Shown here: positions 1 through 64,000 of the stretch, piece by piece
Position numbering within the stretch: position 1 is the first letter of the stretch
Layout of the letters: the number at the start of each line of letters is the position of its first letter
Source of the DNA: Candidatus Bathyarchaeota archaeon
GTDB lineage: Archaea > Thermoproteota > Bathyarchaeia > Bathyarchaeales > Bathycorpusculaceae
Assembly (NCBI GenBank): GCA_963826715.1
Contig: CAWGYA010000007.1
Location: forward strand, 64,001-128,000
Direction: 5' to 3'
Length of the DNA: 64,000 nt
Notes under the pieces: model-generated
The model's database searches: none
What the model was told of the DNA's origin: nothing
What the model saw: the letters and a program-made list of their open reading frames with translations, nothing else
Position numbers and translations under genes: made by a program

Positions 1-255
1 CACTTTCACACCCTAAGACATTGTAAAGCAACCATGGAATACCCTACAACCAAAGACATCCTTCACGTCATGAAAATGTTCGGTCACAGAAACATTCAAA
101 ACACTCTACTCTACACTCAGCTCATCAGCTTTGAAAGCGACCAATTCCACTCAGCAACCGCTAAAACAGTTCTAGACGCTCAAAAATTAATAGAAGCAGA
201 ATTTGAATACGTCTGCGAATTTAACGAAACAAAAATCTTTAAGAAACGGAAGTAA
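1..255 (+). CDS. Tyrosine integrase, C-terminal fragment (runs off the left edge; element A)
   Basis: Frame is open from base 1: HFHTLRHCKATMEY...KDILHVMKMFGHRNIQNTLLY, with the HxLRH, GH and catalytic Y motifs. Very similar to the C-terminus of 38258..39553. Confidence 0.9.
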   Translation, partial: HFHTLRHCKATMEYPTTKDILHVMKMFGHRNIQNTLLYTQLISFESDQFHSATAKTVLDAQKLIEAEFEYVCEFNETKIFKKRK

Positions 256-324
256 GAAAATGTTCGAAAAAAATAGACTCTTAAAAATCACATTCAGACC
301 CTATATAGATAGGACCTAGAGTGT

Positions 325-349
325 TGTGGTGAGGCCGCTGGGATTTGAA
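325..349 (-). repeat. att site: 3' end of a tRNA (T-loop, T-stem, acceptor strand, CCA), probably tRNA-Pro
   Basis: Reverse complement of 327-349 is TTCAAATCCCAGCGGCCTCACCA. 18 bp (325-342) are identical to 39602-39619. Lies just downstream of an integrase. Confidence 0.88.
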
Positions 350-455
350 GGTGGCCGAGTTGGCGACTTAGGGATTTCTCATCGCCACACTATCTGCTTA
401 AGCTCCGCAGCCTTCTTCCCTTTTTTTGTTCTCTCAGATGCAAATTGGCTAGGAG

Positions 456-707
456 ATGATAAGCATGAGTCAAGAAGTCAAATGTCCAGAATGCGAAGGC
501 AAAGGTACAGTTATGGGCGTAGAACTGACAGAGGTAAGATGCTTAAGGTGTTTTGGCCGTGGAGTCATTGTCTTTCATCCGGGTGTAAAGTGCCCTCAAT
601 GCGGTCAAATCAAAGTTTGGAAACATTCAAAACGTCGAACGCCGACAGGACAAATAAAACAACGCTATTTATGTTCAGAGTGCGGCCTTCGTTTTACAGA
701 GAAATAA
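456..707 (+). CDS. Small Zn-ribbon protein
   Basis: CPEC/CLRC and CPQC...QRYLCSEC pairs. The second ribbon resembles the N-terminal ribbon of integrase 38258..39553. Confidence 0.7.
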   Translation: MISMSQEVKCPECEGKGTVMGVELTEVRCLRCFGRGVIVFHPGVKCPQCGQIKVWKHSKRRTPTGQIKQRYLCSECGLRFTEK

Positions 708-943
708 TTGGCTACCTTTTTTCTTTTTTCGACCATTCCATTTGGAGGTCGCTATCTTGAACCAGAAGCAGATAGAAGCTTCCGCTGTTATGCTTCAAGT
801 TTTCCTATCCGGCTTAGCGCTTAATTTCGACGCAGATTTCCATGAGCTTGAGGAAATTACCAAGCGTGCCCTGCTTCACATAGAACAGGAGGACCGCTAG
901 TGTTCTACTCAGTAAATCCAAGTAACGAGAGGAGAGACTACAG

Positions 944-1495
944 ATGAGCAATAAAGTTAGTTTTGTTCTAAATCGCAATCCGCCCTACATGGATACGACC
1001 GTTCCTTATGAACGGACTAAAGCGGAAATTGAGATTCTGCTAAAAAGCTACGGGATAAAGAACATTCGCTGGACCACCCTTGAAGGCCAGGATGATACTT
1101 TAGAGTTCATCATTGACGCTGAAGTGCAGGGTGTCAAGAAGCAACTAGGCGTCGCAGTTAAGCCTCCCCATATAATCCTCAAAAAGAAACTTCATGGCAA
1201 ACTGGTCGATACTGAGAACATTAACCAGGAGTACCGGCTGCTGTTTCATTGGATAAAAAGCAAGATTGAAGCGGTCGTTTGGGGTCTTAGCACAATCGAG
1301 AAGGAATTTCTCAGCGAGGTCTTGATGAAACTGCCCAATGGTCAGCAGTCAACAGTTGGCGAGGTGGTCGTAAATTTGATGAGCAAAGATTCGCTGCAGA
1401 GCTTGCCTTTCTACAGTTCCCGACAGAGCGAGATTCCTCGCCGGCTAATCGAGCTTGAAGTTTTGCCCTCGGAAGATAATTCGGGAGGTTCCTAG
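944..1495 (+). CDS. Hypothetical viral protein
   Basis: 183 aa ORF with upstream GAGG SD; no recognised motif. Confidence 0.65.
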   Translation: MSNKVSFVLNRNPPYMDTTVPYERTKAEIEILLKSYGIKNIRWTTLEGQDDTLEFIIDAEVQGVKKQLGVAVKPPHIILKKKLHGKLVDTENINQEYRLLFHWIKSKIEAVVWGLSTIEKEFLSEVLMKLPNGQQSTVGEVVVNLMSKDSLQSLPFYSSRQSEIPRRLIELEVLPSEDNSGGS

Positions 1496-1799
1496 TTTGG
1501 GTTATTTTCGTATGGGTCCTCGGAATATTCTTGAGCCTTTGCTTGAGCAGGCTGCTTTAGAGGAGCAGTCGCTGGGTGCTCCTGCAAAAAAGACGTTGCT
1601 TGAAATTGCAGAGCTACTGGTTCGGTGGGCGCCTAACTTGTATAGCAGCTACAGCAACTCATGTTATTCTGACGAGGAGAAGAATGCTGCTAAAGGGTTG
1701 CTGAAAAAGTATGATTTAGAGAAGCTATCTAATTTGAGTCCCCGATACAAGAAGCCCACTCTAGAACTCATAGAGAAATTAAAAGCGGAGCAACTTTAG
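1455..1799 (+). CDS. Hypothetical protein (start uncertain)
   Basis: ORF fills the gap within a co-directional operon. Confidence 0.5.
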   Translation: MKFCPRKIIREVPSLGYFRMGPRNILEPLLEQAALEEQSLGAPAKKTLLEIAELLVRWAPNLYSSYSNSCYSDEEKNAAKGLLKKYDLEKLSNLSPRYKKPTLELIEKLKAEQL

Positions 1800-1811
1800 G
1801 AGCTGCGTTTT

Positions 1812-2755
1812 TTGGTTGAAGCATCTGATAACACCGCCAACACCCCTACCAACAGGTGTTGCAACAGTTGGCACCCCTTAAAACCCAGAGGCATAGAAGC
1901 ACTAACATATCAGATTATCGATGCTTCAGAAGTTGAGCTTAAACCATGTGAGATAGCCCGAAAGATCCATGCTCCACGCAAGCCAACACCAGGTCAGTAT
2001 TCCACCGTTCGCTTTTTCTGCTCCAAATTGCTGCAAAAAGGCCTGATCATTCAGCCTTACCCTGGAGCATACTGCAACAAAATCACCTACGGGGTGCGGT
2101 TCGTGCCGCTCTCAGTGCACAACATTAGCTTGCGCAGTTTTGTCTGTCAAGATGTTAAGCATTGGGAGATGGATGAGTTTGTTGGGGGAGTGAAGATTCA
2201 TGTTTGTTTTGGGTCGGAGCGCCGCAAAATCAGCGGTTACCTCGCCTGTGACGTTGGAGGCATGAGCCATGACGCATGTCTGTTGGCGCTTAACCGTTGG
2301 TTTGACCTAGTCAACGACCGTTTAGGCTTCCAACTTAATGATTTGGAGATCTTAACTTTTGAGTGCAACAAAGACTACCATGGCATCAGACTGGATGGTG
2401 TTCAATGCATAACCAAAGTTGACCTTTATGGTATGGTTGAGCGGGTGTATCAGAAAGAGGAAGCCCTTGTTCGCAAGGAACGCAAGGTCACAAAGCCCAT
2501 GAGCGTAAACAGGTTTGAGCAAGCCATAGCCAAAGGTTTTGCTGACACTGAAAGGTCTCAGCATGCATTTGAGAGGTCAAACGCAACACTGAAGCATTAA
2601 AGTATACCAATAGTAGGCTTTTGCAGCTTGAACGTTTAAACGAGGCTATGTTTGGAGCTCTAACTAAGCTCAACGATGTTTTGGGTAAGCTTGGCGATTT
2701 GGGTAGCCCTGTGCCTCTTGGGAAAGGTCAGGATTCTGAGGGGTATGTTCGTTGA
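1812..2755 (+). pseudogene. wHTH-containing viral protein (possibly replication or regulation) with a frameshift near 2571
   Basis: ORF 1812..2600 has an N-terminal wHTH-like segment. A coiled-coil-like frame (EVKRNTEALKYTNSRLLQLERL...YVR) continues from 2573 to a stop at 2755 in another frame. Confidence 0.5.
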
Positions 2756-2855
2756 TAGTTATGGAGTTGATTGTTTTGGGAAGTCATGAGAAAAAAAGAG
2801 CTAAGAAACGTCAGAAAGAATTGCAGTTGCAGCTTAAACAGATGGAGGTTGTAGC

Positions 2856-3440
2856 GTGAGCGAGAATAAGACAACGTTGAGGGTACCTGATTTTATGAAA
2901 CCCATTCTGGAAGATATTCGGTTGTTAAAGTCAGATGGCCAGAACCCTAATCGCATGACGAATAAGCAGAAAGAAGAGTTATGGAAGAGTTTGCAGGAGT
3001 TTGGCTGGACAGACCCTATTTTGGCAGATAAGGCTGGAGTTTACGCGGATGGTGAACAGAGGGTTTCTGTTTGCATAGCGCATGGGGAGTTTTGGGCGCC
3101 TGTGTATCGTATGGCTGATTTGTCGGATGTGCAGAGGCGTCGTCTTAGGCTTATTACTAATGAGTTGAAGGGGAAGCACAATCGTAAGGATGAGGAGGCG
3201 GAGTGGCGGCGGATTATCGAATCCGGTCAGCGTAATGAGTTGAAGGGTTTGCTGGATGCGGTTGGGGAGAAGATTCCTGAAGATCTAGGTGGACCTCGGG
3301 AGGGCATGAGCATGATTCCTGAGAGTTACGAGTTGATAATTTCTGGGCGAGAAAGCAAGAATTTTGATGAGTCGACGCAAAAAGCTGCTTTTGAAAAATT
3401 TACAGCTGAAGGCTGGAAAGTGAGAGTGTTGAATCTCTAA
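2856..3440 (+). CDS. ParB/Srx N-terminal domain protein
   Basis: NPNRM...LWKSLQEFGWTDPILAD...DGEQR matches the ParB-like pattern. Confidence 0.8.
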   Translation: MSENKTTLRVPDFMKPILEDIRLLKSDGQNPNRMTNKQKEELWKSLQEFGWTDPILADKAGVYADGEQRVSVCIAHGEFWAPVYRMADLSDVQRRRLRLITNELKGKHNRKDEEAEWRRIIESGQRNELKGLLDAVGEKIPEDLGGPREGMSMIPESYELIISGRESKNFDESTQKAAFEKFTAEGWKVRVLNL

Positions 3441-4189
3441 TGGACTTCGACTTTACCCACACCTGGACTTCCGGTGGCACTTTTCGTGAAGAAGCTGTCA
3501 AAGGCACCTATGACTTAAAAGACGTTAAGCTTGAAAAACGGATTCGAGGCAGCATCCCCATCGAGAAAATTCAATGGCAGATCGGCGTGGTTGTTGGGAG
3601 CAGTGGCAGTGGAAAAACCAGCATTGCCAAGCAACTTTGGCCTGAAGCTTACTTTGCAGATATGCGAGAACGATATAGATGTAAGTGTTTTCTGAATGAT
3701 TTCCCCGAGGGGGTATCTGTCCTCGAGATTGGCGCCGCTTTGGGCAGTAGCGGTTTTAGTGAGCCGCCTTGTTGGCTTAAGAGTTATGGGGTGTTGAGTC
3801 AGGGTCAGAAGATGAGGGTTGATATCGCTCATGCTTTGTTGTTGCCTCAGTCTTTGGTGGTTTTTGATGAGTATACGTCGACTGTGGATCGGACTGTTGC
3901 CCAGGTAGGTTCACTGGCGATTAAACGTGCCTTGAAGCATAAGGTGGGGAAGCAGTTTATCGCTGTTACTTGCCACTTTGATGTTTTAGATTGGCTTGAA
4001 CCCGACTGGATCTATGACGTAGACAACAACACCTTTGTTGATTATACCGGTACCCTCGAGGATTCTCTGACTGGTTTTGGAACTAAAGTTGTGAGTGTAA
4101 AAAAAAACGATCTCATCCGCCCCTCGAGTTATTTATCTGTAAGTGTGGTTTATCCATGTGGAAGATGTTTAGGGAGCATCATTATCTGA
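3440..4189 (+). CDS. Soluble ABC-type ATPase (N-terminal part of an ABC-GNAT module)
   Basis: Walker A GSSGSGKT, signature LSQGQ, Walker B VVFDE, H-loop TCH. No permease gene nearby. Confidence 0.88.
   Translation: MDFDFTHTWTSGGTFREEAVKGTYDLKDVKLEKRIRGSIPIEKIQWQIGVVVGSSGSGKTSIAKQLWPEAYFADMRERYRCKCFLNDFPEGVSVLEIGAALGSSGFSEPPCWLKSYGVLSQGQKMRVDIAHALLLPQSLVVFDEYTSTVDRTVAQVGSLAIKRALKHKVGKQFIAVTCHFDVLDWLEPDWIYDVDNNTFVDYTGTLEDSLTGFGTKVVSVKKNDLIRPSSYLSVSVVYPCGRCLGSIII
4102..4108 (+). other. Probable -1 frameshift slippery site A_AAA_AAC
   Basis: Run of 9 A (4099-4107) in X_XXY_YYZ phase. The -1 frame is open into the GNAT ORF at 4156. Confidence 0.65.
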
Positions 4190-4593
4190 ATACTGAGCGG
4201 CTTGGCGCCGGTGTACGGTGTTATATCGCTAAGCTTGGGGATAAGCCGGTTGCGTTTATCGCTGTTGCCCATGTTAGGATGAAGGCGAATTATTATCGTG
4301 TTAGCCGACTTGTTGTCTTGCCAGATTATCAAGGCATAGGCTTAGGCAAACGGCTCCTAAGCTTCATCGCTGAACTCTACACTTCCCAAATCAACCTACC
4401 CTTCTATCTAGTTACTTCAAATCCTCAGCTTGTCCGAGGCAACATGGGGAACTGGCGTGTAAAACGTGTTGGACATGGCACAGCTGGAAGCGAAGACACA
4501 AGAATCAACTCAGAACTCACCAAAAGCAACAGCAAACGACGCCTAAGCGTAACCCTACAATACATACCTAAATTGAAATCAGGAGGTTCATAG
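4156..4593 (+). CDS. GNAT acetyltransferase (Mom-like clade candidate)
   Basis: HHYL, then RVSRLVVLPDYQGIGLG acetyl-CoA-binding motif. Confidence 0.85.
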   Translation: MWKMFREHHYLNTERLGAGVRCYIAKLGDKPVAFIAVAHVRMKANYYRVSRLVVLPDYQGIGLGKRLLSFIAELYTSQINLPFYLVTSNPQLVRGNMGNWRVKRVGHGTAGSEDTRINSELTKSNSKRRLSVTLQYIPKLKSGGS

Positions 4594-4748
4594 TGCCAAA
4601 AACCTGCAAAGGCAAATGCGGCCGAAAAATATCCTACCAAAACAAAACCGGTTATTGCAAAGAATGCTTTGGCCGCTTCATTCTTAGCCCTAAGGGCGCC
4701 AATGCAAGTAGACGAGAAGTCTCAAGACAAAAATAACTTTAATTACCC

Positions 4749-5267
4749 CTAAGTCGTCGTCCCAGAATCGGTCTCGTGCGCCCTATGGTCGTTATCTGTC
4801 ACCGTTTGGTCGAAAGCTTTTGAATAATATGCGTACGATGGAAAATTTGTAATTTGCAGTGGTGCTATACAAATATCAAAATACTCTATTTCTCTAAGAT
4901 TTTGGACAGTTTTAACGATACTATTGAAGTCCTCGATATCTGTACATATCGCTTGAACTAGCAAATCAAAGTCGCCCATTGTGTGAGTAGCAACAATGAC
5001 ATTTTGGACATGACTAATTTTTTCAAAAAATTCCTTCGCGTCGGTGTCAGGGCAAAGTTTTATGAAAAATAATACGGATTGCTTGAAACCGCATCTTTTT
5101 AGATCTATGGTTATTGAAGCTCGCTGGATTATCCCTTCTTTTTTCAGCGCATTGTATCTTCTAATAACGGTATCTGTCCCGATGCCGAGACTTTCCGCTA
5201 TATTGCTAAATGGTTGCTGCGCGTTTTTTAGTAAACAGTTTATTATTTGTCGGTCTATTTTGTCCAA
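4749..5267 (-). CDS. Lrp/AsnC family transcriptional regulator
   Basis: DKIDRQII..L.KNA...FS.IAESLG HTH plus C-terminal RAM domain (TMGDFDL). Confidence 0.92.
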   Translation of the reverse strand: MDKIDRQIINCLLKNAQQPFSNIAESLGIGTDTVIRRYNALKKEGIIQRASITIDLKRCGFKQSVLFFIKLCPDTDAKEFFEKISHVQNVIVATHTMGDFDLLVQAICTDIEDFNSIVKTVQNLREIEYFDICIAPLQITNFPSYAYYSKAFDQTVTDNDHRAHETDSGTTT

Positions 5268-5269
5268 AA

Positions 5270-5743
5270 CTAAGGCCTCACCAGTTTTTTAAGTGATATA
5301 TTTTCCGGTCTCGCTAGCGCCTCTTCAGGGTCGATCCAGATGCTTCCTTTTACTTGAAGAACCGCTGGGTGTCTTCTAATTTTCTCTTTTACAACTTGCA
5401 TTTCAGAAACATTTCTTAAGAAAACCCAAACAAAGATGTTGTAGGTTCCTATCGTTCCTGCAAAAAGATCTGCGCCAGGCACTTCTTTGAGGTACTCGAG
5501 GACTTCAGAAACTCGTGAAGGTATCGCTTTGATGCCCAGATTTGCAATGCAATGATAGCCAAACCGTGTTAAATCAACTTGAATTATTGATCCTGTAATT
5601 ATGCTTTTGTCTTTCAGCTTTTTAACTCGTGTACTTACGGCGTTTTTTGTGATACCTAGTTCTTTCGCATATTCCGTCAGATTTAGGCGAGCATCCATTT
5701 GTAGAGCTCTTATCAAAGCGATATCTGTTTCGTCGATCGTCAT
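5270..5743 (-). CDS. Lrp/AsnC family transcriptional regulator
   Basis: IDETDIALIRALQMDAR...YAKELG HTH plus RAM domain. Start placed at ATG 5743 rather than 5926. Confidence 0.9.
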   Translation of the reverse strand: MTIDETDIALIRALQMDARLNLTEYAKELGITKNAVSTRVKKLKDKSIITGSIIQVDLTRFGYHCIANLGIKAIPSRVSEVLEYLKEVPGADLFAGTIGTYNIFVWVFLRNVSEMQVVKEKIRRHPAVLQVKGSIWIDPEEALARPENISLKKLVRP

Positions 5744-5940
5744 TCTGAACCATAATGCCTTTGCTTTAGCGTCGTATAAATCTTTGCAACAGAAAATAGC
5801 ATCTATCTTAAAGAAAAACTTGATTTTGTGTGACATTTTCGCATAACAATTGTAATTATACGAAAATGTTAAATAAACTTCGCAGAAGAATAGAGCATGC
5901 TGGAATATCAATAAATTGTATTTCAAGCAAAAACTAAAAA

Positions 5941-8544
5941 ATGGTGGAAAAAATGAAAAAAATAGTTACCAAAAAAAATAGTATCTTTGCAATCACTTTG
6001 CTTGTTTTACTCAGTGCTTCAATCGCAGTCAGTGCTTTTCCGCAAGTTAACGCAGCAACAACAACCGGTTCGAAACAAACCTATGTCTTTTTAGGCCTGT
6101 CACGTAATCCAATCGGCGTCGGTCAAGCAGAAATCCTAAACGTTGGAATTTCAGACCCTATACAAACAGGATATGGCTGGAAAGACCTAAGTGTAACAAT
6201 AACAAAACCTGATGGAACAACCACTAAAATCAGTGACATCACTACGGATCCTGCAGGTAGCAGCGGTGTACTCTTTGTCCCTGATCAAGCCGGCAACTAC
6301 ACTCTGCAATCCCATTTTCCCGAACAATGGTACAACTATAGCGGGTTTTCAATATTTGGGCAACCTGAAGCAACAAACATACTCTACAAAGCAAGCGACA
6401 GTCCCGTAGTTTCTCTCGCAGTTCAAGAGGAACCAATACCCGATTATCCCATTGCAGGACTGCCGACTGAATATTGGACTAGGCCAATTAACAGTCAGCT
6501 ATCAGCTTGGTATTCAATTGGCGGCAACTGGCTTGTATCTTGGGATGCTCAACCAGCTCAAAACTTCTACGTTACTGGCAATGATCAATCGCCGAGGTCT
6601 GCGCATATTCTTTGGACAAAACAGCTATCAGCAGGTGGCCTTGTTGGAGCGCCGCTCAACTATAGTGGTTATGATGTTGGCGAAGCCTACGAATACCAGT
6701 TTGCAGGCTCCATTATAATCAACGGCATTCTATACTACAACCAATATCCCAGCAGCTATGCAAGTGCAGCGAAAACACTTTGTGCGGCAGACTTACGAAC
6801 AGGCCAATTGCTTTGGACACAACCTGGAGTTTGGATGAATCGCGGTCAACTTTTTGATTTTAGTACCGAAAATCAGCATGGAACTTTTAGCTACATATGG
6901 GCAAGGAACGGAACATTTTCGATGATGGGCGCAAGTGGACCTTGGTGTGCGTATAATGCTATGACTGGCGACTGGATGTACACAATGTCAAATGTCCCTT
7001 CAGGAACTATGATGACTGGACCTAGCGGTGAAATGCTAGTTTTAGTGGTAAATCAAGCCAATGGTTGGATGGCATTATGGAATTCAAGCGCTATACCTGC
7101 ATTACGTGCTGGTGCTTACGGAACATGGCTGTGGAATCAATGGCGACCTTGGGGGAAGACAGTCGACGCTCAAGCGGTTTGTGCCGTCACGCCTGAAACA
7201 CCAATTGGAATTTCGGGTTATTCGTGGAACGTGACAATTCCAAAAGGGTTGCCTGGCAGTGTAGTTACCGCCTTCCCTGATGACTTAGTTTATGGATACT
7301 CCCGTGGTGCATCTGTGATTAACCAGGTAACGCTGCAAACTACTCCTACTGATCAATTCTATGCTTGGGCTGTAAGCTTAAACCCGCAAACACGAGGTCA
7401 ACTTCTTTGGAATAAAACTGAACCATTGCCGGCTGGAAACATTACCATCACTGCTCAGTTCGGGCCCCAAGATGCTCAATCTAGGACGTTTTGTGTCTTC
7501 CTAAAAGAGACAAGACAATGGGTTGGTTATAGTCTGGACACAGGAAATGAACTCTGGACAACCGAATCTCAGTATTACATGGATCAATACACTACTATCG
7601 GTGCAGTCTGGGGCATTAACAGTGCGATTGCTTATGGTCGTCTGTATGCGATCCACTACGGCGGTATCTTGTATTGTTATGACATTACTACAGGCAAAAC
7701 GCTTTGGACTTATGCTAACGCAGATCCATATGGCACAGAATTAAGAAATACAAACTTCCCTTCTGATATCTGCATGATAACTAACGGAATGATCGTTATT
7801 ACTCCGTCTGAATTCAATCCACTAATTCCAAGACCTCAGGGTGCATACACAGTTTGCTTAAACGCTACAACTGGACAAGTCATCTGGAAACTTAATCTGG
7901 CAGGACCCGGAGGCTCCGGAAAACCAATTATCGGCGACAATATCATCGCGGCATTCAACGAGTACGACAACCAAATCTATTCAATAGGTAAAGGACCAAC
8001 AGCTGTCAGCGTAACAGCCCCCAGCGACAGTGTCACTTTAGGAAATTCTGTAATAATTCGCGGATCTGTTACTGACATCTCGGCTGGCACTACTCAAAGC
8101 AACATTGCTCCTCGTTTTCCAAATGGTGTTCCCGCAGTCTCTGATGACAGCATGATTGAATGGATGCAATACGTCTACATGCAGCTGCCGCGCCCAACCA
8201 ACACTACCGGCGTACCAGTGACACTAAGCGTAGTCGATGCTAACGGAAACTACCGCCAAATCGGCACAACTACAACGAGTGACGGTTTCTTCACGTTTAA
8301 CTGGAAACCCGACATTGATGGACAATACACAGTGTACGCTTCTTTTGCAGGCAGTGAATCGTATTTCCCATCACAAGGAATGACCTCTTTTGCCGTTGAC
8401 CAAGCCTCATCAACACCGCAACCACCGCAACCGCCAATGCAAGGTATTGCTGACCAATACTTCATCCCGGCAATTGTAGGTCTCTTTATCTTCATTGCCA
8501 TCATCGGCGTTACAGTAATCTTAGTCCAAAGGAAACGGCCATAA
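5941..8544 (+). CDS. Secreted PQQ-like beta-propeller repeat surface protein with C-terminal membrane anchor
   Basis: Signal peptide, repeated xD/NxxTGxxLW motifs, Ig-like domains, Pro-rich linker, TM helix and basic tail. Confidence 0.88.
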   Translation: MVEKMKKIVTKKNSIFAITLLVLLSASIAVSAFPQVNAATTTGSKQTYVFLGLSRNPIGVGQAEILNVGISDPIQTGYGWKDLSVTITKPDGTTTKISDITTDPAGSSGVLFVPDQAGNYTLQSHFPEQWYNYSGFSIFGQPEATNILYKASDSPVVSLAVQEEPIPDYPIAGLPTEYWTRPINSQLSAWYSIGGNWLVSWDAQPAQNFYVTGNDQSPRSAHILWTKQLSAGGLVGAPLNYSGYDVGEAYEYQFAGSIIINGILYYNQYPSSYASAAKTLCAADLRTGQLLWTQPGVWMNRGQLFDFSTENQHGTFSYIWARNGTFSMMGASGPWCAYNAMTGDWMYTMSNVPSGTMMTGPSGEMLVLVVNQANGWMALWNSSAIPALRAGAYGTWLWNQWRPWGKTVDAQAVCAVTPETPIGISGYSWNVTIPKGLPGSVVTAFPDDLVYGYSRGASVINQVTLQTTPTDQFYAWAVSLNPQTRGQLLWNKTEPLPAGNITITAQFGPQDAQSRTFCVFLKETRQWVGYSLDTGNELWTTESQYYMDQYTTIGAVWGINSAIAYGRLYAIHYGGILYCYDITTGKTLWTYANADPYGTELRNTNFPSDICMITNGMIVITPSEFNPLIPRPQGAYTVCLNATTGQVIWKLNLAGPGGSGKPIIGDNIIAAFNEYDNQIYSIGKGPTAVSVTAPSDSVTLGNSVIIRGSVTDISAGTTQSNIAPRFPNGVPAVSDDSMIEWMQYVYMQLPRPTNTTGVPVTLSVVDANGNYRQIGTTTTSDGFFTFNWKPDIDGQYTVYASFAGSESYFPSQGMTSFAVDQASSTPQPPQPPMQGIADQYFIPAIVGLFIFIAIIGVTVILVQRKRP

Positions 8545-8561
8545 ACAAACCAAACCACCTC

Positions 8562-8579
8562 TTTCCTTTTTTTTTATTT
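8562..8579 (+). terminator. Archaeal oligo-T terminator
   Basis: TTTCCTTTTTTTTTATTT shortly after the stop of 5941..8544. Confidence 0.55.
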
Positions 8580-8872
8580 CCGTTAAAAAATGTGGGCTGA
8601 AAAGCTCTCGCAGATACAATATAGTTGTCAATAGAGTTTGCATTTCTCTTTCTCCTTAGGTGCCCAGAGCCTTAGCACACCACTATTTATTTTCGGTAAT
8701 TCTACCATTCAATTGAAGGAAGGTTACCCGAAAAAACCCTGGAATTTTGCTCAATATTCTTTATGCAATTGCTTAAAGGCAAGTACTAATTAGTGTAATT
8801 ATTCAAGTTAGCCTCTTGCAAGCAAGCGTTTAGTTTTCCTCGCCTCCTTAGCTGGAGCGTGAACGGTTTGCA

Positions 8873-9181
8873 GTGGTTTCTGTCATTGTTCATAATTTTG
8901 TTAGGGTGTTGTTTATGCCTCATAAAAGAAGTTTGCATGGAAAAATTATTCAGCGACAGCGGGAGCAAGATTACGCTGTTATTAAGGTTCAGCGTACGGC
9001 GGCTTGGCAATACATTAGAGAGACTGAATTTCGCGATCGCTTAATCTGCGAGACCGTCTGTCGAATTGATATTAATACGCTAACTGATGAGTTGGCAAAG
9101 CTTTTTGGTCAGCCTGAATCTGAAGCTGTTCCTAACGTTGAGCAGGGTTTAGTTCTTGATGGTCCGTTAAGGGAGCTTTGA
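8873..9181 (+). CDS. Hypothetical viral protein
   Basis: ORF whose stop overlaps the start of the next gene. Confidence 0.5.
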   Translation: MVSVIVHNFVRVLFMPHKRSLHGKIIQRQREQDYAVIKVQRTAAWQYIRETEFRDRLICETVCRIDINTLTDELAKLFGQPESEAVPNVEQGLVLDGPLREL

Positions 9182-9441
9182 TTCTGATGCCTGAAGAGTC
9201 ACATCCTGACTATAGCCTATGCCCCAGTTGCCCTGAGATCAAGCGCAAGATTGACCGTATAGATTTGGCTCTTTTGGGTGAGGATGGCACTGGCTTAAAC
9301 GGCGGCATTGTTAGGGCTATTACGGATTTGCAAAAGAAAAATAAGGTTTCGGCAAGTTGGGCAAGTTTTGCAAAACCCATCGCAATTGCTGTTGTCACGT
9401 CAATTGTGACTTTTCTGTTAACTTACGCTTTAGCTCATTAA
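9178..9441 (+). CDS. Small coiled-coil protein with C-terminal TM helix (holin-like candidate)
   Basis: RIDLALLGEDG.G..GG followed by hydrophobic PIAIAVVTSIVTFLLTY. Confidence 0.55.
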   Translation: MILMPEESHPDYSLCPSCPEIKRKIDRIDLALLGEDGTGLNGGIVRAITDLQKKNKVSASWASFAKPIAIAVVTSIVTFLLTYALAH

Positions 9442-9459
9442 TTTAGGAGAGGAGATTGT

Positions 9460-9624
9460 TTGGAACCTGAAGAGTTTATTGGCGAAATTAAGAAGACCTT
9501 TAGTCGTGCATGTGCTTTACCCGATTGGATGCAGCAGATTCTCTTAGAAGACATAAATGCTGCTATAGAAAACCGCATTCGCACAATGGAACTCATCATT
9601 CAAGCCAAAACCCAGGGAACCTGA
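9460..9624 (+). CDS. 54 aa hypothetical protein (absent from the ORF track)
   Basis: TTG start after GGAGAGGAG; reads MEPEEFIGEIKK...LLEDINAAIENRIRTMELIIQAKTQGT. Confidence 0.55.
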   Translation: MEPEEFIGEIKKTFSRACALPDWMQQILLEDINAAIENRIRTMELIIQAKTQGT

Positions 9625-9656
9625 ACAATAAAACAATTCGAAGGGAGAGCACAAAA

Positions 9657-9917
9657 TTGGTAAAAAGATCCACTTTTGAACAGTCCTTGGCTATCTTGGA
9701 AGTTGTGCGAACGCCAAAGATTCTAACGCATATTATGTATAAAACAAACGTTAATTGCAATGTACTCAAACCGCTTATTGAGGACCTGATGAAGAAGGGT
9801 TTAATCACCACAGTTGAGCTGCGCAAAGGAATTTCAAGAAAGCATTATGTGATTTCTCAAAATGGCATAGATGTGCTTTATGCTGTTAGAAAGGCATCGG
9901 AGTTGCTGCAGGCTTAA
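9657..9917 (+). CDS. Archaeal winged-HTH regulator
   Basis: KRS..E....ILE....THIMYKTNVN...LK..I..L...GLI...Y.I...G pattern. Start placed at TTG 9657. Confidence 0.8.
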   Translation: MVKRSTFEQSLAILEVVRTPKILTHIMYKTNVNCNVLKPLIEDLMKKGLITTVELRKGISRKHYVISQNGIDVLYAVRKASELLQA

Positions 9918-9936
9918 GGAGTATGGTTTTTTGTCG

Positions 9937-10509
9937 ATGTCGATGGAAGAGGCTTTGGGCATTAAGAAACCTGAGCCGAAAGCGCCGACTGTAGAGGATG
10001 CGTTGGAGATTGAATATTCGCCTGCTGAACTGAAGAAAATCCAGCGAGATAAGATTATTCTTGAGGAGACAGCGAATAAGGGGGCGACAATTCCTGAAAT
10101 TTACGAGATTTTACGAGAAAAGGGGCATCCTGCATGCCAAAAAACTATCTGGACAGTTCTGCACAGTGACCGCGCCACTAAGCTTAGGGAAGAGATGGAG
10201 CGTGCGCAGTGTCGGGATATTGCGCTACTGCGTGCTTATGCTTTGCAGGATAGGGATTTGAAGGCGTTGGCTGCGGCGATTGCAGCGCGTGGGCAGATGA
10301 TTAAGAATTTGACGCCTAACAGTCAGCCGAATGTGAATGTGGAAGTGAATGTCGCTAACAAAACCGAACACGTGCTCCTCGCAGAATACGCCGGTGTCAT
10401 ATCGGAAGCTGCAACTCTTAACAGCAATCTTTCAAGAGTACGTGTTGGAGAATCCTTGGATTCCGAATCGTCCTCATCCAATAACGGGAAAGAGCGGTCC
10501 GACGCCTAA
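9937..10509 (+). CDS. terS: Putative terminase small subunit
   Basis: HTH-like N-terminal half plus helical oligomerisation region; directly upstream of and overlapping terL. Confidence 0.55.
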   Translation: MSMEEALGIKKPEPKAPTVEDALEIEYSPAELKKIQRDKIILEETANKGATIPEIYEILREKGHPACQKTIWTVLHSDRATKLREEMERAQCRDIALLRAYALQDRDLKALAAAIAARGQMIKNLTPNSQPNVNVEVNVANKTEHVLLAEYAGVISEAATLNSNLSRVRVGESLDSESSSSNNGKERSDA

Positions 10510-11857
10510 GCAGGCAAAGTTTCTTTTGTTGCTTGATTATTTGGAGGCTTTGTTTGGTGGCGCTGCAGGAGGCGGAAAGTCGGATGCTTTGCTTATGGCT
10601 GCTGCGATGTTTCTGGATGTTCCAGGGTATGCCGCGATTATTCTTCGGCGTAGCTTCACTGACCTGAATAAGCCTGGCGCTTTAATCTCGAGGAGTTTTG
10701 AGTGGTGGGGTAAGACTGCTGCTCGTTGGGATGGGATTAATCATACATGGCATTTTCCTTCGGGTGCATCGTTGACTTTTGGTTTTTTGGAAAATGATCG
10801 GGATGTTTTTCATCATCAGAGTGCAGAGTACCAGTTTGAGGGTTGGGATGAGATCACCCAGTTTACCGAGTATTCTTATCGTTACATGATAAGTCGTATG
10901 CGTCGGCTTAAACGGTTTGAGTGGCTTCCTCTGCGTGTTCGTGCTGCATCCAATCCGCCTCATAAGATTGGGAGCGTTGTGCAGGGGTATTGGGTTAAGG
11001 GTTATTTTTTGCCCTGGTTTGTTTGCCATCGTTGCGATTTTAAAATGCAGACTGAAAACTTAGATCTCTCAATTTGCCCTGAATGTAATAGTTTTGATAG
11101 TCATGTTGAGTTTAATTGTGATGAGGAAAGCGGTGAGCCAAGGATCTTTATTCCCTCAACTTTGGATGACAACATTTTCCTCGATAAGACAAGTTACATT
11201 AAAAGTCTAAATCGGCTGGATCCGATTACCCGTGAGCAGCTGCGTCGGGGTAGCTGGAAAGTCAGTTCAAGCGGGATGCTTAAGCGGGAGTGGTTTGTTA
11301 ACGGCAAAGAGCGCCTACTTATTGATGCTTCTGCTGTGCCTGAGAAGGCTAGGCGGGTGCGTGTTTGGGATTTGGCTTGTACTGAAGAGGGCGAGGCTCC
11401 TGATCCTGACTATACAAGCGCTCTGAGAGCTGCTATGGTTGAGGGGCACATGTACATTGAGGATGTTAGGCGTTTTCGTGGCAGTCCTTCAAGGATTCAG
11501 AGCGAGATGGCGGCTTGTGCAGAATTGGATGGTCAAACAATTCCTATTCACATCGAGCAAGAAAAGGGCTCAGCTGGTAAAAACTTGATTGATCTCATTA
11601 GCCGCACTACCTTGTTGGGGTATGTGGTTGTTAGTGAGTCGCCGACTGGTGAGAAAGCTGTCAGGGCTACTCCGTTGGCGAATGCTGCTGAGCGTGGGCA
11701 CGTGCATTTGGTGCGTGGCCAGTGGAACAGTGCTTTCCTAGACGAGGCGGAGTTTTTTCCCTCGGGCAAACATAAGGACCAGATCGATACGGCTGCTTAT
11801 GCCTACAACATCTTAGCAATGGTTAAGAAAAGACCCAAGGCGGCAAATGCATCATGA
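10349..11857 (+). CDS. terL: Terminase large subunit
   Basis: Walker A GGAAGGGKS, Walker B WDE, ASNP coupling motif, nuclease WDLA...DYT and HKDQID. Confidence 0.93.
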   Translation: MSLTKPNTCSSQNTPVSYRKLQLLTAIFQEYVLENPWIPNRPHPITGKSGPTPKQAKFLLLLDYLEALFGGAAGGGKSDALLMAAAMFLDVPGYAAIILRRSFTDLNKPGALISRSFEWWGKTAARWDGINHTWHFPSGASLTFGFLENDRDVFHHQSAEYQFEGWDEITQFTEYSYRYMISRMRRLKRFEWLPLRVRAASNPPHKIGSVVQGYWVKGYFLPWFVCHRCDFKMQTENLDLSICPECNSFDSHVEFNCDEESGEPRIFIPSTLDDNIFLDKTSYIKSLNRLDPITREQLRRGSWKVSSSGMLKREWFVNGKERLLIDASAVPEKARRVRVWDLACTEEGEAPDPDYTSALRAAMVEGHMYIEDVRRFRGSPSRIQSEMAACAELDGQTIPIHIEQEKGSAGKNLIDLISRTTLLGYVVVSESPTGEKAVRATPLANAAERGHVHLVRGQWNSAFLDEAEFFPSGKHKDQIDTAAYAYNILAMVKKRPKAANAS

Positions 11858-11994
11858 AGAAACGTTTAGGAAAAATCTTTGCAGGCAAAAACAGAGTTCA
11901 GATTGCGGATCGCTTTGCAGATTTTGACCCAGAGTTCAAAGACCTGCAGAAGCAGGGCGCAATTAGGGTTTTAAGTACTGCATCGGATCGGTAG
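11854..11994 (+). CDS. 46 aa hypothetical protein between terminase and portal
   Basis: ATGA overlap with terL; ends 6 nt before the portal start. Confidence 0.45.
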   Translation: MKKRLGKIFAGKNRVQIADRFADFDPEFKDLQKQGAIRVLSTASDR

Positions 11995-12000
11995 AATATC

Positions 12001-13344
12001 TTGAGTGAGAAAAAATCTTCCTGGAAGGGGTTATCGCATTACGCTAAAGTGCTAGTTTACGGCAGCACAGTAAGTTCTCCAAAGATAGGCAAAGGCGACT
12101 TCGGAACCTCCAATACCCCAACAGACAGCGAAAACTATGCAAGTATGGATAAGGATTACCGTTGGTTCCGCCAAGATGAGCTCGTACGCAGATGCACAGT
12201 CATTAATGCTTGTTTTACTGCTTTGGCAGCTGGGTTCGAGACCACTCTTGAGCCAACAAAGCCCATAGTTGATGAGAACGAAAAGAAAGCCTTCTTAGAG
12301 AAATATCAGTACATCAAAGATTATGTCGACGCAATCAACAAAGCAGTAAACTTTGACCAGGTTCTCTTTGTAGCCCAAATTAAACGCAGCATCTTTGGGA
12401 AATGCGGGTTTGAGATCGTCTTTAAAACCGACGGCAAAACTCCCGCATACTTGATTAGTCTTCAAAGCCCAAAATTAACTCCCAAGAAAAACAAGGACTG
12501 GGAGCTCACCGGCTTTAAGTACACTGGCATCAAAGAGGGCTATGACGTCGATGAAGTCCTATATTTTGTTAACACTCAGCTAGAGAATGATTTCTTGGGG
12601 TTAAGCGATGTTGAACCTATCCGTTCAACCTGCAAAGCCAGAAATTACTTGCTCGATAAGGATTTTCCCGAGATTACCCGTCGTCTTTGGGCGCCCTATA
12701 CTTTGCTTGAAGCCGATACAGCCGATATGGCTGATGATGATGAGACCGCTTTTCTGAAAGATCTGGCAAAGATCGCAGAGGCGGGCAAGAGCACTGCAAT
12801 TAACAAGTCTGTCACTGCGCAGGTGGTTGAGTTCCGCATTAATTTAGGAGGTCTTGTGGCGTTGATGGATAAGCTTGAGGAAGGAGTTATCCGAGCGTAT
12901 GGCACGCCGCGTTTTCTGATTAACAAGACGCCTGAGAACAGGGCAACTGCTTATGTTGAGTTTGAAGCCTATGTTGAGGGGGTTATCAAGCCTAATCAGC
13001 GTTACTTCAAGCGTCTTTTGGAGTCGGAGATGTGGTATGATCGGCTAGCGAGGCTTGCTATGGAAGAGCATGGGGAGAAAATCGCTAAAGGAGTTGCTCT
13101 TCCGGTCAAGGTTAAGCAAAATTTCAAGCCAGTTAAGGCCTCTGACATCTATGCGATGGCGACGGCGGTTGCAAGTCTCTACGGTAATGGCAGCGGAGTT
13201 TTAGCTGAGTTTCCCGAGATTGCTTTTGAGATGATGAATTGGGACCAAGAGTTGCTTAAGGCAAAAGAAAAGTCTCCATCGCCTGGCAAAGCGTCAGTTG
13301 TTAAGGGCGAAGATAAGGTGGGGCATCCTACACAAAATAGTTGA
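12001..13344 (+). CDS. Portal protein
   Basis: Follows terL; 447 aa; IFGKCGFEIV, GLSDVE and AYGTPRFL match HK97-type portal patterns. Confidence 0.85.
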   Translation: MSEKKSSWKGLSHYAKVLVYGSTVSSPKIGKGDFGTSNTPTDSENYASMDKDYRWFRQDELVRRCTVINACFTALAAGFETTLEPTKPIVDENEKKAFLEKYQYIKDYVDAINKAVNFDQVLFVAQIKRSIFGKCGFEIVFKTDGKTPAYLISLQSPKLTPKKNKDWELTGFKYTGIKEGYDVDEVLYFVNTQLENDFLGLSDVEPIRSTCKARNYLLDKDFPEITRRLWAPYTLLEADTADMADDDETAFLKDLAKIAEAGKSTAINKSVTAQVVEFRINLGGLVALMDKLEEGVIRAYGTPRFLINKTPENRATAYVEFEAYVEGVIKPNQRYFKRLLESEMWYDRLARLAMEEHGEKIAKGVALPVKVKQNFKPVKASDIYAMATAVASLYGNGSGVLAEFPEIAFEMMNWDQELLKAKEKSPSPGKASVVKGEDKVGHPTQNS

Positions 13345-13382
13345 AAGCACAAACTTCATAAAGACTCATAGGCGCTCTACAC

Positions 13383-14789
13383 TTGAGAGAGAAAATGCCT
13401 AAATCAATAATATCCTCTGCACTAATTGCTATACTACTTAGCACATTCTTTGTTACCATCAACATGGATTTTGGGTTAGCTCAAAGTGGCAATATTAGTG
13501 GATCGATAACATCCAACACAACCTGGACACGAGCAGGAAGTATCTATCAGTTCACGGGTGATGTAACTGTGGCTAAGGGTGTAACGCTTACAATTGAATC
13601 TGGTGCGAGAGTGAGTTTCTCCGAAAGGTTACCATCGAAAGATTTGGTTGGCAGAGACACCTACAAGGTAGTTTCTCACTCTTTAGTGGTGGATGGTACG
13701 TTGTTAGCCAATGGAGCCGACCTCTTTAGCGAATATGGTTCTGCAATTGTCTTCTCGAACACTAGCATAGGTTCAAAGATTGAAAATACTAATGTTGATA
13801 TTTCGCAGATTTTTGTATGGGGTTCATCCCCTCAACTTGTTCACAGTTCATTCTCTGGTCACTTGTCAATTAACGGTGGCTCACCAGTAATTGATACTAA
13901 TAAATTGGGATTCACTTGGATAACAGTCGATGGCGGCTCACCCAAAATATCGCACAATACAATCGCCGACAGTGACACTCACAGCCGCCCATTTCTTTCC
14001 CTATCCGGTGCAAACAGCGCAACAGTCTCCAACAATCAAATCAGCGGGCAATTTGGTTTAGCAGCGGTTATTGTGGATTCAGGGAACCCAGTAATTGAAA
14101 AGAATTTTATCAGTAATCATAACACTGAGATTTGGCCGCTAAGAGCAGTTGGTTTAATCGTTAATGGTACTGCTAACCCAGCCATAAGAAGCAACACCAT
14201 CGCCAACAATAAAATCGGGTTAGTCGTCTTTGACACTCCAAATTCATTGACGATTACAAATAATAATTTTGAGCAGAACAGTCAATATAACATATACCTT
14301 GGACAAGAAAGCGTCTATGGAACAACCGCGCCAGACATCAATGCAGCGAACAATTGGTGGGGAACCACAGACATTGCTATAATTGCTCAATCAATCTTTG
14401 ACCACAAGAACAACAACAACCTCGGAAACGTAACAATTGAACCAATATTAACCGCCCATAACGCTGATGCAATGCCGAATGATTTGCCAACCAGCACTAC
14501 GTCTACTCCTCAACCCACAAACCCTCTTGACCCAACTGCGACTCCTACCAACCCAACAGTTGCGCCCTCACCGAGCACCAGTTCACCTTCCCAGACCCCA
14601 GTAATATCGCAAGAATGGCTCTACACCATAATCGTCGGCTTGGTATTAGTAGTGGGCGTTTTGGCTGTAACCCTAATCATAGTTATCTCTCGACATCCAA
14701 AAACATTGAAAACTCCACCGCCCCTCCGCTCTTTAAGTCATAAACTACTGTATTCCCATAAAAATACAAATATCCAAAATCAACTTTAA
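13383..14789 (+). CDS. Secreted right-handed beta-helix (NosD-like) surface protein with TM anchor (cargo)
   Basis: Signal peptide, GSITSNTTWT, repeated I.NN.I turns, INAANNWWG, Thr/Pro linker, TM helix. Confidence 0.85.
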   Translation: MREKMPKSIISSALIAILLSTFFVTINMDFGLAQSGNISGSITSNTTWTRAGSIYQFTGDVTVAKGVTLTIESGARVSFSERLPSKDLVGRDTYKVVSHSLVVDGTLLANGADLFSEYGSAIVFSNTSIGSKIENTNVDISQIFVWGSSPQLVHSSFSGHLSINGGSPVIDTNKLGFTWITVDGGSPKISHNTIADSDTHSRPFLSLSGANSATVSNNQISGQFGLAAVIVDSGNPVIEKNFISNHNTEIWPLRAVGLIVNGTANPAIRSNTIANNKIGLVVFDTPNSLTITNNNFEQNSQYNIYLGQESVYGTTAPDINAANNWWGTTDIAIIAQSIFDHKNNNNLGNVTIEPILTAHNADAMPNDLPTSTTSTPQPTNPLDPTATPTNPTVAPSPSTSSPSQTPVISQEWLYTIIVGLVLVVGVLAVTLIIVISRHPKTLKTPPPLRSLSHKLLYSHKNTNIQNQL

Positions 14790-14929
14790 CTCTAAAATAG
14801 TTCCTCATTTGAGGATTAAGGTATTATCAATTTTTAGTCATTGCATAACTTTTCTGTCCTTAAGTTCACAGTTTAGACTTTCCATTTTGTTGTTATAACC
14901 GCTTTCAAAATAAATAGAGGTAAAATTGT

Positions 14930-15985
14930 TTGTCAAAACAGCAAAACCATGAGCTAGTCTTCATTGCGGGTCTGCACCGGCTTGACGCTGCCAACAAGAA
15001 GGCAGTGTTCTACTTAATGAATACAAGCCGAAACCGGAACCGCTGGGGAGTCACACAAAAAGCGCTCGATGAGGCTTTGCCTTCGTTGTTAAAGAAGCCT
15101 CTGGGCTTGGGTAAAGATTATCAGCTGGGGCATTTTCCCGATGAGCAGAGCATCAATGTTGGGGTGTTCTCGGCTTTTGAGAATAAAGGCAACTACGCTT
15201 TGGGCACCGTAGACATAACCGATGATGAAGCCCTAGCGATGCTTGAAGCTGGCGAGTTAGGACCAATTAGTTCTGTCATTTTTCCCTATTATGATACTTG
15301 CAGCGTTTGTGGTGAAGTCTTAGATGCCAATTGGGAAAGTCACCCTTGCATAACCGAAAATAAGGCGTTCTCAGAAGTGCAATCGTTCGAGTTTCATAGG
15401 TTTGATTTTGTTGATGTGCCAGCGTATCCGCAAGCAGGCTTCATGAATTTTGCCTCTAAACGTGAGGATAAGAGTGTGCCTCTTGCGCTTTTGGCAGGCA
15501 TCTACAGCAATTCACGGTCTCCAATTTTACAGGAGCAAAATAAAGTGTCCGAAAAACAAGAGAAAGAGAATGAAAAAATAGCGGCGCTTGAGCAGAGGGC
15601 AACCAAAGCTGAAGCTGACCTCAAGAAAGCACAAGATGACGCATCAGCCAACGCAGCTAAAGTCAATGAGCTCAGTGCAGAACTCAAAGCTATCAAAGAC
15701 GAAAAGCACACTGGTCTAGTAGAGCAAGCCTACCGTGTACGTGTTGAAGCTGGCATTGCAGGCGAAGAGAAAGCAGACCGAGAAATGCTTGCTGGGTTAG
15801 ATGATAAGAATCTTAAGCTTTTCACAGTTGAGGCTCAGAAAATTGCTAAAGTTGTTTCTACTCAAGGGCATCAATCCCCCAAGAACAAGTATCAGGCGGG
15901 TGAGGAAGATGAGCTTGCAGCTGCAGTCGCAGCTAAAAGAGCAGAGCTCGGCTTGCCCGAAATAAAAAAACAGGAGAAAAAATAA
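14930..15985 (+). CDS. Prohead protease-scaffold fusion
   Basis: N-terminal HK97-like protease pattern (RNRNRW, GH, FVDVPAYPQA) and C-terminal coiled-coil; lies upstream of the capsid genes. Confidence 0.8.
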   Translation: MSKQQNHELVFIAGLHRLDAANKKAVFYLMNTSRNRNRWGVTQKALDEALPSLLKKPLGLGKDYQLGHFPDEQSINVGVFSAFENKGNYALGTVDITDDEALAMLEAGELGPISSVIFPYYDTCSVCGEVLDANWESHPCITENKAFSEVQSFEFHRFDFVDVPAYPQAGFMNFASKREDKSVPLALLAGIYSNSRSPILQEQNKVSEKQEKENEKIAALEQRATKAEADLKKAQDDASANAAKVNELSAELKAIKDEKHTGLVEQAYRVRVEAGIAGEEKADREMLAGLDDKNLKLFTVEAQKIAKVVSTQGHQSPKNKYQAGEEDELAAAVAAKRAELGLPEIKKQEKK

Positions 15986-15986
15986 T

Positions 15987-16451
15987 TTGACGTTAGGAGA
16001 TTATGGACTCAAATCCGCTCTTCTTGTCGTTGAAAAAATGACCATGAAGAGCAACACCGACGCAGTAAAGGGCAAACTCTACGCTGACGACGGCGCAGGC
16101 TTAGTTCTCGCAACCGCTGCCCTAGCAGTAGTAACAAAGGTTGTTATGGCAAACGAAGATCACGACTACAGCGAAGAAACAGACCACGACATCAGCGTAA
16201 CCGTAGTGGGCTTGGTTGAATGCGCAAAAATCGCAGGCTCCGGCTTAGCACGTAAAGGCGACAAAATCATGATTTCCGCAACAGCAGGAGAATGCACAAA
16301 ATTCGTAAAGGGCACAGTCTCCCAAGCAAACACTTTTGCAACCGCAACTGATCAAGCAGCCATAGACACTAACTTGGGCAGAATCGGAACAGCCTATGAA
16401 ACCTCAGTCGACGCAGATACCACACAGAAAATGTGGTTAGGAGTCTTCTAG
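15987..16451 (+). CDS. Capsid decoration/cement protein
   Basis: Small Ala/Thr/Gly-rich beta protein between scaffold and major capsid gene. Confidence 0.6.
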   Translation: MTLGDYGLKSALLVVEKMTMKSNTDAVKGKLYADDGAGLVLATAALAVVTKVVMANEDHDYSEETDHDISVTVVGLVECAKIAGSGLARKGDKIMISATAGECTKFVKGTVSQANTFATATDQAAIDTNLGRIGTAYETSVDADTTQKMWLGVF

Positions 16452-16452
16452 T

Positions 16453-17406
16453 ATGTCTCATCCAATCAGGGTCTTTAAATCCGCTGTAGACGGCAAATTC
16501 TACAAAGCAAACTACACTGAACGAGGAAGAAACGCAAGCTTAGCTGCAGGCGGAATCGTTTCCCCAAGCGATATTGAAGCTGTCGAAGCCGTAACAATCC
16601 TGGAGCAAGTCTTAGGCTACGCATGGCCCAACTACAACCTACGCTCAATATGCCGCACCATCCAGATGGATAATCTGCAAGAACGAATCGACATCGCAAC
16701 CAAATCGACAGGTCAACGCAAAGTTAAACCTATGCAGGAAGCCGAGATCAGCAAAGACGCATTCGCACCAGTGAATTTTGACCTATGGAAGAACGTTGTT
16801 CATGTTGCAGTGGCAGATGAGGCAGGCATGAAATCAGCGCACAACATCCTGCAGCTCCAAACTGAAGCTGCTGGCAGAGATCTAGGCCGCATGGAAAACC
16901 TCGACATCAAAGACATAGCCGAAGCCTGCACAGAAAAAACAGCGAGTACCCCATATGTGGATTGGGCAGCCAAGACAAGCGGTATAAGCACAAACGATCC
17001 CTTCGATGCTATCATTCCCGCCATCGATTACATCCAGGGAAAAGGCTGGCCCGTTGACTTCATGGCATTGCACCAAACACTGTACAGCAAATTCATACGC
17101 AACACACACGTCCGAGAACTTGTTCATGCGGGCATTGCGAGTTTGGGTCCAAACGGCGGCGCCTTCACATTGCCAGGGTACCCAACAGTTAAGGTTGTCA
17201 CTGACTTTGCATTGACAGAAACTCCGGATGGCACTCATGGTCCACTCATTGGCAGTTCAGTTGCTCCAGGCTTAGTTTTCGGTGAAGGTCCAACGATGGC
17301 AGCGCAGTACCGCGACGAAGTGAAAGGTTTTGATGGCTACATCATCCGTAAGTGGCAAGAGCCCAAAGTCGTCATACAAGATGCTATCACCAAAATCTGC
17401 ACCTAG
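16453..17406 (+). CDS. Major capsid protein (HK97 fold)
   Basis: Position, 317 aa size and HK97-like pattern (E..EI, SDE-like VADE, ALHQ..Y, G.P.V). Followed by an oligo-T terminator at 17412-17425. Confidence 0.8.
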   Translation: MSHPIRVFKSAVDGKFYKANYTERGRNASLAAGGIVSPSDIEAVEAVTILEQVLGYAWPNYNLRSICRTIQMDNLQERIDIATKSTGQRKVKPMQEAEISKDAFAPVNFDLWKNVVHVAVADEAGMKSAHNILQLQTEAAGRDLGRMENLDIKDIAEACTEKTASTPYVDWAAKTSGISTNDPFDAIIPAIDYIQGKGWPVDFMALHQTLYSKFIRNTHVRELVHAGIASLGPNGGAFTLPGYPTVKVVTDFALTETPDGTHGPLIGSSVAPGLVFGEGPTMAAQYRDEVKGFDGYIIRKWQEPKVVIQDAITKICT

Positions 17407-17429
17407 ACCTCTTTTTTTCTTTTTTGTGA

Positions 17430-18050
17430 TTATTTTGGTAATGAGATCCCGTCGATGGGATCGTATGGCGCATAATATAGGTACTCACCTGGTAGAAAGG
17501 GTCCCGGGACCTGAGCCTTGTAGAAGACCATCTGTAAGCCATCTCCCATGAAGAATATGAAGTTCCAGGGCGTTCCCGAACGGAAGTAGATAGTGCTGCA
17601 GTTTATGGATTTGGCGGTGGCAGCGACTTCTGCATATGAAGTGAGCTGTGTGGCGCCTCCGCCATGGCGGTAGTAGTATTGGCCAGCATCAACCACGATC
17701 AAGCCTTGTGACTGCAAGTCGTTGACGTACCATTGTACTTTGGTTCTTCTTTCAGCGGACGCCAAAGCGTTTGGGGTAAGCAACACGACAAGCAGAATAG
17801 TGCTTGTCAGAAAAATGGCTGCAATTATTTTCATGCTCTTTTGGCTGGGGCTTCTTTTCCACAAATAAAAGAGCATAGGGATTCCTGTTCCCAGAATTAG
17901 TCCCAAAGATAACAGTTGAGTAATCGGTCCCCAAGGGCCAGGAGAATAGTTTGAACGTGGGTATCCCCATTCCAAGAGCGCATCCACTGTAATACCTATG
18001 ATTATCAAATAGCAGATTGCAATGGCTGCCTTCTTTATCTTAGACTGCAT
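17430..18050 (-). CDS. Membrane protein, three TM helices plus extracellular domain (cargo)
   Basis: Three hydrophobic segments; inverted orientation inside the virion module. Confidence 0.7.
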   Translation of the reverse strand: MQSKIKKAAIAICYLIIIGITVDALLEWGYPRSNYSPGPWGPITQLLSLGLILGTGIPMLFYLWKRSPSQKSMKIIAAIFLTSTILLVVLLTPNALASAERRTKVQWYVNDLQSQGLIVVDAGQYYYRHGGGATQLTSYAEVAATAKSINCSTIYFRSGTPWNFIFFMGDGLQMVFYKAQVPGPFLPGEYLYYAPYDPIDGISLPK

Positions 18051-18223
18051 TGATTTTCTAATTTATTGAAGAATCAGGTTTGCTTATAAATTCGCTGCCT
18101 GTAACGACTCCCTCAAGGGTGTTGCTGCTGTGCCGCTTCTTGTTCTGTTAATGGTAAGTTGCAGGTTGATTTGATGCCTTAGAACTGGTAAACATGATGT
18201 TGATGGATATGGGGTGATATGCT

Positions 18224-18583
18224 TTGGTTTCTGTTTGTCCTGACGATGTACGCGACGTACTAAATGTTACTTCCTCGGAGATTAGTGATGCCCAAGTTGC
18301 GAAGATGCTTAAAAGGGCAGCGGTAACTTTGAGCCTTGAGCTTTTTGTTGAGATAGACTATGCAGACTGTACTGATGCACAAAAAGAAGCAATTACACTC
18401 TTGGCCGCCGTTTATGGGATCTGTTTTTTGACTGGAGGTTCAGCGATGGGCTTGAACTTTCAAGTAGGCGACCTTAACGTTAATCAATCTTTCAAGGCGC
18501 CCAGCTTAGATGTGCTTGAAGGCGAGTTTTCCCGTCTACTTAACAAGTTAAAGCGAAAGCCGCCCAAAATTGTGGAGGCTTAG
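18224..18583 (+). CDS. Head-tail adaptor
   Basis: 119 aa helical protein (V.PDDVR..L, GDL.V) following the capsid gene. Confidence 0.65.
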   Translation: MVSVCPDDVRDVLNVTSSEISDAQVAKMLKRAAVTLSLELFVEIDYADCTDAQKEAITLLAAVYGICFLTGGSAMGLNFQVGDLNVNQSFKAPSLDVLEGEFSRLLNKLKRKPPKIVEA

Positions 18584-18587
18584 TTCT

Positions 18588-20210
18588 GTGGGTACGGTTC
18601 CTGATGCGTATTTTCAGTTTGTGATGCATTACGCCCCCTACTATTACGTGGTTCCCACAAATTTGGCGGCAGATGCGGCTGCTGGGCAGAGAAACGTAAC
18701 TGTCACAGATGGTTCGAAGTTTCAAGCCGATTTTCCTGTTGAAATCAAAGATTCCGCTTATAGCGAGTGGGGCGAAGTTGAAAGCGTACTTGGAAACGTT
18801 GTAACACTCAAGAGTAATCTAGCCAACAGCTATTTTATTTCAAAGGATGGGCTTGTGGAGGGTCCTGACCCTGCGTTTGGTCGGGGTACTTTTGCTGCTG
18901 CGTTTGCCATAGAGTTTCTTTGTGAAGCCAACTCGGCGCCTCAATTTTCTGGGGTGCAAGCAGATATTTTAGCCAAGATTGTTAGTCTCTCGGATTGGCT
19001 GTTAACTCAGCAATGCACCGATATAGAGCGGACGGCGTATGGCGGCTTTAAGAGCGGGGAGTCATCGACTGATTATTGGAGTATTGATGCTGGCAGAGCT
19101 ATTCCCGCACTGCTGAAGGCTTACGAGGCGACGGCAACGGCTGAATACTTGGATGCAGTAAAGTTGGCGGGCTATCCTTTTCTATACAATATGCAGCGGT
19201 TGCCGGTGGTTTTGGGTTTGCATGACTGCTACTATGGCGGCTTTGCTTCCTATGTTACCATCGGTGACGGCTGGGAGGCGTCGATGTATGTCGAGAATCT
19301 CTATTGCCTCATAGGCTTAAAGATGCTCGCCGACACCTACGACACCACAAACGCTCCAACCTACAATAGCGTGATGAGTGACGCGGCTGCTTTTCTTCGA
19401 GACGGCTTAGAGGGGCTTTGGCTTTATTTCTATCCGTTGCCCTCTGGGGATGGCGCTTGGCACCGGGTCGGCTTGAATGGCACCGAGGTTTATGATGACC
19501 CGATAAGTTTCGCCCTGCTGGGTTTGTACACTTATGAGGGATGGACGGCTAGTTGCCAACGTGTCTATAACAGCGTGCAGAGTATCAAGGCAAGCGGTCA
19601 ATATCCCGCATATGTTCCTGATGTTTGCTGGCCCGGCTACATAGACGTGGTTTCAAGGTTTCCCGCCTGCAGCTACTATGACGGCGTCACCATTGGGATT
19701 TTGTGGAAAATCCGAAGAGACCGCGACCCTCCAGGCTACAAGTTAGCCCATGACATTGCTGAGAAGTACGCCGATGAATTCATGAATTGGGGGCCAATCT
19801 TCACGGATTATATTCCGATTACGCCTGCCAAAGCTATGGCGAATGTAAGCTGGATCGCCAGGATGTTTCTAAACTATCAAGAGCCTGCAACCCAATTTAT
19901 GAGGATTCTTAAAAGTAAGGGTGAAGCGGTTCTACTTTATCCAGTGCGCCAAGCTGTGGAAAGCGTTGATTACGGCGATCCTCTTGAGTTGATCGCTCTA
20001 TTTTCTCAGCTCAAAGCTGAACAGGTCCTCATAGAGCCCGGGTACTACATGAATGACTATTTGGCGTTCTACACGTTTCTGCCCGTGCGCAGTCATGACA
20101 AGATCAGGCGGCAAGGCGAGGACTACGAGGTGCAAACTGTGTCGCCTTCTACTTTTGGTAATCAGCGGCTTTACTTCAAGAGCCTGGCAAGGAGGTTGCT
20201 TACTAGTTGA
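18588..20210 (+). CDS. Multidomain neck protein: beta domain, (alpha/alpha)6-barrel-like domain and C-terminal head-closure-like domain
   Basis: GTG start after GGAGG. WLLTQQ..YGGF and IDAGRAIPALLKAYEAT...YLDA resemble toroid repeats. C-terminal DKIRRQGEDYEVQTV is typical of head-closure proteins. Confidence 0.6.
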   Translation: MGTVPDAYFQFVMHYAPYYYVVPTNLAADAAAGQRNVTVTDGSKFQADFPVEIKDSAYSEWGEVESVLGNVVTLKSNLANSYFISKDGLVEGPDPAFGRGTFAAAFAIEFLCEANSAPQFSGVQADILAKIVSLSDWLLTQQCTDIERTAYGGFKSGESSTDYWSIDAGRAIPALLKAYEATATAEYLDAVKLAGYPFLYNMQRLPVVLGLHDCYYGGFASYVTIGDGWEASMYVENLYCLIGLKMLADTYDTTNAPTYNSVMSDAAAFLRDGLEGLWLYFYPLPSGDGAWHRVGLNGTEVYDDPISFALLGLYTYEGWTASCQRVYNSVQSIKASGQYPAYVPDVCWPGYIDVVSRFPACSYYDGVTIGILWKIRRDRDPPGYKLAHDIAEKYADEFMNWGPIFTDYIPITPAKAMANVSWIARMFLNYQEPATQFMRILKSKGEAVLLYPVRQAVESVDYGDPLELIALFSQLKAEQVLIEPGYYMNDYLAFYTFLPVRSHDKIRRQGEDYEVQTVSPSTFGNQRLYFKSLARRLLTS

Positions 20211-21205
20211 GTGAGTTAGAAGATCCCGTAGCTACCTTGTTGAGGCTGATTAATAGTCGAATTCGAATAACCAAAGACAACGGTGATGCTGCTAAGTTGT
20301 TGGCTACGGAGGCAGCGTTTGACCGCGAAATACTGCTCAAAGAGTATGACGCCCAAATTACTCTTCAAGTTGACCCTGTTTTAGGCGTTCAAGACCAAAA
20401 GCTAAACCTTTCTGGTAGCAAAAGGCGTTTGGTGCATTTCTTCAAGTGCACGGTTCACTCTATCGATAAGACTGCTCCTGGTGCTGATGTAGGCAGGGTC
20501 ATGCGCAACAAGGTCACTGAGCAGATTAAAGCGATTATCCGCGAGAACAGAACCTTGCCCTATGAGACGGCTTATAATTTTGCTGGGCTCGGCTATCCAT
20601 CAGGTGACCCGCATAAGGCGTATTCTGTGGGTGCCGCCTCGGAGTTGGCGCCGTCCGCTGCGGGTTGGGCTGAGCTTTCAGCTGTGGGTTATCAAGACAT
20701 TTGGTACAGCAACAATGTCCGCTATTCTAAGAGTGCAGCCGTTAACAATCAGTATGGCTTGATGTTGTTTAGGTTCAAGGTTGGGTCTAGAGAGCAATGC
20801 GTCAAGTCTTTGGTGCTGAGTTTTGAAGGCTATGGCACTGCACCTGGTGGCAACGGTGTAACGGTTAAGGTTTGGAATCATGTCACGGGTGCTTGGCAGT
20901 ATGCGCAATATGGAACCGCAGCCGCAGACGAAGCCCTGGCAATTACGATTTCGGCGAACTGGACAGATTACGTGGACTCTGACGACTATGTTTGGATGAT
21001 TGCCCGAACCACAAATCCCAGCAACGGCATAACCCCCGCCGTGCTCCACTGTGACTTTGTGCAGTTGATCGTTCAGGTTCGGGGAATCACTAACTGCGAC
21101 GTCGTGAGCTACAAGCTCATAGATGTTGTTGAGGTTAAGCCGTTTCTCTTCAAAACTGAGTTGGTATTGAAGGGTTGGGCTTTTGAGGACATAACTTTAG
21201 GCTAA
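20207..21205 (+). CDS. Putative tail terminator with inserted beta-sandwich domain
   Basis: Directly precedes the tail tube gene; terminator-sized N- and C-terminal parts flank an aromatic-rich beta insert. Confidence 0.5.
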   Translation: MSELEDPVATLLRLINSRIRITKDNGDAAKLLATEAAFDREILLKEYDAQITLQVDPVLGVQDQKLNLSGSKRRLVHFFKCTVHSIDKTAPGADVGRVMRNKVTEQIKAIIRENRTLPYETAYNFAGLGYPSGDPHKAYSVGAASELAPSAAGWAELSAVGYQDIWYSNNVRYSKSAAVNNQYGLMLFRFKVGSREQCVKSLVLSFEGYGTAPGGNGVTVKVWNHVTGAWQYAQYGTAAADEALAITISANWTDYVDSDDYVWMIARTTNPSNGITPAVLHCDFVQLIVQVRGITNCDVVSYKLIDVVEVKPFLFKTELVLKGWAFEDITLG

Positions 21206-21211
21206 TGGAGT

Positions 21212-22090
21212 ATGCAAAGAATGGTTGAAACCTATAGCGCAGACCAAGAACGCATCTACTACATAGCGGAAGCAACCAAAGGCACAACGCCAACAGTGAC
21301 ACCCGCAATGCTTGGAGTGCCCCATGAATCAATCAACCCAGGCTTTAACCCGAGCAATCTGCTGCTGCGAAGCGGCGGAAACTATGACCTCTTTGCCATC
21401 AAAAAAGGCGTTCGCGTGCCCTCTCTCAAAGTTGCCTATATTGTGCCCTCGGCAGCGCCGATCGACCTGTTGCAATACACCAAGATAGACCTGGATAAGA
21501 CCTTGAGCGTTCAAGCATTATACTATAAAGGCTCTTGGGCATCAGCAACCGACATCATTTCACTGCTATACAACTACATGCGGATTGGCAAGGCCAGCGT
21601 TACCTGCGAAATTGATGATGTTCTCAAAGCCAGTCTGGAAATGGTAGGTCAGAACCTCATTACGGGCACGGCAAAACTGACTGATGCAACTTACACGGAT
21701 TATGCGGGTGCAGTGGCATTCAACGAAACCGATGTTACCATTGGGGGAGCTGCAAACGATCGGGTTGTAAGCTGGAAATTCGACGTAAACAACAATCCTA
21801 AACAGGTGCCCGTTATCCGCAGCACCAACGGCTATCTAGCCAAATACATTCCTTTTGGCAATCGGCAACTAAGCGGTGAAGTTCGCTTTGAGTTTGAGAG
21901 CAAAGCAGAGATGGACAATGCCCTCGCTGATACCGAGTTCAACATTCGTTTTGGGCTTGGCGGTACCGCGTATGCTCAGATGGAGGCGGCCAAATGGAGT
22001 AACATAACCAGCGAGAAGTGGCTTGACGACTTAATCGCGGTTAGGGCACAGTTTGACGCAAAAGGACCGCTTAGCATAGCGGCAAGCTAA
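21212..22090 (+). CDS. Major tail tube protein
   Basis: Y..E.T.GTTP near the N-terminus, F.VNNN and G.R.LSGEV.FEF tube motifs. Confidence 0.82.
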   Translation: MQRMVETYSADQERIYYIAEATKGTTPTVTPAMLGVPHESINPGFNPSNLLLRSGGNYDLFAIKKGVRVPSLKVAYIVPSAAPIDLLQYTKIDLDKTLSVQALYYKGSWASATDIISLLYNYMRIGKASVTCEIDDVLKASLEMVGQNLITGTAKLTDATYTDYAGAVAFNETDVTIGGAANDRVVSWKFDVNNNPKQVPVIRSTNGYLAKYIPFGNRQLSGEVRFEFESKAEMDNALADTEFNIRFGLGGTAYAQMEAAKWSNITSEKWLDDLIAVRAQFDAKGPLSIAAS

Positions 22091-22103
22091 TGGTGATCTA
22101 AAA

Positions 22104-22627
22104 ATGGAGACTGCAAAAGTAAAAATCGATAAGCGTTTTGGCGAGCAATTTGTAGGCGACTATGAATTCCGCCAAATTACCCAGGGAGAATACGAGCGGG
22201 TACTCGTTAGCTATATGGATTCAGCGGGCAAAGTTCCAAAAACGGATATTCTCAAAGTTAACCGGGAATGCCTCTGGATGTCACTTGTTAGCCAGCCCGC
22301 CTCAAAACCTCTCTTTAAAGACCTCATAGTTCAAGGGCGACTCCCCTATGGTCTCAGCTTAAAGTTGCAGGAAGTCTACGATAACGTCAATGGCATTGAG
22401 ATGGATGAGCAGCGTTTTTTATCATCGCCATTCGAGGAAAACGACCAAACCCAAGGCTCACAAAGTTCGTTATGTGTGAGCGATTCGGCTGGACAGAGCA
22501 AGAATACAATGCCACAAGCAGACAGACAATTGTAGAGTTCTCCACTATCTTGCGAACTTTAGATGAGATGGCAGAAGGCGAAGCAAAAAAAGCAGAACAG
22601 GAAAAAAGAAAATGTCCGTCGAAGTAG
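22104..22627 (+). CDS. Tail assembly chaperone G (22104..22535) and -1 frameshifted GT form (to 22627)
   Basis: T_TTT_TTA at 22415-22421 is in phase. The -1 frame reads FFIIAIRGKRPNPRLTKFVMCERFGWTEQEY...CPSK stop. Confidence 0.8.
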
Positions 22628-22980
22628 ACTTTGATATTCAAGGTGTGGACGAATTTGTTGCGGCAATGCAGCGCCTTGACAAGGCTATGCAGGAGAGGGT
22701 CCGCGTTTGGCTCTACGATTGGGCGCAGCGATTAGTTGCTGAGGCGAAACGTAGTGCTCCTGTACGCACGGGTTATCTTCAAAGCAAAATCTACGCTATG
22801 GCACATGAATGGGTCGTAGAAATTGGAGCAGGGGCAGCTTATAGCTACTTTGTGGAATTCGGCACCCGCTACATGTCTGCTCACCCATTTCTGTATCCTG
22901 CAGTGCAAGCGTTTCTTCCCGAGTTAGAGACTAACATCGTAGGTGCCATTGAGCAAGCAAAAGCGGAGGCTGGATTGTGA
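22612..22980 (+). CDS. HK97 gp10-like tail-completion protein
   Basis: AKRSAPVRTGYLQSKI, YSYFVEFGTRYMSAHPFLYPA. Confidence 0.9.
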   Translation: MSVEVDFDIQGVDEFVAAMQRLDKAMQERVRVWLYDWAQRLVAEAKRSAPVRTGYLQSKIYAMAHEWVVEIGAGAAYSYFVEFGTRYMSAHPFLYPAVQAFLPELETNIVGAIEQAKAEAGL

Positions 22981-23519
22981 GTTTTAGAGAAATAACCCTA
23001 TCTATTCGGGCAATCAACCGAGCAAGCAGCGAGTTTAATCGTATTCAAACAGACGCCGAACTTATGACAGCCCGCATCAAAAGCTTTGGAGCTGCCCTAG
23101 CTGGCATAGGCGCAGCAGGCACAGCCATCGGATACCTGGCTAACCAATTTGGGATTTTAAACGATGAGCAAACCAAAGTCTTCACAGGCACCATGATGCT
23201 TGTCTCAGTTATGGGCATGTTTCTGCGTACAAGCACCGGGTTAGCCGTAGCCCAAAAAGTCTATGCCGCCGCTTGCGCGTTTGCAACGGCAATCCAAAAC
23301 GCCCTAAACATCAGTTACGCAACCTTCCTGGCGCTTACTGGTGTGGGCATTGCTGTGATTGCCGCTGCCGCTGTAGCTATGTATGCCTTCGCCAGTAGCA
23401 TGAATACAGCAACGGCAAGCGTGCAGAACTTTAATGCTTCGGCAGCCGAGACGCCGACCAGAGTTAAAGGCATTACTCGTGCAGGAGACGCTGAGCTTGC
23501 TAGGCGAGGGATTGAGTAA
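22977..23519 (+). CDS. Very short tape measure protein
   Basis: I.L.IRAINRAS N-terminus and Ala-rich amphipathic helices; lies between the chaperone/gp10 genes and the tail hub. Confidence 0.7.
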   Translation: MSFREITLSIRAINRASSEFNRIQTDAELMTARIKSFGAALAGIGAAGTAIGYLANQFGILNDEQTKVFTGTMMLVSVMGMFLRTSTGLAVAQKVYAAACAFATAIQNALNISYATFLALTGVGIAVIAAAAVAMYAFASSMNTATASVQNFNASAAETPTRVKGITRAGDAELARRGIE

Positions 23520-25904
23520 ATGTCCACCGCTACCCCAAGTATCGCCTTAGTTTTTGGCGCCATAGCCCCTCCACAAGCCGATGTCGTTGAGCTTCTGGTG
23601 CATTTAGGCTGTAGTAAAGAAGTCAGCAGCTACGACATCACATTGCACAATCATAATGGCAAGTACAGCCCAAACGGCGCTTACCCCATAACCGTGGGGA
23701 TGGATGGCTCAATTAGCTTAGGGCGAACGCCCAATTGCCCGTTGCTTATGACGTTGCGGGTTGAAAAAGTCCACTATCAAAGCTCGCCTATAGAAAGCTA
23801 CTTGACTGTTTCTGGGCGCTGCTGGGGTGAGCGGCTGTTTCGGCGAGTAGTTACGGCAACTTATTCGGGCTTGAAGGGCGAGGAAATTGTTAAGGACCTG
23901 ATGGATTATTATGCGGGTCTTAGCCACAATAGAAGCGGCGTTGAACTCGTCGAAAACACAGACACGCCCTATACAGAGCTCAAACCCGAGGATTCACCTC
24001 TCTGGGACATACTCAAGTACGTTGCCGAATCAGCCGACAAAGCAGGCATAATAGGCTATGATTTTCGGGTTGCACCTGACGGCAAATTCGAGTTTTTCCC
24101 CAAACTCTCCAAAACAAACTCCACTGTAATCACCGAAAACATCGATACTACTGCAGAGTACGAAAAAGACATCACTCGCGTAAGAAACAAAGTTGTCGTC
24201 TACGGCTTAGCCGACAAAAGCTATCCTTCAAACAAAGTTGACTGGACAAATAGCCTAACGCCTTCGGATGGTTCTTGGAGCGGCTCAATAGGCACAGCAA
24301 GTCTTGACGCAACCGCAAACCCCACTGGCGGCGCTTGCATAAAACTCTCTGTTACCAGTAACTACGTAGGAGTGGTTGACCTTGACCTCGCTGCAGGCCA
24401 TGAAGTTAACTTTGATGCCTACCCCGTTCTGGATTTGCAGCTAAAAATTCAGGACACCTTTGCAGGAACAGGCTTCATTCTGCTAATGGACACTACAGGC
24501 AAATTTGCCTCCAAAACCATCTCTATTTCTCCAGACGAAGCCTTTCACGTTTTTGAGACTGGCGCTGGGTCGGCTTATGTTAATCAATGGGAGCGGGTTG
24601 ACTTAGGCTTTAATTGGGTTGCCGTCCAGAAAATTAGGGTTTCACTTGGCTTTTCAGGTGTTGGTAGCGGAAACTTTTGGGTCTATGCCCTCTACGCTGG
24701 GGGTCGCCGCTACTCTGGCGTTGCCGAAAGCACACCAAGCCAAACTGCCTATGGTCTGCGGGAATATGTGGAGGTTGATGAGGAACTTTGGAGCGATAGC
24801 GAATGTATTAGGCGGGCGTCTGCGCTTTTGGCGTATCTCAAAGACCCCGCCGAGCACTTGCACATAGTTAGCACCGTTTTAGATTATGGGACGTCGCCGA
24901 TTAAGGCAGGCGATAAAGTACACGCAGAGCTCCCAACGGAGGGCGTCAACAGTGACTTTAGAGCTGAAAGCGTTGAGTATCGGGTGCCAAAAGAGGACCC
25001 AACAAAGCTGGAAATAACTTTGGAGCTTGGCAAGGAACCGCCGCACCTAGCCGATTACCTCTATGGTCTACGTACCCACACGCCTAACGTTGAGAAGCTC
25101 AGCAGAACAAAGCTTGGCAAAAGAGGCGCTCCAATCGCCACGGGCGGCAGTGTATTAGGTGCCTCTCGGTTTACAACAAACGTTGAAGTCGATAAAACCT
25201 CCCCCGCGTTTAACTTGTTTATTTCAGGCGTTCATAAGGCTGCGTTTGGGCATGATGGAGCGAACACTTTTTTGGCAGCCATGGCGGGCGATCTTATTTT
25301 GGAATCAGCCATAAATCATTTAATCCGCCCCAACAGCGACGGCAGCGACGACCTTGGCAATGGTACCTTCCGCTTTGGCTCAGCGCACTTGAAGAATAAT
25401 CTATTTGTGGCCGGCGGGGAAGTAATCGCCAACACAGGCAGAATTAACATGTGGTCGATGCCGCGAGATACCTCTGGTTTGGTGCTTGAAGCCCAGGGAG
25501 CAGGCAACTATCCTATGTATGTAGACCCCAACGGCAGATATGCACCCGCCGCCCACAATCACGCCAACATGTACCCTGCAGGAGGAAACAATACCGGGTC
25601 ATGTGGGGACACATCGACTTATTGGCATGTGGTTGCAGGCGATAGCGTCTGGTACAATGCCCTTGGACACATGGACATGATAGATGACCTAGCTGCCATC
25701 AAGAAAATAAAACCCAGTGAAAGGACCGACAAAAAGGGTGTACCGTTAATTGATGCTAACTCTCTGCCTGAAGAGGTGCGATCTGGTGAGGGTTTAATTC
25801 ATGCTGGTCATTTGATGGGTCTAGCTCTGGGCGCTATCAGACAATTGAACGCTAAAGTTGACACTTTAGAAAAAGAGCTAAAGATGCTGCGGTGTGCTCA
25901 ATAG
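23520..25904 (+). CDS. Tail hub/tip protein with carbohydrate-binding-like insert, spike region and C-terminal intramolecular-chaperone-like coiled-coil
   Basis: Hub pattern (GRCWG..LF, YDFRV..DG..EF, RVRNKV.V.G, YGLRE); C-terminal L..I....P...GL.......L..AI.QL..KV..LE. Confidence 0.75.
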   Translation: MSTATPSIALVFGAIAPPQADVVELLVHLGCSKEVSSYDITLHNHNGKYSPNGAYPITVGMDGSISLGRTPNCPLLMTLRVEKVHYQSSPIESYLTVSGRCWGERLFRRVVTATYSGLKGEEIVKDLMDYYAGLSHNRSGVELVENTDTPYTELKPEDSPLWDILKYVAESADKAGIIGYDFRVAPDGKFEFFPKLSKTNSTVITENIDTTAEYEKDITRVRNKVVVYGLADKSYPSNKVDWTNSLTPSDGSWSGSIGTASLDATANPTGGACIKLSVTSNYVGVVDLDLAAGHEVNFDAYPVLDLQLKIQDTFAGTGFILLMDTTGKFASKTISISPDEAFHVFETGAGSAYVNQWERVDLGFNWVAVQKIRVSLGFSGVGSGNFWVYALYAGGRRYSGVAESTPSQTAYGLREYVEVDEELWSDSECIRRASALLAYLKDPAEHLHIVSTVLDYGTSPIKAGDKVHAELPTEGVNSDFRAESVEYRVPKEDPTKLEITLELGKEPPHLADYLYGLRTHTPNVEKLSRTKLGKRGAPIATGGSVLGASRFTTNVEVDKTSPAFNLFISGVHKAAFGHDGANTFLAAMAGDLILESAINHLIRPNSDGSDDLGNGTFRFGSAHLKNNLFVAGGEVIANTGRINMWSMPRDTSGLVLEAQGAGNYPMYVDPNGRYAPAAHNHANMYPAGGNNTGSCGDTSTYWHVVAGDSVWYNALGHMDMIDDLAAIKKIKPSERTDKKGVPLIDANSLPEEVRSGEGLIHAGHLMGLALGAIRQLNAKVDTLEKELKMLRCAQ

Positions 25905-26038
25905 TAACTGGCTGGCACAAAAGATTCCGCAATACGTCGAAGAAAAATGAACTGCTCGGTTATGTCGATTGCTTAGTTAAGGTTTCTTGACGAAAACACC
26001 TATAAAACGAAAGCGTTCTATCAATCTTCAGATAAAAC

Positions 26039-26980
26039 ATGAGAGCACATATTGCTTTACTTACGATCTGTCTCATTGTCTCTCTTTCAAGCCTTGCACT
26101 ACCTGTTAAAGCTCAAGAATTAGAACCGCTCAACCTAACAATCAAGCCAGATGGAAGCATTGAACCAGACACCGATGTTATTTGGCTTCAAAGAAACGGA
26201 AGCACATACACCTTTGTAGTAGATATTCTTGCTACCATAACAGTTCAAAGAGCAGGAATTACAATAGACGGAGCAGGACATACCCTTCAAGGCAACTCCA
26301 AATCATCAGGCCTCGGAGGGATAAATTTGGTTGGACATGACGAGACATTCAACGCTTACGGCAACGTCTTAGTGAAGAATCTTCGAATCATCGATTTCTT
26401 TGAAGGCATACGCACCCCCTCAAATAACAACAGCTTCATCGGCAACCGCTTTGAGAACACACGCATCCACATCCTGGGGGGACCAGCAGGAAACGTCGTA
26501 AAAAACAACTTTTTCATAAACTCAGAAATTTTTGTCGATTACAACTACGGAGGACACGATGCCATAACTGAAAACAACTTCTTTGACAGCAACATACTTG
26601 TTGATTTAGCGGATCCACCATCTGTGGATAGGAATTACTGGAGCAACTACACAACCAAATATTCTAACGCCACCCAAGTTGAAGGGCTGGGAATCTGGAA
26701 CACACCCTACGTAGATGATACTTACGCGTGGGCAACTGGCAGAAGTATTGACTACCATCCGTTAGTCAGCCCAATAACCGATTTCAAGATTCCCAACTTT
26801 GGCATCCTTGCAATGCCGACTTTGACACCTTACCCAACTATTAATACTGGTCCAGAGCCACCCAAGACAGACTTTCTTCTACCAATCTTAGTCATAGCCT
26901 CCATAGTGGCAGTGGCTGCTTTGGGTGCGGGTTTGATAGTTTATAGAAATAAACGTAAACATGTCTTAGCCGCTGGATAA
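26039..26980 (+). CDS. Secreted beta-helix (NosD-like) surface protein with TM anchor (cargo)
   Basis: Signal peptide, IKPDGSI, TIDGAGHTLQG, NYWSNY, D..PL, C-terminal TM helix and basic tail. Confidence 0.85.
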   Translation: MRAHIALLTICLIVSLSSLALPVKAQELEPLNLTIKPDGSIEPDTDVIWLQRNGSTYTFVVDILATITVQRAGITIDGAGHTLQGNSKSSGLGGINLVGHDETFNAYGNVLVKNLRIIDFFEGIRTPSNNNSFIGNRFENTRIHILGGPAGNVVKNNFFINSEIFVDYNYGGHDAITENNFFDSNILVDLADPPSVDRNYWSNYTTKYSNATQVEGLGIWNTPYVDDTYAWATGRSIDYHPLVSPITDFKIPNFGILAMPTLTPYPTINTGPEPPKTDFLLPILVIASIVAVAALGAGLIVYRNKRKHVLAAG

Positions 26981-27140
26981 TATTCCTTCTATCTTACAGT
27001 ATTTCGTTAGCTGACATTTTTCGTAGGACTTTTTTTGGTGCGAGCTGAGCGATTGCTCTTCTTCCCTCATGGAACTTAAATTTCGAATTCTAATTTTGAT
27101 CTGATTTTTCCTGTTAATGCTTCTTGGAGGTGAGTTTTGT

Positions 27141-27335
27141 TTGGTTGATGAGATAGAGGTATCTGAGAATAAGGAAGCCCTGATCGTTTTGGCTGGCACC
27201 GTTGCGGGTGCTGCTACTTCGTTTGTTGCTTCTTTGCCGATTCCGCTGGAGATTAAGGCTCCGGCTGCTGCGTTAGCATCCACTGTGACGGGTGCGATTC
27301 TGCTTTACTGGAAAAACAAAGTTAACAAGCAGTAA
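27141..27335 (+). CDS. Small two-TM protein (holin-like candidate)
   Basis: Strong GGAGGTGA SD before TTG; two hydrophobic helices and a basic C-terminus. Confidence 0.55.
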   Translation: MVDEIEVSENKEALIVLAGTVAGAATSFVASLPIPLEIKAPAAALASTVTGAILLYWKNKVNKQ

Positions 27336-27499
27336 GCATCCACTCTTCTTTCTTTTTTATTCTTTTCAGTCTTTTTTTTGGCATTTAAATTACTGTTTTA
27401 GCGGAAGCTATTTACGACGTACGTCAGAAGGTTAAGGTTGCAAGTTTATCAAGAATAAAAACAACAAAATTTAAACAGTTATCATGTTACTTCTTTAGC

Positions 27500-27823
27500 A
27501 TGGTTCGGAAGCCTGCGCCTAAAATATTCGTTTCAAACGAACTTGCCGAATGCTTAGAGAAGCTCAGGCCAGAACACAAGATTATCAGATGGATTAACGA
27601 TATGACGGGAGTCCTTAAGGAAAATATGTACGCTGGCGAATTGATCAGGAAAAGTCAGATCCCAAAACAATACATTGACAGGTACAACGTGAACAACCTT
27701 TATCGCTATAGTCACCCTGAAGGGTTCCGCTCATGCTACACAATTCTGAACGGTTGCCCATACATTCTGGACATTATGTCGCATCCTGAATATGATAAAG
27801 TGTTTGGGTATAAGACAACCTAA
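27500..27823 (+). CDS. RelE/ParE-like toxin candidate
   Basis: G..I...QIP..Y...Y..NNLYR....G.R..YT....ILDI..H..YDK.FGY pattern. Confidence 0.55.
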   Translation: MVRKPAPKIFVSNELAECLEKLRPEHKIIRWINDMTGVLKENMYAGELIRKSQIPKQYIDRYNVNNLYRYSHPEGFRSCYTILNGCPYILDIMSHPEYDKVFGYKTT

Positions 27824-27827
27824 ATGG

Positions 27828-28109
27828 TTAAGGGATTCTCACGCTTGACTTTATCAAGGCTTCCAGTTTAGGATTGTTGACTCCAGTGTAAATTATGCTG
27901 GCTCTATCGAAGCTGATTTTTCCAGAGGCTTCCAGATAATCCAGAATACGTTTGAACGTCTGGTACTGCATTTTTCTGGGTAAACTTTTCCAGAGCTCAG
28001 TTCTTGTGGGATACTCTGTGGCGTTAATTATGGCTTTTTCTACCATCAGGATAGTGTCTAGTTTGGGTTCGTGGAGAACCTCAGTTCGTATGTTTGCCAT
28101 ATCTCTCAC
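27828..28109 (-). CDS. wHTH protein, putative antitoxin partner
   Basis: PKLDTILMVEK...ELWKSLPRKMQYQTF..ILDYLE.SGKI; convergent with the toxin candidate. Confidence 0.55.
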   Translation of the reverse strand: MRDMANIRTEVLHEPKLDTILMVEKAIINATEYPTRTELWKSLPRKMQYQTFKRILDYLEASGKISFDRASIIYTGVNNPKLEALIKSSVRIP

Positions 28110-28373
28110 ATTGCCGTTTGTATAGTTGGTAATTAACTACCTAACTAATCATATAAACTTATATGATGATTTAGACTGTATCTTTGGAGGAAATAAAAGT
28201 GCGACCCCTATCCTATTACTCCCATCCCACAAGTGCGGGCATCATTGCCTCGGATAGGCCTTACTCGCAGTTAATCATTAAGTGTGGAAAGTCATTAAAA
28301 AGTTTGTGGTAGCCTACTCACTACACACAACATACTTTGACCCTGCAACGGTTTCTTCAATTTTTGTTTTCCA

Positions 28374-28904
28374 TTATGGCGGCGGTATATCAGAGGGCTC
28401 GAGTGCTACAAACAGTTCATAACCTGAAACGTCTTTTGCAGCATATTCTAGTTGAAGTTCAAAAAAGCCTGTTGCGCCTTTGTTGATTTGTGTTATTGAA
28501 AAGCCCGGTTGCGGTGAGGTAATAGTGAGGATGGGTTCGATTTTTTCTCCTGCAGTGTTATGAACGTTCGCTGTTATGGCAAAATAGTAATCTTTGTCAT
28601 AGTCATTTCTGATTGTACCGTTGATGATAATACAGGGGTCGCCTTTGTTAACTGAATAGTCGCCTGTTGCGCCTGAACGTGAGAAGCTTTCATCATATGA
28701 CCCATAAAAAAGTTGTGAATTAATTAAATAGACTTTAGTCTCAACTCCTCCTTGATAATTGCTTGGAAAATGCAGGTAGATTTCACTTTTTGATTGGACA
28801 ATTGAAGACGTTGTTGATTGATTCCACACATAATAGACTGATAAGATTAAAAAAAGGAAGAACAAGGAAACGGCAATTGATAACAGCACGCGTTTTCGTG
28901 TCAT
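28374..28904 (-). CDS. Membrane-anchored Ig-like extracellular protein
   Basis: N-terminal TM helix; INGTIRNDY beta-sandwich pattern. Confidence 0.7.
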   Translation of the reverse strand: MTRKRVLLSIAVSLFFLFLILSVYYVWNQSTTSSIVQSKSEIYLHFPSNYQGGVETKVYLINSQLFYGSYDESFSRSGATGDYSVNKGDPCIIINGTIRNDYDKDYYFAITANVHNTAGEKIEPILTITSPQPGFSITQINKGATGFFELQLEYAAKDVSGYELFVALEPSDIPPP

Positions 28905-28917
28905 TTTTTCAGCCTTT

Positions 28918-29520
28918 TTAGGCTATCCAAGCTTGAAAGTGAATTTCGCTATTTTCCCACGCCCAACTGCAACGCGCCCATGTTCCTTGAGTAGTTGATC
29001 CAGATGCTTGAATGACATCTTGTGGTTTCTGCCATCCGTTCTGAGTTCTTGCCCATCTTATGTAAGCATGGTTATGCTGAGAAGAAGGTAGATCCATACT
29101 TCCAGTATAGTATATCTCTGCAAGAATATCAAAACGACCTATTTTTGTTGCATCAGTAGGGCTAGTATGGCCGAGATTGTGCCAAACACCCGCGTAATCC
29201 TTCACCCAGCCGTCAACAGCGGAATTCGGGGTAACAAACTGTCTGCCTTCTTGGATGTCTGCAGCGTAAGTAGCTACTACAGAATATTCAGGTCTTGAGC
29301 CGTAGTAATAAGACATAACAGTGTATTGAGAACCTGAAGTACCGGCGTCACATGTTAAAGCGCCTAGCATTGTTAAATCAGGTTTTGCAAAGTGGGATGG
29401 GACTCTAAACATGTCTACTCCTGAGCGTGGTAGATCAACAATGTCGTATGTGTAAGCTAATTCTAGCAATGTGACTCCTGATTTCGGAACCCATCCTTGT
29501 CCCGCTTGATCGTAACTCAT
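28918..29520 (-). CDS. Hypothetical protein
   Basis: 200 aa ORF with AGGAG SD. Confidence 0.65.
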   Translation of the reverse strand: MSYDQAGQGWVPKSGVTLLELAYTYDIVDLPRSGVDMFRVPSHFAKPDLTMLGALTCDAGTSGSQYTVMSYYYGSRPEYSVVATYAADIQEGRQFVTPNSAVDGWVKDYAGVWHNLGHTSPTDATKIGRFDILAEIYYTGSMDLPSSQHNHAYIRWARTQNGWQKPQDVIQASGSTTQGTWARCSWAWENSEIHFQAWIA

Positions 29521-29532
29521 GTTATTTGTCTC

Positions 29533-29670
29533 CTATGGAGCGGGTATAAAACCCGCCTTATCCTTGTTCTGTGAGTTGTAATCGTCTCTAGCTTTGGCTA
29601 TTACTTCGAACCATTTGTCGCGCTCAGCGTTTTCATCAGGCAAATTTTCAGGTAGCTTATTTTTTTCCAT
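29533..29670 (-). CDS. 45 aa hypothetical protein, first gene of the operon
   Basis: MEKNKLPENLPDENAERDKWFEVIAKARDDYNSQNKDKAGFIPAP; its TAG is in frame with the downstream ORF. Confidence 0.5.
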   Translation of the reverse strand: MEKNKLPENLPDENAERDKWFEVIAKARDDYNSQNKDKAGFIPAP

Positions 29671-29719
29671 TTTAGCTTCCTATGCATAAAGCTGGTAAAA
29701 CAATTATTTAATTCTACGT

Positions 29720-29740
29720 TTTAGTACATTGTGTACTAAA
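29720..29740. promoter_or_regulatory. Operator copy 1 (perfect palindrome TTTAGTACA-N3-TGTACTAAA)
   Basis: 50 nt upstream of the 29670 start, beside an AT-rich TATA-like box. Confidence 0.75.
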
Positions 29741-29821
29741 CGCGATACAGATTGTTGGCCTGAACTCTTATCAAGAAGAAGAAAATGCTGAAAAAAAGAA
29801 AAAGTAGCTAGTTGTGGGTTT

Positions 29822-30790
29822 CTAATTTTGTACCCATGTGTCCCAATAGTAGCTGTAGGTGCTCATGTAATGGCTTTCGTGTACTGGAGATGTGGTGCTC
29901 CAACTTGTACCGACTGAATTTGTCCAGTAGGACCAGCCTCCTGCGTTGTGTAGCCAGTTGCGGTAGAATGTCGAATGTGAGGCGTCATTGGTGAATTGTC
30001 CGTTGCTGTACACTTCATTTTGGAAGCCTGCTTGAACCCAGAGACTAGATAGGTGTCCGCTTCTGACCCAATTGTAGTTTATCCACACATCGTATTTCCA
30101 ACCGCTACCATCCTGCGTCCCGTCTAACATCATAATATAGGTGTCTGTTGCAGTTGAAGGAGTGTTCTTGTTCATGTAATACGTCATTCCACCTCCGCTT
30201 TCGTCGGAATCATAGGTGTACCATTTGTAGACTTCGCCTATATTATGAGTAACCACTACTTCAGCCCAGTTTGTGATCCCATTCAAATCACCCAATTGAA
30301 CGCAAAGGTAATGATTCTGAGTTTGCCCTGACGCCACATTCATAGAACCGCAAACTAATTCAGTGCTAACTCCTGTCCATGAATATCCGTTTGTTCTCAT
30401 GCTTGAAACTTTGCTATTCAAAGAAGTCACTCCATTGCCCTGTTGGGGAGTAACTGCATTTTCAGTCGAAGGTACTGGTATACTGATTGGCATTTTAGCC
30501 TGCTCTTCAGAAGTCAAAGCTCTTCCAATCCAAGTCGCGCCCGTCTTTGGATACCAACCCATGCCCAGCTTTTCAAGCTCAACAGTTATTTGGTCATCGC
30601 TTAGTCCTTGTTCCCTAAATTCTTGAATCTTTAAAGTTACAAGGTCAACAAAGTCTTTCGGAGGCTGCCAAGAACCAATGCCAGAAGTCTGATCATCTGT
30701 CTGCGCTGCCACTGTAAACATCATTGAAGAAAGCATCGAAACAACAAAAAAAATAGCGATTAAACAAAAAGCTCTTTTATTCTTAATCAT
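29822..30790 (-). CDS. Secreted protein with pro-region and neprosin/glutamic-peptidase-like domain
   Basis: Signal peptide; beta-rich domain with NWAEV and FQNEV, similar to the two catalytic-Glu motifs of G3 peptidases. Confidence 0.55.
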   Translation of the reverse strand: MIKNKRAFCLIAIFFVVSMLSSMMFTVAAQTDDQTSGIGSWQPPKDFVDLVTLKIQEFREQGLSDDQITVELEKLGMGWYPKTGATWIGRALTSEEQAKMPISIPVPSTENAVTPQQGNGVTSLNSKVSSMRTNGYSWTGVSTELVCGSMNVASGQTQNHYLCVQLGDLNGITNWAEVVVTHNIGEVYKWYTYDSDESGGGMTYYMNKNTPSTATDTYIMMLDGTQDGSGWKYDVWINYNWVRSGHLSSLWVQAGFQNEVYSNGQFTNDASHSTFYRNWLHNAGGWSYWTNSVGTSWSTTSPVHESHYMSTYSYYWDTWVQN

Positions 30791-30844
30791 TTCATCATCT
30801 CTCCAACGCTAAAATGCAAAGATAACCTATTAATTACTACACAA

Positions 30845-30873
30845 TAGGACAGCCTGTACTACAGCATAGGACA
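30845..30873 (-). promoter_or_regulatory. Operator copy 2 (TAGGACA-N3-TGTACTA-N5-TAGGACA)
   Basis: Upstream of 30790; context is nearly identical to 33805-33857. Confidence 0.75.
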
Positions 30874-30936
30874 GATTGCTTAAAAGTCAAAGAATGAAAA
30901 ACTAGTTTGGAATAGGCCATTTGTATGGGTTTATTT

Positions 30937-31359
30937 TTATAGGCTACCTTTACGCCATATTTTAACGGTCTCATAACAAAAGATCAAAAGAAAAACAACA
31001 GTAAGAATTACAGAAAAGAAATATTCTTGATAGAGAACGTTTGGTTGAAGAAAAGTAAGCTCAAATACAAGAGCAAAAACAGACAACAATGTGTAAAAGA
31101 AGTATCGGGGAATTATGAAGCGGCTAATTTTTATGCAATTTTGCAACATTACCCTGTTGATTACATAGCCGCTCAAATCATGTTTTACAAGCCCTACGCT
31201 TTCCAGCCTGGAAAGATGATGCTGAGCAACCGAGGGACTGCTGAGCCTTAGTACTCGCTGTATTTCTCTTATTCCAAGTGGTTTACGGGTTTTTAGCAAC
31301 ATGCGGTAAATATCAAGAGCGGTGCCTTTGAGGATATCAGTAGATTCTTTTTCGGTTAA
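30937..31359 (-). CDS. Membrane-anchored wHTH transcription factor (N-terminal wHTH plus two TM helices); start codon irregular
   Basis: LKGTALDIYRMLLK..KPLGIREIQRVLRLSSPSVAQHHLSRLE..GLV, then two hydrophobic helices. Frame extends to TTA at 31359. Confidence 0.78.
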   Translation of the reverse strand, partial: LTEKESTDILKGTALDIYRMLLKTRKPLGIREIQRVLRLSSPSVAQHHLSRLESVGLVKHDLSGYVINRVMLQNCIKISRFIIPRYFFYTLLSVFALVFELTFLQPNVLYQEYFFSVILTVVFLLIFCYETVKIWRKGSL

Positions 31360-31455
31360 CCATCTTCACCCTAATCTAAGAAATACGGTGTATTAACATT
31401 TAAGCGCTCTTATTCTCTCCACTATTCTTAGGGCTTAAGAGATAATGTGTAGAAC

Positions 31456-31473
31456 TGTACGGAAATTAGTACA
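31456..31473 (-). promoter_or_regulatory. Operator copy 3 (minus strand TGTACTA-ATTT-CCGTACA)
   Basis: Lies between the wHTH gene and divergent 31541; matches copy 6 at 17 of 18 positions. Confidence 0.65.
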
Positions 31474-31540
31474 AATATAATGTTAAATAACACACTGTAC
31501 TTTCATAAATGACTAAAAACGCTTAGAGCTTAGAAATACA

Positions 31541-31840
31541 GTGTTTGGACAAAAAACTAAAATGGGGTTGGCAGTCATCGCCGCTTTACTATTGAGCCTT
31601 CTGCTAACTGGAATAAGTTACCTTCTTGTCCCTAGCAAGTCAAACCAAACGCCTCTCCCAATGCCAGTTCCTTCAATATTAAACCAGATATTTGTAGCAA
31701 TTCTTTGGATAGGCTTAGCCGCTGCTTTAGCAATCATTATTGTTGCAACAGTTTTTCTGATAAATCGGATAAAAAACAAAAATTTTACGCAAAAACAGAT
31801 AAGAGATTCTCCATTTTCCTCAGCGTACATCAATTACTAA
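31541..31840 (+). CDS. Small two-TM membrane protein
   Basis: Two hydrophobic helices and a basic tail. Confidence 0.65.
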   Translation: MFGQKTKMGLAVIAALLLSLLLTGISYLLVPSKSNQTPLPMPVPSILNQIFVAILWIGLAAALAIIIVATVFLINRIKNKNFTQKQIRDSPFSSAYINY

Positions 31841-31877
31841 ACTATCATGTTTTTTGCTGTCTTAAAAATAAAGGGGG

Positions 31878-31975
31878 TGTACTAAATTCAGTACACTTTG
31901 TCCTAGAGCATGGTATTAACTATCTCTTGATTAGTAAGACATAGCTTGCAAGGTTATAACTTGCAAGAGATAAAA
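31878..31975 (+). promoter_or_regulatory. Operator copy 4 with promoter and leader, duplicated at 34352-34450
   Basis: TGTACTA-N4-CAGTACA-N3-TGTCCTA-N5-TGGTATTAACTATC...TTGCAAG-N7-CTTGCAAGAGAT. Confidence 0.8.
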
Positions 31976-33385
31976 ATGAAAAAAACACGTTTTGGTATTA
32001 TTTTGACAATAAGCCTTATGTTTCTAGTGCTGAGCGTTGGTTTAATTGCACCCATTCAAGGACAGTTAGCAACAAAAGAAGCCTCGCCGCTTTCTGCAGA
32101 ATCAATCATGGCAGCAATGAAGTCCCTCTCAATCTACAAATCTTCTGACAATACTTTGGTGATTGAAAGCCAGTATCAAAAAACAATCGTGGAAAAAATC
32201 ACAGATACACATTACAAAATGACTTTCATAAACTCAACGGGTTATATTAAAGTGCTCGAGGCAACAAAAGATGGCTCTAAAACAAGTGTTCTATTTGATG
32301 GCAAAGAATTGCTTAAAAATCCCACTAATACGTCATTAACCGATTCTGCTGACTTCCCATTACTTCCAATACTTTCCGCAAATCTGGCTGAATTACCCCA
32401 AGACATCGTACAAGAAGTTATGCCCATGGTTACAGATAGCATAGACCACTACAATTGGGATGGAGTCCCATTCATTTCAGGAGGTGGGGGCGGTCAAAGC
32501 ATAAAATACCCACATCCAGACAAAGAAGCCCTTTCCATCTGGATATTCGGCGACTGGTCTACTGACGGAAACTATCTACAGCATAACATGTTTAATCAAG
32601 CGGCATCTATAGCAATGGGTGAATTCGGACCATTCGGAATATCAGGCGCTATCGGTGCAGCGATTGGAGTGGCAATCGGAGGTCCATGGGGTGCGGCAGC
32701 AGGCGTAATAATTGGAACCCTCTACGGCATATACCTATGGTATTTCTACGGGTATCAAGTCCAAGATGAAGACCTAAATATATGGTGGTGGCAAAGCCTA
32801 CCATTCATACATTGGGTAAGCGAAAATGCATGGTACATTGCTGCACTAGGAGAATATGCTCTGCCTTTCGTTGAGTACGAATTCCTTACTTCAGGCTACA
32901 TTAGAATTGGCAGTTGGACATTCTTTAATGCGTTAGGCATCAGTGACCCAGCCCCACCACCGCCACCACCATCTTATTACTACGTGTCAAGCATTGCTCA
33001 AACTGGAACTTGGGGTGCCGGAGCTGTCAATAATCCAGATGGTTTGAGAGGTAGTTCAAACGATGGAAGCTATGTTCAACTATGGGGCGGTAATTATGGC
33101 GATGGAGGGCAAATAGTTGGCTGGATGAATCAGGAAGCACATGGACACATCTATCTGTATGGTCACTCGGGTTCAGGATATTACACGCACCTTTACACAT
33201 TCGTTTCATACAACAATAACAATGACTGGACACAGACAAGCGTTCAAACAATCACAGGTACTAATGATCGCTGGATTGACTGCGGCTCGTACAACGATAA
33301 TTTCAGATATATCGCTATAGCCGCCATTGATGACAATGGAATGAGTGCCAACATATTCATAGACTCAGTAAAAGTAAATCTCTAA
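31976..33385 (+). CDS. Secreted multidomain protein with glycine-zipper hydrophobic hairpin (archaeocin/pore-former candidate)
   Basis: Signal peptide, pro-like region, GISGAIGAAIGVAIGGPWGAAAGVIIG, poly-Pro linker, C-terminal beta domain. Confidence 0.6.
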   Translation: MKKTRFGIILTISLMFLVLSVGLIAPIQGQLATKEASPLSAESIMAAMKSLSIYKSSDNTLVIESQYQKTIVEKITDTHYKMTFINSTGYIKVLEATKDGSKTSVLFDGKELLKNPTNTSLTDSADFPLLPILSANLAELPQDIVQEVMPMVTDSIDHYNWDGVPFISGGGGGQSIKYPHPDKEALSIWIFGDWSTDGNYLQHNMFNQAASIAMGEFGPFGISGAIGAAIGVAIGGPWGAAAGVIIGTLYGIYLWYFYGYQVQDEDLNIWWWQSLPFIHWVSENAWYIAALGEYALPFVEYEFLTSGYIRIGSWTFFNALGISDPAPPPPPPSYYYVSSIAQTGTWGAGAVNNPDGLRGSSNDGSYVQLWGGNYGDGGQIVGWMNQEAHGHIYLYGHSGSGYYTHLYTFVSYNNNNDWTQTSVQTITGTNDRWIDCGSYNDNFRYIAIAAIDDNGMSANIFIDSVKVNL

Positions 33386-33546
33386 GTAGCTTTCAATATA
33401 TCCTTTCTTTTTTTATTTTTTTTGCGGTTTAGCTTTTCACTCAATCTATGGATTAAGCGCTTAAATTGAAATGTTGATATATCTTTTCAGCGATAAAAAA
33501 TAACAAGAAATACCTTTTTGGAAATTGCTGTTCTAAGAGAAAATGG

Positions 33547-33768
33547 TTATGTGTTAACTATTTGGATAGGGTTTGCTTGTCGGTATTTTATATGAATAAA
33601 GATTGCAACCGACAAGAGAACAATGCCCATGATACCAATCGTCAAAGTTAATGACCAAAAGATTTGTGCACCCTCTGAAATAAAATACATTATAAAAGAA
33701 TAAAGTATTGCAGCGCCTCCAACAGCGCCTAACCCTCCGACTAATCGATCTCTAACCGACTTATTCAT
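33547..33768 (-). CDS. Small two-TM membrane protein (immunity candidate)
   Basis: Two TM helices, GGAGG SD, own operator copy. Confidence 0.7.
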   Translation of the reverse strand: MNKSVRDRLVGGLGAVGGAAILYSFIMYFISEGAQIFWSLTLTIGIMGIVLLSVAIFIHIKYRQANPIQIVNT

Positions 33769-33828
33769 CTTTTATTGCCTCCCTATGTTATCGACTATAT
33801 GCCCGATAAGCTATTAATGACTATAGGA

Positions 33829-33857
33829 TAGGACAGGGTGTACTACCTGTTAGGACG
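33829..33857 (-). promoter_or_regulatory. Operator copy 5 (TAGGACA-N3-TGTACTA-N5-TAGGACG)
   Basis: Upstream of 33768; same architecture as copy 2. A degenerate divergent copy lies at 33909-33950. Confidence 0.75.
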
Positions 33858-34351
33858 GCGGTTTGATTGTCAGCATCTTGCGAGAGAAGTAACGTCGACT
33901 CTACTTGTCGTACTAACCTCTGTACCATTTTGCCCTAGTGTATGGGATTAATTATTGAATTAATAGATAAAAGGAGTGTTGAAGTGACTGATGAAGAATC
34001 GCCCGACGGCAAACTAACAAATTAAGTTGGTTTATTATCACTTTTTTTGATGCTCCTCCTTCTGTCCTACCCAGAATAGGAAAAAGAAATAGGGCATTCC
34101 TACAAACCAGGAGTCTATGGACTTCTTTTTCTTACCTAAAATGCTCCTTGAGTTTAAGCATGTAAACTGTCTAACTGTCCATGGCTCATTATCTACTCAG
34201 CCTATACATTGTCAAGGCTTAATAGAAGGATGATGGCGCACCTTGGGCTTGGATGCTTTATGACAATGTTTGTCGCTTGTTTTTCAAAAAGGGGCTGGTA
34301 ACAGCTTTGTAGATTTGAGTATTCACTTTAGCTAAAATAATTAGTGCTGTC

Positions 34352-34450
34352 TGTACTAAGTTCCGTACAATTTGTCCTAGACAATAGTATTAACTATCTA
34401 TTGTTTAGTAAGATAACCATTGCAAGGATTTAACTTGCAAGAGATTAAGA
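34352..34450 (+). promoter_or_regulatory. Operator copy 6 with promoter and leader, duplicate of 31878-31975
   Basis: TGTACTA-N4-CCGTACA-N3-TGTCCTA-N5-TAGTATTAACTATC...TTGCAAG-N7-CTTGCAAGAGAT. Confidence 0.8.
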
Positions 34451-34452
34451 AA

Positions 34453-36321
34453 ATGGAAGTCGAAAAATTTAGGAAAATTAGAAAAAATCCGATTGTTTGC
34501 ATGCTGCTCATTGCCCTAATGCTTTCCAGTTGCGTTGTTATCAAATCTGTCGTTGCTGACCCCGTTGGATATCAAAATGTTAGTGTTCAAGAAGCAAATA
34601 ATCTCATCTCTAATGATTCTCATGTCTTCATTTTGGACGTGAGAAACCAGAGCGAGTATAATCTAGGCCATCTTAATGGTGCTACACTTTTACCTTTATA
34701 TGAAATTCAAGACTGGAACTGGAATATCACGTCTGGACAGCCATCCCTAAACTTACTCCAAGCGCACATCAATGATACAGTTATAGTTTATTGCAAAGCT
34801 GGTTCTAGAAGTGCGCCTGCCTGCCAATTACTAGTGGAACATGGCTACACTAATGTGTATAACATGGAAGACGGAATCGTTGGCTGGATGCAGGCGGATT
34901 TTCCTCTCAACACACGATACCATCATATTCAGGCTGAAAGTATGAGTGAAATAGACATAGAACCTTTGCTTCTTTACCAAACCGAATGTATCACGTGCCA
35001 AAACCAATCGACATGTTCAATGGCTGATGCTCTCCCTGCAAACAGTAACTTTACAGTCGTAGAACAAAATGCTACACATACTATTCTCTCCATAATTGGT
35101 GAGCTAAACGGTACCTTAACCGAATACACAGTGACCTTAACGCTACTTTCTAGCTACTCAACTATAGAGGATGGTACGAACAAAACAGCAACTATGATGT
35201 CTATGGCGATGACATCTACAACCTTTGAGCAGATATATTATGCATTAAAATACAGGGCGGAAAATGATGCCTATAACTTTACCGTGGTTTCCAGCCTTAT
35301 ACCAACAAACCTACAAACGTATAACGCGTCCGTTTCATATATCAGCATTGACCATAATAACGCATCGCCCGGTGACGTAATAAAGACTCAGGAAACTATA
35401 GATACAAACTCTTCGATGACCTTATCGGAATACTACAACATTTTGAGTAAAGTTTCAAAAGAACTGAGTGAAGAGTACGGAGATAGCGAGGATTATTCAA
35501 TCGAACAACTAGAGAGTGACTACAAATCAATTAAAAACGAATTGAATAGCTTATCACAGATCGTTGAACAACAATTCGCTGATCTGGACAAATCAATAAC
35601 TGAGCATTCAAGAACCATAATGGGCGTAGACTTAGGGATAAAAGACCCTAACGGAGTCACTAACAACGGCTTTGAGAGCGGGCTAAGCGGCTGGACTACA
35701 GGTGGAAATGGTTACCACTGTAACGGCGCTGAAGTATACGAAGGATCATACTCCTTGCTGCTAGGACGAGGCGATTGGAACCCTCCGCCCGGTCAAGACT
35801 GGGCCTATCAATTGGTAACCCTGCCTGAAGACGCAGTCAACATTGTGTTTGGCTACTATTATCGGCTGTATACCTACGACACTCATTCATATGACCGTCT
35901 TGAAATCTATGTAGCAAAATTAGGACAGGATCCGGTTCTATTCTACGATGTGGGACAATATGGCACTCGCGGCAACTATTACGTTGATGGCTGGATGGGT
36001 GTTTTCCATGATTACAATATGCAAACCTACGCTGGCAGTAGTTTTTACATATACTTTCAAGTCGTGAACGGAGATAATACTTATCCTACATGGGCATATA
36101 TCGACAGGGTTTCTGTGTCATATGAAGAAATCTATGAGTGCAGCTGGGAATCTTGGCTTAATTGCGCTTGGGGGGATTTTGATACTGCAACGCTTTGCGG
36201 TTGGATATTGGATATTTGCGATGAAGCTCCTTCGGAATATAATCCAGCATGTGCAGCAGGACTGATTTGCTCACTTTCCTACTCGCTCTATTGTGCACTT
36301 GAATACTGTGTAATTAACTAA
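34453..36321 (+). CDS. Secreted rhodanese-domain protein with CBM-like domain and Cys-rich C-terminal peptide
   Basis: Signal peptide; ILDVR..EY..GH..GA and VYCKAGSRS rhodanese motifs; NNGFESGLSGW beta-sandwich; 8 Cys in the last 61 aa. Confidence 0.75.
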   Translation: MEVEKFRKIRKNPIVCMLLIALMLSSCVVIKSVVADPVGYQNVSVQEANNLISNDSHVFILDVRNQSEYNLGHLNGATLLPLYEIQDWNWNITSGQPSLNLLQAHINDTVIVYCKAGSRSAPACQLLVEHGYTNVYNMEDGIVGWMQADFPLNTRYHHIQAESMSEIDIEPLLLYQTECITCQNQSTCSMADALPANSNFTVVEQNATHTILSIIGELNGTLTEYTVTLTLLSSYSTIEDGTNKTATMMSMAMTSTTFEQIYYALKYRAENDAYNFTVVSSLIPTNLQTYNASVSYISIDHNNASPGDVIKTQETIDTNSSMTLSEYYNILSKVSKELSEEYGDSEDYSIEQLESDYKSIKNELNSLSQIVEQQFADLDKSITEHSRTIMGVDLGIKDPNGVTNNGFESGLSGWTTGGNGYHCNGAEVYEGSYSLLLGRGDWNPPPGQDWAYQLVTLPEDAVNIVFGYYYRLYTYDTHSYDRLEIYVAKLGQDPVLFYDVGQYGTRGNYYVDGWMGVFHDYNMQTYAGSSFYIYFQVVNGDNTYPTWAYIDRVSVSYEEIYECSWESWLNCAWGDFDTATLCGWILDICDEAPSEYNPACAAGLICSLSYSLYCALEYCVIN

Positions 36322-36382
36322 ATTCCTTTTCTTTTTTGACAAAAAAGTTATTAAGAAAAAACGACTAAAAGGATGATTAAAT

Positions 36383-36724
36383 ATGAACCCATTGGATAAC
36401 CTTATTCAAGGATTTGCTTGGTCAATAATCGTAATTCCAGTTCTCGTTTTGATCATAGGCTCAATAGCTTCATACTTCTTGCCGAAACATAGAAAAACGA
36501 TTGGGATTTCGCTAATAACGCTTGGGGCTTTAGGAACTGGTTTGTTTGCCTTGACTCTTATTATAGGGATCGTTGAAGGACTTAGTAGAAGCTTGACGTC
36601 AGAGACTTTTTTATTAACCGTTTTACTCGTTATCGAACTCATAACATTAGCCGTTGGAGCGCTTTCACTAAAGCCAAGAGACCAACAAATTGGTATAACG
36701 AATAGACCAACAGGTCATGTCTAA
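36383..36724 (+). CDS. Small three-TM membrane protein (immunity candidate)
   Basis: Three hydrophobic helices directly downstream of the secreted protein gene. Confidence 0.7.
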   Translation: MNPLDNLIQGFAWSIIVIPVLVLIIGSIASYFLPKHRKTIGISLITLGALGTGLFALTLIIGIVEGLSRSLTSETFLLTVLLVIELITLAVGALSLKPRDQQIGITNRPTGHV

Positions 36725-37271
36725 GCCTACGTTGCCGCCATTTGCTCGACATCCACTCGTTATCTAACATAACTCCCGTAAAACAACTTGAGTTATAGTC
36801 GAGCTGGTGATCTACCCTGGTGCAACAAAGCCAAAGTAAGATTCACCTTTTTTTTACTTAAATACTAAATCGTAATTTCGGAAGTGCCTGCTTACTATCA
36901 AGGTTATGCCTGCGATGATATTAAATATTCCATAAATAGTACAATTGTGTTTCCGATGCCCCGAACCCAACGTCGACAAATTTCCCTCCCCATTTTTTTT
37001 AAGAAGCAACATCATTATGGAACAGCCTCCCAAAAAGTTGGATAGTCTTCAGGTAAATAATGACTATTCTAAGCTGCAAAGAATCGATTTTTTTCGCTCG
37101 GAAGTTGCGTTTTTCGCCATACCAGAACTCTTACTTTCTTCAAGTGTACATTATGTGGCTTTACGATACGGGAGGCTGAATAAAGGAATGAACGATGCAA
37201 ATACAAAGATCTTAAGGAAGGTTAGTGTAATTTGGATTTTTCCCCTTTGCTGCTTAAGGCTGCCTGTGAGA

Positions 37272-37694
37272 TTAGGCTTGTGACTGTTTGGTTCTCTTGT
37301 ATTCTTCGTACTTGTACAGTGCTTCGCTTATTTGGCTGCGTATGAATTGCTCCGGACTGCGAAATGGTGTTCCCATTTCTTTTAGGGCTTCTTCGAGCTC
37401 GTTATACTGCTCACGGGAGACTTCTAGGAATTCGTTATCGTTTTTCAATCGTTCTAGTCGGTAGCGTATAGCGTCACGGACAAAGTCCTCTTTGTTGGTG
37501 AAGCCTATGTCTTTGTTTTCTTCAATGAAGTTTTCCACTTTAGCAATGACTTCAGGCGGAAGAATAACCGACTGCTGCAAGAGGGCGTTTATGGCGTCTT
37601 GGTAAGTTTGCATTTTGTTTGTCTCAGCGGTGAGCTCTCCTAGGAGACCGGTTAGTTTGCTGTGGATGTCGTCTGAGATTTTTATTGCTTTCAT
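37272..37694 (-). CDS. Ribbon-helix-helix regulator (repressor candidate)
   Basis: MKAIKISDDIH..L and a second RHH motif (GF.NKEDFVRDAIR); divergent from 37799. Confidence 0.75.
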   Translation of the reverse strand: MKAIKISDDIHSKLTGLLGELTAETNKMQTYQDAINALLQQSVILPPEVIAKVENFIEENKDIGFTNKEDFVRDAIRYRLERLKNDNEFLEVSREQYNELEEALKEMGTPFRSPEQFIRSQISEALYKYEEYKRTKQSQA

Positions 37695-37798
37695 GGGTAT
37701 TTCTCCTGTTAACAGAAGTATGATTAGTAGGATTAGATTTATAAGGTTTCTCATTGTAACGGAGTTAACTAAGTTAACTATAAGGGGAATTGTGAGAA

Positions 37799-38011
37799 AT
37801 GAAAGCAAAAGTCGCCTTCACCATTGATCAAGCGGTCCTAAAAGAAATAGACGCCTTAAGGGACCTAGCAACGCGAAGCGCCTTCGCCAATGAAATCCTC
37901 AAACAAGGACTCAAAGCATACAAGGCAACGCATAAGCGACCCAAGGCGCCATTTCCAGCCGTGACCTTTGATACGGCTGAGGAAACAGCATTAGCGAGGG
38001 AGAGACCATGA
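37799..38011 (+). CDS. Small RHH/CopG-like regulator
   Basis: KVAFTID..VL.EID.LR...TRSAF.NEIL..GL. Confidence 0.75.
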   Translation: MKAKVAFTIDQAVLKEIDALRDLATRSAFANEILKQGLKAYKATHKRPKAPFPAVTFDTAEETALARERP

Positions 38012-38253
38012 CGGAAGGACATAAAGTTTGCCCCTTAGCCGCAGCCCATCCTCAACAGGGAAATAGCGATTGCCTAGGCGAAGCGTGCGCATGCCACGTA
38101 AAAATGCAAAAGCCACGCTTAATGCAAACAGGCAACACCAGCCTCGTTGATCCAGAAAGTTTCTATCGCTATGTCGGATGCGGATTGGTGGCACATATTC
38201 CCTGGGAACTTGTCAACTGCGAAAACGACTCTAAAATCAAACAAGTAAATTAG
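38008..38253 (+). CDS. Small Cys-rich protein
   Basis: CPL, CLGEACAC and GCGL motifs; ATGA overlap with the upstream gene. Confidence 0.6.
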   Translation: MTEGHKVCPLAAAHPQQGNSDCLGEACACHVKMQKPRLMQTGNTSLVDPESFYRYVGCGLVAHIPWELVNCENDSKIKQVN

Positions 38254-38257
38254 CCAG

Positions 38258-39553
38258 GTGCAAAACTGCAGGAATGAGGAGTGGGAGGGAATGGTTGGAT
38301 ATTCAAGCGGGGTTAAGTCTCCTAATGTTTTTAGCGCCTTCTCCAGTTCTTCCGCTTGTGGATCCACGCTTCAAGAAAGCATCCCCCTAAACCCACCTTG
38401 CCCTCAATGTAACTCAAAACGGCTATGGCGAGACTCCAAACGTTACACAGCCGCTGGAGACGAAATACAAAGATGGCTCTGCAGGGAGTGCGGCTTAAGA
38501 TTTTCCGATCCAAATGACATCAAAAAAGCCGGCACGGCAGTTGCAACAGTTGAAAGAATTGAAACGAAGACATTAAAAAGCGCAAACAACAACTTCTCTA
38601 CAACCCAAATCTGCGTAAAGGAGACGAAAAATTTGGATGCAGAACAACAGACCACTGGAGTTCTGCGGAGCAACCAAGCAGACATCAAAGGCAAAATCGT
38701 TGAACACGCTTTCTGGATGCAAAAAGAAGGATACGCCGAAGCAACAATCTCACGCCGCATACGCTTTCTAAAAACAATGATGAACAAAGGAGCCAACTTA
38801 GCAGACCCCGAATCACTAAAAGAAATGCTAGCCCGACAACAAAACTGGCAAGCAAAAACCAAAAAAATAGCAGTCGAAACCTATAGCCTCTTCCTAAAAA
38901 TGCAAGGCTTAACCTGGAACCCACCAAAATTCAAAAGCGTCAAAAAACTGCCATTTATCCCAACAGAGCAAGAAATCAACAGCCTAATCGCAGGCAGCAA
39001 CAGAAAAACAGCAACCTTCCTACAACTACTCAAAGAAACAGGCATGCGATGTGGAGAAGCCTTCCTACTCAAATGGACCGACTTCAACTTCGAAAACAGA
39101 AGCGTCGACATAACACCAGAAAAAGGCAGCGAACCAAGACAACTACCAATCTCAAATCAGCTAATAGCAATGCTAAACAGCCTACCAAAAGACCAAGAAA
39201 AGCCCTACGGATGCAGCGAGCGACATTTCGCAAGAGCCTTCCGCCTACAAAGAAGCCGAATAGCCTTTAATCTCAAAAACGACCGCTTAAAAAAAATCCA
39301 CTTCCACACCCTACGCCACTGGAAAGCCACCACTGAGTACGCTAAAACCAAAGATATCTTACACGTAATGAAGCTACTCGGCCACAGAAACATCCAAAAC
39401 ACCCTACTGTACACTCAGCTCATCACTTTCAAAAACGACGAATTCCACAGCGCAACCGCCAAAACCGTTGAAGACGCACAAAAGCTCGTTGAGGCAGGAT
39501 TCGAATATGTATGTGACTTTGGAGACGTAAAACTATTCAGGAAGCGAAAGTAA
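38258..39553 (+). CDS. Tyrosine integrase with N-terminal Zn ribbon (element B)
   Basis: ETGMRCGE, K, HTLRH, LGH and catalytic Y motifs; ends 48 nt before the att copy. Confidence 0.93.
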   Translation: MQNCRNEEWEGMVGYSSGVKSPNVFSAFSSSSACGSTLQESIPLNPPCPQCNSKRLWRDSKRYTAAGDEIQRWLCRECGLRFSDPNDIKKAGTAVATVERIETKTLKSANNNFSTTQICVKETKNLDAEQQTTGVLRSNQADIKGKIVEHAFWMQKEGYAEATISRRIRFLKTMMNKGANLADPESLKEMLARQQNWQAKTKKIAVETYSLFLKMQGLTWNPPKFKSVKKLPFIPTEQEINSLIAGSNRKTATFLQLLKETGMRCGEAFLLKWTDFNFENRSVDITPEKGSEPRQLPISNQLIAMLNSLPKDQEKPYGCSERHFARAFRLQRSRIAFNLKNDRLKKIHFHTLRHWKATTEYAKTKDILHVMKLLGHRNIQNTLLYTQLITFKNDEFHSATAKTVEDAQKLVEAGFEYVCDFGDVKLFRKRK

Positions 39554-39601
39554 AATGACTAAAAAATTGAACAAAATCATCGCCAATAGGGCCACTGGAA
39601 A

Positions 39602-39619
39602 TGTGGTGAGGCCGCTGGG
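39602..39619 (-). repeat. att site: second tRNA 3'-end fragment
   Basis: TGTGGTGAGGCCGCTGGG is identical to 325-342. Confidence 0.85.
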
Positions 39620-39665
39620 TTCCAGTCGTGCACACGTTAAAAGGTACCACATCTTTAGCGTCGTT

Positions 39666-41102
39666 TTATGTAACCTCCTTGCGGAAAAGCTCTTTAAGAT
39701 GCTCAGCAAGCAATGAGAGCTGATGATTCTGTTTCTGATCTAGAGCTTCAGTGATGTTTCCTCGGAACATTGCGTCTTTGGTGAGTATTTCTTCAGGGTT
39801 TCCGCCCCATGCCCTGATGATCTCTTTTAGTTGGTCAATGCGGTTTACTTCGGTTTTTGATCTGATTGTTATCCCAGAGGTTGCGTAGAGATTTCTCAAG
39901 GTTTCGATGCCTAAGCTTTGAACGTCTGTGTATGTGTCGATAGTGTGTCCCATCATGTATTCCACAAGTTCGGGGTCGATCTTTGCGATGCTCATTTGGC
40001 TTCGGAAGAATTTGCGTAGACTGTGAACTCTTACGCTATACATCCAGCTGTTAGGTAGTTTCTTTGCGATATTTTCGCCGACAGCAAGTTCGTGTATTAT
40101 GTCTCTAATTGCTTTTTCAGTAACGCCTAAAATCTTGTCTGCTATGCGGCAGTTACGGATAAGTGGTGATTCATCTGTTAACTGCTCGGGTGGGAAATAC
40201 CTGTTGCCTCGTCGTCTTTCATCGATGTAGCTTTTTAGCAGGCTGCAGGCTTCAGCGCCAAGGAACGTGTCGTAGTCGTGGTATTTGCCTTTGGTGATTT
40301 CTGCTTCAACATGAACGTGGATAGGGATGCGATTTGCTTCTAAGTCCTCGCGGATGTGGCGGTATTTGAGTTTTACAAAGGTTCCTATGCGGAATCCACC
40401 TGTTGATATGGCTGCGATGATAAAAGCTTCTCGGGTAGCGGAATTATCAAGCATTGTGGCTATTTCTTGAGGTTTTGGAGCTCTGTCTTTGTAGATTACT
40501 TTGCGTTTTAATGGCTCGTCGAGTTCAACTTTTTTGACGCCGTTAGCTCGGTAAAAGGTTTTTACTGCTTTAATGCGATTGCATACAGCGTTGGGTGCAA
40601 GACCTGCATCTTGGAGTTCTGCAAGATAATCGAGTAGAAAGCCGCAGTGCGCTTGGACACGCTGCTGGTCAGGTATGGCACCCGCGGGTTTAACGTCTGC
40701 TATTATTGTGTCGGGGCTGTGTCCTAGCCACTCAGCGTATTTTTTTAATTTTGTTGAGTACATTAGACAGCTTGCTTTTGAGGCTGAGCAGTGACGTAGG
40801 AAATGCCTCGCCATTCTTTGCATGCTGGGGTATTCGAAAATATAGGGAATTATGCCTGGTTGGTGCTCGATACAGCTGCGTATGATATAGTCGATGAGTC
40901 CTTTCTCTTGGGCGGCTAAAATTTTGTCGAGTTTCATGATTACTGTTTTTCGTAGACGGTAGCCGTTTAAGCTTTTTTCGATGGCAACGGTGTCCCCTTG
41001 GATTATCAGCGGTAGGTTGAGGCTTTTTAGTTCTTCGACGGAAAGTTTATGATTTCGGGTTATGGGAGAGGTTACGGTAGCTTTCGCTATAGATATGGTC
41101 AA
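39666..41102 (-). CDS. Tyrosine recombinase/integrase (different family from 38258..39553)
   Basis: TGGFRIGT, ITKGK, HSLRKFF, MMGH...Y motifs. Confidence 0.88.
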   Translation of the reverse strand: MTISIAKATVTSPITRNHKLSVEELKSLNLPLIIQGDTVAIEKSLNGYRLRKTVIMKLDKILAAQEKGLIDYIIRSCIEHQPGIIPYIFEYPSMQRMARHFLRHCSASKASCLMYSTKLKKYAEWLGHSPDTIIADVKPAGAIPDQQRVQAHCGFLLDYLAELQDAGLAPNAVCNRIKAVKTFYRANGVKKVELDEPLKRKVIYKDRAPKPQEIATMLDNSATREAFIIAAISTGGFRIGTFVKLKYRHIREDLEANRIPIHVHVEAEITKGKYHDYDTFLGAEACSLLKSYIDERRRGNRYFPPEQLTDESPLIRNCRIADKILGVTEKAIRDIIHELAVGENIAKKLPNSWMYSVRVHSLRKFFRSQMSIAKIDPELVEYMMGHTIDTYTDVQSLGIETLRNLYATSGITIRSKTEVNRIDQLKEIIRAWGGNPEEILTKDAMFRGNITEALDQKQNHQLSLLAEHLKELFRKEVT

Positions 41103-41104
41103 AG

Positions 41105-41557
41105 TTACTTTTTCTCCTTCGCTGTTTTTCCCGGAGTATCTGTGACTCCGCGAGTTTTTCGCTCCGATGGACGGAACGCATACTCACTATCTTCTTTGTC
41201 TTGTTTGCTTTTTAAATTCAACTCACAATTTCGTTGATGCTCTGGAGAAAACGCTACCATGCGTACAAGATCCGATTTTAACAGAACTAACCCCGAGGCT
41301 TTGGGGTCTCCTCCGTGCAGCGTTGGAGGACCAGAATCCCGATCCCAGGAAATGATGATGTAGGTGTCCGCCTCATAGATCAGCCAGCCAACGGCTTCTC
41401 TGGTTTGAGGCTGCATCAAAAGTGCCGAAGAGCGATTATACATGACATGGTCTAGGTACTGGACAAACACTAATTTTTCAAAGGCAGGGTCAAGCTTAAC
41501 CAAAGTGTTGACCTCATCAACCCAGCCCCAATCATTGTCTTCAGCCATCCCGCCCAC
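41105..41557 (-). CDS. Hypothetical small beta-barrel protein
   Basis: LVFVQYLDH...AVGWL.....YIII pattern, similar to 62289..62735. Confidence 0.6.
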   Translation of the reverse strand: MGGMAEDNDWGWVDEVNTLVKLDPAFEKLVFVQYLDHVMYNRSSALLMQPQTREAVGWLIYEADTYIIISWDRDSGPPTLHGGDPKASGLVLLKSDLVRMVAFSPEHQRNCELNLKSKQDKEDSEYAFRPSERKTRGVTDTPGKTAKEKK

Positions 41558-41569
41558 CTCTAGCTTTGT

Positions 41570-41845
41570 TTAGTTTTCCTTTGCGGTTTTGTGTGAGTCA
41601 AAAAAGAGGATGGGTTTGTCTTTGACGTCTTGCAGGTAGGTTACTGGAAACATTTGCCTAAAGAGCTCAACCGCTTCTGGGCTTTCAAAGATCGGAGTGG
41701 CATACTCTGAAGCTTTGATTAAGTGTTCTCTGCAGAACGGAGCATAGAGTCGTGTTGTGCCACTTTGATAGTAAACATAGCCCGTGTGCCCTGCTGGATG
41801 TTTTCCGCAGACTACACATCGGTTTCGATTCAGCCGCTTCCTCAT
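41570..41845 (-). CDS. Small Zn-finger protein
   Basis: CVVC...FCREH. Confidence 0.6.
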   Translation of the reverse strand: MRKRLNRNRCVVCGKHPAGHTGYVYYQSGTTRLYAPFCREHLIKASEYATPIFESPEAVELFRQMFPVTYLQDVKDKPILFFDSHKTAKEN

Positions 41846-41857
41846 GTTTCCGCCTCG

Positions 41858-42100
41858 CTACTTGAAGAATTGGTCGTCACGCATGTTTTCGCTGATTTGG
41901 ATGAAGCCCTTTTTCTTGCAAAAATCGTTAATTTTTATAAGCAGCGGGTCGTCGCCTCTTTCAAACTCTTTTTTAAAGCCAATCCTTCCAGTTTGAACCC
42001 TAATCTCAATGAGTCCATCTGTTCCGAGAATTTGATAAAAACCCAACTTATCCCCGGCATACTCCTCAAGGGCACCCCAGTCCTCAATAATATTTACCAC
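41858..42100 (-). CDS. Hypothetical protein
   Basis: 80 aa ORF with GGTGA SD; first gene of the operon leading to the recombinase. Confidence 0.65.
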   Translation of the reverse strand: MVNIIEDWGALEEYAGDKLGFYQILGTDGLIEIRVQTGRIGFKKEFERGDDPLLIKINDFCKKKGFIQISENMRDDQFFK

Positions 42101-42157
42101 TTCAATGTCACCTTGACTTTTCGAGCGCGCCTGAGTTCAAAAACAATCTGGTGCTTT

Positions 42158-42208
42158 CAAGGAAACTCCTTGTGACCCCCCTCTGGGGAGTTTCCTTGTG
42201 AGGGGGTC
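42158..42208. other. Interleaved inverted repeats (structured leader or protein-binding site)
   Basis: CAAGGAAACTCC (42158-42169) pairs with GGAGTTTCCTTG (42187-42198); GACCCCC (42174-42180) pairs with GGGGGTC (42202-42208). Confidence 0.55.
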
Positions 42209-42381
42209 TCGCGGAAACTACCTAAAACAGTCAAATTAAGAATTGAATACTTTCATCATTATGAATAAAATTGACTATTTAATGTCAGAATTGTTTCTAG
42301 ATACAGAAAAATAGGCAATACCTCTCTTTTTATGACCTATCTCCAGCATAGTCACTTATTTTGAGATGCACACTTACCCTA

Positions 42382-42945
42382 TCATGTGTTCAACACGTGT
42401 AAGTAGTAATTAGTAAAATGATATAACCCGGTAAAAGTCGTGTAAGTTGTTGCAAACCTAAAAGTCAATTGAAAATCAACCACTCTATTACCACCACCAA
42501 CCGTAACACTCCCAACTTCTAGCGGATAGGCTACCTCTACTTGCTGTTGGATAATTTCGCTTCTCGGCGCCTGAATAGATAAAAAGAATTCGTTGTAGTT
42601 TATAGTAACTGAATCTCCAGAACCATACTGCAGATGAACAGACACTACAACCTCAGTCATATTATCTCCGAGGGTTCTTCTGCTTGCTTCGCTGTAAGTT
42701 AAGGCTATGTCATGATCTGGAAGTGAACTTGTTCGAGGGGGCGGAGTAACAATCGGCGTTGGGCTCACTACTATTGTAGGCGTTGGATTTGATTGCGTTG
42801 GTGTCACAGTACTTTTGCTACTAGGCAAGGGGGTAGGTGTAGTTTGAGCGGGTTCGCTGTCAAGGATAAATCCGATGTTTATCCCTATGCTTAAAGCAAA
42901 GGCAAAAAGCAAAACGACAACTAAAACCACTGTGGGTGTTTTCAT
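42382..42945 (-). CDS. Membrane-anchored protein with Thr/Pro linker and Ig-like domain
   Basis: N-terminal TM helix, PT-rich stalk, beta domain. Confidence 0.75.
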   Translation of the reverse strand: MKTPTVVLVVVLLFAFALSIGINIGFILDSEPAQTTPTPLPSSKSTVTPTQSNPTPTIVVSPTPIVTPPPRTSSLPDHDIALTYSEASRRTLGDNMTEVVVSVHLQYGSGDSVTINYNEFFLSIQAPRSEIIQQQVEVAYPLEVGSVTVGGGNRVVDFQLTFRFATTYTTFTGLYHFTNYYLHVLNT

Positions 42946-43228
42946 GAAAGTTAGCTATCCTTTTAGTATCAGACACTAATTTCTTTAGCGTCCCTGTTTT
43001 ATAAAAGACTTCTTGTATACATCTCTTGAATAGCCCGGTCAAATTTTCTTGACAAAAAGAGATTCCTTTGAGTTGTCACACTGCGGCGGGTCGCCACATA
43101 GTGTATCCTACCCTGTTTTGGAGTATCGCGGGCTTTCAAAGAACCAGATAGAATTGGGTGCCACAGGCAGTTAGATCCGGGTTTAGCATAACTCTCTACG
43201 TTACCTTGCTGAAAGCTTAACGGACCTT

Positions 43229-43633
43229 CTAGTCTTTTTGGGATTCAAGAACATTTAGTAGCGCTAACAGGATATTTGCTGCCTGCGTGTCTGTGGCTTG
43301 GTCAATTATGTCTTGAATGCTATTTTCTTTGAGAAACATCGCAAGGTAGGCTTTGGTTCGCAGCTCATAGCTTACCAGGCTCTTGGCGCCTTCCAACTCT
43401 AATTTGGCTTCTCCGATGTAGCCCGTTTGCTGAAGTGAATGCAGACGTTTTGTTAGGCTTGCATAGTAGGTTTCCTCTAAACCCTCATACCTACTTATTC
43501 GTTTAAGTAACTGTTTGATATTTTGCGGGCTATCTTTGACTAGGGCATCAAAAACAGCGACGTTAGCTCTAGCTGCTCTATCCGAGAACACCTCCAACTC
43601 AGTTCCCTTGCCCTTCTGCTTCTTCCCCGCCAA
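43229..43633 (-). CDS. wHTH domain protein
   Basis: Y.SL.KRLHSL...GYI...YEL.TKA pattern. Confidence 0.6.
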   Translation of the reverse strand: MAGKKQKGKGTELEVFSDRAARANVAVFDALVKDSPQNIKQLLKRISRYEGLEETYYASLTKRLHSLQQTGYIGEAKLELEGAKSLVSYELRTKAYLAMFLKENSIQDIIDQATDTQAANILLALLNVLESQKD

Positions 43634-43958
43634 AGATTACACAACCCTCCAGCCTTTGGAAGGAATAAACAATGCGTCGGAGCTAACTTATGACGTTAGC
43701 CTCTGCTTGTTGGGCGGTTTTGTCTTGGGCAATATTTTTCTAGACTAGAAATACTATGGGCAAAACGCATTTGGCGACGCTATGGAGACATAATTGACAG
43801 TTTCATGTAAAAAAAGGGCAAATAACGTTACTTGCAACGGTGTTTTTCCGAGGTCCAAAAAAGCGCATTTCTTGAATAGATGCATTTTACCGGGCACATA
43901 TTTATGATAGACTCTTAAGTGGAAACGGGGAATCGCAACTGCGTCGGCAAAACGGGAA

Positions 43959-44150
43959 TCATATTTGATTGTCTATTAGCAAAATATAGGTGGTGTTGCC
44001 GTTTCTGGTTGCTTTAATCTCTAGTTGGCGGTCGCGCAGGCACTGCAAAAAATCATGAAGTTCCGTTGGAAACCGTAAACAAACCTCTTCATACACGTAC
44101 ATATCTTTCTTGCCTGGCTTTTTAACAAAGTAAAAACTAAGTTTGACCAA
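43959..44150 (-). CDS. Small hypothetical protein
   Basis: 63 aa ORF overlapping the end of the upstream gene. Confidence 0.5.
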   Translation of the reverse strand: MVKLSFYFVKKPGKKDMYVYEEVCLRFPTELHDFLQCLRDRQLEIKATRNGNTTYILLIDNQI

Positions 44151-44421
44151 AGCTAACCACCCCGTCTTTGGGCATTGTGGCTAGCTGCTTTTCGAGTTCG
44201 CCAATTTTCTTTTGCTGCCCTAAAAGAATACTCATCACCATAGGCTCAAACAGTATCGGGTTGCAAGCGTTTCCAGCTGCCATAGCGTTGTTTCTGCACA
44301 TATCCATAATTTCATCAAAAGCCTCCCTGTCCAGGTCACATGCCAAAGCTTTTCTGTAGCTCTTCCAAATGGCGATCTCGGTCTCCAAAACCATGCGATA
44401 AGAAGGAACAGTCTTACCCAC
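44137..44421 (-). CDS. Conserved archaeal small helical protein (MGKTVPSYR type)
   Basis: GTG start after GGAGG; MGKTVPSYR..LE.EI..W..YRKAL...DREAFD. Confidence 0.7.
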   Translation of the reverse strand: MGKTVPSYRMVLETEIAIWKSYRKALACDLDREAFDEIMDMCRNNAMAAGNACNPILFEPMVMSILLGQQKKIGELEKQLATMPKDGVVSFGQT

Positions 44422-44628
44422 CCCTTCTAAGCCTCCAAATAATCTGAATTCGGTTTCATGCAAAATCCCACAGGTCATGCATCCAGTAATTTTGCATATA
44501 AAACAGCGGTCGAAGCCTACTTGCTGTGCAGTGGAGAGTAGGATGAAAATGATTGAAACTACAATTGCGGCACTCCAGTGAGCGAATTTGTCATTTTATT
44601 GGTCTGTCGAATCGGCGTAGCAGGCGAT

Positions 44629-44955
44629 TTATCGGGGCTTAAAGTATGAATACCTAATACTCTCTTCAGGGAGCTCTTCGATTTCAAGGCTTTTGAGTTT
44701 TCCGTTTTCTTTTTCAAAAATCATGATAACTCCTTTTCCAAAGTAAGGTTCTAAAATCTCCCTGACAAAATCTATCGGCAACAAAGTCTCACTCTCTTCA
44801 TCAAGAGGATAAAATTTTATTTCGCCCGTTGGAAGCTTCACAAGTTTTACCGCTATAGCCGTTTCTTCCATAATTAACCCCCAGTTGTTAGCGCACATTA
44901 GAGTATTAAACTCTTCAGTATATTCAGATATCAGATACCAACCCATGCTTGCCAC
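44629..44955 (-). CDS. Hypothetical protein (start uncertain)
   Basis: ORF with protein-like C-terminal 80 aa. Confidence 0.5.
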   Translation of the reverse strand: MASMGWYLISEYTEEFNTLMCANNWGLIMEETAIAVKLVKLPTGEIKFYPLDEESETLLPIDFVREILEPYFGKGVIMIFEKENGKLKSLEIEELPEESIRYSYFKPR

Positions 44956-45002
44956 TTGAACCGCGTTAGGCTTAAATATAAATCACTCACAGAAAGGATT
45001 CT

Positions 45003-45320
45003 ATGGAACTCTTCTTTCTTCCCAGAGAAACGATCTTTCTAACCTTCAAAATGGCAAACGGTTCCGGATGGTTAACTAGCCACCGCCTAATCCTATGCGA
45101 GCATCCACCTGGACAAATGAAAGGACATGTCCCAGAAGATTATTGGCTTAAAAACTTTGAAAAAGCCCAGATAAAGGATTCAAAGCTGACGGTTAAATTC
45201 AAAGACAAAGAAGCCCAAATCCAACTTCAATTGTACGCCCCCAGCATACTTGAGGATATAAAGAACTTCCTTGAGGAAGCAGCTAAAAACTGTAAAAAAC
45301 GATTTCTTAGCGAGAGTTAA
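45003..45320 (+). CDS. PH-like domain protein
   Basis: L...E..........G.LT..RLI pattern. Confidence 0.5.
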   Translation: MELFFLPRETIFLTFKMANGSGWLTSHRLILCEHPPGQMKGHVPEDYWLKNFEKAQIKDSKLTVKFKDKEAQIQLQLYAPSILEDIKNFLEEAAKNCKKRFLSES

Positions 45321-45325
45321 GCAGA

Positions 45326-45481
45326 ATGAACGAAAAGAGCTCTAAGGTAAAGCATGTTTGCTCCACTTGCGGAAAGGAAATATCCGAGCAAGACTGCCAA
45401 GACTACGATAGCAAGTGTTGGGAATGCTGGGACGACCAATTGACGGATGAATCGGACAGTATGATAGACGACTTGATGTAA
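45326..45481 (+). CDS. 51 aa Zn-finger protein (absent from the ORF track)
   Basis: CSTCGKEI...CWECW followed by an acidic tail. Confidence 0.55.
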   Translation: MNEKSSKVKHVCSTCGKEISEQDCQDYDSKCWECWDDQLTDESDSMIDDLM

Positions 45482-45895
45482 TATAGAAATTTTATTACCT
45501 TAAAAATTAAAGAGAAAAATTGCTTTTCTTCATTTCATCTGCTGCTATTTCTTCACCTGCATACGATCCCCATTTAACTGTAAAACCTGTCCTAAACATC
45601 TCTTGGATTAATTGAAAGATAACTTGCTTATAGGCAACTGGCGCATTAACAATTAAATCTTTAATACTAGCGGAAATCGAGTTTTGACCAATCAATTGAG
45701 CTTTTTGGCTATTATCGAGGTAGGGTTAACTAGTTAGTGCTTATGGCACCATCAACAGATTACTTTAGGCTAATGATATAAATTATTAAATGAAAAATCG
45801 CAAAAAGCCTTTTGAATGAACTGTTGATTAACAAAATATAAAAGGCATTACCGCAGACATAGGAACCCTAAATCATTGAGCGCTGGTAGGTAGAA

Positions 45896-46363
45896 ATGAG
45901 ACGTTCACGTATCAAACAATCTCTTGAAAGCTACTACACTTGTCCTTTTCAAATAAACGTCAAAGCGCGGTTGCGTTCAAAGACAGGAAAGTTTTTTTGC
46001 GCCGTAAAACAAAAGGGTTCAATTCATGCAAATAAGGAATGGAGCGAATTTAAAAGCAAACACGAGTGCGAATGTGGTATTTTAACCGATGAACAATTAA
46101 ATGAACAACTAAAAATTGCAATTAAAAACTGCGGTATCATACAAACATTAGTCAAAGCATTCGAGAACAGAGAATACGAGATAATTCACAATTTTTTCAA
46201 GGAGATAACAGATTATCAAGAATGGCAAACTTTTGTTGTTTACACAACAGGAATCGGTTGGAGTCGCTGGGAAATGCACATTGGTACCTGGCTCTTGAGG
46301 GAATGCCGATCAGACCCCCAATCTCCTTTCAAAGCAATGCTCCCTGAATCCAACCGTGAATAA
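45896..46363 (+). CDS. Hypothetical Cys-containing protein
   Basis: 155 aa ORF; no recognised family. Confidence 0.55.
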   Translation: MRRSRIKQSLESYYTCPFQINVKARLRSKTGKFFCAVKQKGSIHANKEWSEFKSKHECECGILTDEQLNEQLKIAIKNCGIIQTLVKAFENREYEIIHNFFKEITDYQEWQTFVVYTTGIGWSRWEMHIGTWLLRECRSDPQSPFKAMLPESNRE

Positions 46364-46417
46364 TCTTTTTTGATTTTGACCTTCACCGGGTTTATTGAAA
46401 ACTATTTGTTTAACTAC

Positions 46418-47554
46418 TTATTGTGGTTGGCCCCAATTACGCTTTAAATACTCAGCCATTTCAAAGCCTTCTAAAAGCCTCTTTCTATTTCCATCCCTTG
46501 TCCAAAGGTCTCGAATTTCTCTGCCACCTATCTTATCTTTGAAAAACGTCGGTACGCTTGACTTTTGGATTTGAACAATACATACAATTTCGTCATCTAT
46601 AGGTTCAAAGCTAATTGTAATTAGTCCAGGTATGTAAGGTTGGATATTTTCGATTATGATATTTTTTAGATGGTTTTCAAATCCATCTCTGTTTCTGTTC
46701 TTTGGCTCAGTAAAAGTCTTAAAGTCATTTTTAATACCCAGGACTTTCTTACTTTCGTTCTCGACTCCAATTATCAACCTTCCTCCTTCACTGTTCAGAA
46801 AAGCGCATATTTCCTGGATTGCTGCTTTCTCCAATTTAGGATCACCTATTTCAATACCTTTTTTGGCGGCTTCATAATTATATCTCAAACTAGCTTTGAA
46901 TTCAAGGCATTGTCCTTCATCTTTTAGCAAAAAATTTTTGAGGTTTGAGTTTGCTTGCTGTGGTTGATTATTTAAAATTGGCTTAAGTATTTCCTCCATG
47001 AATTCATGTTGAGCATTAGAAAATTCAAGTGAGAGAAATTCTGGAGAATAATCTGCCAATTCTAGCTTTACAAGGTCGCTGCTCGTAAGCCTGTGTAAGA
47101 AAGAAGATGTTCCGCTTTCTCTTTCATCGGATTTGTTGATATAGAAAGGTATTAGGACATTTCTGTAATAATCTTCGTCTAGTAATTTTTTTATAAAGGC
47201 ATAAAGGTCTTCTCGATACTTTACGTTTTCTTCGCAGGAGTCTGGAAAACCATTCTTTTTGACCCATAGGCAGAAAAGCAAATGATTTATCAGATCGTCA
47301 AATTCTCCGATCTCAACACTAAAGTCCTTCTTTTCAGAAAATATTTTTATCTCGTCAACCATGGGAGGCAGCTCCCGTGATTTATAGAGCCCAAAAAATG
47401 TGCAAATTAGAACAGGGTCAATCTTTCTTTTGAATTCGGATATATTCGCTAGAGATTTCTCTTGTATCCCTTGTTCATCTGCTTCAATTGGTGGAATTCC
47501 TCTTATTATTTGTTTAAGATTTTCTGGAATCTGGATATTTCCTTTAAGCTTCAT
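46418..47554 (-). CDS. PbeD-position protein fused to a C-terminal Schlafen/AlbA_2 domain
   Basis: Last gene of the pbe-like operon. C-terminal EGQCLEFKASL...ICAFLNSEGGRLIIGV...G...R.GN is the AlbA_2 signature. Confidence 0.8.
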   Translation of the reverse strand: MKLKGNIQIPENLKQIIRGIPPIEADEQGIQEKSLANISEFKRKIDPVLICTFFGLYKSRELPPMVDEIKIFSEKKDFSVEIGEFDDLINHLLFCLWVKKNGFPDSCEENVKYREDLYAFIKKLLDEDYYRNVLIPFYINKSDERESGTSSFLHRLTSSDLVKLELADYSPEFLSLEFSNAQHEFMEEILKPILNNQPQQANSNLKNFLLKDEGQCLEFKASLRYNYEAAKKGIEIGDPKLEKAAIQEICAFLNSEGGRLIIGVENESKKVLGIKNDFKTFTEPKNRNRDGFENHLKNIIIENIQPYIPGLITISFEPIDDEIVCIVQIQKSSVPTFFKDKIGGREIRDLWTRDGNRKRLLEGFEMAEYLKRNWGQPQ

Positions 47555-49433
47555 TGAGTACCGCCTCTTCGTTTACTATTTGCGTTGGATTAGATGATAT
47601 AAAAGGCCCAAAATCAGCGATTTCAGTAGGCAAGCAAAGGAGTATAATTTGTTGATGATTTGCAACTAAGTGTCTTGCTAGTTTTTCTCTGTGACTACCA
47701 ACGTTTCCTGATGGTGTATCGACGATTATTGGGTCTATTAGCGTTAAAGCTTCGGCAAAACAATAGGATAGAATGAGACGACCTGAATAGCCACCTCTTT
47801 CACGCCCATAGTGACCATCTTCACCTAATACAAGTCCTTCTTCGACGGAGAGCCTTGCAGAAAACTTTGCTCCCAAAATTGATGAAACCCCTTCTGAAAT
47901 GACTCCACTGATTATATCAATAGTTTTAGATTTTATTGTTTCACCGGCAGCCTCGACTTTGCTTATGGATTCATCAATTCTATCAATGATAACTTTATTT
48001 TCCTTTAACGTTGAGTTTTTGCTTTGCAACTCTGCAACTTGCTGTTTCAGATCTGATATCCAAGAATTACGTTCATTTAGTTTGCTTAGCAAATTGGCAT
48101 TGTTTGTAATAATCAAGGCAATGTCCTTTTGTATTAGTTCTCTTTCAGTGAAAAGTTGGTTATCCTCTGTGGTGAGTTTTATATTATTTATTTGGTTTTG
48201 GATTCTCTTGCATTCATCAATCAGGTTCTTGATTTCCTTGTATTCTTTCTCGGTATCGAGCACATTGGTTCTCGGATCAAGTGTTTTTTGTAAAAATGTA
48301 TGCACATCTGGATCGGCAATTACAGATTCTAATGCCAATATGTGTTGTCTCGAGAATTCATCCAATAATCTTCCACAGATTTCGCATTTTCCAGATGATA
48401 GACAATTTGAGATTAAATTCTTTCTAAAAGGTTCAGGTAGATTTCCTTTTTCTCGTACTTGAGTCTTAAGCTGATTAATTAATTCAATATCGGCACTATA
48501 CCATTGTGAAGCAAAGGCATAGATAGCGGAGCGTTTACGTGCAATTTCAGCAGTTTTGGTTTTCAAGTCGTCGTCAAATCGTAGTTTTTGAACAATTTCG
48601 TCTGCCTTAGCCTGAGTTATCTTGTTTTCAAGCTCAATAAAACGTTCCTGTTGGCTCTTTAGTGCTAACGAATTGGCAGCCATGTCAACCTTAATTGAAT
48701 TCGTTTCTTTCTCAAGCTGACGCAAATCTTCAATCGCAGTTCTTAGACGCCCGATTAATATTTCTAGTGCCTTATCGGATACTTTTGCATTAGCTTCTTC
48801 CAGAAGTCTATTTTTTAATCCGTTAAGCTTTTCTTTATATTCCTCAATTCGGGGGTGAGTTGCCCTTTGGTTTACAAGGAATAATAAGTCACCTACCTTT
48901 TCAGAATTTGAAGAAAGCTGCATTAATTCACGTGCTTTTTCTCCATCGAAACAGAAAAAGTCTGCACATTCTTTGAACCGCAATTCATCTTTCAGAAAAT
49001 CGAAAACTGCGTCCCCTGTTAACACATTTTTCCCTTGGTCTATCTCTAAGGTATCGTAAACCTCCCTGATTATATCGGAGTTTGGTTTATGCTCTAGATC
49101 AGAAATTCCATCAATAGATCGTGTAAATTGGTAAAGATGCTCTTTCCCTTTTTCGTCAAATGCGGAAAATCGGATTAGTATCTCGCAATGTTGAGGGCCA
49201 TTTTTGGATTCGTCAAGAACATAAGCGTGAGTAAACCATGTGTGACTAAAATTATCGACACATTGACTTTGGGGATATTTAAAGCACCACCTCATTAGTT
49301 CGATGGTAGTCGTTTTCCCTGTATTACCGTCCATAACAAAAATAGTGTGCTGACCTCGCGGATTCATTTTTAGAGTAAAGTATCTCCCACGATAGCCAGA
49401 TACTTTTATTAGCAAAAAATGAATGTTCCTCAT
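47544..49433 (-). CDS. pbeC: SMC/Rad50-like ATPase, PbeC-like
   Basis: GNTGKTT, FCFDGEK, long coiled-coil, CEICG hook, IIVDTP. Confidence 0.75.
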   Translation of the reverse strand: MRNIHFLLIKVSGYRGRYFTLKMNPRGQHTIFVMDGNTGKTTTIELMRWCFKYPQSQCVDNFSHTWFTHAYVLDESKNGPQHCEILIRFSAFDEKGKEHLYQFTRSIDGISDLEHKPNSDIIREVYDTLEIDQGKNVLTGDAVFDFLKDELRFKECADFFCFDGEKARELMQLSSNSEKVGDLLFLVNQRATHPRIEEYKEKLNGLKNRLLEEANAKVSDKALEILIGRLRTAIEDLRQLEKETNSIKVDMAANSLALKSQQERFIELENKITQAKADEIVQKLRFDDDLKTKTAEIARKRSAIYAFASQWYSADIELINQLKTQVREKGNLPEPFRKNLISNCLSSGKCEICGRLLDEFSRQHILALESVIADPDVHTFLQKTLDPRTNVLDTEKEYKEIKNLIDECKRIQNQINNIKLTTEDNQLFTERELIQKDIALIITNNANLLSKLNERNSWISDLKQQVAELQSKNSTLKENKVIIDRIDESISKVEAAGETIKSKTIDIISGVISEGVSSILGAKFSARLSVEEGLVLGEDGHYGRERGGYSGRLILSYCFAEALTLIDPIIVDTPSGNVGSHREKLARHLVANHQQIILLCLPTEIADFGPFISSNPTQIVNEEAVLNEA

Positions 49434-49624
49434 TTTTTATTCCCCTTTAGCAAACGTTTGATTTCCTCTAATGATATAGAATCAATTTTGTTTTGACGAA
49501 CTAATTTTAGAAGAATGTCATCACCAGCTTCAGCAAGAAGTTTGTCAAATTCAGCATTCATTACTTCTTCAATCCTGCTTTGAATAGCAATTTGTTTTTT
49601 ATCATTATCTACTCTTTTGGTCAC
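49430..49624 (-). CDS. pbeB: Small protein, PbeB-like
   Basis: 64 aa gene between the helicase and the ATPase, overlapping both. Confidence 0.55.
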   Translation of the reverse strand: MTKRVDNDKKQIAIQSRIEEVMNAEFDKLLAEAGDDILLKLVRQNKIDSISLEEIKRLLKGNKK

Positions 49625-51386
49625 TCAAATCACCTGATATTTGATCAATAGATAATAGTGTTTCATAGCGTTCTCTTTCTAAAAGTAAGGGCTCGCCATT
49701 TGTTTCGCAAAAAACTACGTCTATTATTTCAGCTATTGTGTGAGGGCTTTTTTGATCAAAACGTAACGCACGACCGATTTTTTGTATCCAGTCTCTTTCA
49801 GATTTATCCGAGCCATGAAGGATAACTTTATCAACCTTTGGCAGATCGAACCCCTCTGAGAGCATTTTTTCTGAAATTAAGCAATAACCTACGTTCTTTT
49901 TAAATTGATTGAAGGCATAGGTTTTGTGATCTTCACTTTTTGAGGAATCGTAAACATATGTTGACGCTTCGGGGTTCCATCCGGGTTGCTTAGTTATAAA
50001 ATCCCTCAGATGCTCCGCAATCTCGTTTGTTTGCACAAAAATAATTGAAGCTTTATCTGAAAAACCATCGATATGAGAAGTAATATAATTTTGCAGAACT
50101 CTAACGCCACCCGGTAAGCTTCTTAGCCATCTAGCACGCTTAATAGCTGCTGTCGGTTCATTAGCTCCTCCCAAGGTAGATTTACCGATTTGAATAGCTA
50201 CATTTTTGCTAAGGCTTTTGAATTCATCCATTTCTGCGAGAGTCAAATTATACTTTAAAGGGATGTATCTTAGCGGTTTTAATACTGCAGTGGAATTTAG
50301 CCTATTCCAATAGGAGTAAAAACGCTGCAACGAAATTTCGAAACGATTGTTATTTCCATCCATGAAATTAACGAAGTTTTTTACTTCATCTTCCCTGAAT
50401 GAATCGATGGTCGCTGAAAGACCAAGTCTATACGTTTGGTTTCCAAAAGATTGAATTAAACTACTAAATTCACTTAAATTATCTATATGACCATAGGAAT
50501 TATGGCACTCATCTAAAATTAGTAATAAGGAGGGCTTTAAAATTTTTGCTCGCTTATAATACTCGCGATATTGATCAAAAAATCTACTATATAATGTCAC
50601 TAAAACTCGATGGCTTGGATCTGCGAAGTAAGATCCCAAGTTGTTTAAATCCGTACCCCATTCTAAATTTGGTATGTTCGCTTGGTCTAAAAGTCTTCTC
50701 CATTGATTTAAGAGCGTAATTGTCGGAACTATCACTATAGAAGTCATATTCGAATCTTTACCAAAAAGGTATTGTAGGTATGTAAAAGCAATCTTAGTCT
50801 TGCCTGTACCGGGCGGGATGTTTACGATCGAACTGGTTTTATCTTCTAACCAAGCTAAAACCTCAAGTTGGTGTTTCCACAGAGAAGAGAGTAATTTAGG
50901 ATCAAATTTCGAATATGCGGTCGTCGTTATTGGTGACTTTTTAATAGGCAGATCGGTATTTGGGATCAAGCTAAGATCGGCATAAATTTGAGGAACATTA
51001 TCCCAAATTGTTTTGCAATTGGAAGTTAAATAAAAGAGTGACTCGAAATTCAAGTTCGAATATTCAGAAAGATTGGGAGAACCAACCGCTAAAAATTTTA
51101 TTTCCCCTTCTTTTTTAAACAAGAATAATTTAGCATGAATTAATGTTAGATTTTCTGGAATAGTAAAAAATGCAAGTTTCTTTAGTTTCATGAGATTAAC
51201 TAATTCTTCTGAGTGTTCTGTTGAATAGGTAATTTTTTCAGCATTTGACCAAATAGCAATTCTTTTCAGCGAAGGGTATTCTTTAAAAAGCCTTAAAACA
51301 AGATCGAGACTGACATTATACGCCATGCATTCAAGCTCGTCGCACTTTTCGATGTCCAAGCCTTTGGATAGCATTCGTTGAAGCAC
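49605..51386 (-). CDS. pbeA: PLD-nuclease plus SF2 helicase, PbeA-like
   Basis: HAK...GSPN PLD motif; PPGTGKT, DECH, SAT, EGFDLP, QKIGRALR helicase motifs. Confidence 0.8.
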   Translation of the reverse strand: MLQRMLSKGLDIEKCDELECMAYNVSLDLVLRLFKEYPSLKRIAIWSNAEKITYSTEHSEELVNLMKLKKLAFFTIPENLTLIHAKLFLFKKEGEIKFLAVGSPNLSEYSNLNFESLFYLTSNCKTIWDNVPQIYADLSLIPNTDLPIKKSPITTTAYSKFDPKLLSSLWKHQLEVLAWLEDKTSSIVNIPPGTGKTKIAFTYLQYLFGKDSNMTSIVIVPTITLLNQWRRLLDQANIPNLEWGTDLNNLGSYFADPSHRVLVTLYSRFFDQYREYYKRAKILKPSLLLILDECHNSYGHIDNLSEFSSLIQSFGNQTYRLGLSATIDSFREDEVKNFVNFMDGNNNRFEISLQRFYSYWNRLNSTAVLKPLRYIPLKYNLTLAEMDEFKSLSKNVAIQIGKSTLGGANEPTAAIKRARWLRSLPGGVRVLQNYITSHIDGFSDKASIIFVQTNEIAEHLRDFITKQPGWNPEASTYVYDSSKSEDHKTYAFNQFKKNVGYCLISEKMLSEGFDLPKVDKVILHGSDKSERDWIQKIGRALRFDQKSPHTIAEIIDVVFCETNGEPLLLERERYETLLSIDQISGDLSDQKSR

Positions 51387-51542
51387 ATTAAGCCCAAGAT
51401 CATGTTCTAACTCTATCCTTCAATGCCCACCCGTAAGTAATTATATATCACAGTTTAGACTCAATCTCAACTGTGAATATATGGATCAATTGAGTTAACG
51501 CCGAATAGGTACATTAATTTTGCGTATATTTTTCAATTCAGG

Positions 51543-52712
51543 CTAGATTTTAAGCGAGGAATTTAACATATTCAGTTTCTGAACATTTTGAATAATTAAT
51601 TTCGAAGCAAATTCTATCTCTTCCTGTGTGTTATATCTCCCTAGCCCTAATCTGATAGTTGTATACGCCCTTTCTTCTCCAAATCCTAAAGCAAGGATAA
51701 CATGTGAAGGCTTAACCCTAAGAGTTGTACAGGCAGATCCCGTAGAAATTGCCAGTTTATTATTCACTGAATTAATTAATGCCTTATTTTCAACGCCGCT
51801 AAATGAGATGTTGATATTATGAGCTAGCCGCTGAGTTGGATGTCCATTTAGCTTGACAAGGTTGCATTCAGTTTCAAAGTTCTCTATTAGAAATTTCGAC
51901 CATTTACAATATTGTAAATTTTCCATATCCATTAGTTCAACTGCTCTTTTTAATGCTGACGCCAACCCTACAATTCCTGGGACATTAAGTGTTCCAGAAC
52001 GTATCCCTTTCTCATGTCCGCCCCCAAATATAATTGGCAGAGGTTTGGCTGCCCAATTGCTGTTTCGTACATACAATGCACCAATACCTTTAGGTCCATA
52101 AATTTTATGTCCAGAAATGGAGGCTAGGTCTATGTTGTTAGCGTTTACATCAAACACTATGTGTCCTACCGCTTGTGAAGCATCTGTATGAAAGGGTATA
52201 CCGTGTTTACGCGCGATAAAACCAATCTCTTTTAAAGGTGCTATTGTGCCGATTTCATTATTCGCGGTCATAACACTAATTAGGGCAGTTCTTTTAGTGA
52301 TAGCTTGTTCGAGTGCTGGTAGATCAACAATACCGTGGTTATCAACTGGAATATATGTTACTTTTTTACCTATACTTTCTAAATATCTGCATGTATCAAG
52401 AATAGATTTGTGCTCTGTGACGCAAGTTATTAGATGGTTTTTCTCCGGATCCTTTTGAGATATGCCTTGCAATACAATATTATTTGATTCCGTTGCTCCA
52501 CTTGTAAAAATTATGTTCTCTGGTTTAGCATTTATGCATTGAGCAATTTGTTTTCTTGCTTTTTGGACGGCCTCGAATGCGTCAATTCCATATTGATGGT
52601 CGATACTTGAAGCATTACCAAATTTTTCAGTAAAATAGGGTAACATTTCTTCAAGAACTCTGGGATCAACGGGTGTAGTTGCGTGGGAATCTAGATAAAT
52701 TGGGAAGTTCAA
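51543..52712 (-). CDS. dndA: Cysteine desulfurase DndA/IscS
   Basis: YLDSHATTP, HTDASQ, SGHKIYGPKG, GSACT; located in the dnd operon. Confidence 0.93.
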   Translation of the reverse strand: MNFPIYLDSHATTPVDPRVLEEMLPYFTEKFGNASSIDHQYGIDAFEAVQKARKQIAQCINAKPENIIFTSGATESNNIVLQGISQKDPEKNHLITCVTEHKSILDTCRYLESIGKKVTYIPVDNHGIVDLPALEQAITKRTALISVMTANNEIGTIAPLKEIGFIARKHGIPFHTDASQAVGHIVFDVNANNIDLASISGHKIYGPKGIGALYVRNSNWAAKPLPIIFGGGHEKGIRSGTLNVPGIVGLASALKRAVELMDMENLQYCKWSKFLIENFETECNLVKLNGHPTQRLAHNINISFSGVENKALINSVNNKLAISTGSACTTLRVKPSHVILALGFGEERAYTTIRLGLGRYNTQEEIEFASKLIIQNVQKLNMLNSSLKI

Positions 52713-53083
52713 GCGGTTTTCTCCTTAGGAAGTAAATCCCGAAAGTCTTGGATAGTCTTTACTCGGTCGAACAATACATTTGCGCCCCGATTCATATGTG
52801 CTCTAAATTGTGGAAAGAAATCCTGATCTAGATCTAAATTGTCCTTTAACATACGCTCTTTTAGCAAAGCAACAAAAAGCTTGTCCCATTCACCAATTAA
52901 GGTATACCGGTTTATTTCTTGCCCATCTTCGTCATAGTTAGCCGGGTTAGGGACAACAGGATCGCTAAGTGATAGACAGAATCCGATCCTACAAAGTATA
53001 TTGGGTGTTAAACCCGTTCGCCCTTTTAGCATAGATAACCGAGCGGTTGCTGATTTGCTTAATCTGAGTCTATAGAAACTCAC
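52709..53083 (-). CDS. dndE: DNA sulfur modification protein DndE
   Basis: L..LKGRTGLTPNILCRIGFCLSL. Confidence 0.92.
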   Translation of the reverse strand: MSFYRLRLSKSATARLSMLKGRTGLTPNILCRIGFCLSLSDPVVPNPANYDEDGQEINRYTLIGEWDKLFVALLKERMLKDNLDLDQDFFPQFRAHMNRGANVLFDRVKTIQDFRDLLPKEKTA

Positions 53084-55107
53084 TGTTGTGCCTCCGTATT
53101 TTTCCAGAAGTATCCTTCTCTAACGGTAGTTTTGCCCATTGGGGGATTGTATTCTAAGCTATACGCTTTTGAAATGTTAGGATACAGCAAATTGAAATAT
53201 GGTTGGTCTACTTCGGTATTAGTGGAAAAGATTATTATTTGATGGGAGGCATTCGCGAGAAAATTCTTTAGGACATTTCTCCTATGATCTATGTCAAGTC
53301 TTCCTAATGGCGTATCTATCATAAATGGTAGCTGTCTGCCAGAAGTTTTGGCAAGGGCCCAAATCATTGCCATTGCATAAATCTGCCGTTCTCCTGCGGA
53401 GAGCTCGCTTTTTGGAAGGGGATCGCCATGAGGTGTGAATAGCGTGATGTTAAAGTTTGTTATTGAAACAGTTGCATTACCAATCAAGTTGTCTTTTCCA
53501 ATTAGAAGGTTAAAACATTCAAGAAAGTTATCTTTAAACGCAGTTATTTTTTCGTTTCTTGTTTCCTGCAAATAATCTTCTATTACTTTTTGCGCTTTTA
53601 TCCCAAGTTGGATTTTTCTATTATGTTTGTCAAATTGGGTTTTTTCTTCCAGAAGCTTTTCTTGCTCATCTATGCTGATTTTTAGCTGTTTAGCGTTTGC
53701 TTCAATTACTTTTTCTATGTTTGCTTGGTTTTGTAATTCTCTTCCAAGTTCTTCATGCAGTTCGCCCAGCTTTATGAAATATGGTTTTAGTAGTTCATCG
53801 GAGGGGGCATTGGAAATATATCCATTGATTGTTTTTGCTTCAGATTCCAAGAATATTAACGAAGAGGTAAGTTCCTCTAACTTAAACGGCGCCCTACTTA
53901 ATGCGGTTTCAATCCATCGCAGGAGGTCACGTCTTTCAAGTGATGATATAGCGTGGATACTCTCTTTTGGACTACCATTCATTTGTTGTAGCCTATTTCT
54001 TAGAGTTTTAATTGCCTCACTCGCGACAAGTTCTTTCTCATCTTTTGATAATTTTAGGGCATCAAGAAATAGAGCATTGCTTATATCCTTCGTTAGGTCA
54101 TTTGCTGCCAAATTGAGGTAAGCAAGGGCTGCCTGCCTTTGTTGGACTTTTTCTTCATTCTTAAGTCGATTCTTAAGGGTAAGGCATAATTGAGGGGTAA
54201 ATGTAAAAGGAAGTAATTCGGCACATAAAGTGCGGATTTGTTCTTTTATCGTCTCAATTTTCCCCTCAAGTTCTTTTGCCTTTTGTTTATACTCTTCTCT
54301 TTGAGATGCAAAGCCTCCGCCAGCGGTAGAAATTGCTTGCTCTTGGCTTTCAATTTCAATGTTAATTCGAGAAATCTTGTTTTGGAGGTTGGCTTTGGTT
54401 TGTAGAAAAGAGTCTATTTCTGTTTCGATTATTTTTCTTTGTTTCTGAACCTCGAAAAGTTTACGTTCAAATTTTTCAGGGTCTCCCGCTGATTCTTTGG
54501 CTATGAATGTTTTAACGTCATATCTAAGGTCTTCAATCAGATCTAAACCTAATAGTGAGTTAATTGAGCCAATAATATGTTGATTTTCACCTTGACCACG
54601 AGATAGACTCTGGATTTTTTCACCATCAAATAAGAATAGCTTAGAAAGACCTGGCGGAATGAGCTCTATTAGGAAGTTCTGCCATTGTTCTTCATCTGCT
54701 TCTTTTAGAGCTTCATTGTTTTGAATAACAGCAAGTGTTTCTATAAGCAGGGTACCATTGTAGTTCCAAGTTCTTGTTACTTTGTAATTGTCGATCACGC
54801 CCAGCTTAGGATAGTCAAAGGTTAATGTTATTGAAGTCGTTGTCGCTTTGGTTCCATCAGGATTTCTATGGATACGAGCAACAATATGCTTATTGTATAA
54901 TGATTTTGGCATTTTTTGGCCTTTAAATGCATCACCATATAGACAAATTTTGAAGGCTTCAAGCAGAGTTGTTTTTCCACTACCATTTTTTCCGCCAAAA
55001 ATGATGATGGGTTGGCATCCATCGGATGATTTTTTGGGCATAAGATCAAAGGTTTGTTCTTCAGAAAATACGCCGAAATTTGCTATTTGAAGACTTTTGA
55101 ACCTTAT
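53080..55107 (-). CDS. dndD: DNA sulfur modification ATPase DndD (conserved N-terminus starts at ATA 55107)
   Basis: NFGVF, GGKNGSGKTT, LFLFDGEKI, LSAGERQ, IDTPLGRLD..HR. Confidence 0.92.
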   Translation of the reverse strand: MRFKSLQIANFGVFSEEQTFDLMPKKSSDGCQPIIIFGGKNGSGKTTLLEAFKICLYGDAFKGQKMPKSLYNKHIVARIHRNPDGTKATTTSITLTFDYPKLGVIDNYKVTRTWNYNGTLLIETLAVIQNNEALKEADEEQWQNFLIELIPPGLSKLFLFDGEKIQSLSRGQGENQHIIGSINSLLGLDLIEDLRYDVKTFIAKESAGDPEKFERKLFEVQKQRKIIETEIDSFLQTKANLQNKISRINIEIESQEQAISTAGGGFASQREEYKQKAKELEGKIETIKEQIRTLCAELLPFTFTPQLCLTLKNRLKNEEKVQQRQAALAYLNLAANDLTKDISNALFLDALKLSKDEKELVASEAIKTLRNRLQQMNGSPKESIHAISSLERRDLLRWIETALSRAPFKLEELTSSLIFLESEAKTINGYISNAPSDELLKPYFIKLGELHEELGRELQNQANIEKVIEANAKQLKISIDEQEKLLEEKTQFDKHNRKIQLGIKAQKVIEDYLQETRNEKITAFKDNFLECFNLLIGKDNLIGNATVSITNFNITLFTPHGDPLPKSELSAGERQIYAMAMIWALAKTSGRQLPFMIDTPLGRLDIDHRRNVLKNFLANASHQIIIFSTNTEVDQPYFNLLYPNISKAYSLEYNPPMGKTTVREGYFWKNTEAQQ

Positions 55108-56538
55108 GCTGATTCCTCCAATCTCAAGCTTTCAGATCTCTTCTTTTCAAGAAGTACCTCTTCTTCGCTTCGCCATTCTGCCGAAAATACTTGGTTTATT
55201 TTCTTGTGAATTGATGCTCTTCGGGTCATTCCTTTTGATTGAATAGCTGCATCCAGTAGTTTCATAACCAGTCTTAGCGGAACGTCATTTTTTATACATA
55301 TTTCCTGTAACCTAATCTTATCTTTTAATGAGAACCCAATGTCGTCATGTATCCACTCAAGTTCTTTACCGGTTATTTCTTGGTATATTTTTGGCACTGA
55401 GTCTTCCCAATCGCTCTCTTTGGAGAGCCATAAGCGTCTGATTTCGAAAAGTTCCTTATGTGAGACTAAACATACGCTATGTTTCGAGTTATCTATGCAG
55501 ATTTGAGCCTTGAGTAAGGTGGCTAAAAGCTGTTTGCGGAAGTCAAGGGTATAGGGACCTCTTGTAATAGTCCCTGAACCATCAGATTTAAACCACACTC
55601 TACCATCCTTTCGTTTATAATCTCTATAAATATGCTTATTCCAAGGATCTTGTGTTTTAACTAGAAGATCATGTATGTCTAGCAGCGGTTGCAACCATGT
55701 TTCTCCTGCATCAATGAGAGCACTTAATGATTTGTCCTCGTTGACTAAGGTACAGACCCAGCATCCGAATCGGCTATTGCCGCAGGTAGGTGTTGTTTCA
55801 TCGACGACTAAGGGGCACTCTCCTTGCGCAGTTTTGTATAATGCGACGAGGTCTCGATTTTCGTTCCCCCATGGTGATGGAACTTGGAGGAGATATGACC
55901 AAACATCATTTACGCTCCATTCCTTGATTGGTGTATAGACGAATGCGCCTGAGAAGGTTGAATGCCTTGACAAGAGACTATTGGGTATCTCATAGAGACT
56001 AATTACTTGAGCACGTGTCGCACTCTCTTGGCGACGCACACCTAAAATTAATACTACTTCGCCATGTTTTGAAAGATGTTCGGTTATGAATCTATTTGAG
56101 GGGTTTATTTTTAGACGTTCTGTGCACCATCTAAATCTCTGTGATGGAGCTGGGTATCCTTTTCCAAGTAAATTAACCCAAAAGCTATCAGCTATAACCG
56201 GTTTCAATCTATGAGTTATTATGGGTAAATTAAGCTCTTTTGCTTTAGTAGCTACTCTATTGAGACTATTATTAACTATATCTACCATGACAGGTGTTTC
56301 AACTAAAGTGTCTGTAGCAATTACATGGATTGGTTTGCTTCGTTTTTCAGGTGGCAATTCAGAAATGGCATAAAAGATTAATTGGAGAACAAGTTGTGGA
56401 GTCTTTACCTCCACTATAACCTAACACCCAAGGCCGCTGATCTGAGTGATAGACTTGTTGGATTTCTGTATAGATATCCCGCAGACTACGTTTATCAAAT
56501 ATAGACGGTTCTACTGTTTGATCACTATTTTCAGCCAT
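55104..56538 (-). pseudogene. dndC: DndC (PAPS-reductase-like), split by a one-base frameshift near 56391-56396
   Basis: ATG 56538 frame gives PWVLGYSGGKDST and then stops. The remainder (DTLVETP, FRWCTERLKI, SRFGCWVCT) lies in another frame. Confidence 0.88.
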
Positions 56539-56540
56539 GT

Positions 56541-57692
56541 TTAGTTACCTCGACTTTCCTCTGCGAAATCTTGCTCTAAGGTTTGTTCAGCTTCGCTTAA
56601 GCTTAAACATAAGATCTTCTTGATTGCTATAGAGACAAGCGCCGTATTTTTTGTAGACGCAGTAATAGTACCCGAATTAATAATGCGTCCTGCCCATAAA
56701 CCGTTGGATCTAGACCAATCGACTTTTTCTAAGAGGCTCAACCGCTCTCGCCAATCATGAGGATGCTCATCAAGTAAGGTTTTTCCAGAAATACCTAGAG
56801 CCTGAAGCATAATACCATGAACGTCAACATAGTTTTTCCTGAGTTCACTTGCTGGAGCCTTCCCCGCCTTGACAAGCAACCAGTGCTCCATGTGTTTTGA
56901 AACCTCTGTCCAATATTGGATGGCTTTAGTTTCGTCTTTTTCAGCAATGCGACCAAAATTTTGCCCTATACCTAATAAGTACCTAGTGGCTTGGTAAAGA
57001 CTACTGAGTGTAAACAGTTTTAGGGACCTGTTAGATATTGAGCTTTTTTCAAATTCTATTTTGTCAACGAATACTGGGACTAAATCAGCGATCTTTTTGG
57101 TCAAACGAGATAGAGATTCCCTATGATTGTAAAGAATTGAAAGAGACATTGTGGGTCGCAGAGCGTGTTTATTTAGATCAGAGAACATTTGCTGACTCCT
57201 TTTTAAGCCACCGTCAACAAAGAAAACAACAGATATATGCTCTGAACCTAATTGGGGCATTTGCTTTAACGCTTCCTCAATCGCGGCTTTTCTATGTTGA
57301 CCATCATTTATCAAAAATCTTGCAGATTGAGGAATTATCAAGTGACCTACCTTGCTAGCAGCACCACTTTTACTAAAGGGAACAAATTCAACGCGACAGT
57401 CGACTGAAGCCGTAATAGAAGAGAAGACATAGTTTTTTGGGTCCTCGAGAATATAGCGGCTGATGGCCGGAATCCTTGAGCGATTCAATTGTCGTTGCGC
57501 CCTATTAGTCGAAGGTAACTCTTTTTCATCAAACAAAAACAATTTAGGAATGAAACTGAGCTGGACCATTACTGAATAGTATTCTCGACCAGCTTGTATT
57601 CCCCTTAGGGCCATAAAAGTGTAATTATTAGATTCACAAGATTCAACGCTACCCAATAGATCATTTATTTGCCCCTCAGTCATTCGCTTCAC
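56541..57692 (-). CDS. dndB: DndB (DGQHR domain regulator)
   Basis: RGIQAGREYY, RAQR.LN..RIP, INDGQHR, QQMFSDLN. Confidence 0.93.
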   Translation of the reverse strand: MKRMTEGQINDLLGSVESCESNNYTFMALRGIQAGREYYSVMVQLSFIPKLFLFDEKELPSTNRAQRQLNRSRIPAISRYILEDPKNYVFSSITASVDCRVEFVPFSKSGAASKVGHLIIPQSARFLINDGQHRKAAIEEALKQMPQLGSEHISVVFFVDGGLKRSQQMFSDLNKHALRPTMSLSILYNHRESLSRLTKKIADLVPVFVDKIEFEKSSISNRSLKLFTLSSLYQATRYLLGIGQNFGRIAEKDETKAIQYWTEVSKHMEHWLLVKAGKAPASELRKNYVDVHGIMLQALGISGKTLLDEHPHDWRERLSLLEKVDWSRSNGLWAGRIINSGTITASTKNTALVSIAIKKILCLSLSEAEQTLEQDFAEESRGN

Positions 57693-57868
57693 AGTCTGCT
57701 TATCTATCGAAGGAAGTTAAAAGCTTTATGCAACTTCCAGAACAATATTATAAACTTCCATCTAAACCTGAAAAATAGGTTAAATTGTCAAAAAGAGCAC
57801 AAATTAAGCGAATTTCTGAGAGAGACTCAACAACCTAAAGATGTCACCTTTATCTGGCGACATAATAG

Positions 57869-58588
57869 TTGAACAATCTTTTTGAGCGTTTTGTGCATTT
57901 CCAGACTGCCGTAGACAGGCTTGAATTGACATGTGAGAAAAATAAAAGAGTTTATGCAGAAAGTCACAAGTTAAATATAATTAACTTCAACCGAATTATT
58001 GAAGTTAGAGACTTAAAAATAGTGCAAAATAACATGTTTGACACAGCGAAGTCGTCGGCAGCGGAATCCCCGCTCAATAAAGAGTTAACTTACGCTAAGA
58101 AGACAATAAAAGCCCTGGAATTGATGGACCCTCAACTATCAGACAATGCATGCATTGTTCACGGAAAAAAACATGCCTGGATACGGATTAAGACCTGCCT
58201 AAAAAAGACGAATTTCTATCTATTTATGGAAAATGGTGCAATTTGCGTTGACTTATATATTGGCGGCAGGGGCAAAAAAGAAGCTAACCAATTAGTTTTC
58301 GACCGATTCTTTGCAAGAAAAACTGAGATTGAAAGTTTGTTTGATAAACCGATTTCTTGGGTAAGAAAACATCCGAAGTCTTCGCAGGCATCCAGAATCA
58401 TTATCCGAAACACCGATTTTCTGGATAACGATTTTTCAAACTCCAAACAAGCATTAACCTGGGCAGTAGACAACCTCATAAAGCTATACCAAGCTCTCTC
58501 ACCACAGTTATGTGAGATTCTTGAAAAGTATAACCAGGTGAAAAAGCAATCAAATCCTCTCCAAAGAAATAAAATAAAAGAGACCTAA
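57869..58588 (+). CDS. DUF4268-like domain protein (true start probably near 58034)
   Basis: V.LYI......N...FD.......EIE..F...ISW........ASRI pattern; divergent from dndB. Confidence 0.6.
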   Translation: MNNLFERFVHFQTAVDRLELTCEKNKRVYAESHKLNIINFNRIIEVRDLKIVQNNMFDTAKSSAAESPLNKELTYAKKTIKALELMDPQLSDNACIVHGKKHAWIRIKTCLKKTNFYLFMENGAICVDLYIGGRGKKEANQLVFDRFFARKTEIESLFDKPISWVRKHPKSSQASRIIIRNTDFLDNDFSNSKQALTWAVDNLIKLYQALSPQLCEILEKYNQVKKQSNPLQRNKIKET

Positions 58589-58743
58589 ACAGAAGTCTCA
58601 AAAATAACATGCAGTATAAATAATTGTGGCATTTAGCTGTGCCCGGGTCGCCGATTGGAGGTTTTTGCTATCTGGCGCGAGAAATACAGAGAAAAAAATT
58701 TTCCCCATGGGTAATTTTGGTTTGGGGTGTTCCTAGACGGCGG

Positions 58744-60192
58744 TTAGGTTGTTTGTCTACACCAAAACAGGTAAACTTTTGTTTGAGATAGCATTGCAAG
58801 AATCTTAATCAATCTGCCAATTTTCAAGTTATCCGCAGTTTGCATGGATGCCAGATATTCGGATGTTTTTCCATATGGGTTGTGTCGGCTAGGCGCCACT
58901 TCTTTTTTAAAGCGTGGATGTTTGCTTGCCATGAAGGCTGTTTTGAGTTCTCTTATTTGTTGCTCAGTTAAGTTTTCGAGTTTTGATTGTACATAGCGCT
59001 GGCTGCCAATAAGCTGTAAGTTAAACCCAAGGTGTTGCAGTGTATTAGTAATTCCCTTAAATCCTTCAACAGATTGCTGTTCCATAACCTTTCGCATTCC
59101 TGCCTTCTCTGCAAAAGGCGAATATTTTGCCATTACAGCAATCAACTCAACGTATGGGGTGCCAGCTTGGGGTAGTGTATCACGGATTATTTTCTCTCCA
59201 AGACCTATTGTCCGGTATTTGGGGTGGATTACAATACGGTTTATGGTACTGAGTTTCTGGTTTATTTCTGCCATTGTCATCCTTGGAAGCACAAGACGTC
59301 TTCCATAGCAGGCAGGAGGGGGATAAGTATAGACTATTACACCACAGAGCTCATCACCCCTGGCCATTCTGAAGATTTTTCGGGGAACAGAGACTCCGTG
59401 TCCTCGATAGTGGAAAGCGCTTAGTTTTTTCCAGTCTTCTTTTGTTCCCTGCTCTATTTTCATTTCCTTGGTTAAGCTGCATTCAGGCGCTGGGTTGTTT
59501 GGGTAATAGTTAATTCTGATTTCTTCGCCAAACCTTTTGTTGACAAGTACGCTGGGTTTTAGGTCATCTTGTAAGTCGCTATGGGTTGTGGCTGCTATAA
59601 CGGCTTTACCCTGCTGGCGGGCAAGCTTTTGTAAGTTGTAAGCAATTATTTTTGCGGTGTCTCGATCTAGGCAGGCAGCGAACTCATCCATCAACCACCA
59701 GTGCCGCTGCTTACCAGATTCGATGAGTTTTGCGATTCTGTAACGGTACTTTTGGCCGTCGCTGAGTTGACTGTAGGTACGTAGGAAGAGGAAAGCGTCG
59801 TTTAAGCCCACTTTGCTAAGAAGCTCCAATCCTTGCTCAACTGTGGCACCTACGGTTTCAATTAACGGTTTCTCTGGATCTACTTCAACATCTGATAGAT
59901 CGATGGCTTCTTCGCCAAGGTCAGCCCTTATTGCTCGTAGCAAGACGCTTTTGCCGCTGCCGCTGTCCCCTGTGATGTAGACGATGTCTTGTGGTCCAAT
60001 CTTTAGTTCCGCATCCAACACCTTGAACTTCTGCGTCTCATCGATTCCTAACCCGAAGGCTTCAGCTACAACAAGACTTCTTGGCGTGGGCTTGGTATGT
60101 GTTTCATAGCTGATGTTAAACGTGAACTTGCCTTCAGCCCTATCGTAGACTCGTCGGAATTGCGTTATGCGTAAGTCTCTTTGTCTTCTCAT
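58744..60192 (-). CDS. Fused ABC ATPase-GNAT protein
   Basis: GDSGSGKS, LSDGQ, MDEF, TTH, then FHY and INRIVIHPKYRTIGLG. Confidence 0.88.
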   Translation of the reverse strand: MRRQRDLRITQFRRVYDRAEGKFTFNISYETHTKPTPRSLVVAEAFGLGIDETQKFKVLDAELKIGPQDIVYITGDSGSGKSVLLRAIRADLGEEAIDLSDVEVDPEKPLIETVGATVEQGLELLSKVGLNDAFLFLRTYSQLSDGQKYRYRIAKLIESGKQRHWWLMDEFAACLDRDTAKIIAYNLQKLARQQGKAVIAATTHSDLQDDLKPSVLVNKRFGEEIRINYYPNNPAPECSLTKEMKIEQGTKEDWKKLSAFHYRGHGVSVPRKIFRMARGDELCGVIVYTYPPPACYGRRLVLPRMTMAEINQKLSTINRIVIHPKYRTIGLGEKIIRDTLPQAGTPYVELIAVMAKYSPFAEKAGMRKVMEQQSVEGFKGITNTLQHLGFNLQLIGSQRYVQSKLENLTEQQIRELKTAFMASKHPRFKKEVAPSRHNPYGKTSEYLASMQTADNLKIGRLIKILAMLSQTKVYLFWCRQTT

Positions 60193-60199
60193 TCCATCG

Positions 60200-61648
60200 T
60201 TACCTCGGGATTACTGCTAAGAACGGTTCAGGCTCCATTTGGACTGTGGCAAACACGGCTAGCGCTATGCTCCAAAAAACGTCGTCATGCGTTCCGTTTG
60301 GGTGCGAGTATCCTATAGCGCCATCTTTGCGCAAGTCATAACGCTCAACGTTTAGTTCTGTGCATATGTCGCCTCGGTATGGGCGTTCCCAATTCAGCAG
60401 TGGATAGACGAACTGTTTGTTCATCATACGCTGCTTAAGCAGGCTTGCCATCTCGCTTTTTCGGGGCACACTAAAGTTTACTCCTTCAGCGTTTTCTATT
60501 CCTGCATTTTGCATATCGGCAATAATGGACGGTCCTTCCCGGGTGAAGTCAATTCGTATCTTTTGGAATCCACCCCACCGATCCTGCAACGCCTTCAAAT
60601 AACCAAGAACCTGAGCATACAATGTCGGCTGCTGAAAAATCTTCAAATGCCTAAGAAACAGCCTATCATTTAGTCGCTCAATAACCGAGAGGACGCAGTA
60701 ATCTCTTGTTTGCGCTAAGTCAAGCCCCGCGAAGAAATCGCCCTCAAATGTCGCCTCAGGATTGAACTCTTGCAGGTCCTCGCCACAGTTTTTGGTTGTA
60801 CCAATGCAGCTGACAATAAGTGACTGGGCAAGCCAGGTGTCTTCATCCTCCGCCCACTCAGCCTCCATTTCCCGACGCCAACGCTGCGGATCATCCCCAA
60901 ACTGCCGCTTAATCTTCTCCACAATCGCCAACTTAAGCGGACCATCAGGCTCCAACGCATCACTCCAACGCACATGCGAGCGGGCAAAATCCTGGTAGTC
61001 TTTGTGGTTACACATCTTCCAAAACAACGAATCAGAATTCCAAGGCGTAGACGTCGCAATCAACTTACCATTAGTAGTACCCAAAGTAAACAAAATAGCA
61101 TCATAGAGTTCCTCATCGTTAGGCACGAAATTAGCTTCTTCAATCCAGATCACTTTGAAGGTGGGACCTCTGATGGTGTCGGGATTGTTTGGGAAAGCTT
61201 CAATCATGCTCCCGTTTGGCAAACTAATCCTTGTCTTCTGCACATGCAAGCCTGGCTGCTGGGGAAGCTTTCGACAAAAACCACCCATACGCCTTATGTT
61301 TAATTTAGTTTGACGCCAGCTAGGCCCCACAATCGCAATGTAACTGTCGGGATGCTCCCAAGCATACTTGAGAAGCAAAGCAGAAACCGAAAAACTCTTC
61401 CCCGTCTGACGCGACCAACGCACAGCAGTAAACTGGTTACTCTCAAACATGTCCGCAAGCTCCAGCTGATAGCGATAGGGTGCAAAACCGAAAACCTGCT
61501 TACAAAACCCACTAAAGTCATTTTGTAACGCTTCTACTTGAGTCTGCTTTTTAGCCTCATGAGCCGTTGCCAACTGCTGGACACGTTCCATTTTGGCTTT
61601 AGCTTGGTTTATCCTCAGTGTCCGAGGGTTTTTTCTCCAAAGAACCAT
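60200..61648 (-). CDS. terL: Terminase large subunit
   Basis: YQ, SRQTGKS, IWIEEA, STP, GLDLA...D, HDD motifs. Confidence 0.9.
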   Translation of the reverse strand: MVLWRKNPRTLRINQAKAKMERVQQLATAHEAKKQTQVEALQNDFSGFCKQVFGFAPYRYQLELADMFESNQFTAVRWSRQTGKSFSVSALLLKYAWEHPDSYIAIVGPSWRQTKLNIRRMGGFCRKLPQQPGLHVQKTRISLPNGSMIEAFPNNPDTIRGPTFKVIWIEEANFVPNDEELYDAILFTLGTTNGKLIATSTPWNSDSLFWKMCNHKDYQDFARSHVRWSDALEPDGPLKLAIVEKIKRQFGDDPQRWRREMEAEWAEDEDTWLAQSLIVSCIGTTKNCGEDLQEFNPEATFEGDFFAGLDLAQTRDYCVLSVIERLNDRLFLRHLKIFQQPTLYAQVLGYLKALQDRWGGFQKIRIDFTREGPSIIADMQNAGIENAEGVNFSVPRKSEMASLLKQRMMNKQFVYPLLNWERPYRGDICTELNVERYDLRKDGAIGYSHPNGTHDDVFWSIALAVFATVQMEPEPFLAVIPR

Positions 61649-62066
61649 AATCAGCCTCCAATTTGTCTAAACGCTCTTCAATTCCCCGATAATCCAAGTA
61701 CTCAGCAAAAGCATCCTTGTAGGTCTTAGCTAAAGTGGCTACAACCTGTAAACGCTGAACCTCATCCTTGCTTAGCCCAGCTTCAGCACTCTTCAATAGA
61801 GCAGCCGCCAAAATCTGCAGCGTCTCCTCAACGTTAGGCATGTTAACAGGGAGAACAAGTTTAGAAGAAGAAAAAATCGTCTTTTTCCCAGAAACAGCTA
61901 TTTTTTCTTCTTTCACTATCTTAAGTTTAAGGTCAAACAGCTTCTGCGTGATAGCATCATGCGTTTTAACCATGATTTTGCAGATAGATTCAACGCTTTC
62001 GCCTTCCTCTACTAGCTGTCGAAGTTGACGCTCTTCATCTATATCCCATGGTCTACCCTTCGTCAT
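61599..62066 (-). CDS. terS: Putative terminase small subunit (HTH protein)
   Basis: KGRPW..DEE..L HTH; upstream of and overlapping terL. Confidence 0.55.
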   Translation of the reverse strand: MTKGRPWDIDEERQLRQLVEEGESVESICKIMVKTHDAITQKLFDLKLKIVKEEKIAVSGKKTIFSSSKLVLPVNMPNVEETLQILAAALLKSAEAGLSKDEVQRLQVVATLAKTYKDAFAEYLDYRGIEERLDKLEADYGSLEKKPSDTEDKPS

Positions 62067-62305
62067 GTTTTCTGCCCCACAAACAACCCAACAACAGTCC
62101 CACTCAAGCCGGTAATTGACGCGAAAATCTCAGCATTCCACGTATGAAAGAAAACCATATGAGCCAATTCAAGAGCGGACATAAAAGTCGTCATAGCAAT
62201 AGCAAATTTAACACCCAAAACCAACTTTTCGTTTGGTTCCTCAACTATCAGGCGCCCCCGCTGCAGTCGTCTTCTTGTCAGAGCACGTTTAATTGGGTCT
62301 GCCAT
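62063..62305 (-). CDS. Small two-TM protein (holin-like candidate)
   Basis: Basic N-terminus and two hydrophobic helices. Confidence 0.55.
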   Translation of the reverse strand: MADPIKRALTRRRLQRGRLIVEEPNEKLVLGVKFAIAMTTFMSALELAHMVFFHTWNAEIFASITGLSGTVVGLFVGQKT

Positions 62306-62735
62306 CGATACTTAGCCTCTTTTGAAACAGTGTATTGCAGAAAGTTCTTGGACGATTAAACGCCCTATGTCCACCGAGCATGAAACTATTAACCAGCTTG
62401 CCCGCAGCCTCTTTGGGTATGTGTTCTTTAACTAACACTGAGACATCAACTGCCCAGCTAAGCGGAATAGCAGTGTAATCCAAATCAAAAAGACCATCAG
62501 CATAGCGGAAGCTGTTTTGAGCCAGTACTATGTGCTTAATTTTGTCGCCGATTAGACCAACGTATATGCCCCAGCTTTGTACTGGAACATCTATTGCCAT
62601 TCCTGAACCGCTGCTTTTACCAACAGAGGCATCACACCAGCTGCAACAGATTAAATCCCCCGGGCATAAACTCTCAAGTGCACTTCGCAAACTGCTCTTC
62701 ATTTCTCTACCTCGCCACCTTATACCTGTTAACAT
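62289..62735 (-). CDS. Hypothetical small beta-barrel protein
   Basis: PGDLI..SW.DA...SWG.Y.G...HIVL...TAIP pattern. Confidence 0.6.
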   Translation of the reverse strand: MLTGIRWRGREMKSSLRSALESLCPGDLICCSWCDASVGKSSGSGMAIDVPVQSWGIYVGLIGDKIKHIVLAQNSFRYADGLFDLDYTAIPLSWAVDVSVLVKEHIPKEAAGKLVNSFMLGGHRAFNRPRTFCNTLFQKRLSIDGRPN

Positions 62736-63999
62736 GATTTACTTTGGATCGCAAGGCATACACGTAATCTGCCAGAAGCGCCTTCTCACGGCCAAGCTCC
62801 AAAGTAATCTCCAACTCGCCTGTGTCTTTTTTTACGCTGTATTCGACACTTATAATGCGGAAATTCCCACTAACGTTCTCAACTGGCAAAGAAACTGGAA
62901 TCAGATCTCCAGCAAACAAAGGCGTAGCACCAAAATCGATAACGGTGCTAGTTAATCGAATATACTCGGCGATGTCCTGCATCTTTTCCAAAACAGCTTT
63001 GGCCCTTAACTCGCAGTCAGCATCACTCCAAAGCTCCTCATCAGTATCCACAAACTCCCGAACACCAAAAGCCGCTTGACTAGCCACATCCTGCTGAACG
63101 CTACTATAGCGGGCACCGCCAAAATAGAGCTGCCCCATCCAAATATTACCCGGCGTCGCCGGCGCAACAAGCCAACCGTTAATCCGAACAGCAATAACCT
63201 GCGTCCAATCAAAGTTAGCAACAGCATTCCACTGCGCAGAATACTCAGCGCCGACACTGAGCTCAAAAGCCGACCACTCATTCTCGTTAACTCCAGGGAC
63301 TGTTTGAATTGCGCCTCGTCCTAAAGTATCATAGAGCAGCACATCAAAACCATCACCTTTGATGTTAGCATCACGCATCAACGCCACAACCACCTTGGGA
63401 TATGTGTTGAGGTTAACTGCAGCGCCAAACGTGAACAAGCTGGATCCTGCATAGTTTGCGCCGGTAGCATTTTTTATGCTACTATTAGCTGTTCCAAACT
63501 TGACCGCTGCGTCGAGAGATAACGTTCCAATGTAGGCACTCCAGTTCCCGCTGGCAGGAGTTAGGCTCTCAACAGTTTGATCTTTGTCTAGAGGAGTGCT
63601 TTTGTCTGCAGCACCATAGATGGTGATTTTGTTGCGGATTGCAAAAATATCCTGCTGATAATCATAGTCTTCGATGCGGTCAACTATGCTAACTGGGCTT
63701 ACCTTTGAACCTGTAGCGAAAAACTCGAGTTTGCCATCAGGAGCAACTCGAAAATCATAGCCGATGACGCCGTTTTTATCGCTTTCAGCTGCAACTTTCT
63801 GTATTAGTTCCCAAACATCGATGTCCTTGACTTTTAGATCCGCAAAAGTCGTATCAGTGTCTTCAACTAGCTCAATACTGCCGCGGACATGACTTATGCC
63901 AGAGTAGTAGTCCAGTAGATTTTTGACTATGGCTTCGCCTTTGAATCCTGAGTAGTCCTTGGTTACTTTTTGGCGAAAGAGTTTCTCGCCCCAGCACCT
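62707..63999 (-). CDS. Tail hub/tip protein, partial (runs off the right edge), homologue of 23520..25904
   Basis: Frame is open to the window edge: RCWGEKLFR, KGEAIVK.LLDYY, IGYDFRVAPDGK.EFF, DEELWSD, LEITLELG.E...LADY. Confidence 0.88.
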   Translation of the reverse strand, partial: RCWGEKLFRQKVTKDYSGFKGEAIVKNLLDYYSGISHVRGSIELVEDTDTTFADLKVKDIDVWELIQKVAAESDKNGVIGYDFRVAPDGKLEFFATGSKVSPVSIVDRIEDYDYQQDIFAIRNKITIYGAADKSTPLDKDQTVESLTPASGNWSAYIGTLSLDAAVKFGTANSSIKNATGANYAGSSLFTFGAAVNLNTYPKVVVALMRDANIKGDGFDVLLYDTLGRGAIQTVPGVNENEWSAFELSVGAEYSAQWNAVANFDWTQVIAVRINGWLVAPATPGNIWMGQLYFGGARYSSVQQDVASQAAFGVREFVDTDEELWSDADCELRAKAVLEKMQDIAEYIRLTSTVIDFGATPLFAGDLIPVSLPVENVSGNFRIISVEYSVKKDTGELEITLELGREKALLADYVYALRSKVNHVNRYKVAR

Positions 64000-64000
64000 A

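Follow-up and report, generated by a model that had tools for sequence, protein, structure and literature searches.

Membrane-tethered DNA-binding domains are known from bacteria. In ToxR/ToxS and CadC, an OmpR-type winged helix is joined to a periplasmic sensor domain and a single transmembrane (TM) helix, and in ToxR/ToxS a neighbouring gene encodes a small membrane partner. SdpR/SdpI of Bacillus involves an ArsR-type regulator with membrane-dependent activity. The precursor of halocin C8 has an immunity function. Temperate tailed phages carry moron or lysogenic-conversion cargo, which is flanked by the tail genes and the integrase/att site and has its own promoters. In the archaeon Sulfolobus acidocaldarius, ArnR and ArnR1 are described as membrane-bound one-component activators of the archaellum, and the ArnR boxes (TCGAC-N5-GTCGA) as two inverted repeats that precede the target promoter (PMC6396743).

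Here we describe a locus that is quite probably a one-component switch, tethered to the membrane and governing genes of the secretome and cell surface, that was taken up as exchangeable viral cargo. It lies in a 64-kb stretch of DNA (the window), for which a first-pass annotation had proposed a provirus-borne regulon of secreted effectors and small immunity proteins around a membrane-anchored winged-helix (wHTH-2TM) regulator.

Provirus cargo and motif arrays

A head-tailed provirus of ∼39 kb (provirus A) carries the module as cargo and is bounded by 18-bp att repeats, the attL-like direct repeat at 325..342 being an exact repeat of the attR-like one at 39602..39619. Homology to sister provirus B, which is located at tRNA-Pro, begins at 715 and stops at 39619. 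On the plus strand, provirus A encodes a terminase large subunit (10349..11857; phrog_979, 2.2e-92), a tail tube protein (21212..22090; PF18906, 3e-15) and a tyrosine integrase (38258..39553; PF00589, 3.6e-20). The cargo has the tail genes on one side and the integrase/att site on the other, and what it contains varies between the sister proviruses; its G+C content is 0.40, with 0.48 for the structural genes and 0.41 for the host. Beside the integrase, provirus A, provirus B and locus L001 all have a 178-aa protein (37272..37808, minus strand, in provirus A). Paralogous modules are carried by the sister provirus and by an IMG/VR contig, which is collinear with the window's second provirus and has its module where the window has a Dnd island. 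The module's assignment to a provirus was thus confirmed.

The motif TAGKACA occurs 20 times in the window (10.6 expected), and 15 of these 20 matches fall within 29722-36943. The whole 2.64-Mb genome contains 272 half-sites (0.103/kb), a rate at which this 7.25-kb stretch would hold 0.75 instead of its 15. The intergenic part of the stretch, 1,992 bp in all, would be expected to contain 0.2 half-sites but contains fourteen of the 15. Of the nine clusters in the genome with at least two half-sites within 40 bp, five are found here. The first-pass statement that one motif array precedes nearly all transcription units held up. TGT[AC]CTA/TAG[GT]ACA arrays are present at six promoters between 29.7 and 34.4 kb, with 2-3 half-sites per target promoter, spaced by about one helical turn and abutting the TATA/BRE region. 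A palindromic operator (TAGTACA-N3-TGTACTA; 29722..29738), followed on the minus strand by the TATA-like AAACGTAGAATTAAATAA, serves an operon for 45-, 200- and 176-aa proteins. An array of three half-sites (30845..30873) abuts the TATA-like box of the 322-aa gene, and another (33829..33857) precedes the 73-aa gene. Between the regulator gene and the 99-aa gene lies TGTAC-N6-TAGTACA (31456..31473), a putative autoregulatory, divergent operator. The arrays before the 479-aa gene (31878..31905) and the 633-aa gene (34352..34379) belong to two copies of a portable promoter of ∼100 bp that are roughly 85% identical. Downstream of the first copy, a leader hairpin CTTGCAAG-N7-CTTGCAAG (31945..31967, plus strand; -11.2 kcal/mol) has two further occurrences in L001. 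Our motif scan of the window found no array upstream of the units at 26039-26980, 27500-27823, 27828-28109 and 37272-37808.

The regulator family and its operators in other genomes

The regulator gene (30937..31359, minus strand; ∼140 aa, start uncertain, first ATG at 31302) encodes a protein with a LexA_DNA_bind match that passes Pfam's cut-off (4.3e-06), two TM segments by hydropathy and an outside loop of ∼10 residues. The 121-aa ORF listed for it was rejected as an ATG-start artefact, because the family is ∼140 aa long. At 31359-31357 the gene reads TTA where its relatives carry TTG, leaving no canonical start codon at the usual family start; the product of this copy may lack its N terminus and be inactive, in which case a paralogue would act in trans. 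The family is large and unnamed, with 822 matches in Bathyarchaeia and nine in the source genome. In its members, a winged helix of the ArsR/LexA type at the N terminus is followed by two conserved TM helices at the C terminus; mean column identity is 64%, TM helices included, and these helices contain invariant charged residues. Most of the family is chromosomal, with 191 relatives in genomes and one, at full length, among 2.9 million viral contigs, and the module has host-chromosomal copies too.

Linkage of motif and regulator was examined at 47 loci of close relatives in other genomes, which are related and do not represent independent events; half-sites occurred at 4.25/kb in the 160 bp flanking the regulator gene and at 0.226/kb more than 1.5 kb away. 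Among the 45 loci with enough DNA downstream of the regulator, 22 have a site just downstream and 17 have at least two. Upstream, a site is conserved in position in 18 of the 47 loci with the strict motif and in 26 with a relaxed one. The architecture of the 30845-30873 array recurs downstream of the regulator gene as TGTCCTA-N5-TAGTACA-N2/3-TGTCCTA followed by the TATA-like TAGAAATAA. An N-terminal hydrophobic segment is present in 38 of 40 ORFs that follow an array (non-regulator, at least 100 aa, starting 20-110 nt after it; 25 loci), compared with 208 of 745 background ORFs. In five loci (L013, L019, L022, L040 and L042), the same regulator and array stand before a MacB/FtsX permease plus ABC ATPase. 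In counts over related genomes, which again do not represent independent events, the operators also co-vary with the recognition helix: regulators with Gln in this helix (SSPSxAQ[HY]H) have TGTAC..GTACA upstream in 12 of 12 cases, and those with T, A or N in its place have ..GAACA or ..GGACA in 8 of 8. The sister provirus's paralogue, 52% identical, is located among TGTTCTA sites. The motif is therefore linked to wHTH-2TM genes elsewhere, and the idea of a regulon around the membrane-anchored protein is sustained by the arrays together with this linkage.

Exported and membrane proteins of the cargo

The anticipated constituents, namely the regulator, three exported proteins and three mini-proteins with two to three TM helices, were all found. 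The 322-aa protein (29822..30790, minus strand) has an N-terminal hydrophobic signal by hydropathy and is predicted to be an exported glutamic-peptidase-like zymogen, with a prodomain and a neprosin/eqolisin-type beta-sandwich. Its AF2 model (pLDDT 84) aligns with mature neprosin over 194 aa (Z 17.2, rmsd 2.8 Å), which bears out the label "neprosin-like", and residues 66-322 of the model align with the neprosin zymogen including its prodomain (34-378; Z 17.0). No PF03080 or other Pfam match and no PDB sequence match was obtained. Neprosin and the eqolisins are glutamic peptidases, assigned to MEROPS G3 and G1, respectively, and E188/E297 and K118 are named for neprosin (PMC9343461). The modelled 322-aa protein shares this fold, zymogen prodomain included, but differs in sequence (identity ∼10%). 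Its E177 and E259, invariant in 42 sequences, are candidate counterparts of E188/E297, and a prodomain lysine is a candidate counterpart of K118. Nearly all of its 117 homologues are 50-86% identical; it is the most conserved target and is not a polymorphic toxin.

The 45-aa ORF (29533..29670), which comes first after the palindromic operator, and the 200-aa protein (28918..29520) lack an export signal by hydropathy, and the third product, of 176 aa (28374..28904), has an N-terminal TM anchor and a sister-provirus paralogue (58.5% identical); all three genes are on the minus strand. The 200-aa protein shares only the motif GxGWxPKxGxT with the 322-aa prodomain (hhalign probability 2.8%, not significant).

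The 479-aa protein (31976..33385, plus strand; 469 aa for these coordinates) has an N-terminal hydrophobic signal and is predicted to consist of an N-terminal domain, a glycine-zipper helical domain, a poly-Pro linker and a CBM-like jelly roll (331-469), modules that are shuffled among many proteins. The 633-aa protein (34453..36321, plus strand; 622 aa for these coordinates), likewise with a hydrophobic signal, consists of a rhodanese domain (PF00581, 1.1e-17), a middle domain, a C-terminal domain and a Cys-rich hydrophobic tail, for which no relatives were found. Relatives of the 633-aa protein terminate in TM anchors or a CBM-like domain, ends that fit surface display, and its gene is covered by contigs of an RNA library, a weak hint only. 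The first-pass description of the secreted proteins as unrelated holds in sequence for the 479- and 633-aa proteins, but both draw on one pool of shuffled domains. The 73-aa 2-TM protein (33547..33768, minus strand) has its own array upstream, and the gene for the 113-aa 3-TM protein (36383..36724, plus strand) starts 61 nt after the 633-aa gene; neither has relatives in 80 loci or the source genome. A wetland variant has lost the 479- and 73-aa genes together, and a 2,475-bp skip in run X9 has its junction at 34352..34379. Cassettes are gained or lost at the promoter repeat, the 479+73-aa genes are present or absent as a unit, and the pairs 479+73 aa and 633+113 aa act as cassettes.

The 99-aa 2-TM protein with a PxPxP loop (31541..31840, plus strand) is the conserved divergent partner of the regulator. 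It has 19 BLAST matches in the loci, and its BLAST cluster spans 27 of the 80; since it travels with the regulator and with no effector, its proposed role as an effector-linked immunity gene was not upheld. Fused forms in some genomes have a large extracellular insert between the two TM helices, beta-helix-like by repeat pattern. Related to this insert by BLAST (L029, L030, L035, L044) is a 313-aa protein (26039..26980, plus strand) with a signal peptide and C-terminal TM helix by hydropathy and an 89% identical copy in the sister provirus.

An archaeocin/immunity system is an unlikely reading of these data. In such a system, competitors would be killed by the large exported proteins or by peptides derived from them, the 73- and 113-aa proteins would confer immunity on the producing cell, and the membrane regulator would be the switch. 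The killing activity might reside in the glycine-zipper domain or the Cys-rich tail, both of which could be membrane-active and might be released by the co-regulated glutamic peptidase, a protease that could mature precursors. The pairing of each large exported protein with a small multi-TM protein, repeated in L001 (274+100 aa and 239+106 aa), speaks for it, as do the unit behaviour of the 479+73 pair, the shuffled modules and the orphan tail; halocin C8 itself derives from the Cys-rich C terminus of a larger precursor. Against it, Pfam, NCBIfam and PHROGs gave no bacteriocin, halocin or toxin family match, and the modular proteins share a C-terminal CBM-like domain and vary N-terminally, the reverse of polymorphic toxins. 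The conserved 322-aa family, the regulator-bound 99-aa protein, the anchored 633-aa relatives and the lack of relatives of the 73- and 113-aa proteins weigh in the same direction. The labels "effector" and "immunity" were not supported; the MacB/FtsX loci and the mostly chromosomal regulator family also count against them.

A proposed membrane-tethered switch and its relation to known systems

We favour a switch for secretome and surface genes, carried as accessory cargo of a temperate provirus of a Bathyarchaeia host. The regulator would bind the arrays as dimers or higher oligomers and control its own gene and those for exported or surface-anchored proteins, here the putative glutamic-peptidase zymogen, the CBM-tailed glycine-zipper protein, the rhodanese-fused protein and small TM proteins. 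What it senses may come from the membrane or from the 2-TM partner as a presumptive sensor. The position of the arrays, immediately upstream of TATA, makes activation slightly more probable than repression. Targets would be cassettes behind a portable promoter, exchanged between viruses and hosts. For the lysogen, the cargo would most likely serve lysogenic conversion by remodelling the secretome or cell surface through extracellular proteolysis and glycan binding.

It is distinctly improbable that the system is instead an envelope- or secretion-stress response, in which regulator and partner sense membrane or S-layer damage or load and induce surface proteins and the protease, in some lineages a MacB-type exporter, with viral copies serving superinfection exclusion or receptor masking. 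The five permease loci, the charged TM residues, the site of the cargo (usual for conversion genes) and a match of one 99-aa-family member to the PspC/LiaF TM region (E 0.0058) are in line with it, but this match is under Pfam's cut-off, the searches gave no known stress-response family, and the idea largely overlaps with the favoured switch, differing only in signal and purpose. That the motif is merely part of a promoter copied by recombination, with the wHTH-2TM gene a mere neighbour, has the two promoter copies that mediate cassette loss in its favour but is hardly credible, as half-sites are conserved where surrounding and intervening DNA is not across genomes with regulators 50-87% identical, do not shift in position with respect to the regulator gene and co-vary with the recognition helix.

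The favoured switch resembles ToxR/ToxS and CadC in its tethered DNA-binding domain, and ToxR/ToxS in its adjacent small membrane partner, but its regulator is ArsR/LexA-like with two TM helices and an outside loop of ∼10 residues. The ArsR type and membrane link recall SdpR, and the 633-aa protein, as a larger exported precursor-like protein with a Cys-rich C-terminal tail, recalls halocin C8; both are likenesses without a demonstrated sequence relationship (SdpR NCBIfam match 16.9 bits, cut-off 100). Like morons, the cargo is host-like in G+C, has its own promoters and differs between sister proviruses; unlike them, it comes with a membrane-tethered regulator and an operator code of its own, a code also found as host-chromosomal modules. 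With ArnR/ArnR1, the switch shares an archaeal setting, an N-terminal HTH with two C-terminal TM helices, target promoters preceded by inverted-repeat boxes, and cell-surface targets (PMC6396743). ArnR has HAMP and sensing domains between HTH and TM helices (PMC6396743), which the ∼140-aa regulator lacks. The regulator described here has a separate conserved 2-TM partner and an operator unlike that of ArnR, and its targets are exported enzymes and binding proteins.

Operator arrays and the regulator family

The genes described here lie at 26-39.6 kb of the window. The first are a 313-aa protein with a signal peptide and a C-terminal TM segment (26039-26980, plus strand) and two small cytoplasmic genes (27500-28109). 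On the minus strand follow an operon encoding proteins of 45, 200 and 176 aa (29670-28374), a 322-aa exported protein (30790-29822) and the wHTH-2TM regulator (31359/31302-30937), from which a 99-aa 2-TM gene diverges (31541-31840). Further right lie a 469/479-aa exported protein (31976-33385), a 73-aa 2-TM gene (33768-33547, minus strand), a 622/633-aa exported protein (34453-36321) and, 61 nt past it, a 113-aa 3-TM gene (36383-36724), while a 178-aa gene and two small genes precede the tyrosine integrase (38258-39553) at the right end. Hydropathy analysis confirmed all these signal and TM segments. Pfam recognized only LexA_DNA_bind (regulator), Rhodanese (633-aa protein) and Phage_integrase in the region, and NCBIfam and PHROGs added no further named family for the module proteins.

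The arrays of TAGKACA/TGTMCTA half-sites that the first-pass annotation had noticed in front of these genes proved to be real. TAGKACA occurs 20 times in the window against 10.6 expected, a count reached in 1 of 100 shuffles, and 15 of the 20 copies fall within 29722-36943, where 0.75 would be expected at the genome-wide rate (272 half-sites, or 0.103/kb, over 2.64 Mb in 8 contigs). The enrichment is intergenic, with 14 half-sites in 1,992 bp against 0.2 expected. Clusters of at least two half-sites within 40 bp occur nine times in the genome; five are in the module stretch and two adjoin a regulator paralogue on another contig, C6. On the coding strand, the plan half-site-N5-half-site-N2-3-half-site is common to five target promoters and is followed after 4-6 nt by a TATA-like TAG(A/T)AAT(A/T)AA box and, 40-75 nt past this box, by the start codon. 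The operator at 29722 is a palindrome with two half-sites only, and a sixth site (TGTAC-N6-TAGTACA) is found in the gap between the regulator gene and its 99-aa neighbour.

Linkage of the motif to wHTH-2TM genes elsewhere had been proposed as a check, and its outcome was positive. Scanning one genome per species gave 191 regulator relatives, and 80 loci were retained. Half-site density at the 47 closest loci was 4.25/kb in the 160 bp on either side of the regulator versus 0.226/kb more than 1.5 kb away. A half-site was present upstream of the regulator in 18 of these 47 loci, adjoining a conserved TTATTTAACGTTATATTT element, and downstream in 22 of the 45 loci with enough downstream DNA (two or more in 17 of 45), where the array is followed by a TATA-like box and then the next gene. 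More distant paralogues have TGTTCTA..GAACA instead. Operator and recognition helix co-vary: the helix SSPSxAQ[HY]H goes with TGTAC..GTACA in 12/12 loci and T, A or N at the Gln position with ..GAACA or ..GGACA in 8/8, although these counts, like those for linkage, do not represent independent events because the genomes are related. This comparison covers the 20 loci in which both could be parsed; at six more an operator was present and the helix did not parse, and the pattern used detected no operator at 21. Linkage and co-variation thus lend indirect support to the regulator as a candidate for binding inverted repeats upstream of its target promoters.

The predicted targets are largely exported. 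At the loci in other genomes, 46 distinct ORFs of at least 100 aa start 20-110 nt after an array, six of which are regulators. By a threshold of our own, an N-terminal hydrophobic segment was found in 38 of the 40 non-regulator ORFs (25 loci) versus 208 of 745 other ORFs (odds ratio 49). Targets seen repeatedly include the 322-aa family (10 loci; in five or more of them it comes right after the regulator), exported proteins of ~289 and ~385 aa that occur as pairs, and a MacB/FtsX permease with its ABC ATPase (loci L013, L019, L022, L040 and L042).

The regulator and its proposed divergent partner

The regulator matches PF01726 (LexA_DNA_bind) at 4.3e-06, with 26.8 bits against a curated cut-off of 23.7, and is on this basis a predicted ArsR/LexA-type winged-helix protein. 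The Pfam models HTH_5 and HTH_20 and the NCBIfam models lexA, ArsR and SdpR all scored below their cut-offs, and Pfam found no domain besides LexA_DNA_bind. According to Pfam, alignment and hydropathy, an N-terminal HTH is followed by two C-terminal TM helices; in this family of ~140 aa, the wHTH extends to about residue 75 of 143, and TM1 begins around residue 85. There were 822 relatives at E<=0.001 among 832 candidates, which, where named, are ArsR, LexA or wHTH proteins of Bathyarchaeia, on contigs of up to 3.3 Mb. A 28-member alignment showed 64% identity per column, with both TM helices and the charged residues in them conserved. Searching PDB sequences with the family profile returned only Pumilio repeats, which were dismissed as chance matches given per-stretch E-values of 2.9 or worse.

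The 5' end of the regulator gene is unusual. A 1-nt insertion relative to P0003 was considered, and this explanation was replaced after comparing 67 family genes: the window has TTA at 31357-31359 (minus strand), the position of the family's TTG start. No in-frame ATG, GTG or TTG precedes the conserved LKG motif in 14 of the 67 genes, among them the window's own and those of L001, L003, L005, L006, L016, L020, L029 and L038. Nine of the 14 carry TTA where 15 relatives have TTG, and in these nine a strong Shine-Dalgarno-like GAGGTGA/GGGGTGA ends 6-8 nt upstream of the TTA. Either UUA initiates translation in these genes, or their products are N-terminally truncated. Reads from run X1, probably the window's source, agree with the window at this position, and run X2 has barely any coverage there.

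The first-pass annotation, which proposed an archaeocin/immunity system, had listed small membrane proteins with 2-3 TM segments. The BLAST cluster of the 99-aa protein is present in 27 of the 80 loci, nearly always divergent from the regulator, and its two TM helices flank an inserted segment of ~340 aa in L029, L030, L035 and L044. We therefore read the 99-aa protein as a partner of the regulator, possibly a co-sensor, rather than as an immunity protein. The insert is related to the window's 313-aa protein and, judged by its repeat pattern, looks like a beta-helix. A complex prediction that combined residues 50-121 of the regulator, its TM region, with the 99-aa protein, run without controls, scored 0.00 and gives no verdict either way. 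In the proposed mechanism, a membrane-tethered one-component regulator would control the arrays.

Exported proteins and their promoter cassettes

The 322-aa protein has 117 homologues, nearly all 50-86% identical and none annotated, and samples from bogs, wetlands and peat yielded several relatives. Its description as neprosin-like was borne out at the level of the predicted fold. The model (pLDDT 84) matched neprosin best (Z 17.2, rmsd 2.8 Å, 194 residues), and the neprosin zymogen with its prodomain, which was also the top Foldseek match, aligned over residues 66-322 with Z 17.0; eqolisins (Z 14.5-15.4) and then GH16-type glucanases (about Z 13) came next. The model thus predicts a beta-sandwich glutamic-peptidase fold (neprosin G3/eqolisin G1) with an N-terminal prodomain. 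At the sequence level, Pfam gave no PF03080 match in this protein or anywhere in the genome, the family profile retrieved no PDB sequence at E<=10, and hhalign showed no significant similarity between the family and the 200-aa protein (2.8%). Within the family, E177 and E259 are invariant in 42 sequences. The neprosin study describes E188/E297 as catalytic, a lysine plug in the prodomain, and acid activation of the enzyme, which is the closest solved relative of the family (PMC9343461). E177 and E259 are candidate counterparts of E188 and E297. The 322-aa proteins represent a further, archaeal family of the neprosin/eqolisin glutamic-peptidase fold, with putative peptidase activity.

The 479-aa protein is built from three modules, each of which occurs independently among 372 relatives. 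In the model, residues 331-469 fold into a CBM32/CBM6/discoidin-like jelly roll (Z 10-13.5), and the glycine-zipper region forms a helical domain with high model confidence. VIA-align and Foldseek searches with the whole model matched the C-terminal domain only, and the ESM Atlas gave no usable match. The 633-aa ORF contains a rhodanese domain of putative catalytic activity (PF00581, 1.1e-17, residues 56-158) in whose translation the active-site Cys loop, CKAGSRS, is readable. Its relatives share the rhodanese and middle parts, and end in TM anchors (two in L038) or a CBM-like domain (L012), consistent with exposure on the surface of the producing cell itself. The Cys-rich tail (residues 550-622) was found only in its own cluster among proteins of 342-1,089 aa, and the 73- and 113-aa proteins had no relatives in the 80 loci or in the genome.

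A promoter-and-leader stretch of ~100 bp is present in two copies, roughly 85% identical, in front of the 479- and 633-aa genes. Each copy ends in a conserved hairpin immediately upstream of the start codon, CTTGCAAG-N7-CTTGCAAG (31945-31967, -11.2 kcal/mol; 34420-34441, -8.3 kcal/mol), which also occurs just before two gene starts at 5400 and 6549 of L001. This leader hairpin could act in stability or translation, or serve as another binding site. A contig from X9, a wetland run of another study, is ~98% identical over the 633/113-aa stretch and joins 31876 directly to 34352; the 479+73-aa cassette is therefore missing there, which indicates its gain or loss as a unit. Past 37078, this contig continues with another promoter copy and then unrelated DNA. 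Contigs from RNA library X20 cover 34663-36310 and 36505-36778, a weak hint at expression of the 633/113-aa stretch because such libraries can contain DNA.

The only ground for an archaeocin/immunity system, as originally proposed, is that large exported proteins occur together with small TM proteins. Searches of Pfam, NCBIfam and PHROGs with the module proteins revealed no toxin, bacteriocin or immunity family, and no test performed here spoke in favour of antagonism. As regards effector polymorphism with a co-varying immunity gene nearby, the 322-aa family is conserved, the 479-aa protein is modular, and the 479+73-aa cassette comes and goes as a unit. We consider this reading improbable. 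Similarly doubtful is the most far-reaching scenario, in which the minimal membrane-tethered wHTH family with its 2-TM co-sensors and operator dialects would be the main secretome/surface switch of Bathyarchaeia, and the viruses' swappable cassettes of an effector and a small TM protein, behind a portable promoter under regulator control, would serve antagonism or exclusion, with the peptidase maturing the exported precursors.

Viral carriage and relation to known systems

The claim that the module is provirus-borne was upheld. Provirus A, which carries it, has a terminase (2.2e-92), a tail tube protein, an HK97-gp10-like protein and an integrase, and ends in an exact 18-bp repeat (325-342 and 39602-39619), the features of an integrated head-tailed archaeal virus (Caudoviricetes-like). 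G+C content is 0.40 in the cargo, 0.41 in the host and 0.48 in the structural genes. Positions 715-27357 and 37285-39619 are 70-91% identical in DNA to 152062-193175 of the same contig (C7), a sister provirus B whose ends carry a 23-bp repeat overlapping the 3' end of tRNA-Pro(GGG). In between, provirus B differs in sequence but there, too, encodes a regulator (52% identical), a relative of the 99-aa gene and a number of exported proteins.

Several further features were seen in these elements. Just left of attL lies a 216-aa integrase fragment (C7:63563-64255, window -437 to 255). It shares 70% identity with the integrase of provirus A over the latter's C-terminal half and may be left over from an element that occupied this site before. 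The provirus B cargo (L091) includes a TrmB/ArsR-like HTH gene with a PIN-domain gene behind it (L091 3283-4234, C7:181283-182234), possibly a toxin-antitoxin pair.

A second, convergent head-tailed provirus lies in 39620-64000 (integrase 39666-41102, terminase 60200-61648). As cargo it carries a Dnd phosphorothioation system at 51.5-57.7 kb (DndB, DndE, SMC-like, PAPS-reductase-like and cysteine-desulfurase-like genes), and the same slot contains a helicase and a Schlafen/AlbA_2 protein. Both proviruses of the window have an ABC-ATPase-like gene near the terminase (3440-4593 and 58744-60192; phrog_11143, phrog_293), which in provirus A appears split into ORFs of 249 and 145 aa. The IMG/VR contig L097 is collinear with the second provirus (terminase 84% identical) and has a regulator module with arrays in place of the window's 16.6 kb that include the Dnd system.

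The regulator family is mainly chromosomal: the viral collection contained only one full-length relative, and the C6 copy sits among thiolase, HtpX and other housekeeping genes. Within 6 kb of the module, the left flanks of L009, L010, L001, L002, L005 and L030 contain an integrase together with small conserved genes (clusters 13 and 20), with no tail genes in view in these flanks, and the module may also travel on small integrative elements or provirus remnants.

Support for the regulon, and for its carriage by a virus, is good. Bathyarchaeia are abundant in sediments and peat and have few cultures, and to our knowledge almost nothing is known of their gene regulation. The locus offers a testable cis-regulatory code, comprising an operator, a candidate regulator and a specificity residue, which governs exported proteins and is conserved in dozens of genomes. 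Knowledge of the operator could allow secretome regulons to be predicted from metagenomic data. Archaeal viruses carry such a regulon as exchangeable cargo, in the same slot as the Dnd defence island of a related provirus.

Our literature search found no described membrane-anchored wHTH family of Bathyarchaeia or other archaea apart from ArnR. Regulators of the ToxR/CadC type, which the first-pass annotation had cited, have an OmpR-type (Trans_reg_C) winged helix, a single TM helix and a periplasmic sensor domain. The present regulator falls outside this type, since it had no Trans_reg_C match in Pfam and has two TM helices with a loop of ~10 residues between them. ArnR is closest in design: it has HAMP and sensing domains between the HTH and the TM helices and binds inverted repeats upstream of its target promoters (PMC6396743). 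The two share an N-terminal HTH and two C-terminal TM helices but differ in that our regulator lacks HAMP and sensor domains and has a separate, proposed partner.

Follow-up and report, generated by a model that had tools for sequence, protein, structure and literature searches.

The window analysed here, a stretch of 64,000 nucleotides, comes from a Bathyarchaeia genome and carries an operon of the order dndBCDEA-pbeA-(pbeB)-pbeC, which ends in the gene that is the subject of this report (Table 1). The dndB, C, D, E and A genes lie directly upstream of the Pbe cassette, on the same strand. As far as sequence models go, the Dnd assignments are strong, whereas those of the Pbe genes are weaker: PbeA and PbeC are recognized at 5.6e-45 and 2.2e-16, respectively, and neither the small ORF nor the final gene matches a Pbe model. 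The PbeA protein is also detected by ResIII (6e-17), by Helicase_C (7.5e-14) and, weakly, by the RE_NgoFVII PLD family (0.0056). Its match to TIGR04095 (6e-24, 84.8 bits) is far under the cut-off of 600.

The 64-aa ORF occupies the pbeB position and has no PADLOC PbeB match. It is kept at the same place, with 45-94% identity, in 14 of the 15 related loci that reach this position (L001-L005, L009-L011, L013, L015, L016, L021 and L022; it was not found in L023, and L020, which is identical with L006, lacks the region). The PbeC protein carries the Walker A motif GNTGKTT and a zinc hook made of C344 and C350-x-x-C353, the cysteines of which are invariant in the PbeC alignment. The hook thus reads C-x-x-C, as against C-V-C in a canonical PbeC (G460, L026). 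Across 45-55 kb of the window the GC content drops from about 0.44-0.46 to 0.35-0.38. An integrase and a terminase are also encoded in the window. Neither was found in the flanks of related loci, and both therefore lie outside the conserved unit.

The final gene (46418..47554, minus strand) starts with ATG and encodes a product of 378 amino acids. An initial annotation made from the DNA letters described it as a gene in the PbeD position that overlaps pbeC and joins an N-terminal helical region of about 200 amino acids, through a QPQQ linker, to an AlbA_2 domain with an E...EFK motif. Most of this description holds. The overlap amounts to 11 nt (47544-47554), the ATG lying inside the upstream ORF that ends ...GCT TAA. 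QPQQ is present at residues 197-200, and the motif reads EGQCLEFK at residues 213-220. A chance ORF was ruled out by full-length relatives of 38-88% identity and by the conserved position of the gene. A frameshift or assembly artefact was likewise dismissed as the source of the fusion, since the same fusion recurs in nine loci and in many database proteins.

Table 1. Features of the Dnd-Pbe locus and of its terminal fusion gene, in window coordinates
Feature	Position	Strand	Basis
dndB	56541..57692	-	PADLOC DndB 1.7e-144
dndC	55104..56414	-	PADLOC DndC 6.5e-170
dndD, ABC ATPase with coiled coil	53080..55041	-	TIGR03185 9.3e-137 (above cut-off); PADLOC DndD 1.8e-190
dndE, clade-1 type, 124 aa	52709..53083	-	Pfam DndE 4.9e-27; TIGR03184 1.4e-26 (above cut-off)
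dndA / IscS-like cysteine desulfurase	51543..52712	-	PADLOC DndA 1.5e-153; Pfam Aminotran_5 9.5e-82
pbeA, N-terminal PLD/HKD-like region (HAK...GSPN) and SF2 helicase	49605..51386	-	PADLOC PbeA 5.6e-45
64-aa ORF, pbeB position	49430..49624	-	position; conserved in related loci
pbeC, ABC ATPase (coiled-coil insert, zinc hook)	47544..49433	-	PADLOC PbeC 2.2e-16
PbeD-type N-domain (predicted), residues 1-196, two strand-helix-helix units and C-terminal helices	46967..47554	-	AF2 pLDDT 89-94
Linker, residues 197-212, QPQQANSNLKNFLLKD	46919..46966	-	pLDDT dip to 81-85
Schlafen/AlbA_2 domain, residues 213-378	46421..46918	-	Pfam PF04326 8.5e-17
Putative catalytic motif Ex4ExK: E213, E218, K220	46895..46918	-	motif as defined in PMC13056530, PMC13462974

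The two domains of the fusion protein

The C-terminal domain is readily recognized. The Pfam family SLFN_AlbA_2 (PF04326) matches residues 213-360 at 8.5e-17, with 62.2 bits against a cut-off of 25.3, in line with the initial annotation. Foldseek aligns the modelled domain, at probability 1.00 and E-values of 6e-5 to 1e-3, with DIP2311, SLFN13, SLFN5, SLFN14, SLFN11, SLFN12 and the tRNase domain of SAMD9, and in a phmmer alignment its GGxLxIGV stretch pairs with the SLFN13 C-lobe. Pfam score and motif place the domain among the prokaryotic Schlafen nucleases.

The N-terminal domain is more elusive. By sequence comparison, its ~195 amino acids are a family of their own. The domain and its standalone relatives match nothing in Pfam, NCBIfam or PADLOC, including DndE (PF08870, TIGR03184) and PbeD, and the sole PADLOC PbeD model, PDLC02758, finds no match in the genome at E up to 10. 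The profile comparison that the initial annotation had proposed as a check reveals no link either. Aligned by hhalign, the N-domain family scores a probability of 0.3%, which is not significant, against the window's DndE and 0.2% against a 24-sequence family built round a canonical 150-aa PbeD (G460). A PDB profile search with the N-domain gave 0 matches at E up to 10, and Foldseek returned nothing for its model at E up to 0.001. Fused, longer forms of the canonical PbeD family were absent among 7994 candidates, which is weak evidence. In the ESM Atlas the best scores reached by the N-domain are 0.76, and one cluster there has PF27807 (DNA_S_mod_dnd_assoc_4) in 11% of its members, which we treat as a lead only.

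The structural models point in another direction. AF2 yields a pLDDT of 93.7 for the full-length protein and of 89.4 for the N-domain alone. In the model the N-domain is not purely helical, as had been supposed, but alpha+beta, with about eight helices up to residue 195; the size of about 200 amino acids stands. A strand-helix-helix unit occurs twice (2-8/11-18/45-59 and 75-81/83-101/107-124) and is followed by three more helices. The VIA wide structure search of 48,161 chains placed DndE at ranks 1-2 and an F relaxosome chain at rank 3. The fold match is modest, but these three chains are all of the duplicated-RHH type and are matched over nearly their whole length. Taken together, the models support a DndE-like double ribbon-helix-helix fold for the N-domain, the link to PbeD being made through fold and position and not through sequence. 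The earlier identification of this half as PbeD is thus upheld by its predicted fold and by its conserved place after pbeC, but not as far as sequence homology to PbeD or DndE is concerned.

Relatives, conserved position and predicted contact with PbeC

Those of the full-length relatives that bear names are from Bathyarchaeia. An exhaustive representative search gave 3824 proteins at E <= 0.001, mainly via the AlbA_2 half, and among the best 150 of these 3824 at least 34 match the N-terminal 200 residues. The gene is rare: of 401 genomes drawn from the class, 2 (one being G000) were found to encode the N-domain, as was 1 of 40 further genomes from the genus.

Wherever the locus could be inspected, the N-domain gene directly follows pbeC, as its earlier designation as a PbeD-position gene implies. 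This is so in 6/6 genome loci and 15/15 metagenome loci, a count of 21 in which L020 and L006 are one and the same contig and the contig end leaves only the 3' end of pbeC in L012, L014, L017 and L018. In most loci the pbeC stop falls somewhere between 11 nt inside the start-codon side of the gene and a few nt before its start.

The relatives of the N-domain are of three kinds: standalone proteins of 183-216 aa, fusions to AlbA_2, and fusions to a HEPN C-half (322-362 aa). The survey of such loci for effector fusions, suggested with the initial annotation, found the AlbA_2 fusion in 9 of the 21 loci; in 11 the protein stands alone (190-212 aa) and in one the contig ends within it. For five standalone loci, the heads of the ORFs just downstream, read by eye, revealed no obvious separate RNase gene. 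The best scores of the HEPN halves are 3.4e-12 against HEPN_Swt1 and 1.4e-24 against PADLOC PDC-M34B. The latter match was considered as a signal of the N-domain and discarded, as it falls on the HEPN half only. Seven of the eight HEPN-fused relatives keep the R-x4-H motif. The exception, P0098 (286 aa), aligns with PDC-M34B over only some 65-138 of the 192 model positions. HEPN fusions were not recovered in the genome, metagenome and viral scans, and a search with P0023 of 401 genomes of G742's phylum gave HEPN-only matches, save for G742 itself; no conclusion drawn here depends on the unpublished genome G1087 in that set.

A maximum likelihood tree of 55 N-domains (22 with AlbA_2, 8 with HEPN and 25 alone), the relatives in which are not independent observations, requires 7 label changes for AlbA_2, of which well-supported branches enforce at least 4, and 4 for HEPN, with at least 3 enforced. 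Gain, loss or exchange of RNase modules on a single scaffold has therefore taken place repeatedly. The best reading is that the putative RNase is a swappable effector, in place of which relatives carry HEPN or no extra domain. The initial annotation had taken the gene for a Pbe variant in which PT-linked sensing would set off an RNase effector with an abortive outcome, and the HEPN domains of relatives lend the effector part of this view support that was not available to it.

The model of a complex between PbeC and the N-domain indicates where this scaffold may sit. It was predicted from alignments of 14 PbeC and 23 N-domain sequences and reaches an ipSAE of 0.73, as against 0.07 for the best of three controls. 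The mark applied to this score is attained by 58 of 80 solved complexes and by 2 of 110 mismatched pairs, counts that are only a rough calibration here because the complex was predicted with custom alignments. Contacts agree between runs to at least 88%, and the pLDDT of the partners is at least 78. Neither PbeC nor the N-domain has a solved relative that could be found by sequence, and it is therefore unlikely that the score reflects recall of a known complex. On the PbeC side the predicted interface comprises residues 294-332 and 371-409, namely the coiled-coil arms that flank the hook cysteines C344, C350 and C353. On the other side it involves residues 37-53, 84-125 and 162-194 of the N-domain, including conserved helices and the family-invariant S170-P171-E172; neither of the beta strands figures among the confident contacts. 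The prediction supports binding of the N-domain to the coiled coil of PbeC, close to its zinc hook.

Proposed function and comparison with known systems

It appears probable to us that the fusion protein is the PbeD (clade-2 DndE-like) subunit of a PT-linked Pbe module (dndBCDEA-pbeABCD), with a prokaryotic Schlafen (AlbA_2) RNase as an extension. This suggests that, in the present clade, detection of foreign DNA without the mark is coupled to translation shutdown. The PbeC-PbeD pair would scan DNA and tell PT-marked self from an unmarked invader, as published for PbeABCD. The RNase, held on a 16-residue linker of the DNA-reading subunit, may also be released or assembled by the recognition event or by a disturbance of the complex. 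Since PbeC dimerises, two of the single-lobe Schlafen domains could meet at the hook on unmarked DNA, and it is probably at this dimerising hook that they would be brought together. In CbCash, activation involves the alignment of Schlafen domains in a filament (PMC13462974). The RNase would then cleave tRNA, its probable substrate, or other RNA, so that translation stops and growth is arrested, and it would act alongside or behind the PbeA helicase-PLD nuclease.

The trigger could also be of another sort. The RNase may be a backup suicide effector that fires when a viral inhibitor disables the Pbe complex, or when the PbeB-like protein is lost, and not in response to PT-based recognition. Such a role has been proposed for endoRNases at Dnd loci, with the PbeB-like small protein as a negative regulator (PMC10853773), and for HEPN, PIN and Schlafen domains in BREX (PMC12839542). 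The repeated gain and loss of RNases on an otherwise complete system also fits an optional add-on. However, the RNase forms one chain with a core subunit and is not a separate gene at the edge of the locus. Its predicted seat is the hook region of PbeC, which suggests direct coupling to the scanning complex, and we regard the backup role as unlikely for this protein.

Nuclease activity of the C-domain is suggested by its putative catalytic residues. Mutation of Ex4(E/D)xK abolishes both defence and tRNA cleavage by RorSlfn5 (PMC13056530), and the equivalent triad of CbCash, E17, D22 and K24, holds Mg2+ at the scissile phosphate (PMC13462974). Ex4ExK is kept in 30/30 AlbA_2-fused relatives examined, down to ~30% identity (23 proteins from databases and 7 translated from the loci, certain genes being present in both sets). 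The residue after GGxLxIGV, which is aligned with an acidic pair of mammalian SLFNs, varies (EN, ED, KD, SD and others; E265-N266 here), and a conserved third acidic residue can therefore not be claimed. This variability would suit a domain that binds nucleic acid without cutting it, extending the DNA or RNA binding of PbeD, for instance to sense viral nucleic acid, rather than acting as an effector. So would the DNA-bound structure 7ksp (SAMD9 domain) among solved AlbA_2/Schlafen relatives, and the existence of mammalian SLFNs devoid of catalytic residues (PMC13462974). The unbroken retention of Ex4ExK argues against it, as does the nature of the alternative C-module: a HEPN domain, seven of eight with R-x4-H, fits a set of interchangeable RNases and not of binding domains. 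A non-catalytic module is, in our estimate, improbable.

That the N-domain is an unrelated adaptor which has replaced PbeD after pbeC, a small alpha+beta domain whose fold resembles DndE by accident, is very improbable given that the top three among 48,161 chains all belong to the duplicated-RHH type, that the model repeats the strand-helix-helix order, that a position beside an ABC ATPase is what defines clade-2 DndE (PMC10853773), and that the predicted PbeC contact is made via C-terminal helices, as anticipated in the same paper.

A close counterpart of the locus is DndCDEA-PbeABCD of Haloterrigena jeotgali A29 (Xiong et al. 2019, PMC6459918). There too pbeA, a small pbeB, pbeC and pbeD follow directly after the dnd genes. 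Its protection is described as requiring pbeB, pbeC and pbeD and as sparing PT-modified virus; viral DNA replication is halted, and degradation of viral DNA was not seen (PMC6459918). Canonical Pbe works without any RNase, a point against the function proposed above. The A29 PbeD has 152 aa and no extra domain (PMC6459918), as opposed to 378 aa and a Schlafen domain in the present protein. The two systems also differ in that the PADLOC PbeD model does not match the fusion protein, the small ORF has no PbeB match, PbeC is matched at only 2.2e-16, and the hook is C-x-x-C instead of the C-V-C of a canonical PbeC (G460).

The parallel with systems of a CxC-clade ABC ATPase and clade-2 DndE (Rakesh, Aravind, Krishnan 2024, PMC10853773) is also close. 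These pair the ATPase with a two-RHH DndE that has long loops and a long C-terminal helix, include an HKD-SF2 helicase together with a small protein that evolves fast, and stand in tandem with a DndD-DndE modification system. The ATPase-DndE pair is proposed to scan DNA as a two-plus-two unit (Rakesh et al., PMC10853773). HEPN and PIN endoRNases are noted in these neighbourhoods as suicide effectors, but as standalone genes at the locus boundaries and not as DndE fusions (PMC10853773). By gene order and three of its four parts, the present system is Pbe/CxC-DndE; the fusion protein gives no PbeD sequence match but agrees with the type in fold and in context.

On the effector side, RorSlfn5 (PMC13056530) and CbCash (PMC13462974) are likewise single-lobe Schlafen/AlbA_2 nucleases with Ex4(E/D)xK, fused to a sensor or adaptor. 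In these, tRNA cleavage leads to growth arrest, whereas for the fusion protein we infer the RNase role. Here, in contrast, the partner is a subunit of a multi-protein DNA-modification system and not an Ig-like, HisKinase, HTH or Csx15 sensor. [quoted passage not shown] They differ in having Toprim effectors and sensors that detect phage proteins or DNA defects, not backbone modification, and no homology of effectors is claimed.

In the literature searched, no paper was found that names DndE together with Schlafen; supplementary architecture tables may list the fusion. The main text of the Dnd reappraisal (PMC10853773) mentions neither Schlafen nor AlbA, and the main texts of PMC13056530 and PMC13462974 mention neither Dnd, Pbe nor phosphorothio-; the supplements of all three may contain the architecture. 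By title and abstract, none of the papers found to name Schlafen and phosphorothioate is on this subject, PMC12839542 being concerned with BREX.

A broader and distinctly tentative model, which we consider doubtful, assumes that PbeB-PbeC-PbeD serves as a general chassis for reading a mark on the DNA backbone, with an output that can be exchanged. In this clade the output would be a Schlafen or HEPN RNase, carried by the DNA-reading subunit at the coiled-coil apex and activated once the zinc hooks dimerise on unmarked DNA and so pair two RNases. If true, an epigenetic check of DNA would lead directly to tRNA cleavage and translation arrest, combining the logic of restriction-modification with an abortive-infection output, and a Schlafen nuclease would for the first time be seen under the control of an SMC-like machine that scans DNA.

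The ~195-aa PbeD-type family defined here is missed by current Pfam, NCBIfam and PADLOC models, and defence finders that require PbeD would therefore call such loci incomplete. To the recently established prokaryotic Schlafen defence nucleases the locus adds a multi-subunit context linked to DNA modification. A putative RNase with an intact triad on the PbeD subunit, along with its HEPN alternative, provides a testable handle on how PbeABCD stops viruses, and the fusion offers a way to separate the DNA-sensing core from an RNA-targeting output.

PbeC hook and the profile models for Pbe proteins

The PbeC encoded in the window carries, like its relatives, a zinc-hook motif of the form C-x5-C-E-I-C at residues 344-353, in which C344, C350 and C353 are invariant in the alignment of these proteins. 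The canonical PbeC of locus L026, whose gene adjoins a PADLOC-positive PbeD, differs in that its hook reads C-V-C, whereas that of the window protein reads C-E-I-C.

The PADLOC defence-gene profile models for PbeC match the window DndD at 1.5e-162 versus 2.2e-16 for PbeC itself. Some of the models labelled PbeC seem to have been built on DndD-like proteins, and automatic PbeC calls made with them need to be taken with caution. In addition, PADLOC PbeB model PDLC02708 matches the C-terminal part of DndC (residues 375-408) at 2.4e-5, whereas none of the PADLOC PbeB models matches the 64-aa ORF that takes the place of pbeB.

Flanks of the dnd-pbe cluster

The cluster is bracketed by genes for a phage-integrase-family protein on one side and a terminase large subunit on the other. 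Its GC content is about 0.36, as against 0.44-0.46 at 38-41.5 kb of the window. The defence locus may lie inside or adjoin a mobile element or an integrated viral one. The window has no tRNA gene, and neither its integrase nor its terminase was found beside related loci. Two neighbouring genes that both adjoin dndB, encoding a DUF4268 protein and a 482-aa ABC/AAA ATPase, may be additional defence genes.

Features at the dnd-pbe cluster, at related loci and elsewhere in the source genome (window positions unless a locus or contig is named)
Feature	Position	Strand	Evidence
Phage-integrase-family protein	39666-41102	-	PF00589, 8.4e-8
155-aa ORF	45896-46363	+	no family match
PbeC	47544-49433	-	
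DndD	53080-55041	-	
DndC	55104-56414	-	
DUF4268 protein	57869-58588	+	PADLOC candidate PDC-S11, 2.5e-16
ABC/AAA ATPase	58744-60192	-	weak mad3 and mad8 matches
Terminase large subunit	60200-61648	-	Terminase_6N, 9.6e-16
Canonical PbeC	L026 2-1450		
224-aa ORF	L015 5362-6036	+	DVFAGSGTS in ORF head
Two ORFs, 161 and 169 aa	L021 6511-7502	+	CxxC-containing
Second AlbA_2 protein, L027	G000:C2:513669-514079	-	PF04326, 4.0e-18; open frame 415 aa

Genes beside PbeD-type genes and a second AlbA_2 protein

The 155-aa ORF is convergent with the PbeD-AlbA_2 fusion gene. It occupies the same position and orientation in related loci L001, L002, L003 and L009 (47-70% identity) and is absent from the more distant ones. 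Other ORFs lie 3' of standalone PbeD-type genes: two in L021, and one in L015 whose DVFAGSGTS is a putative methyltransferase motif I. The second AlbA_2 gene of the source genome has no positional relation to the dnd-pbe cluster.
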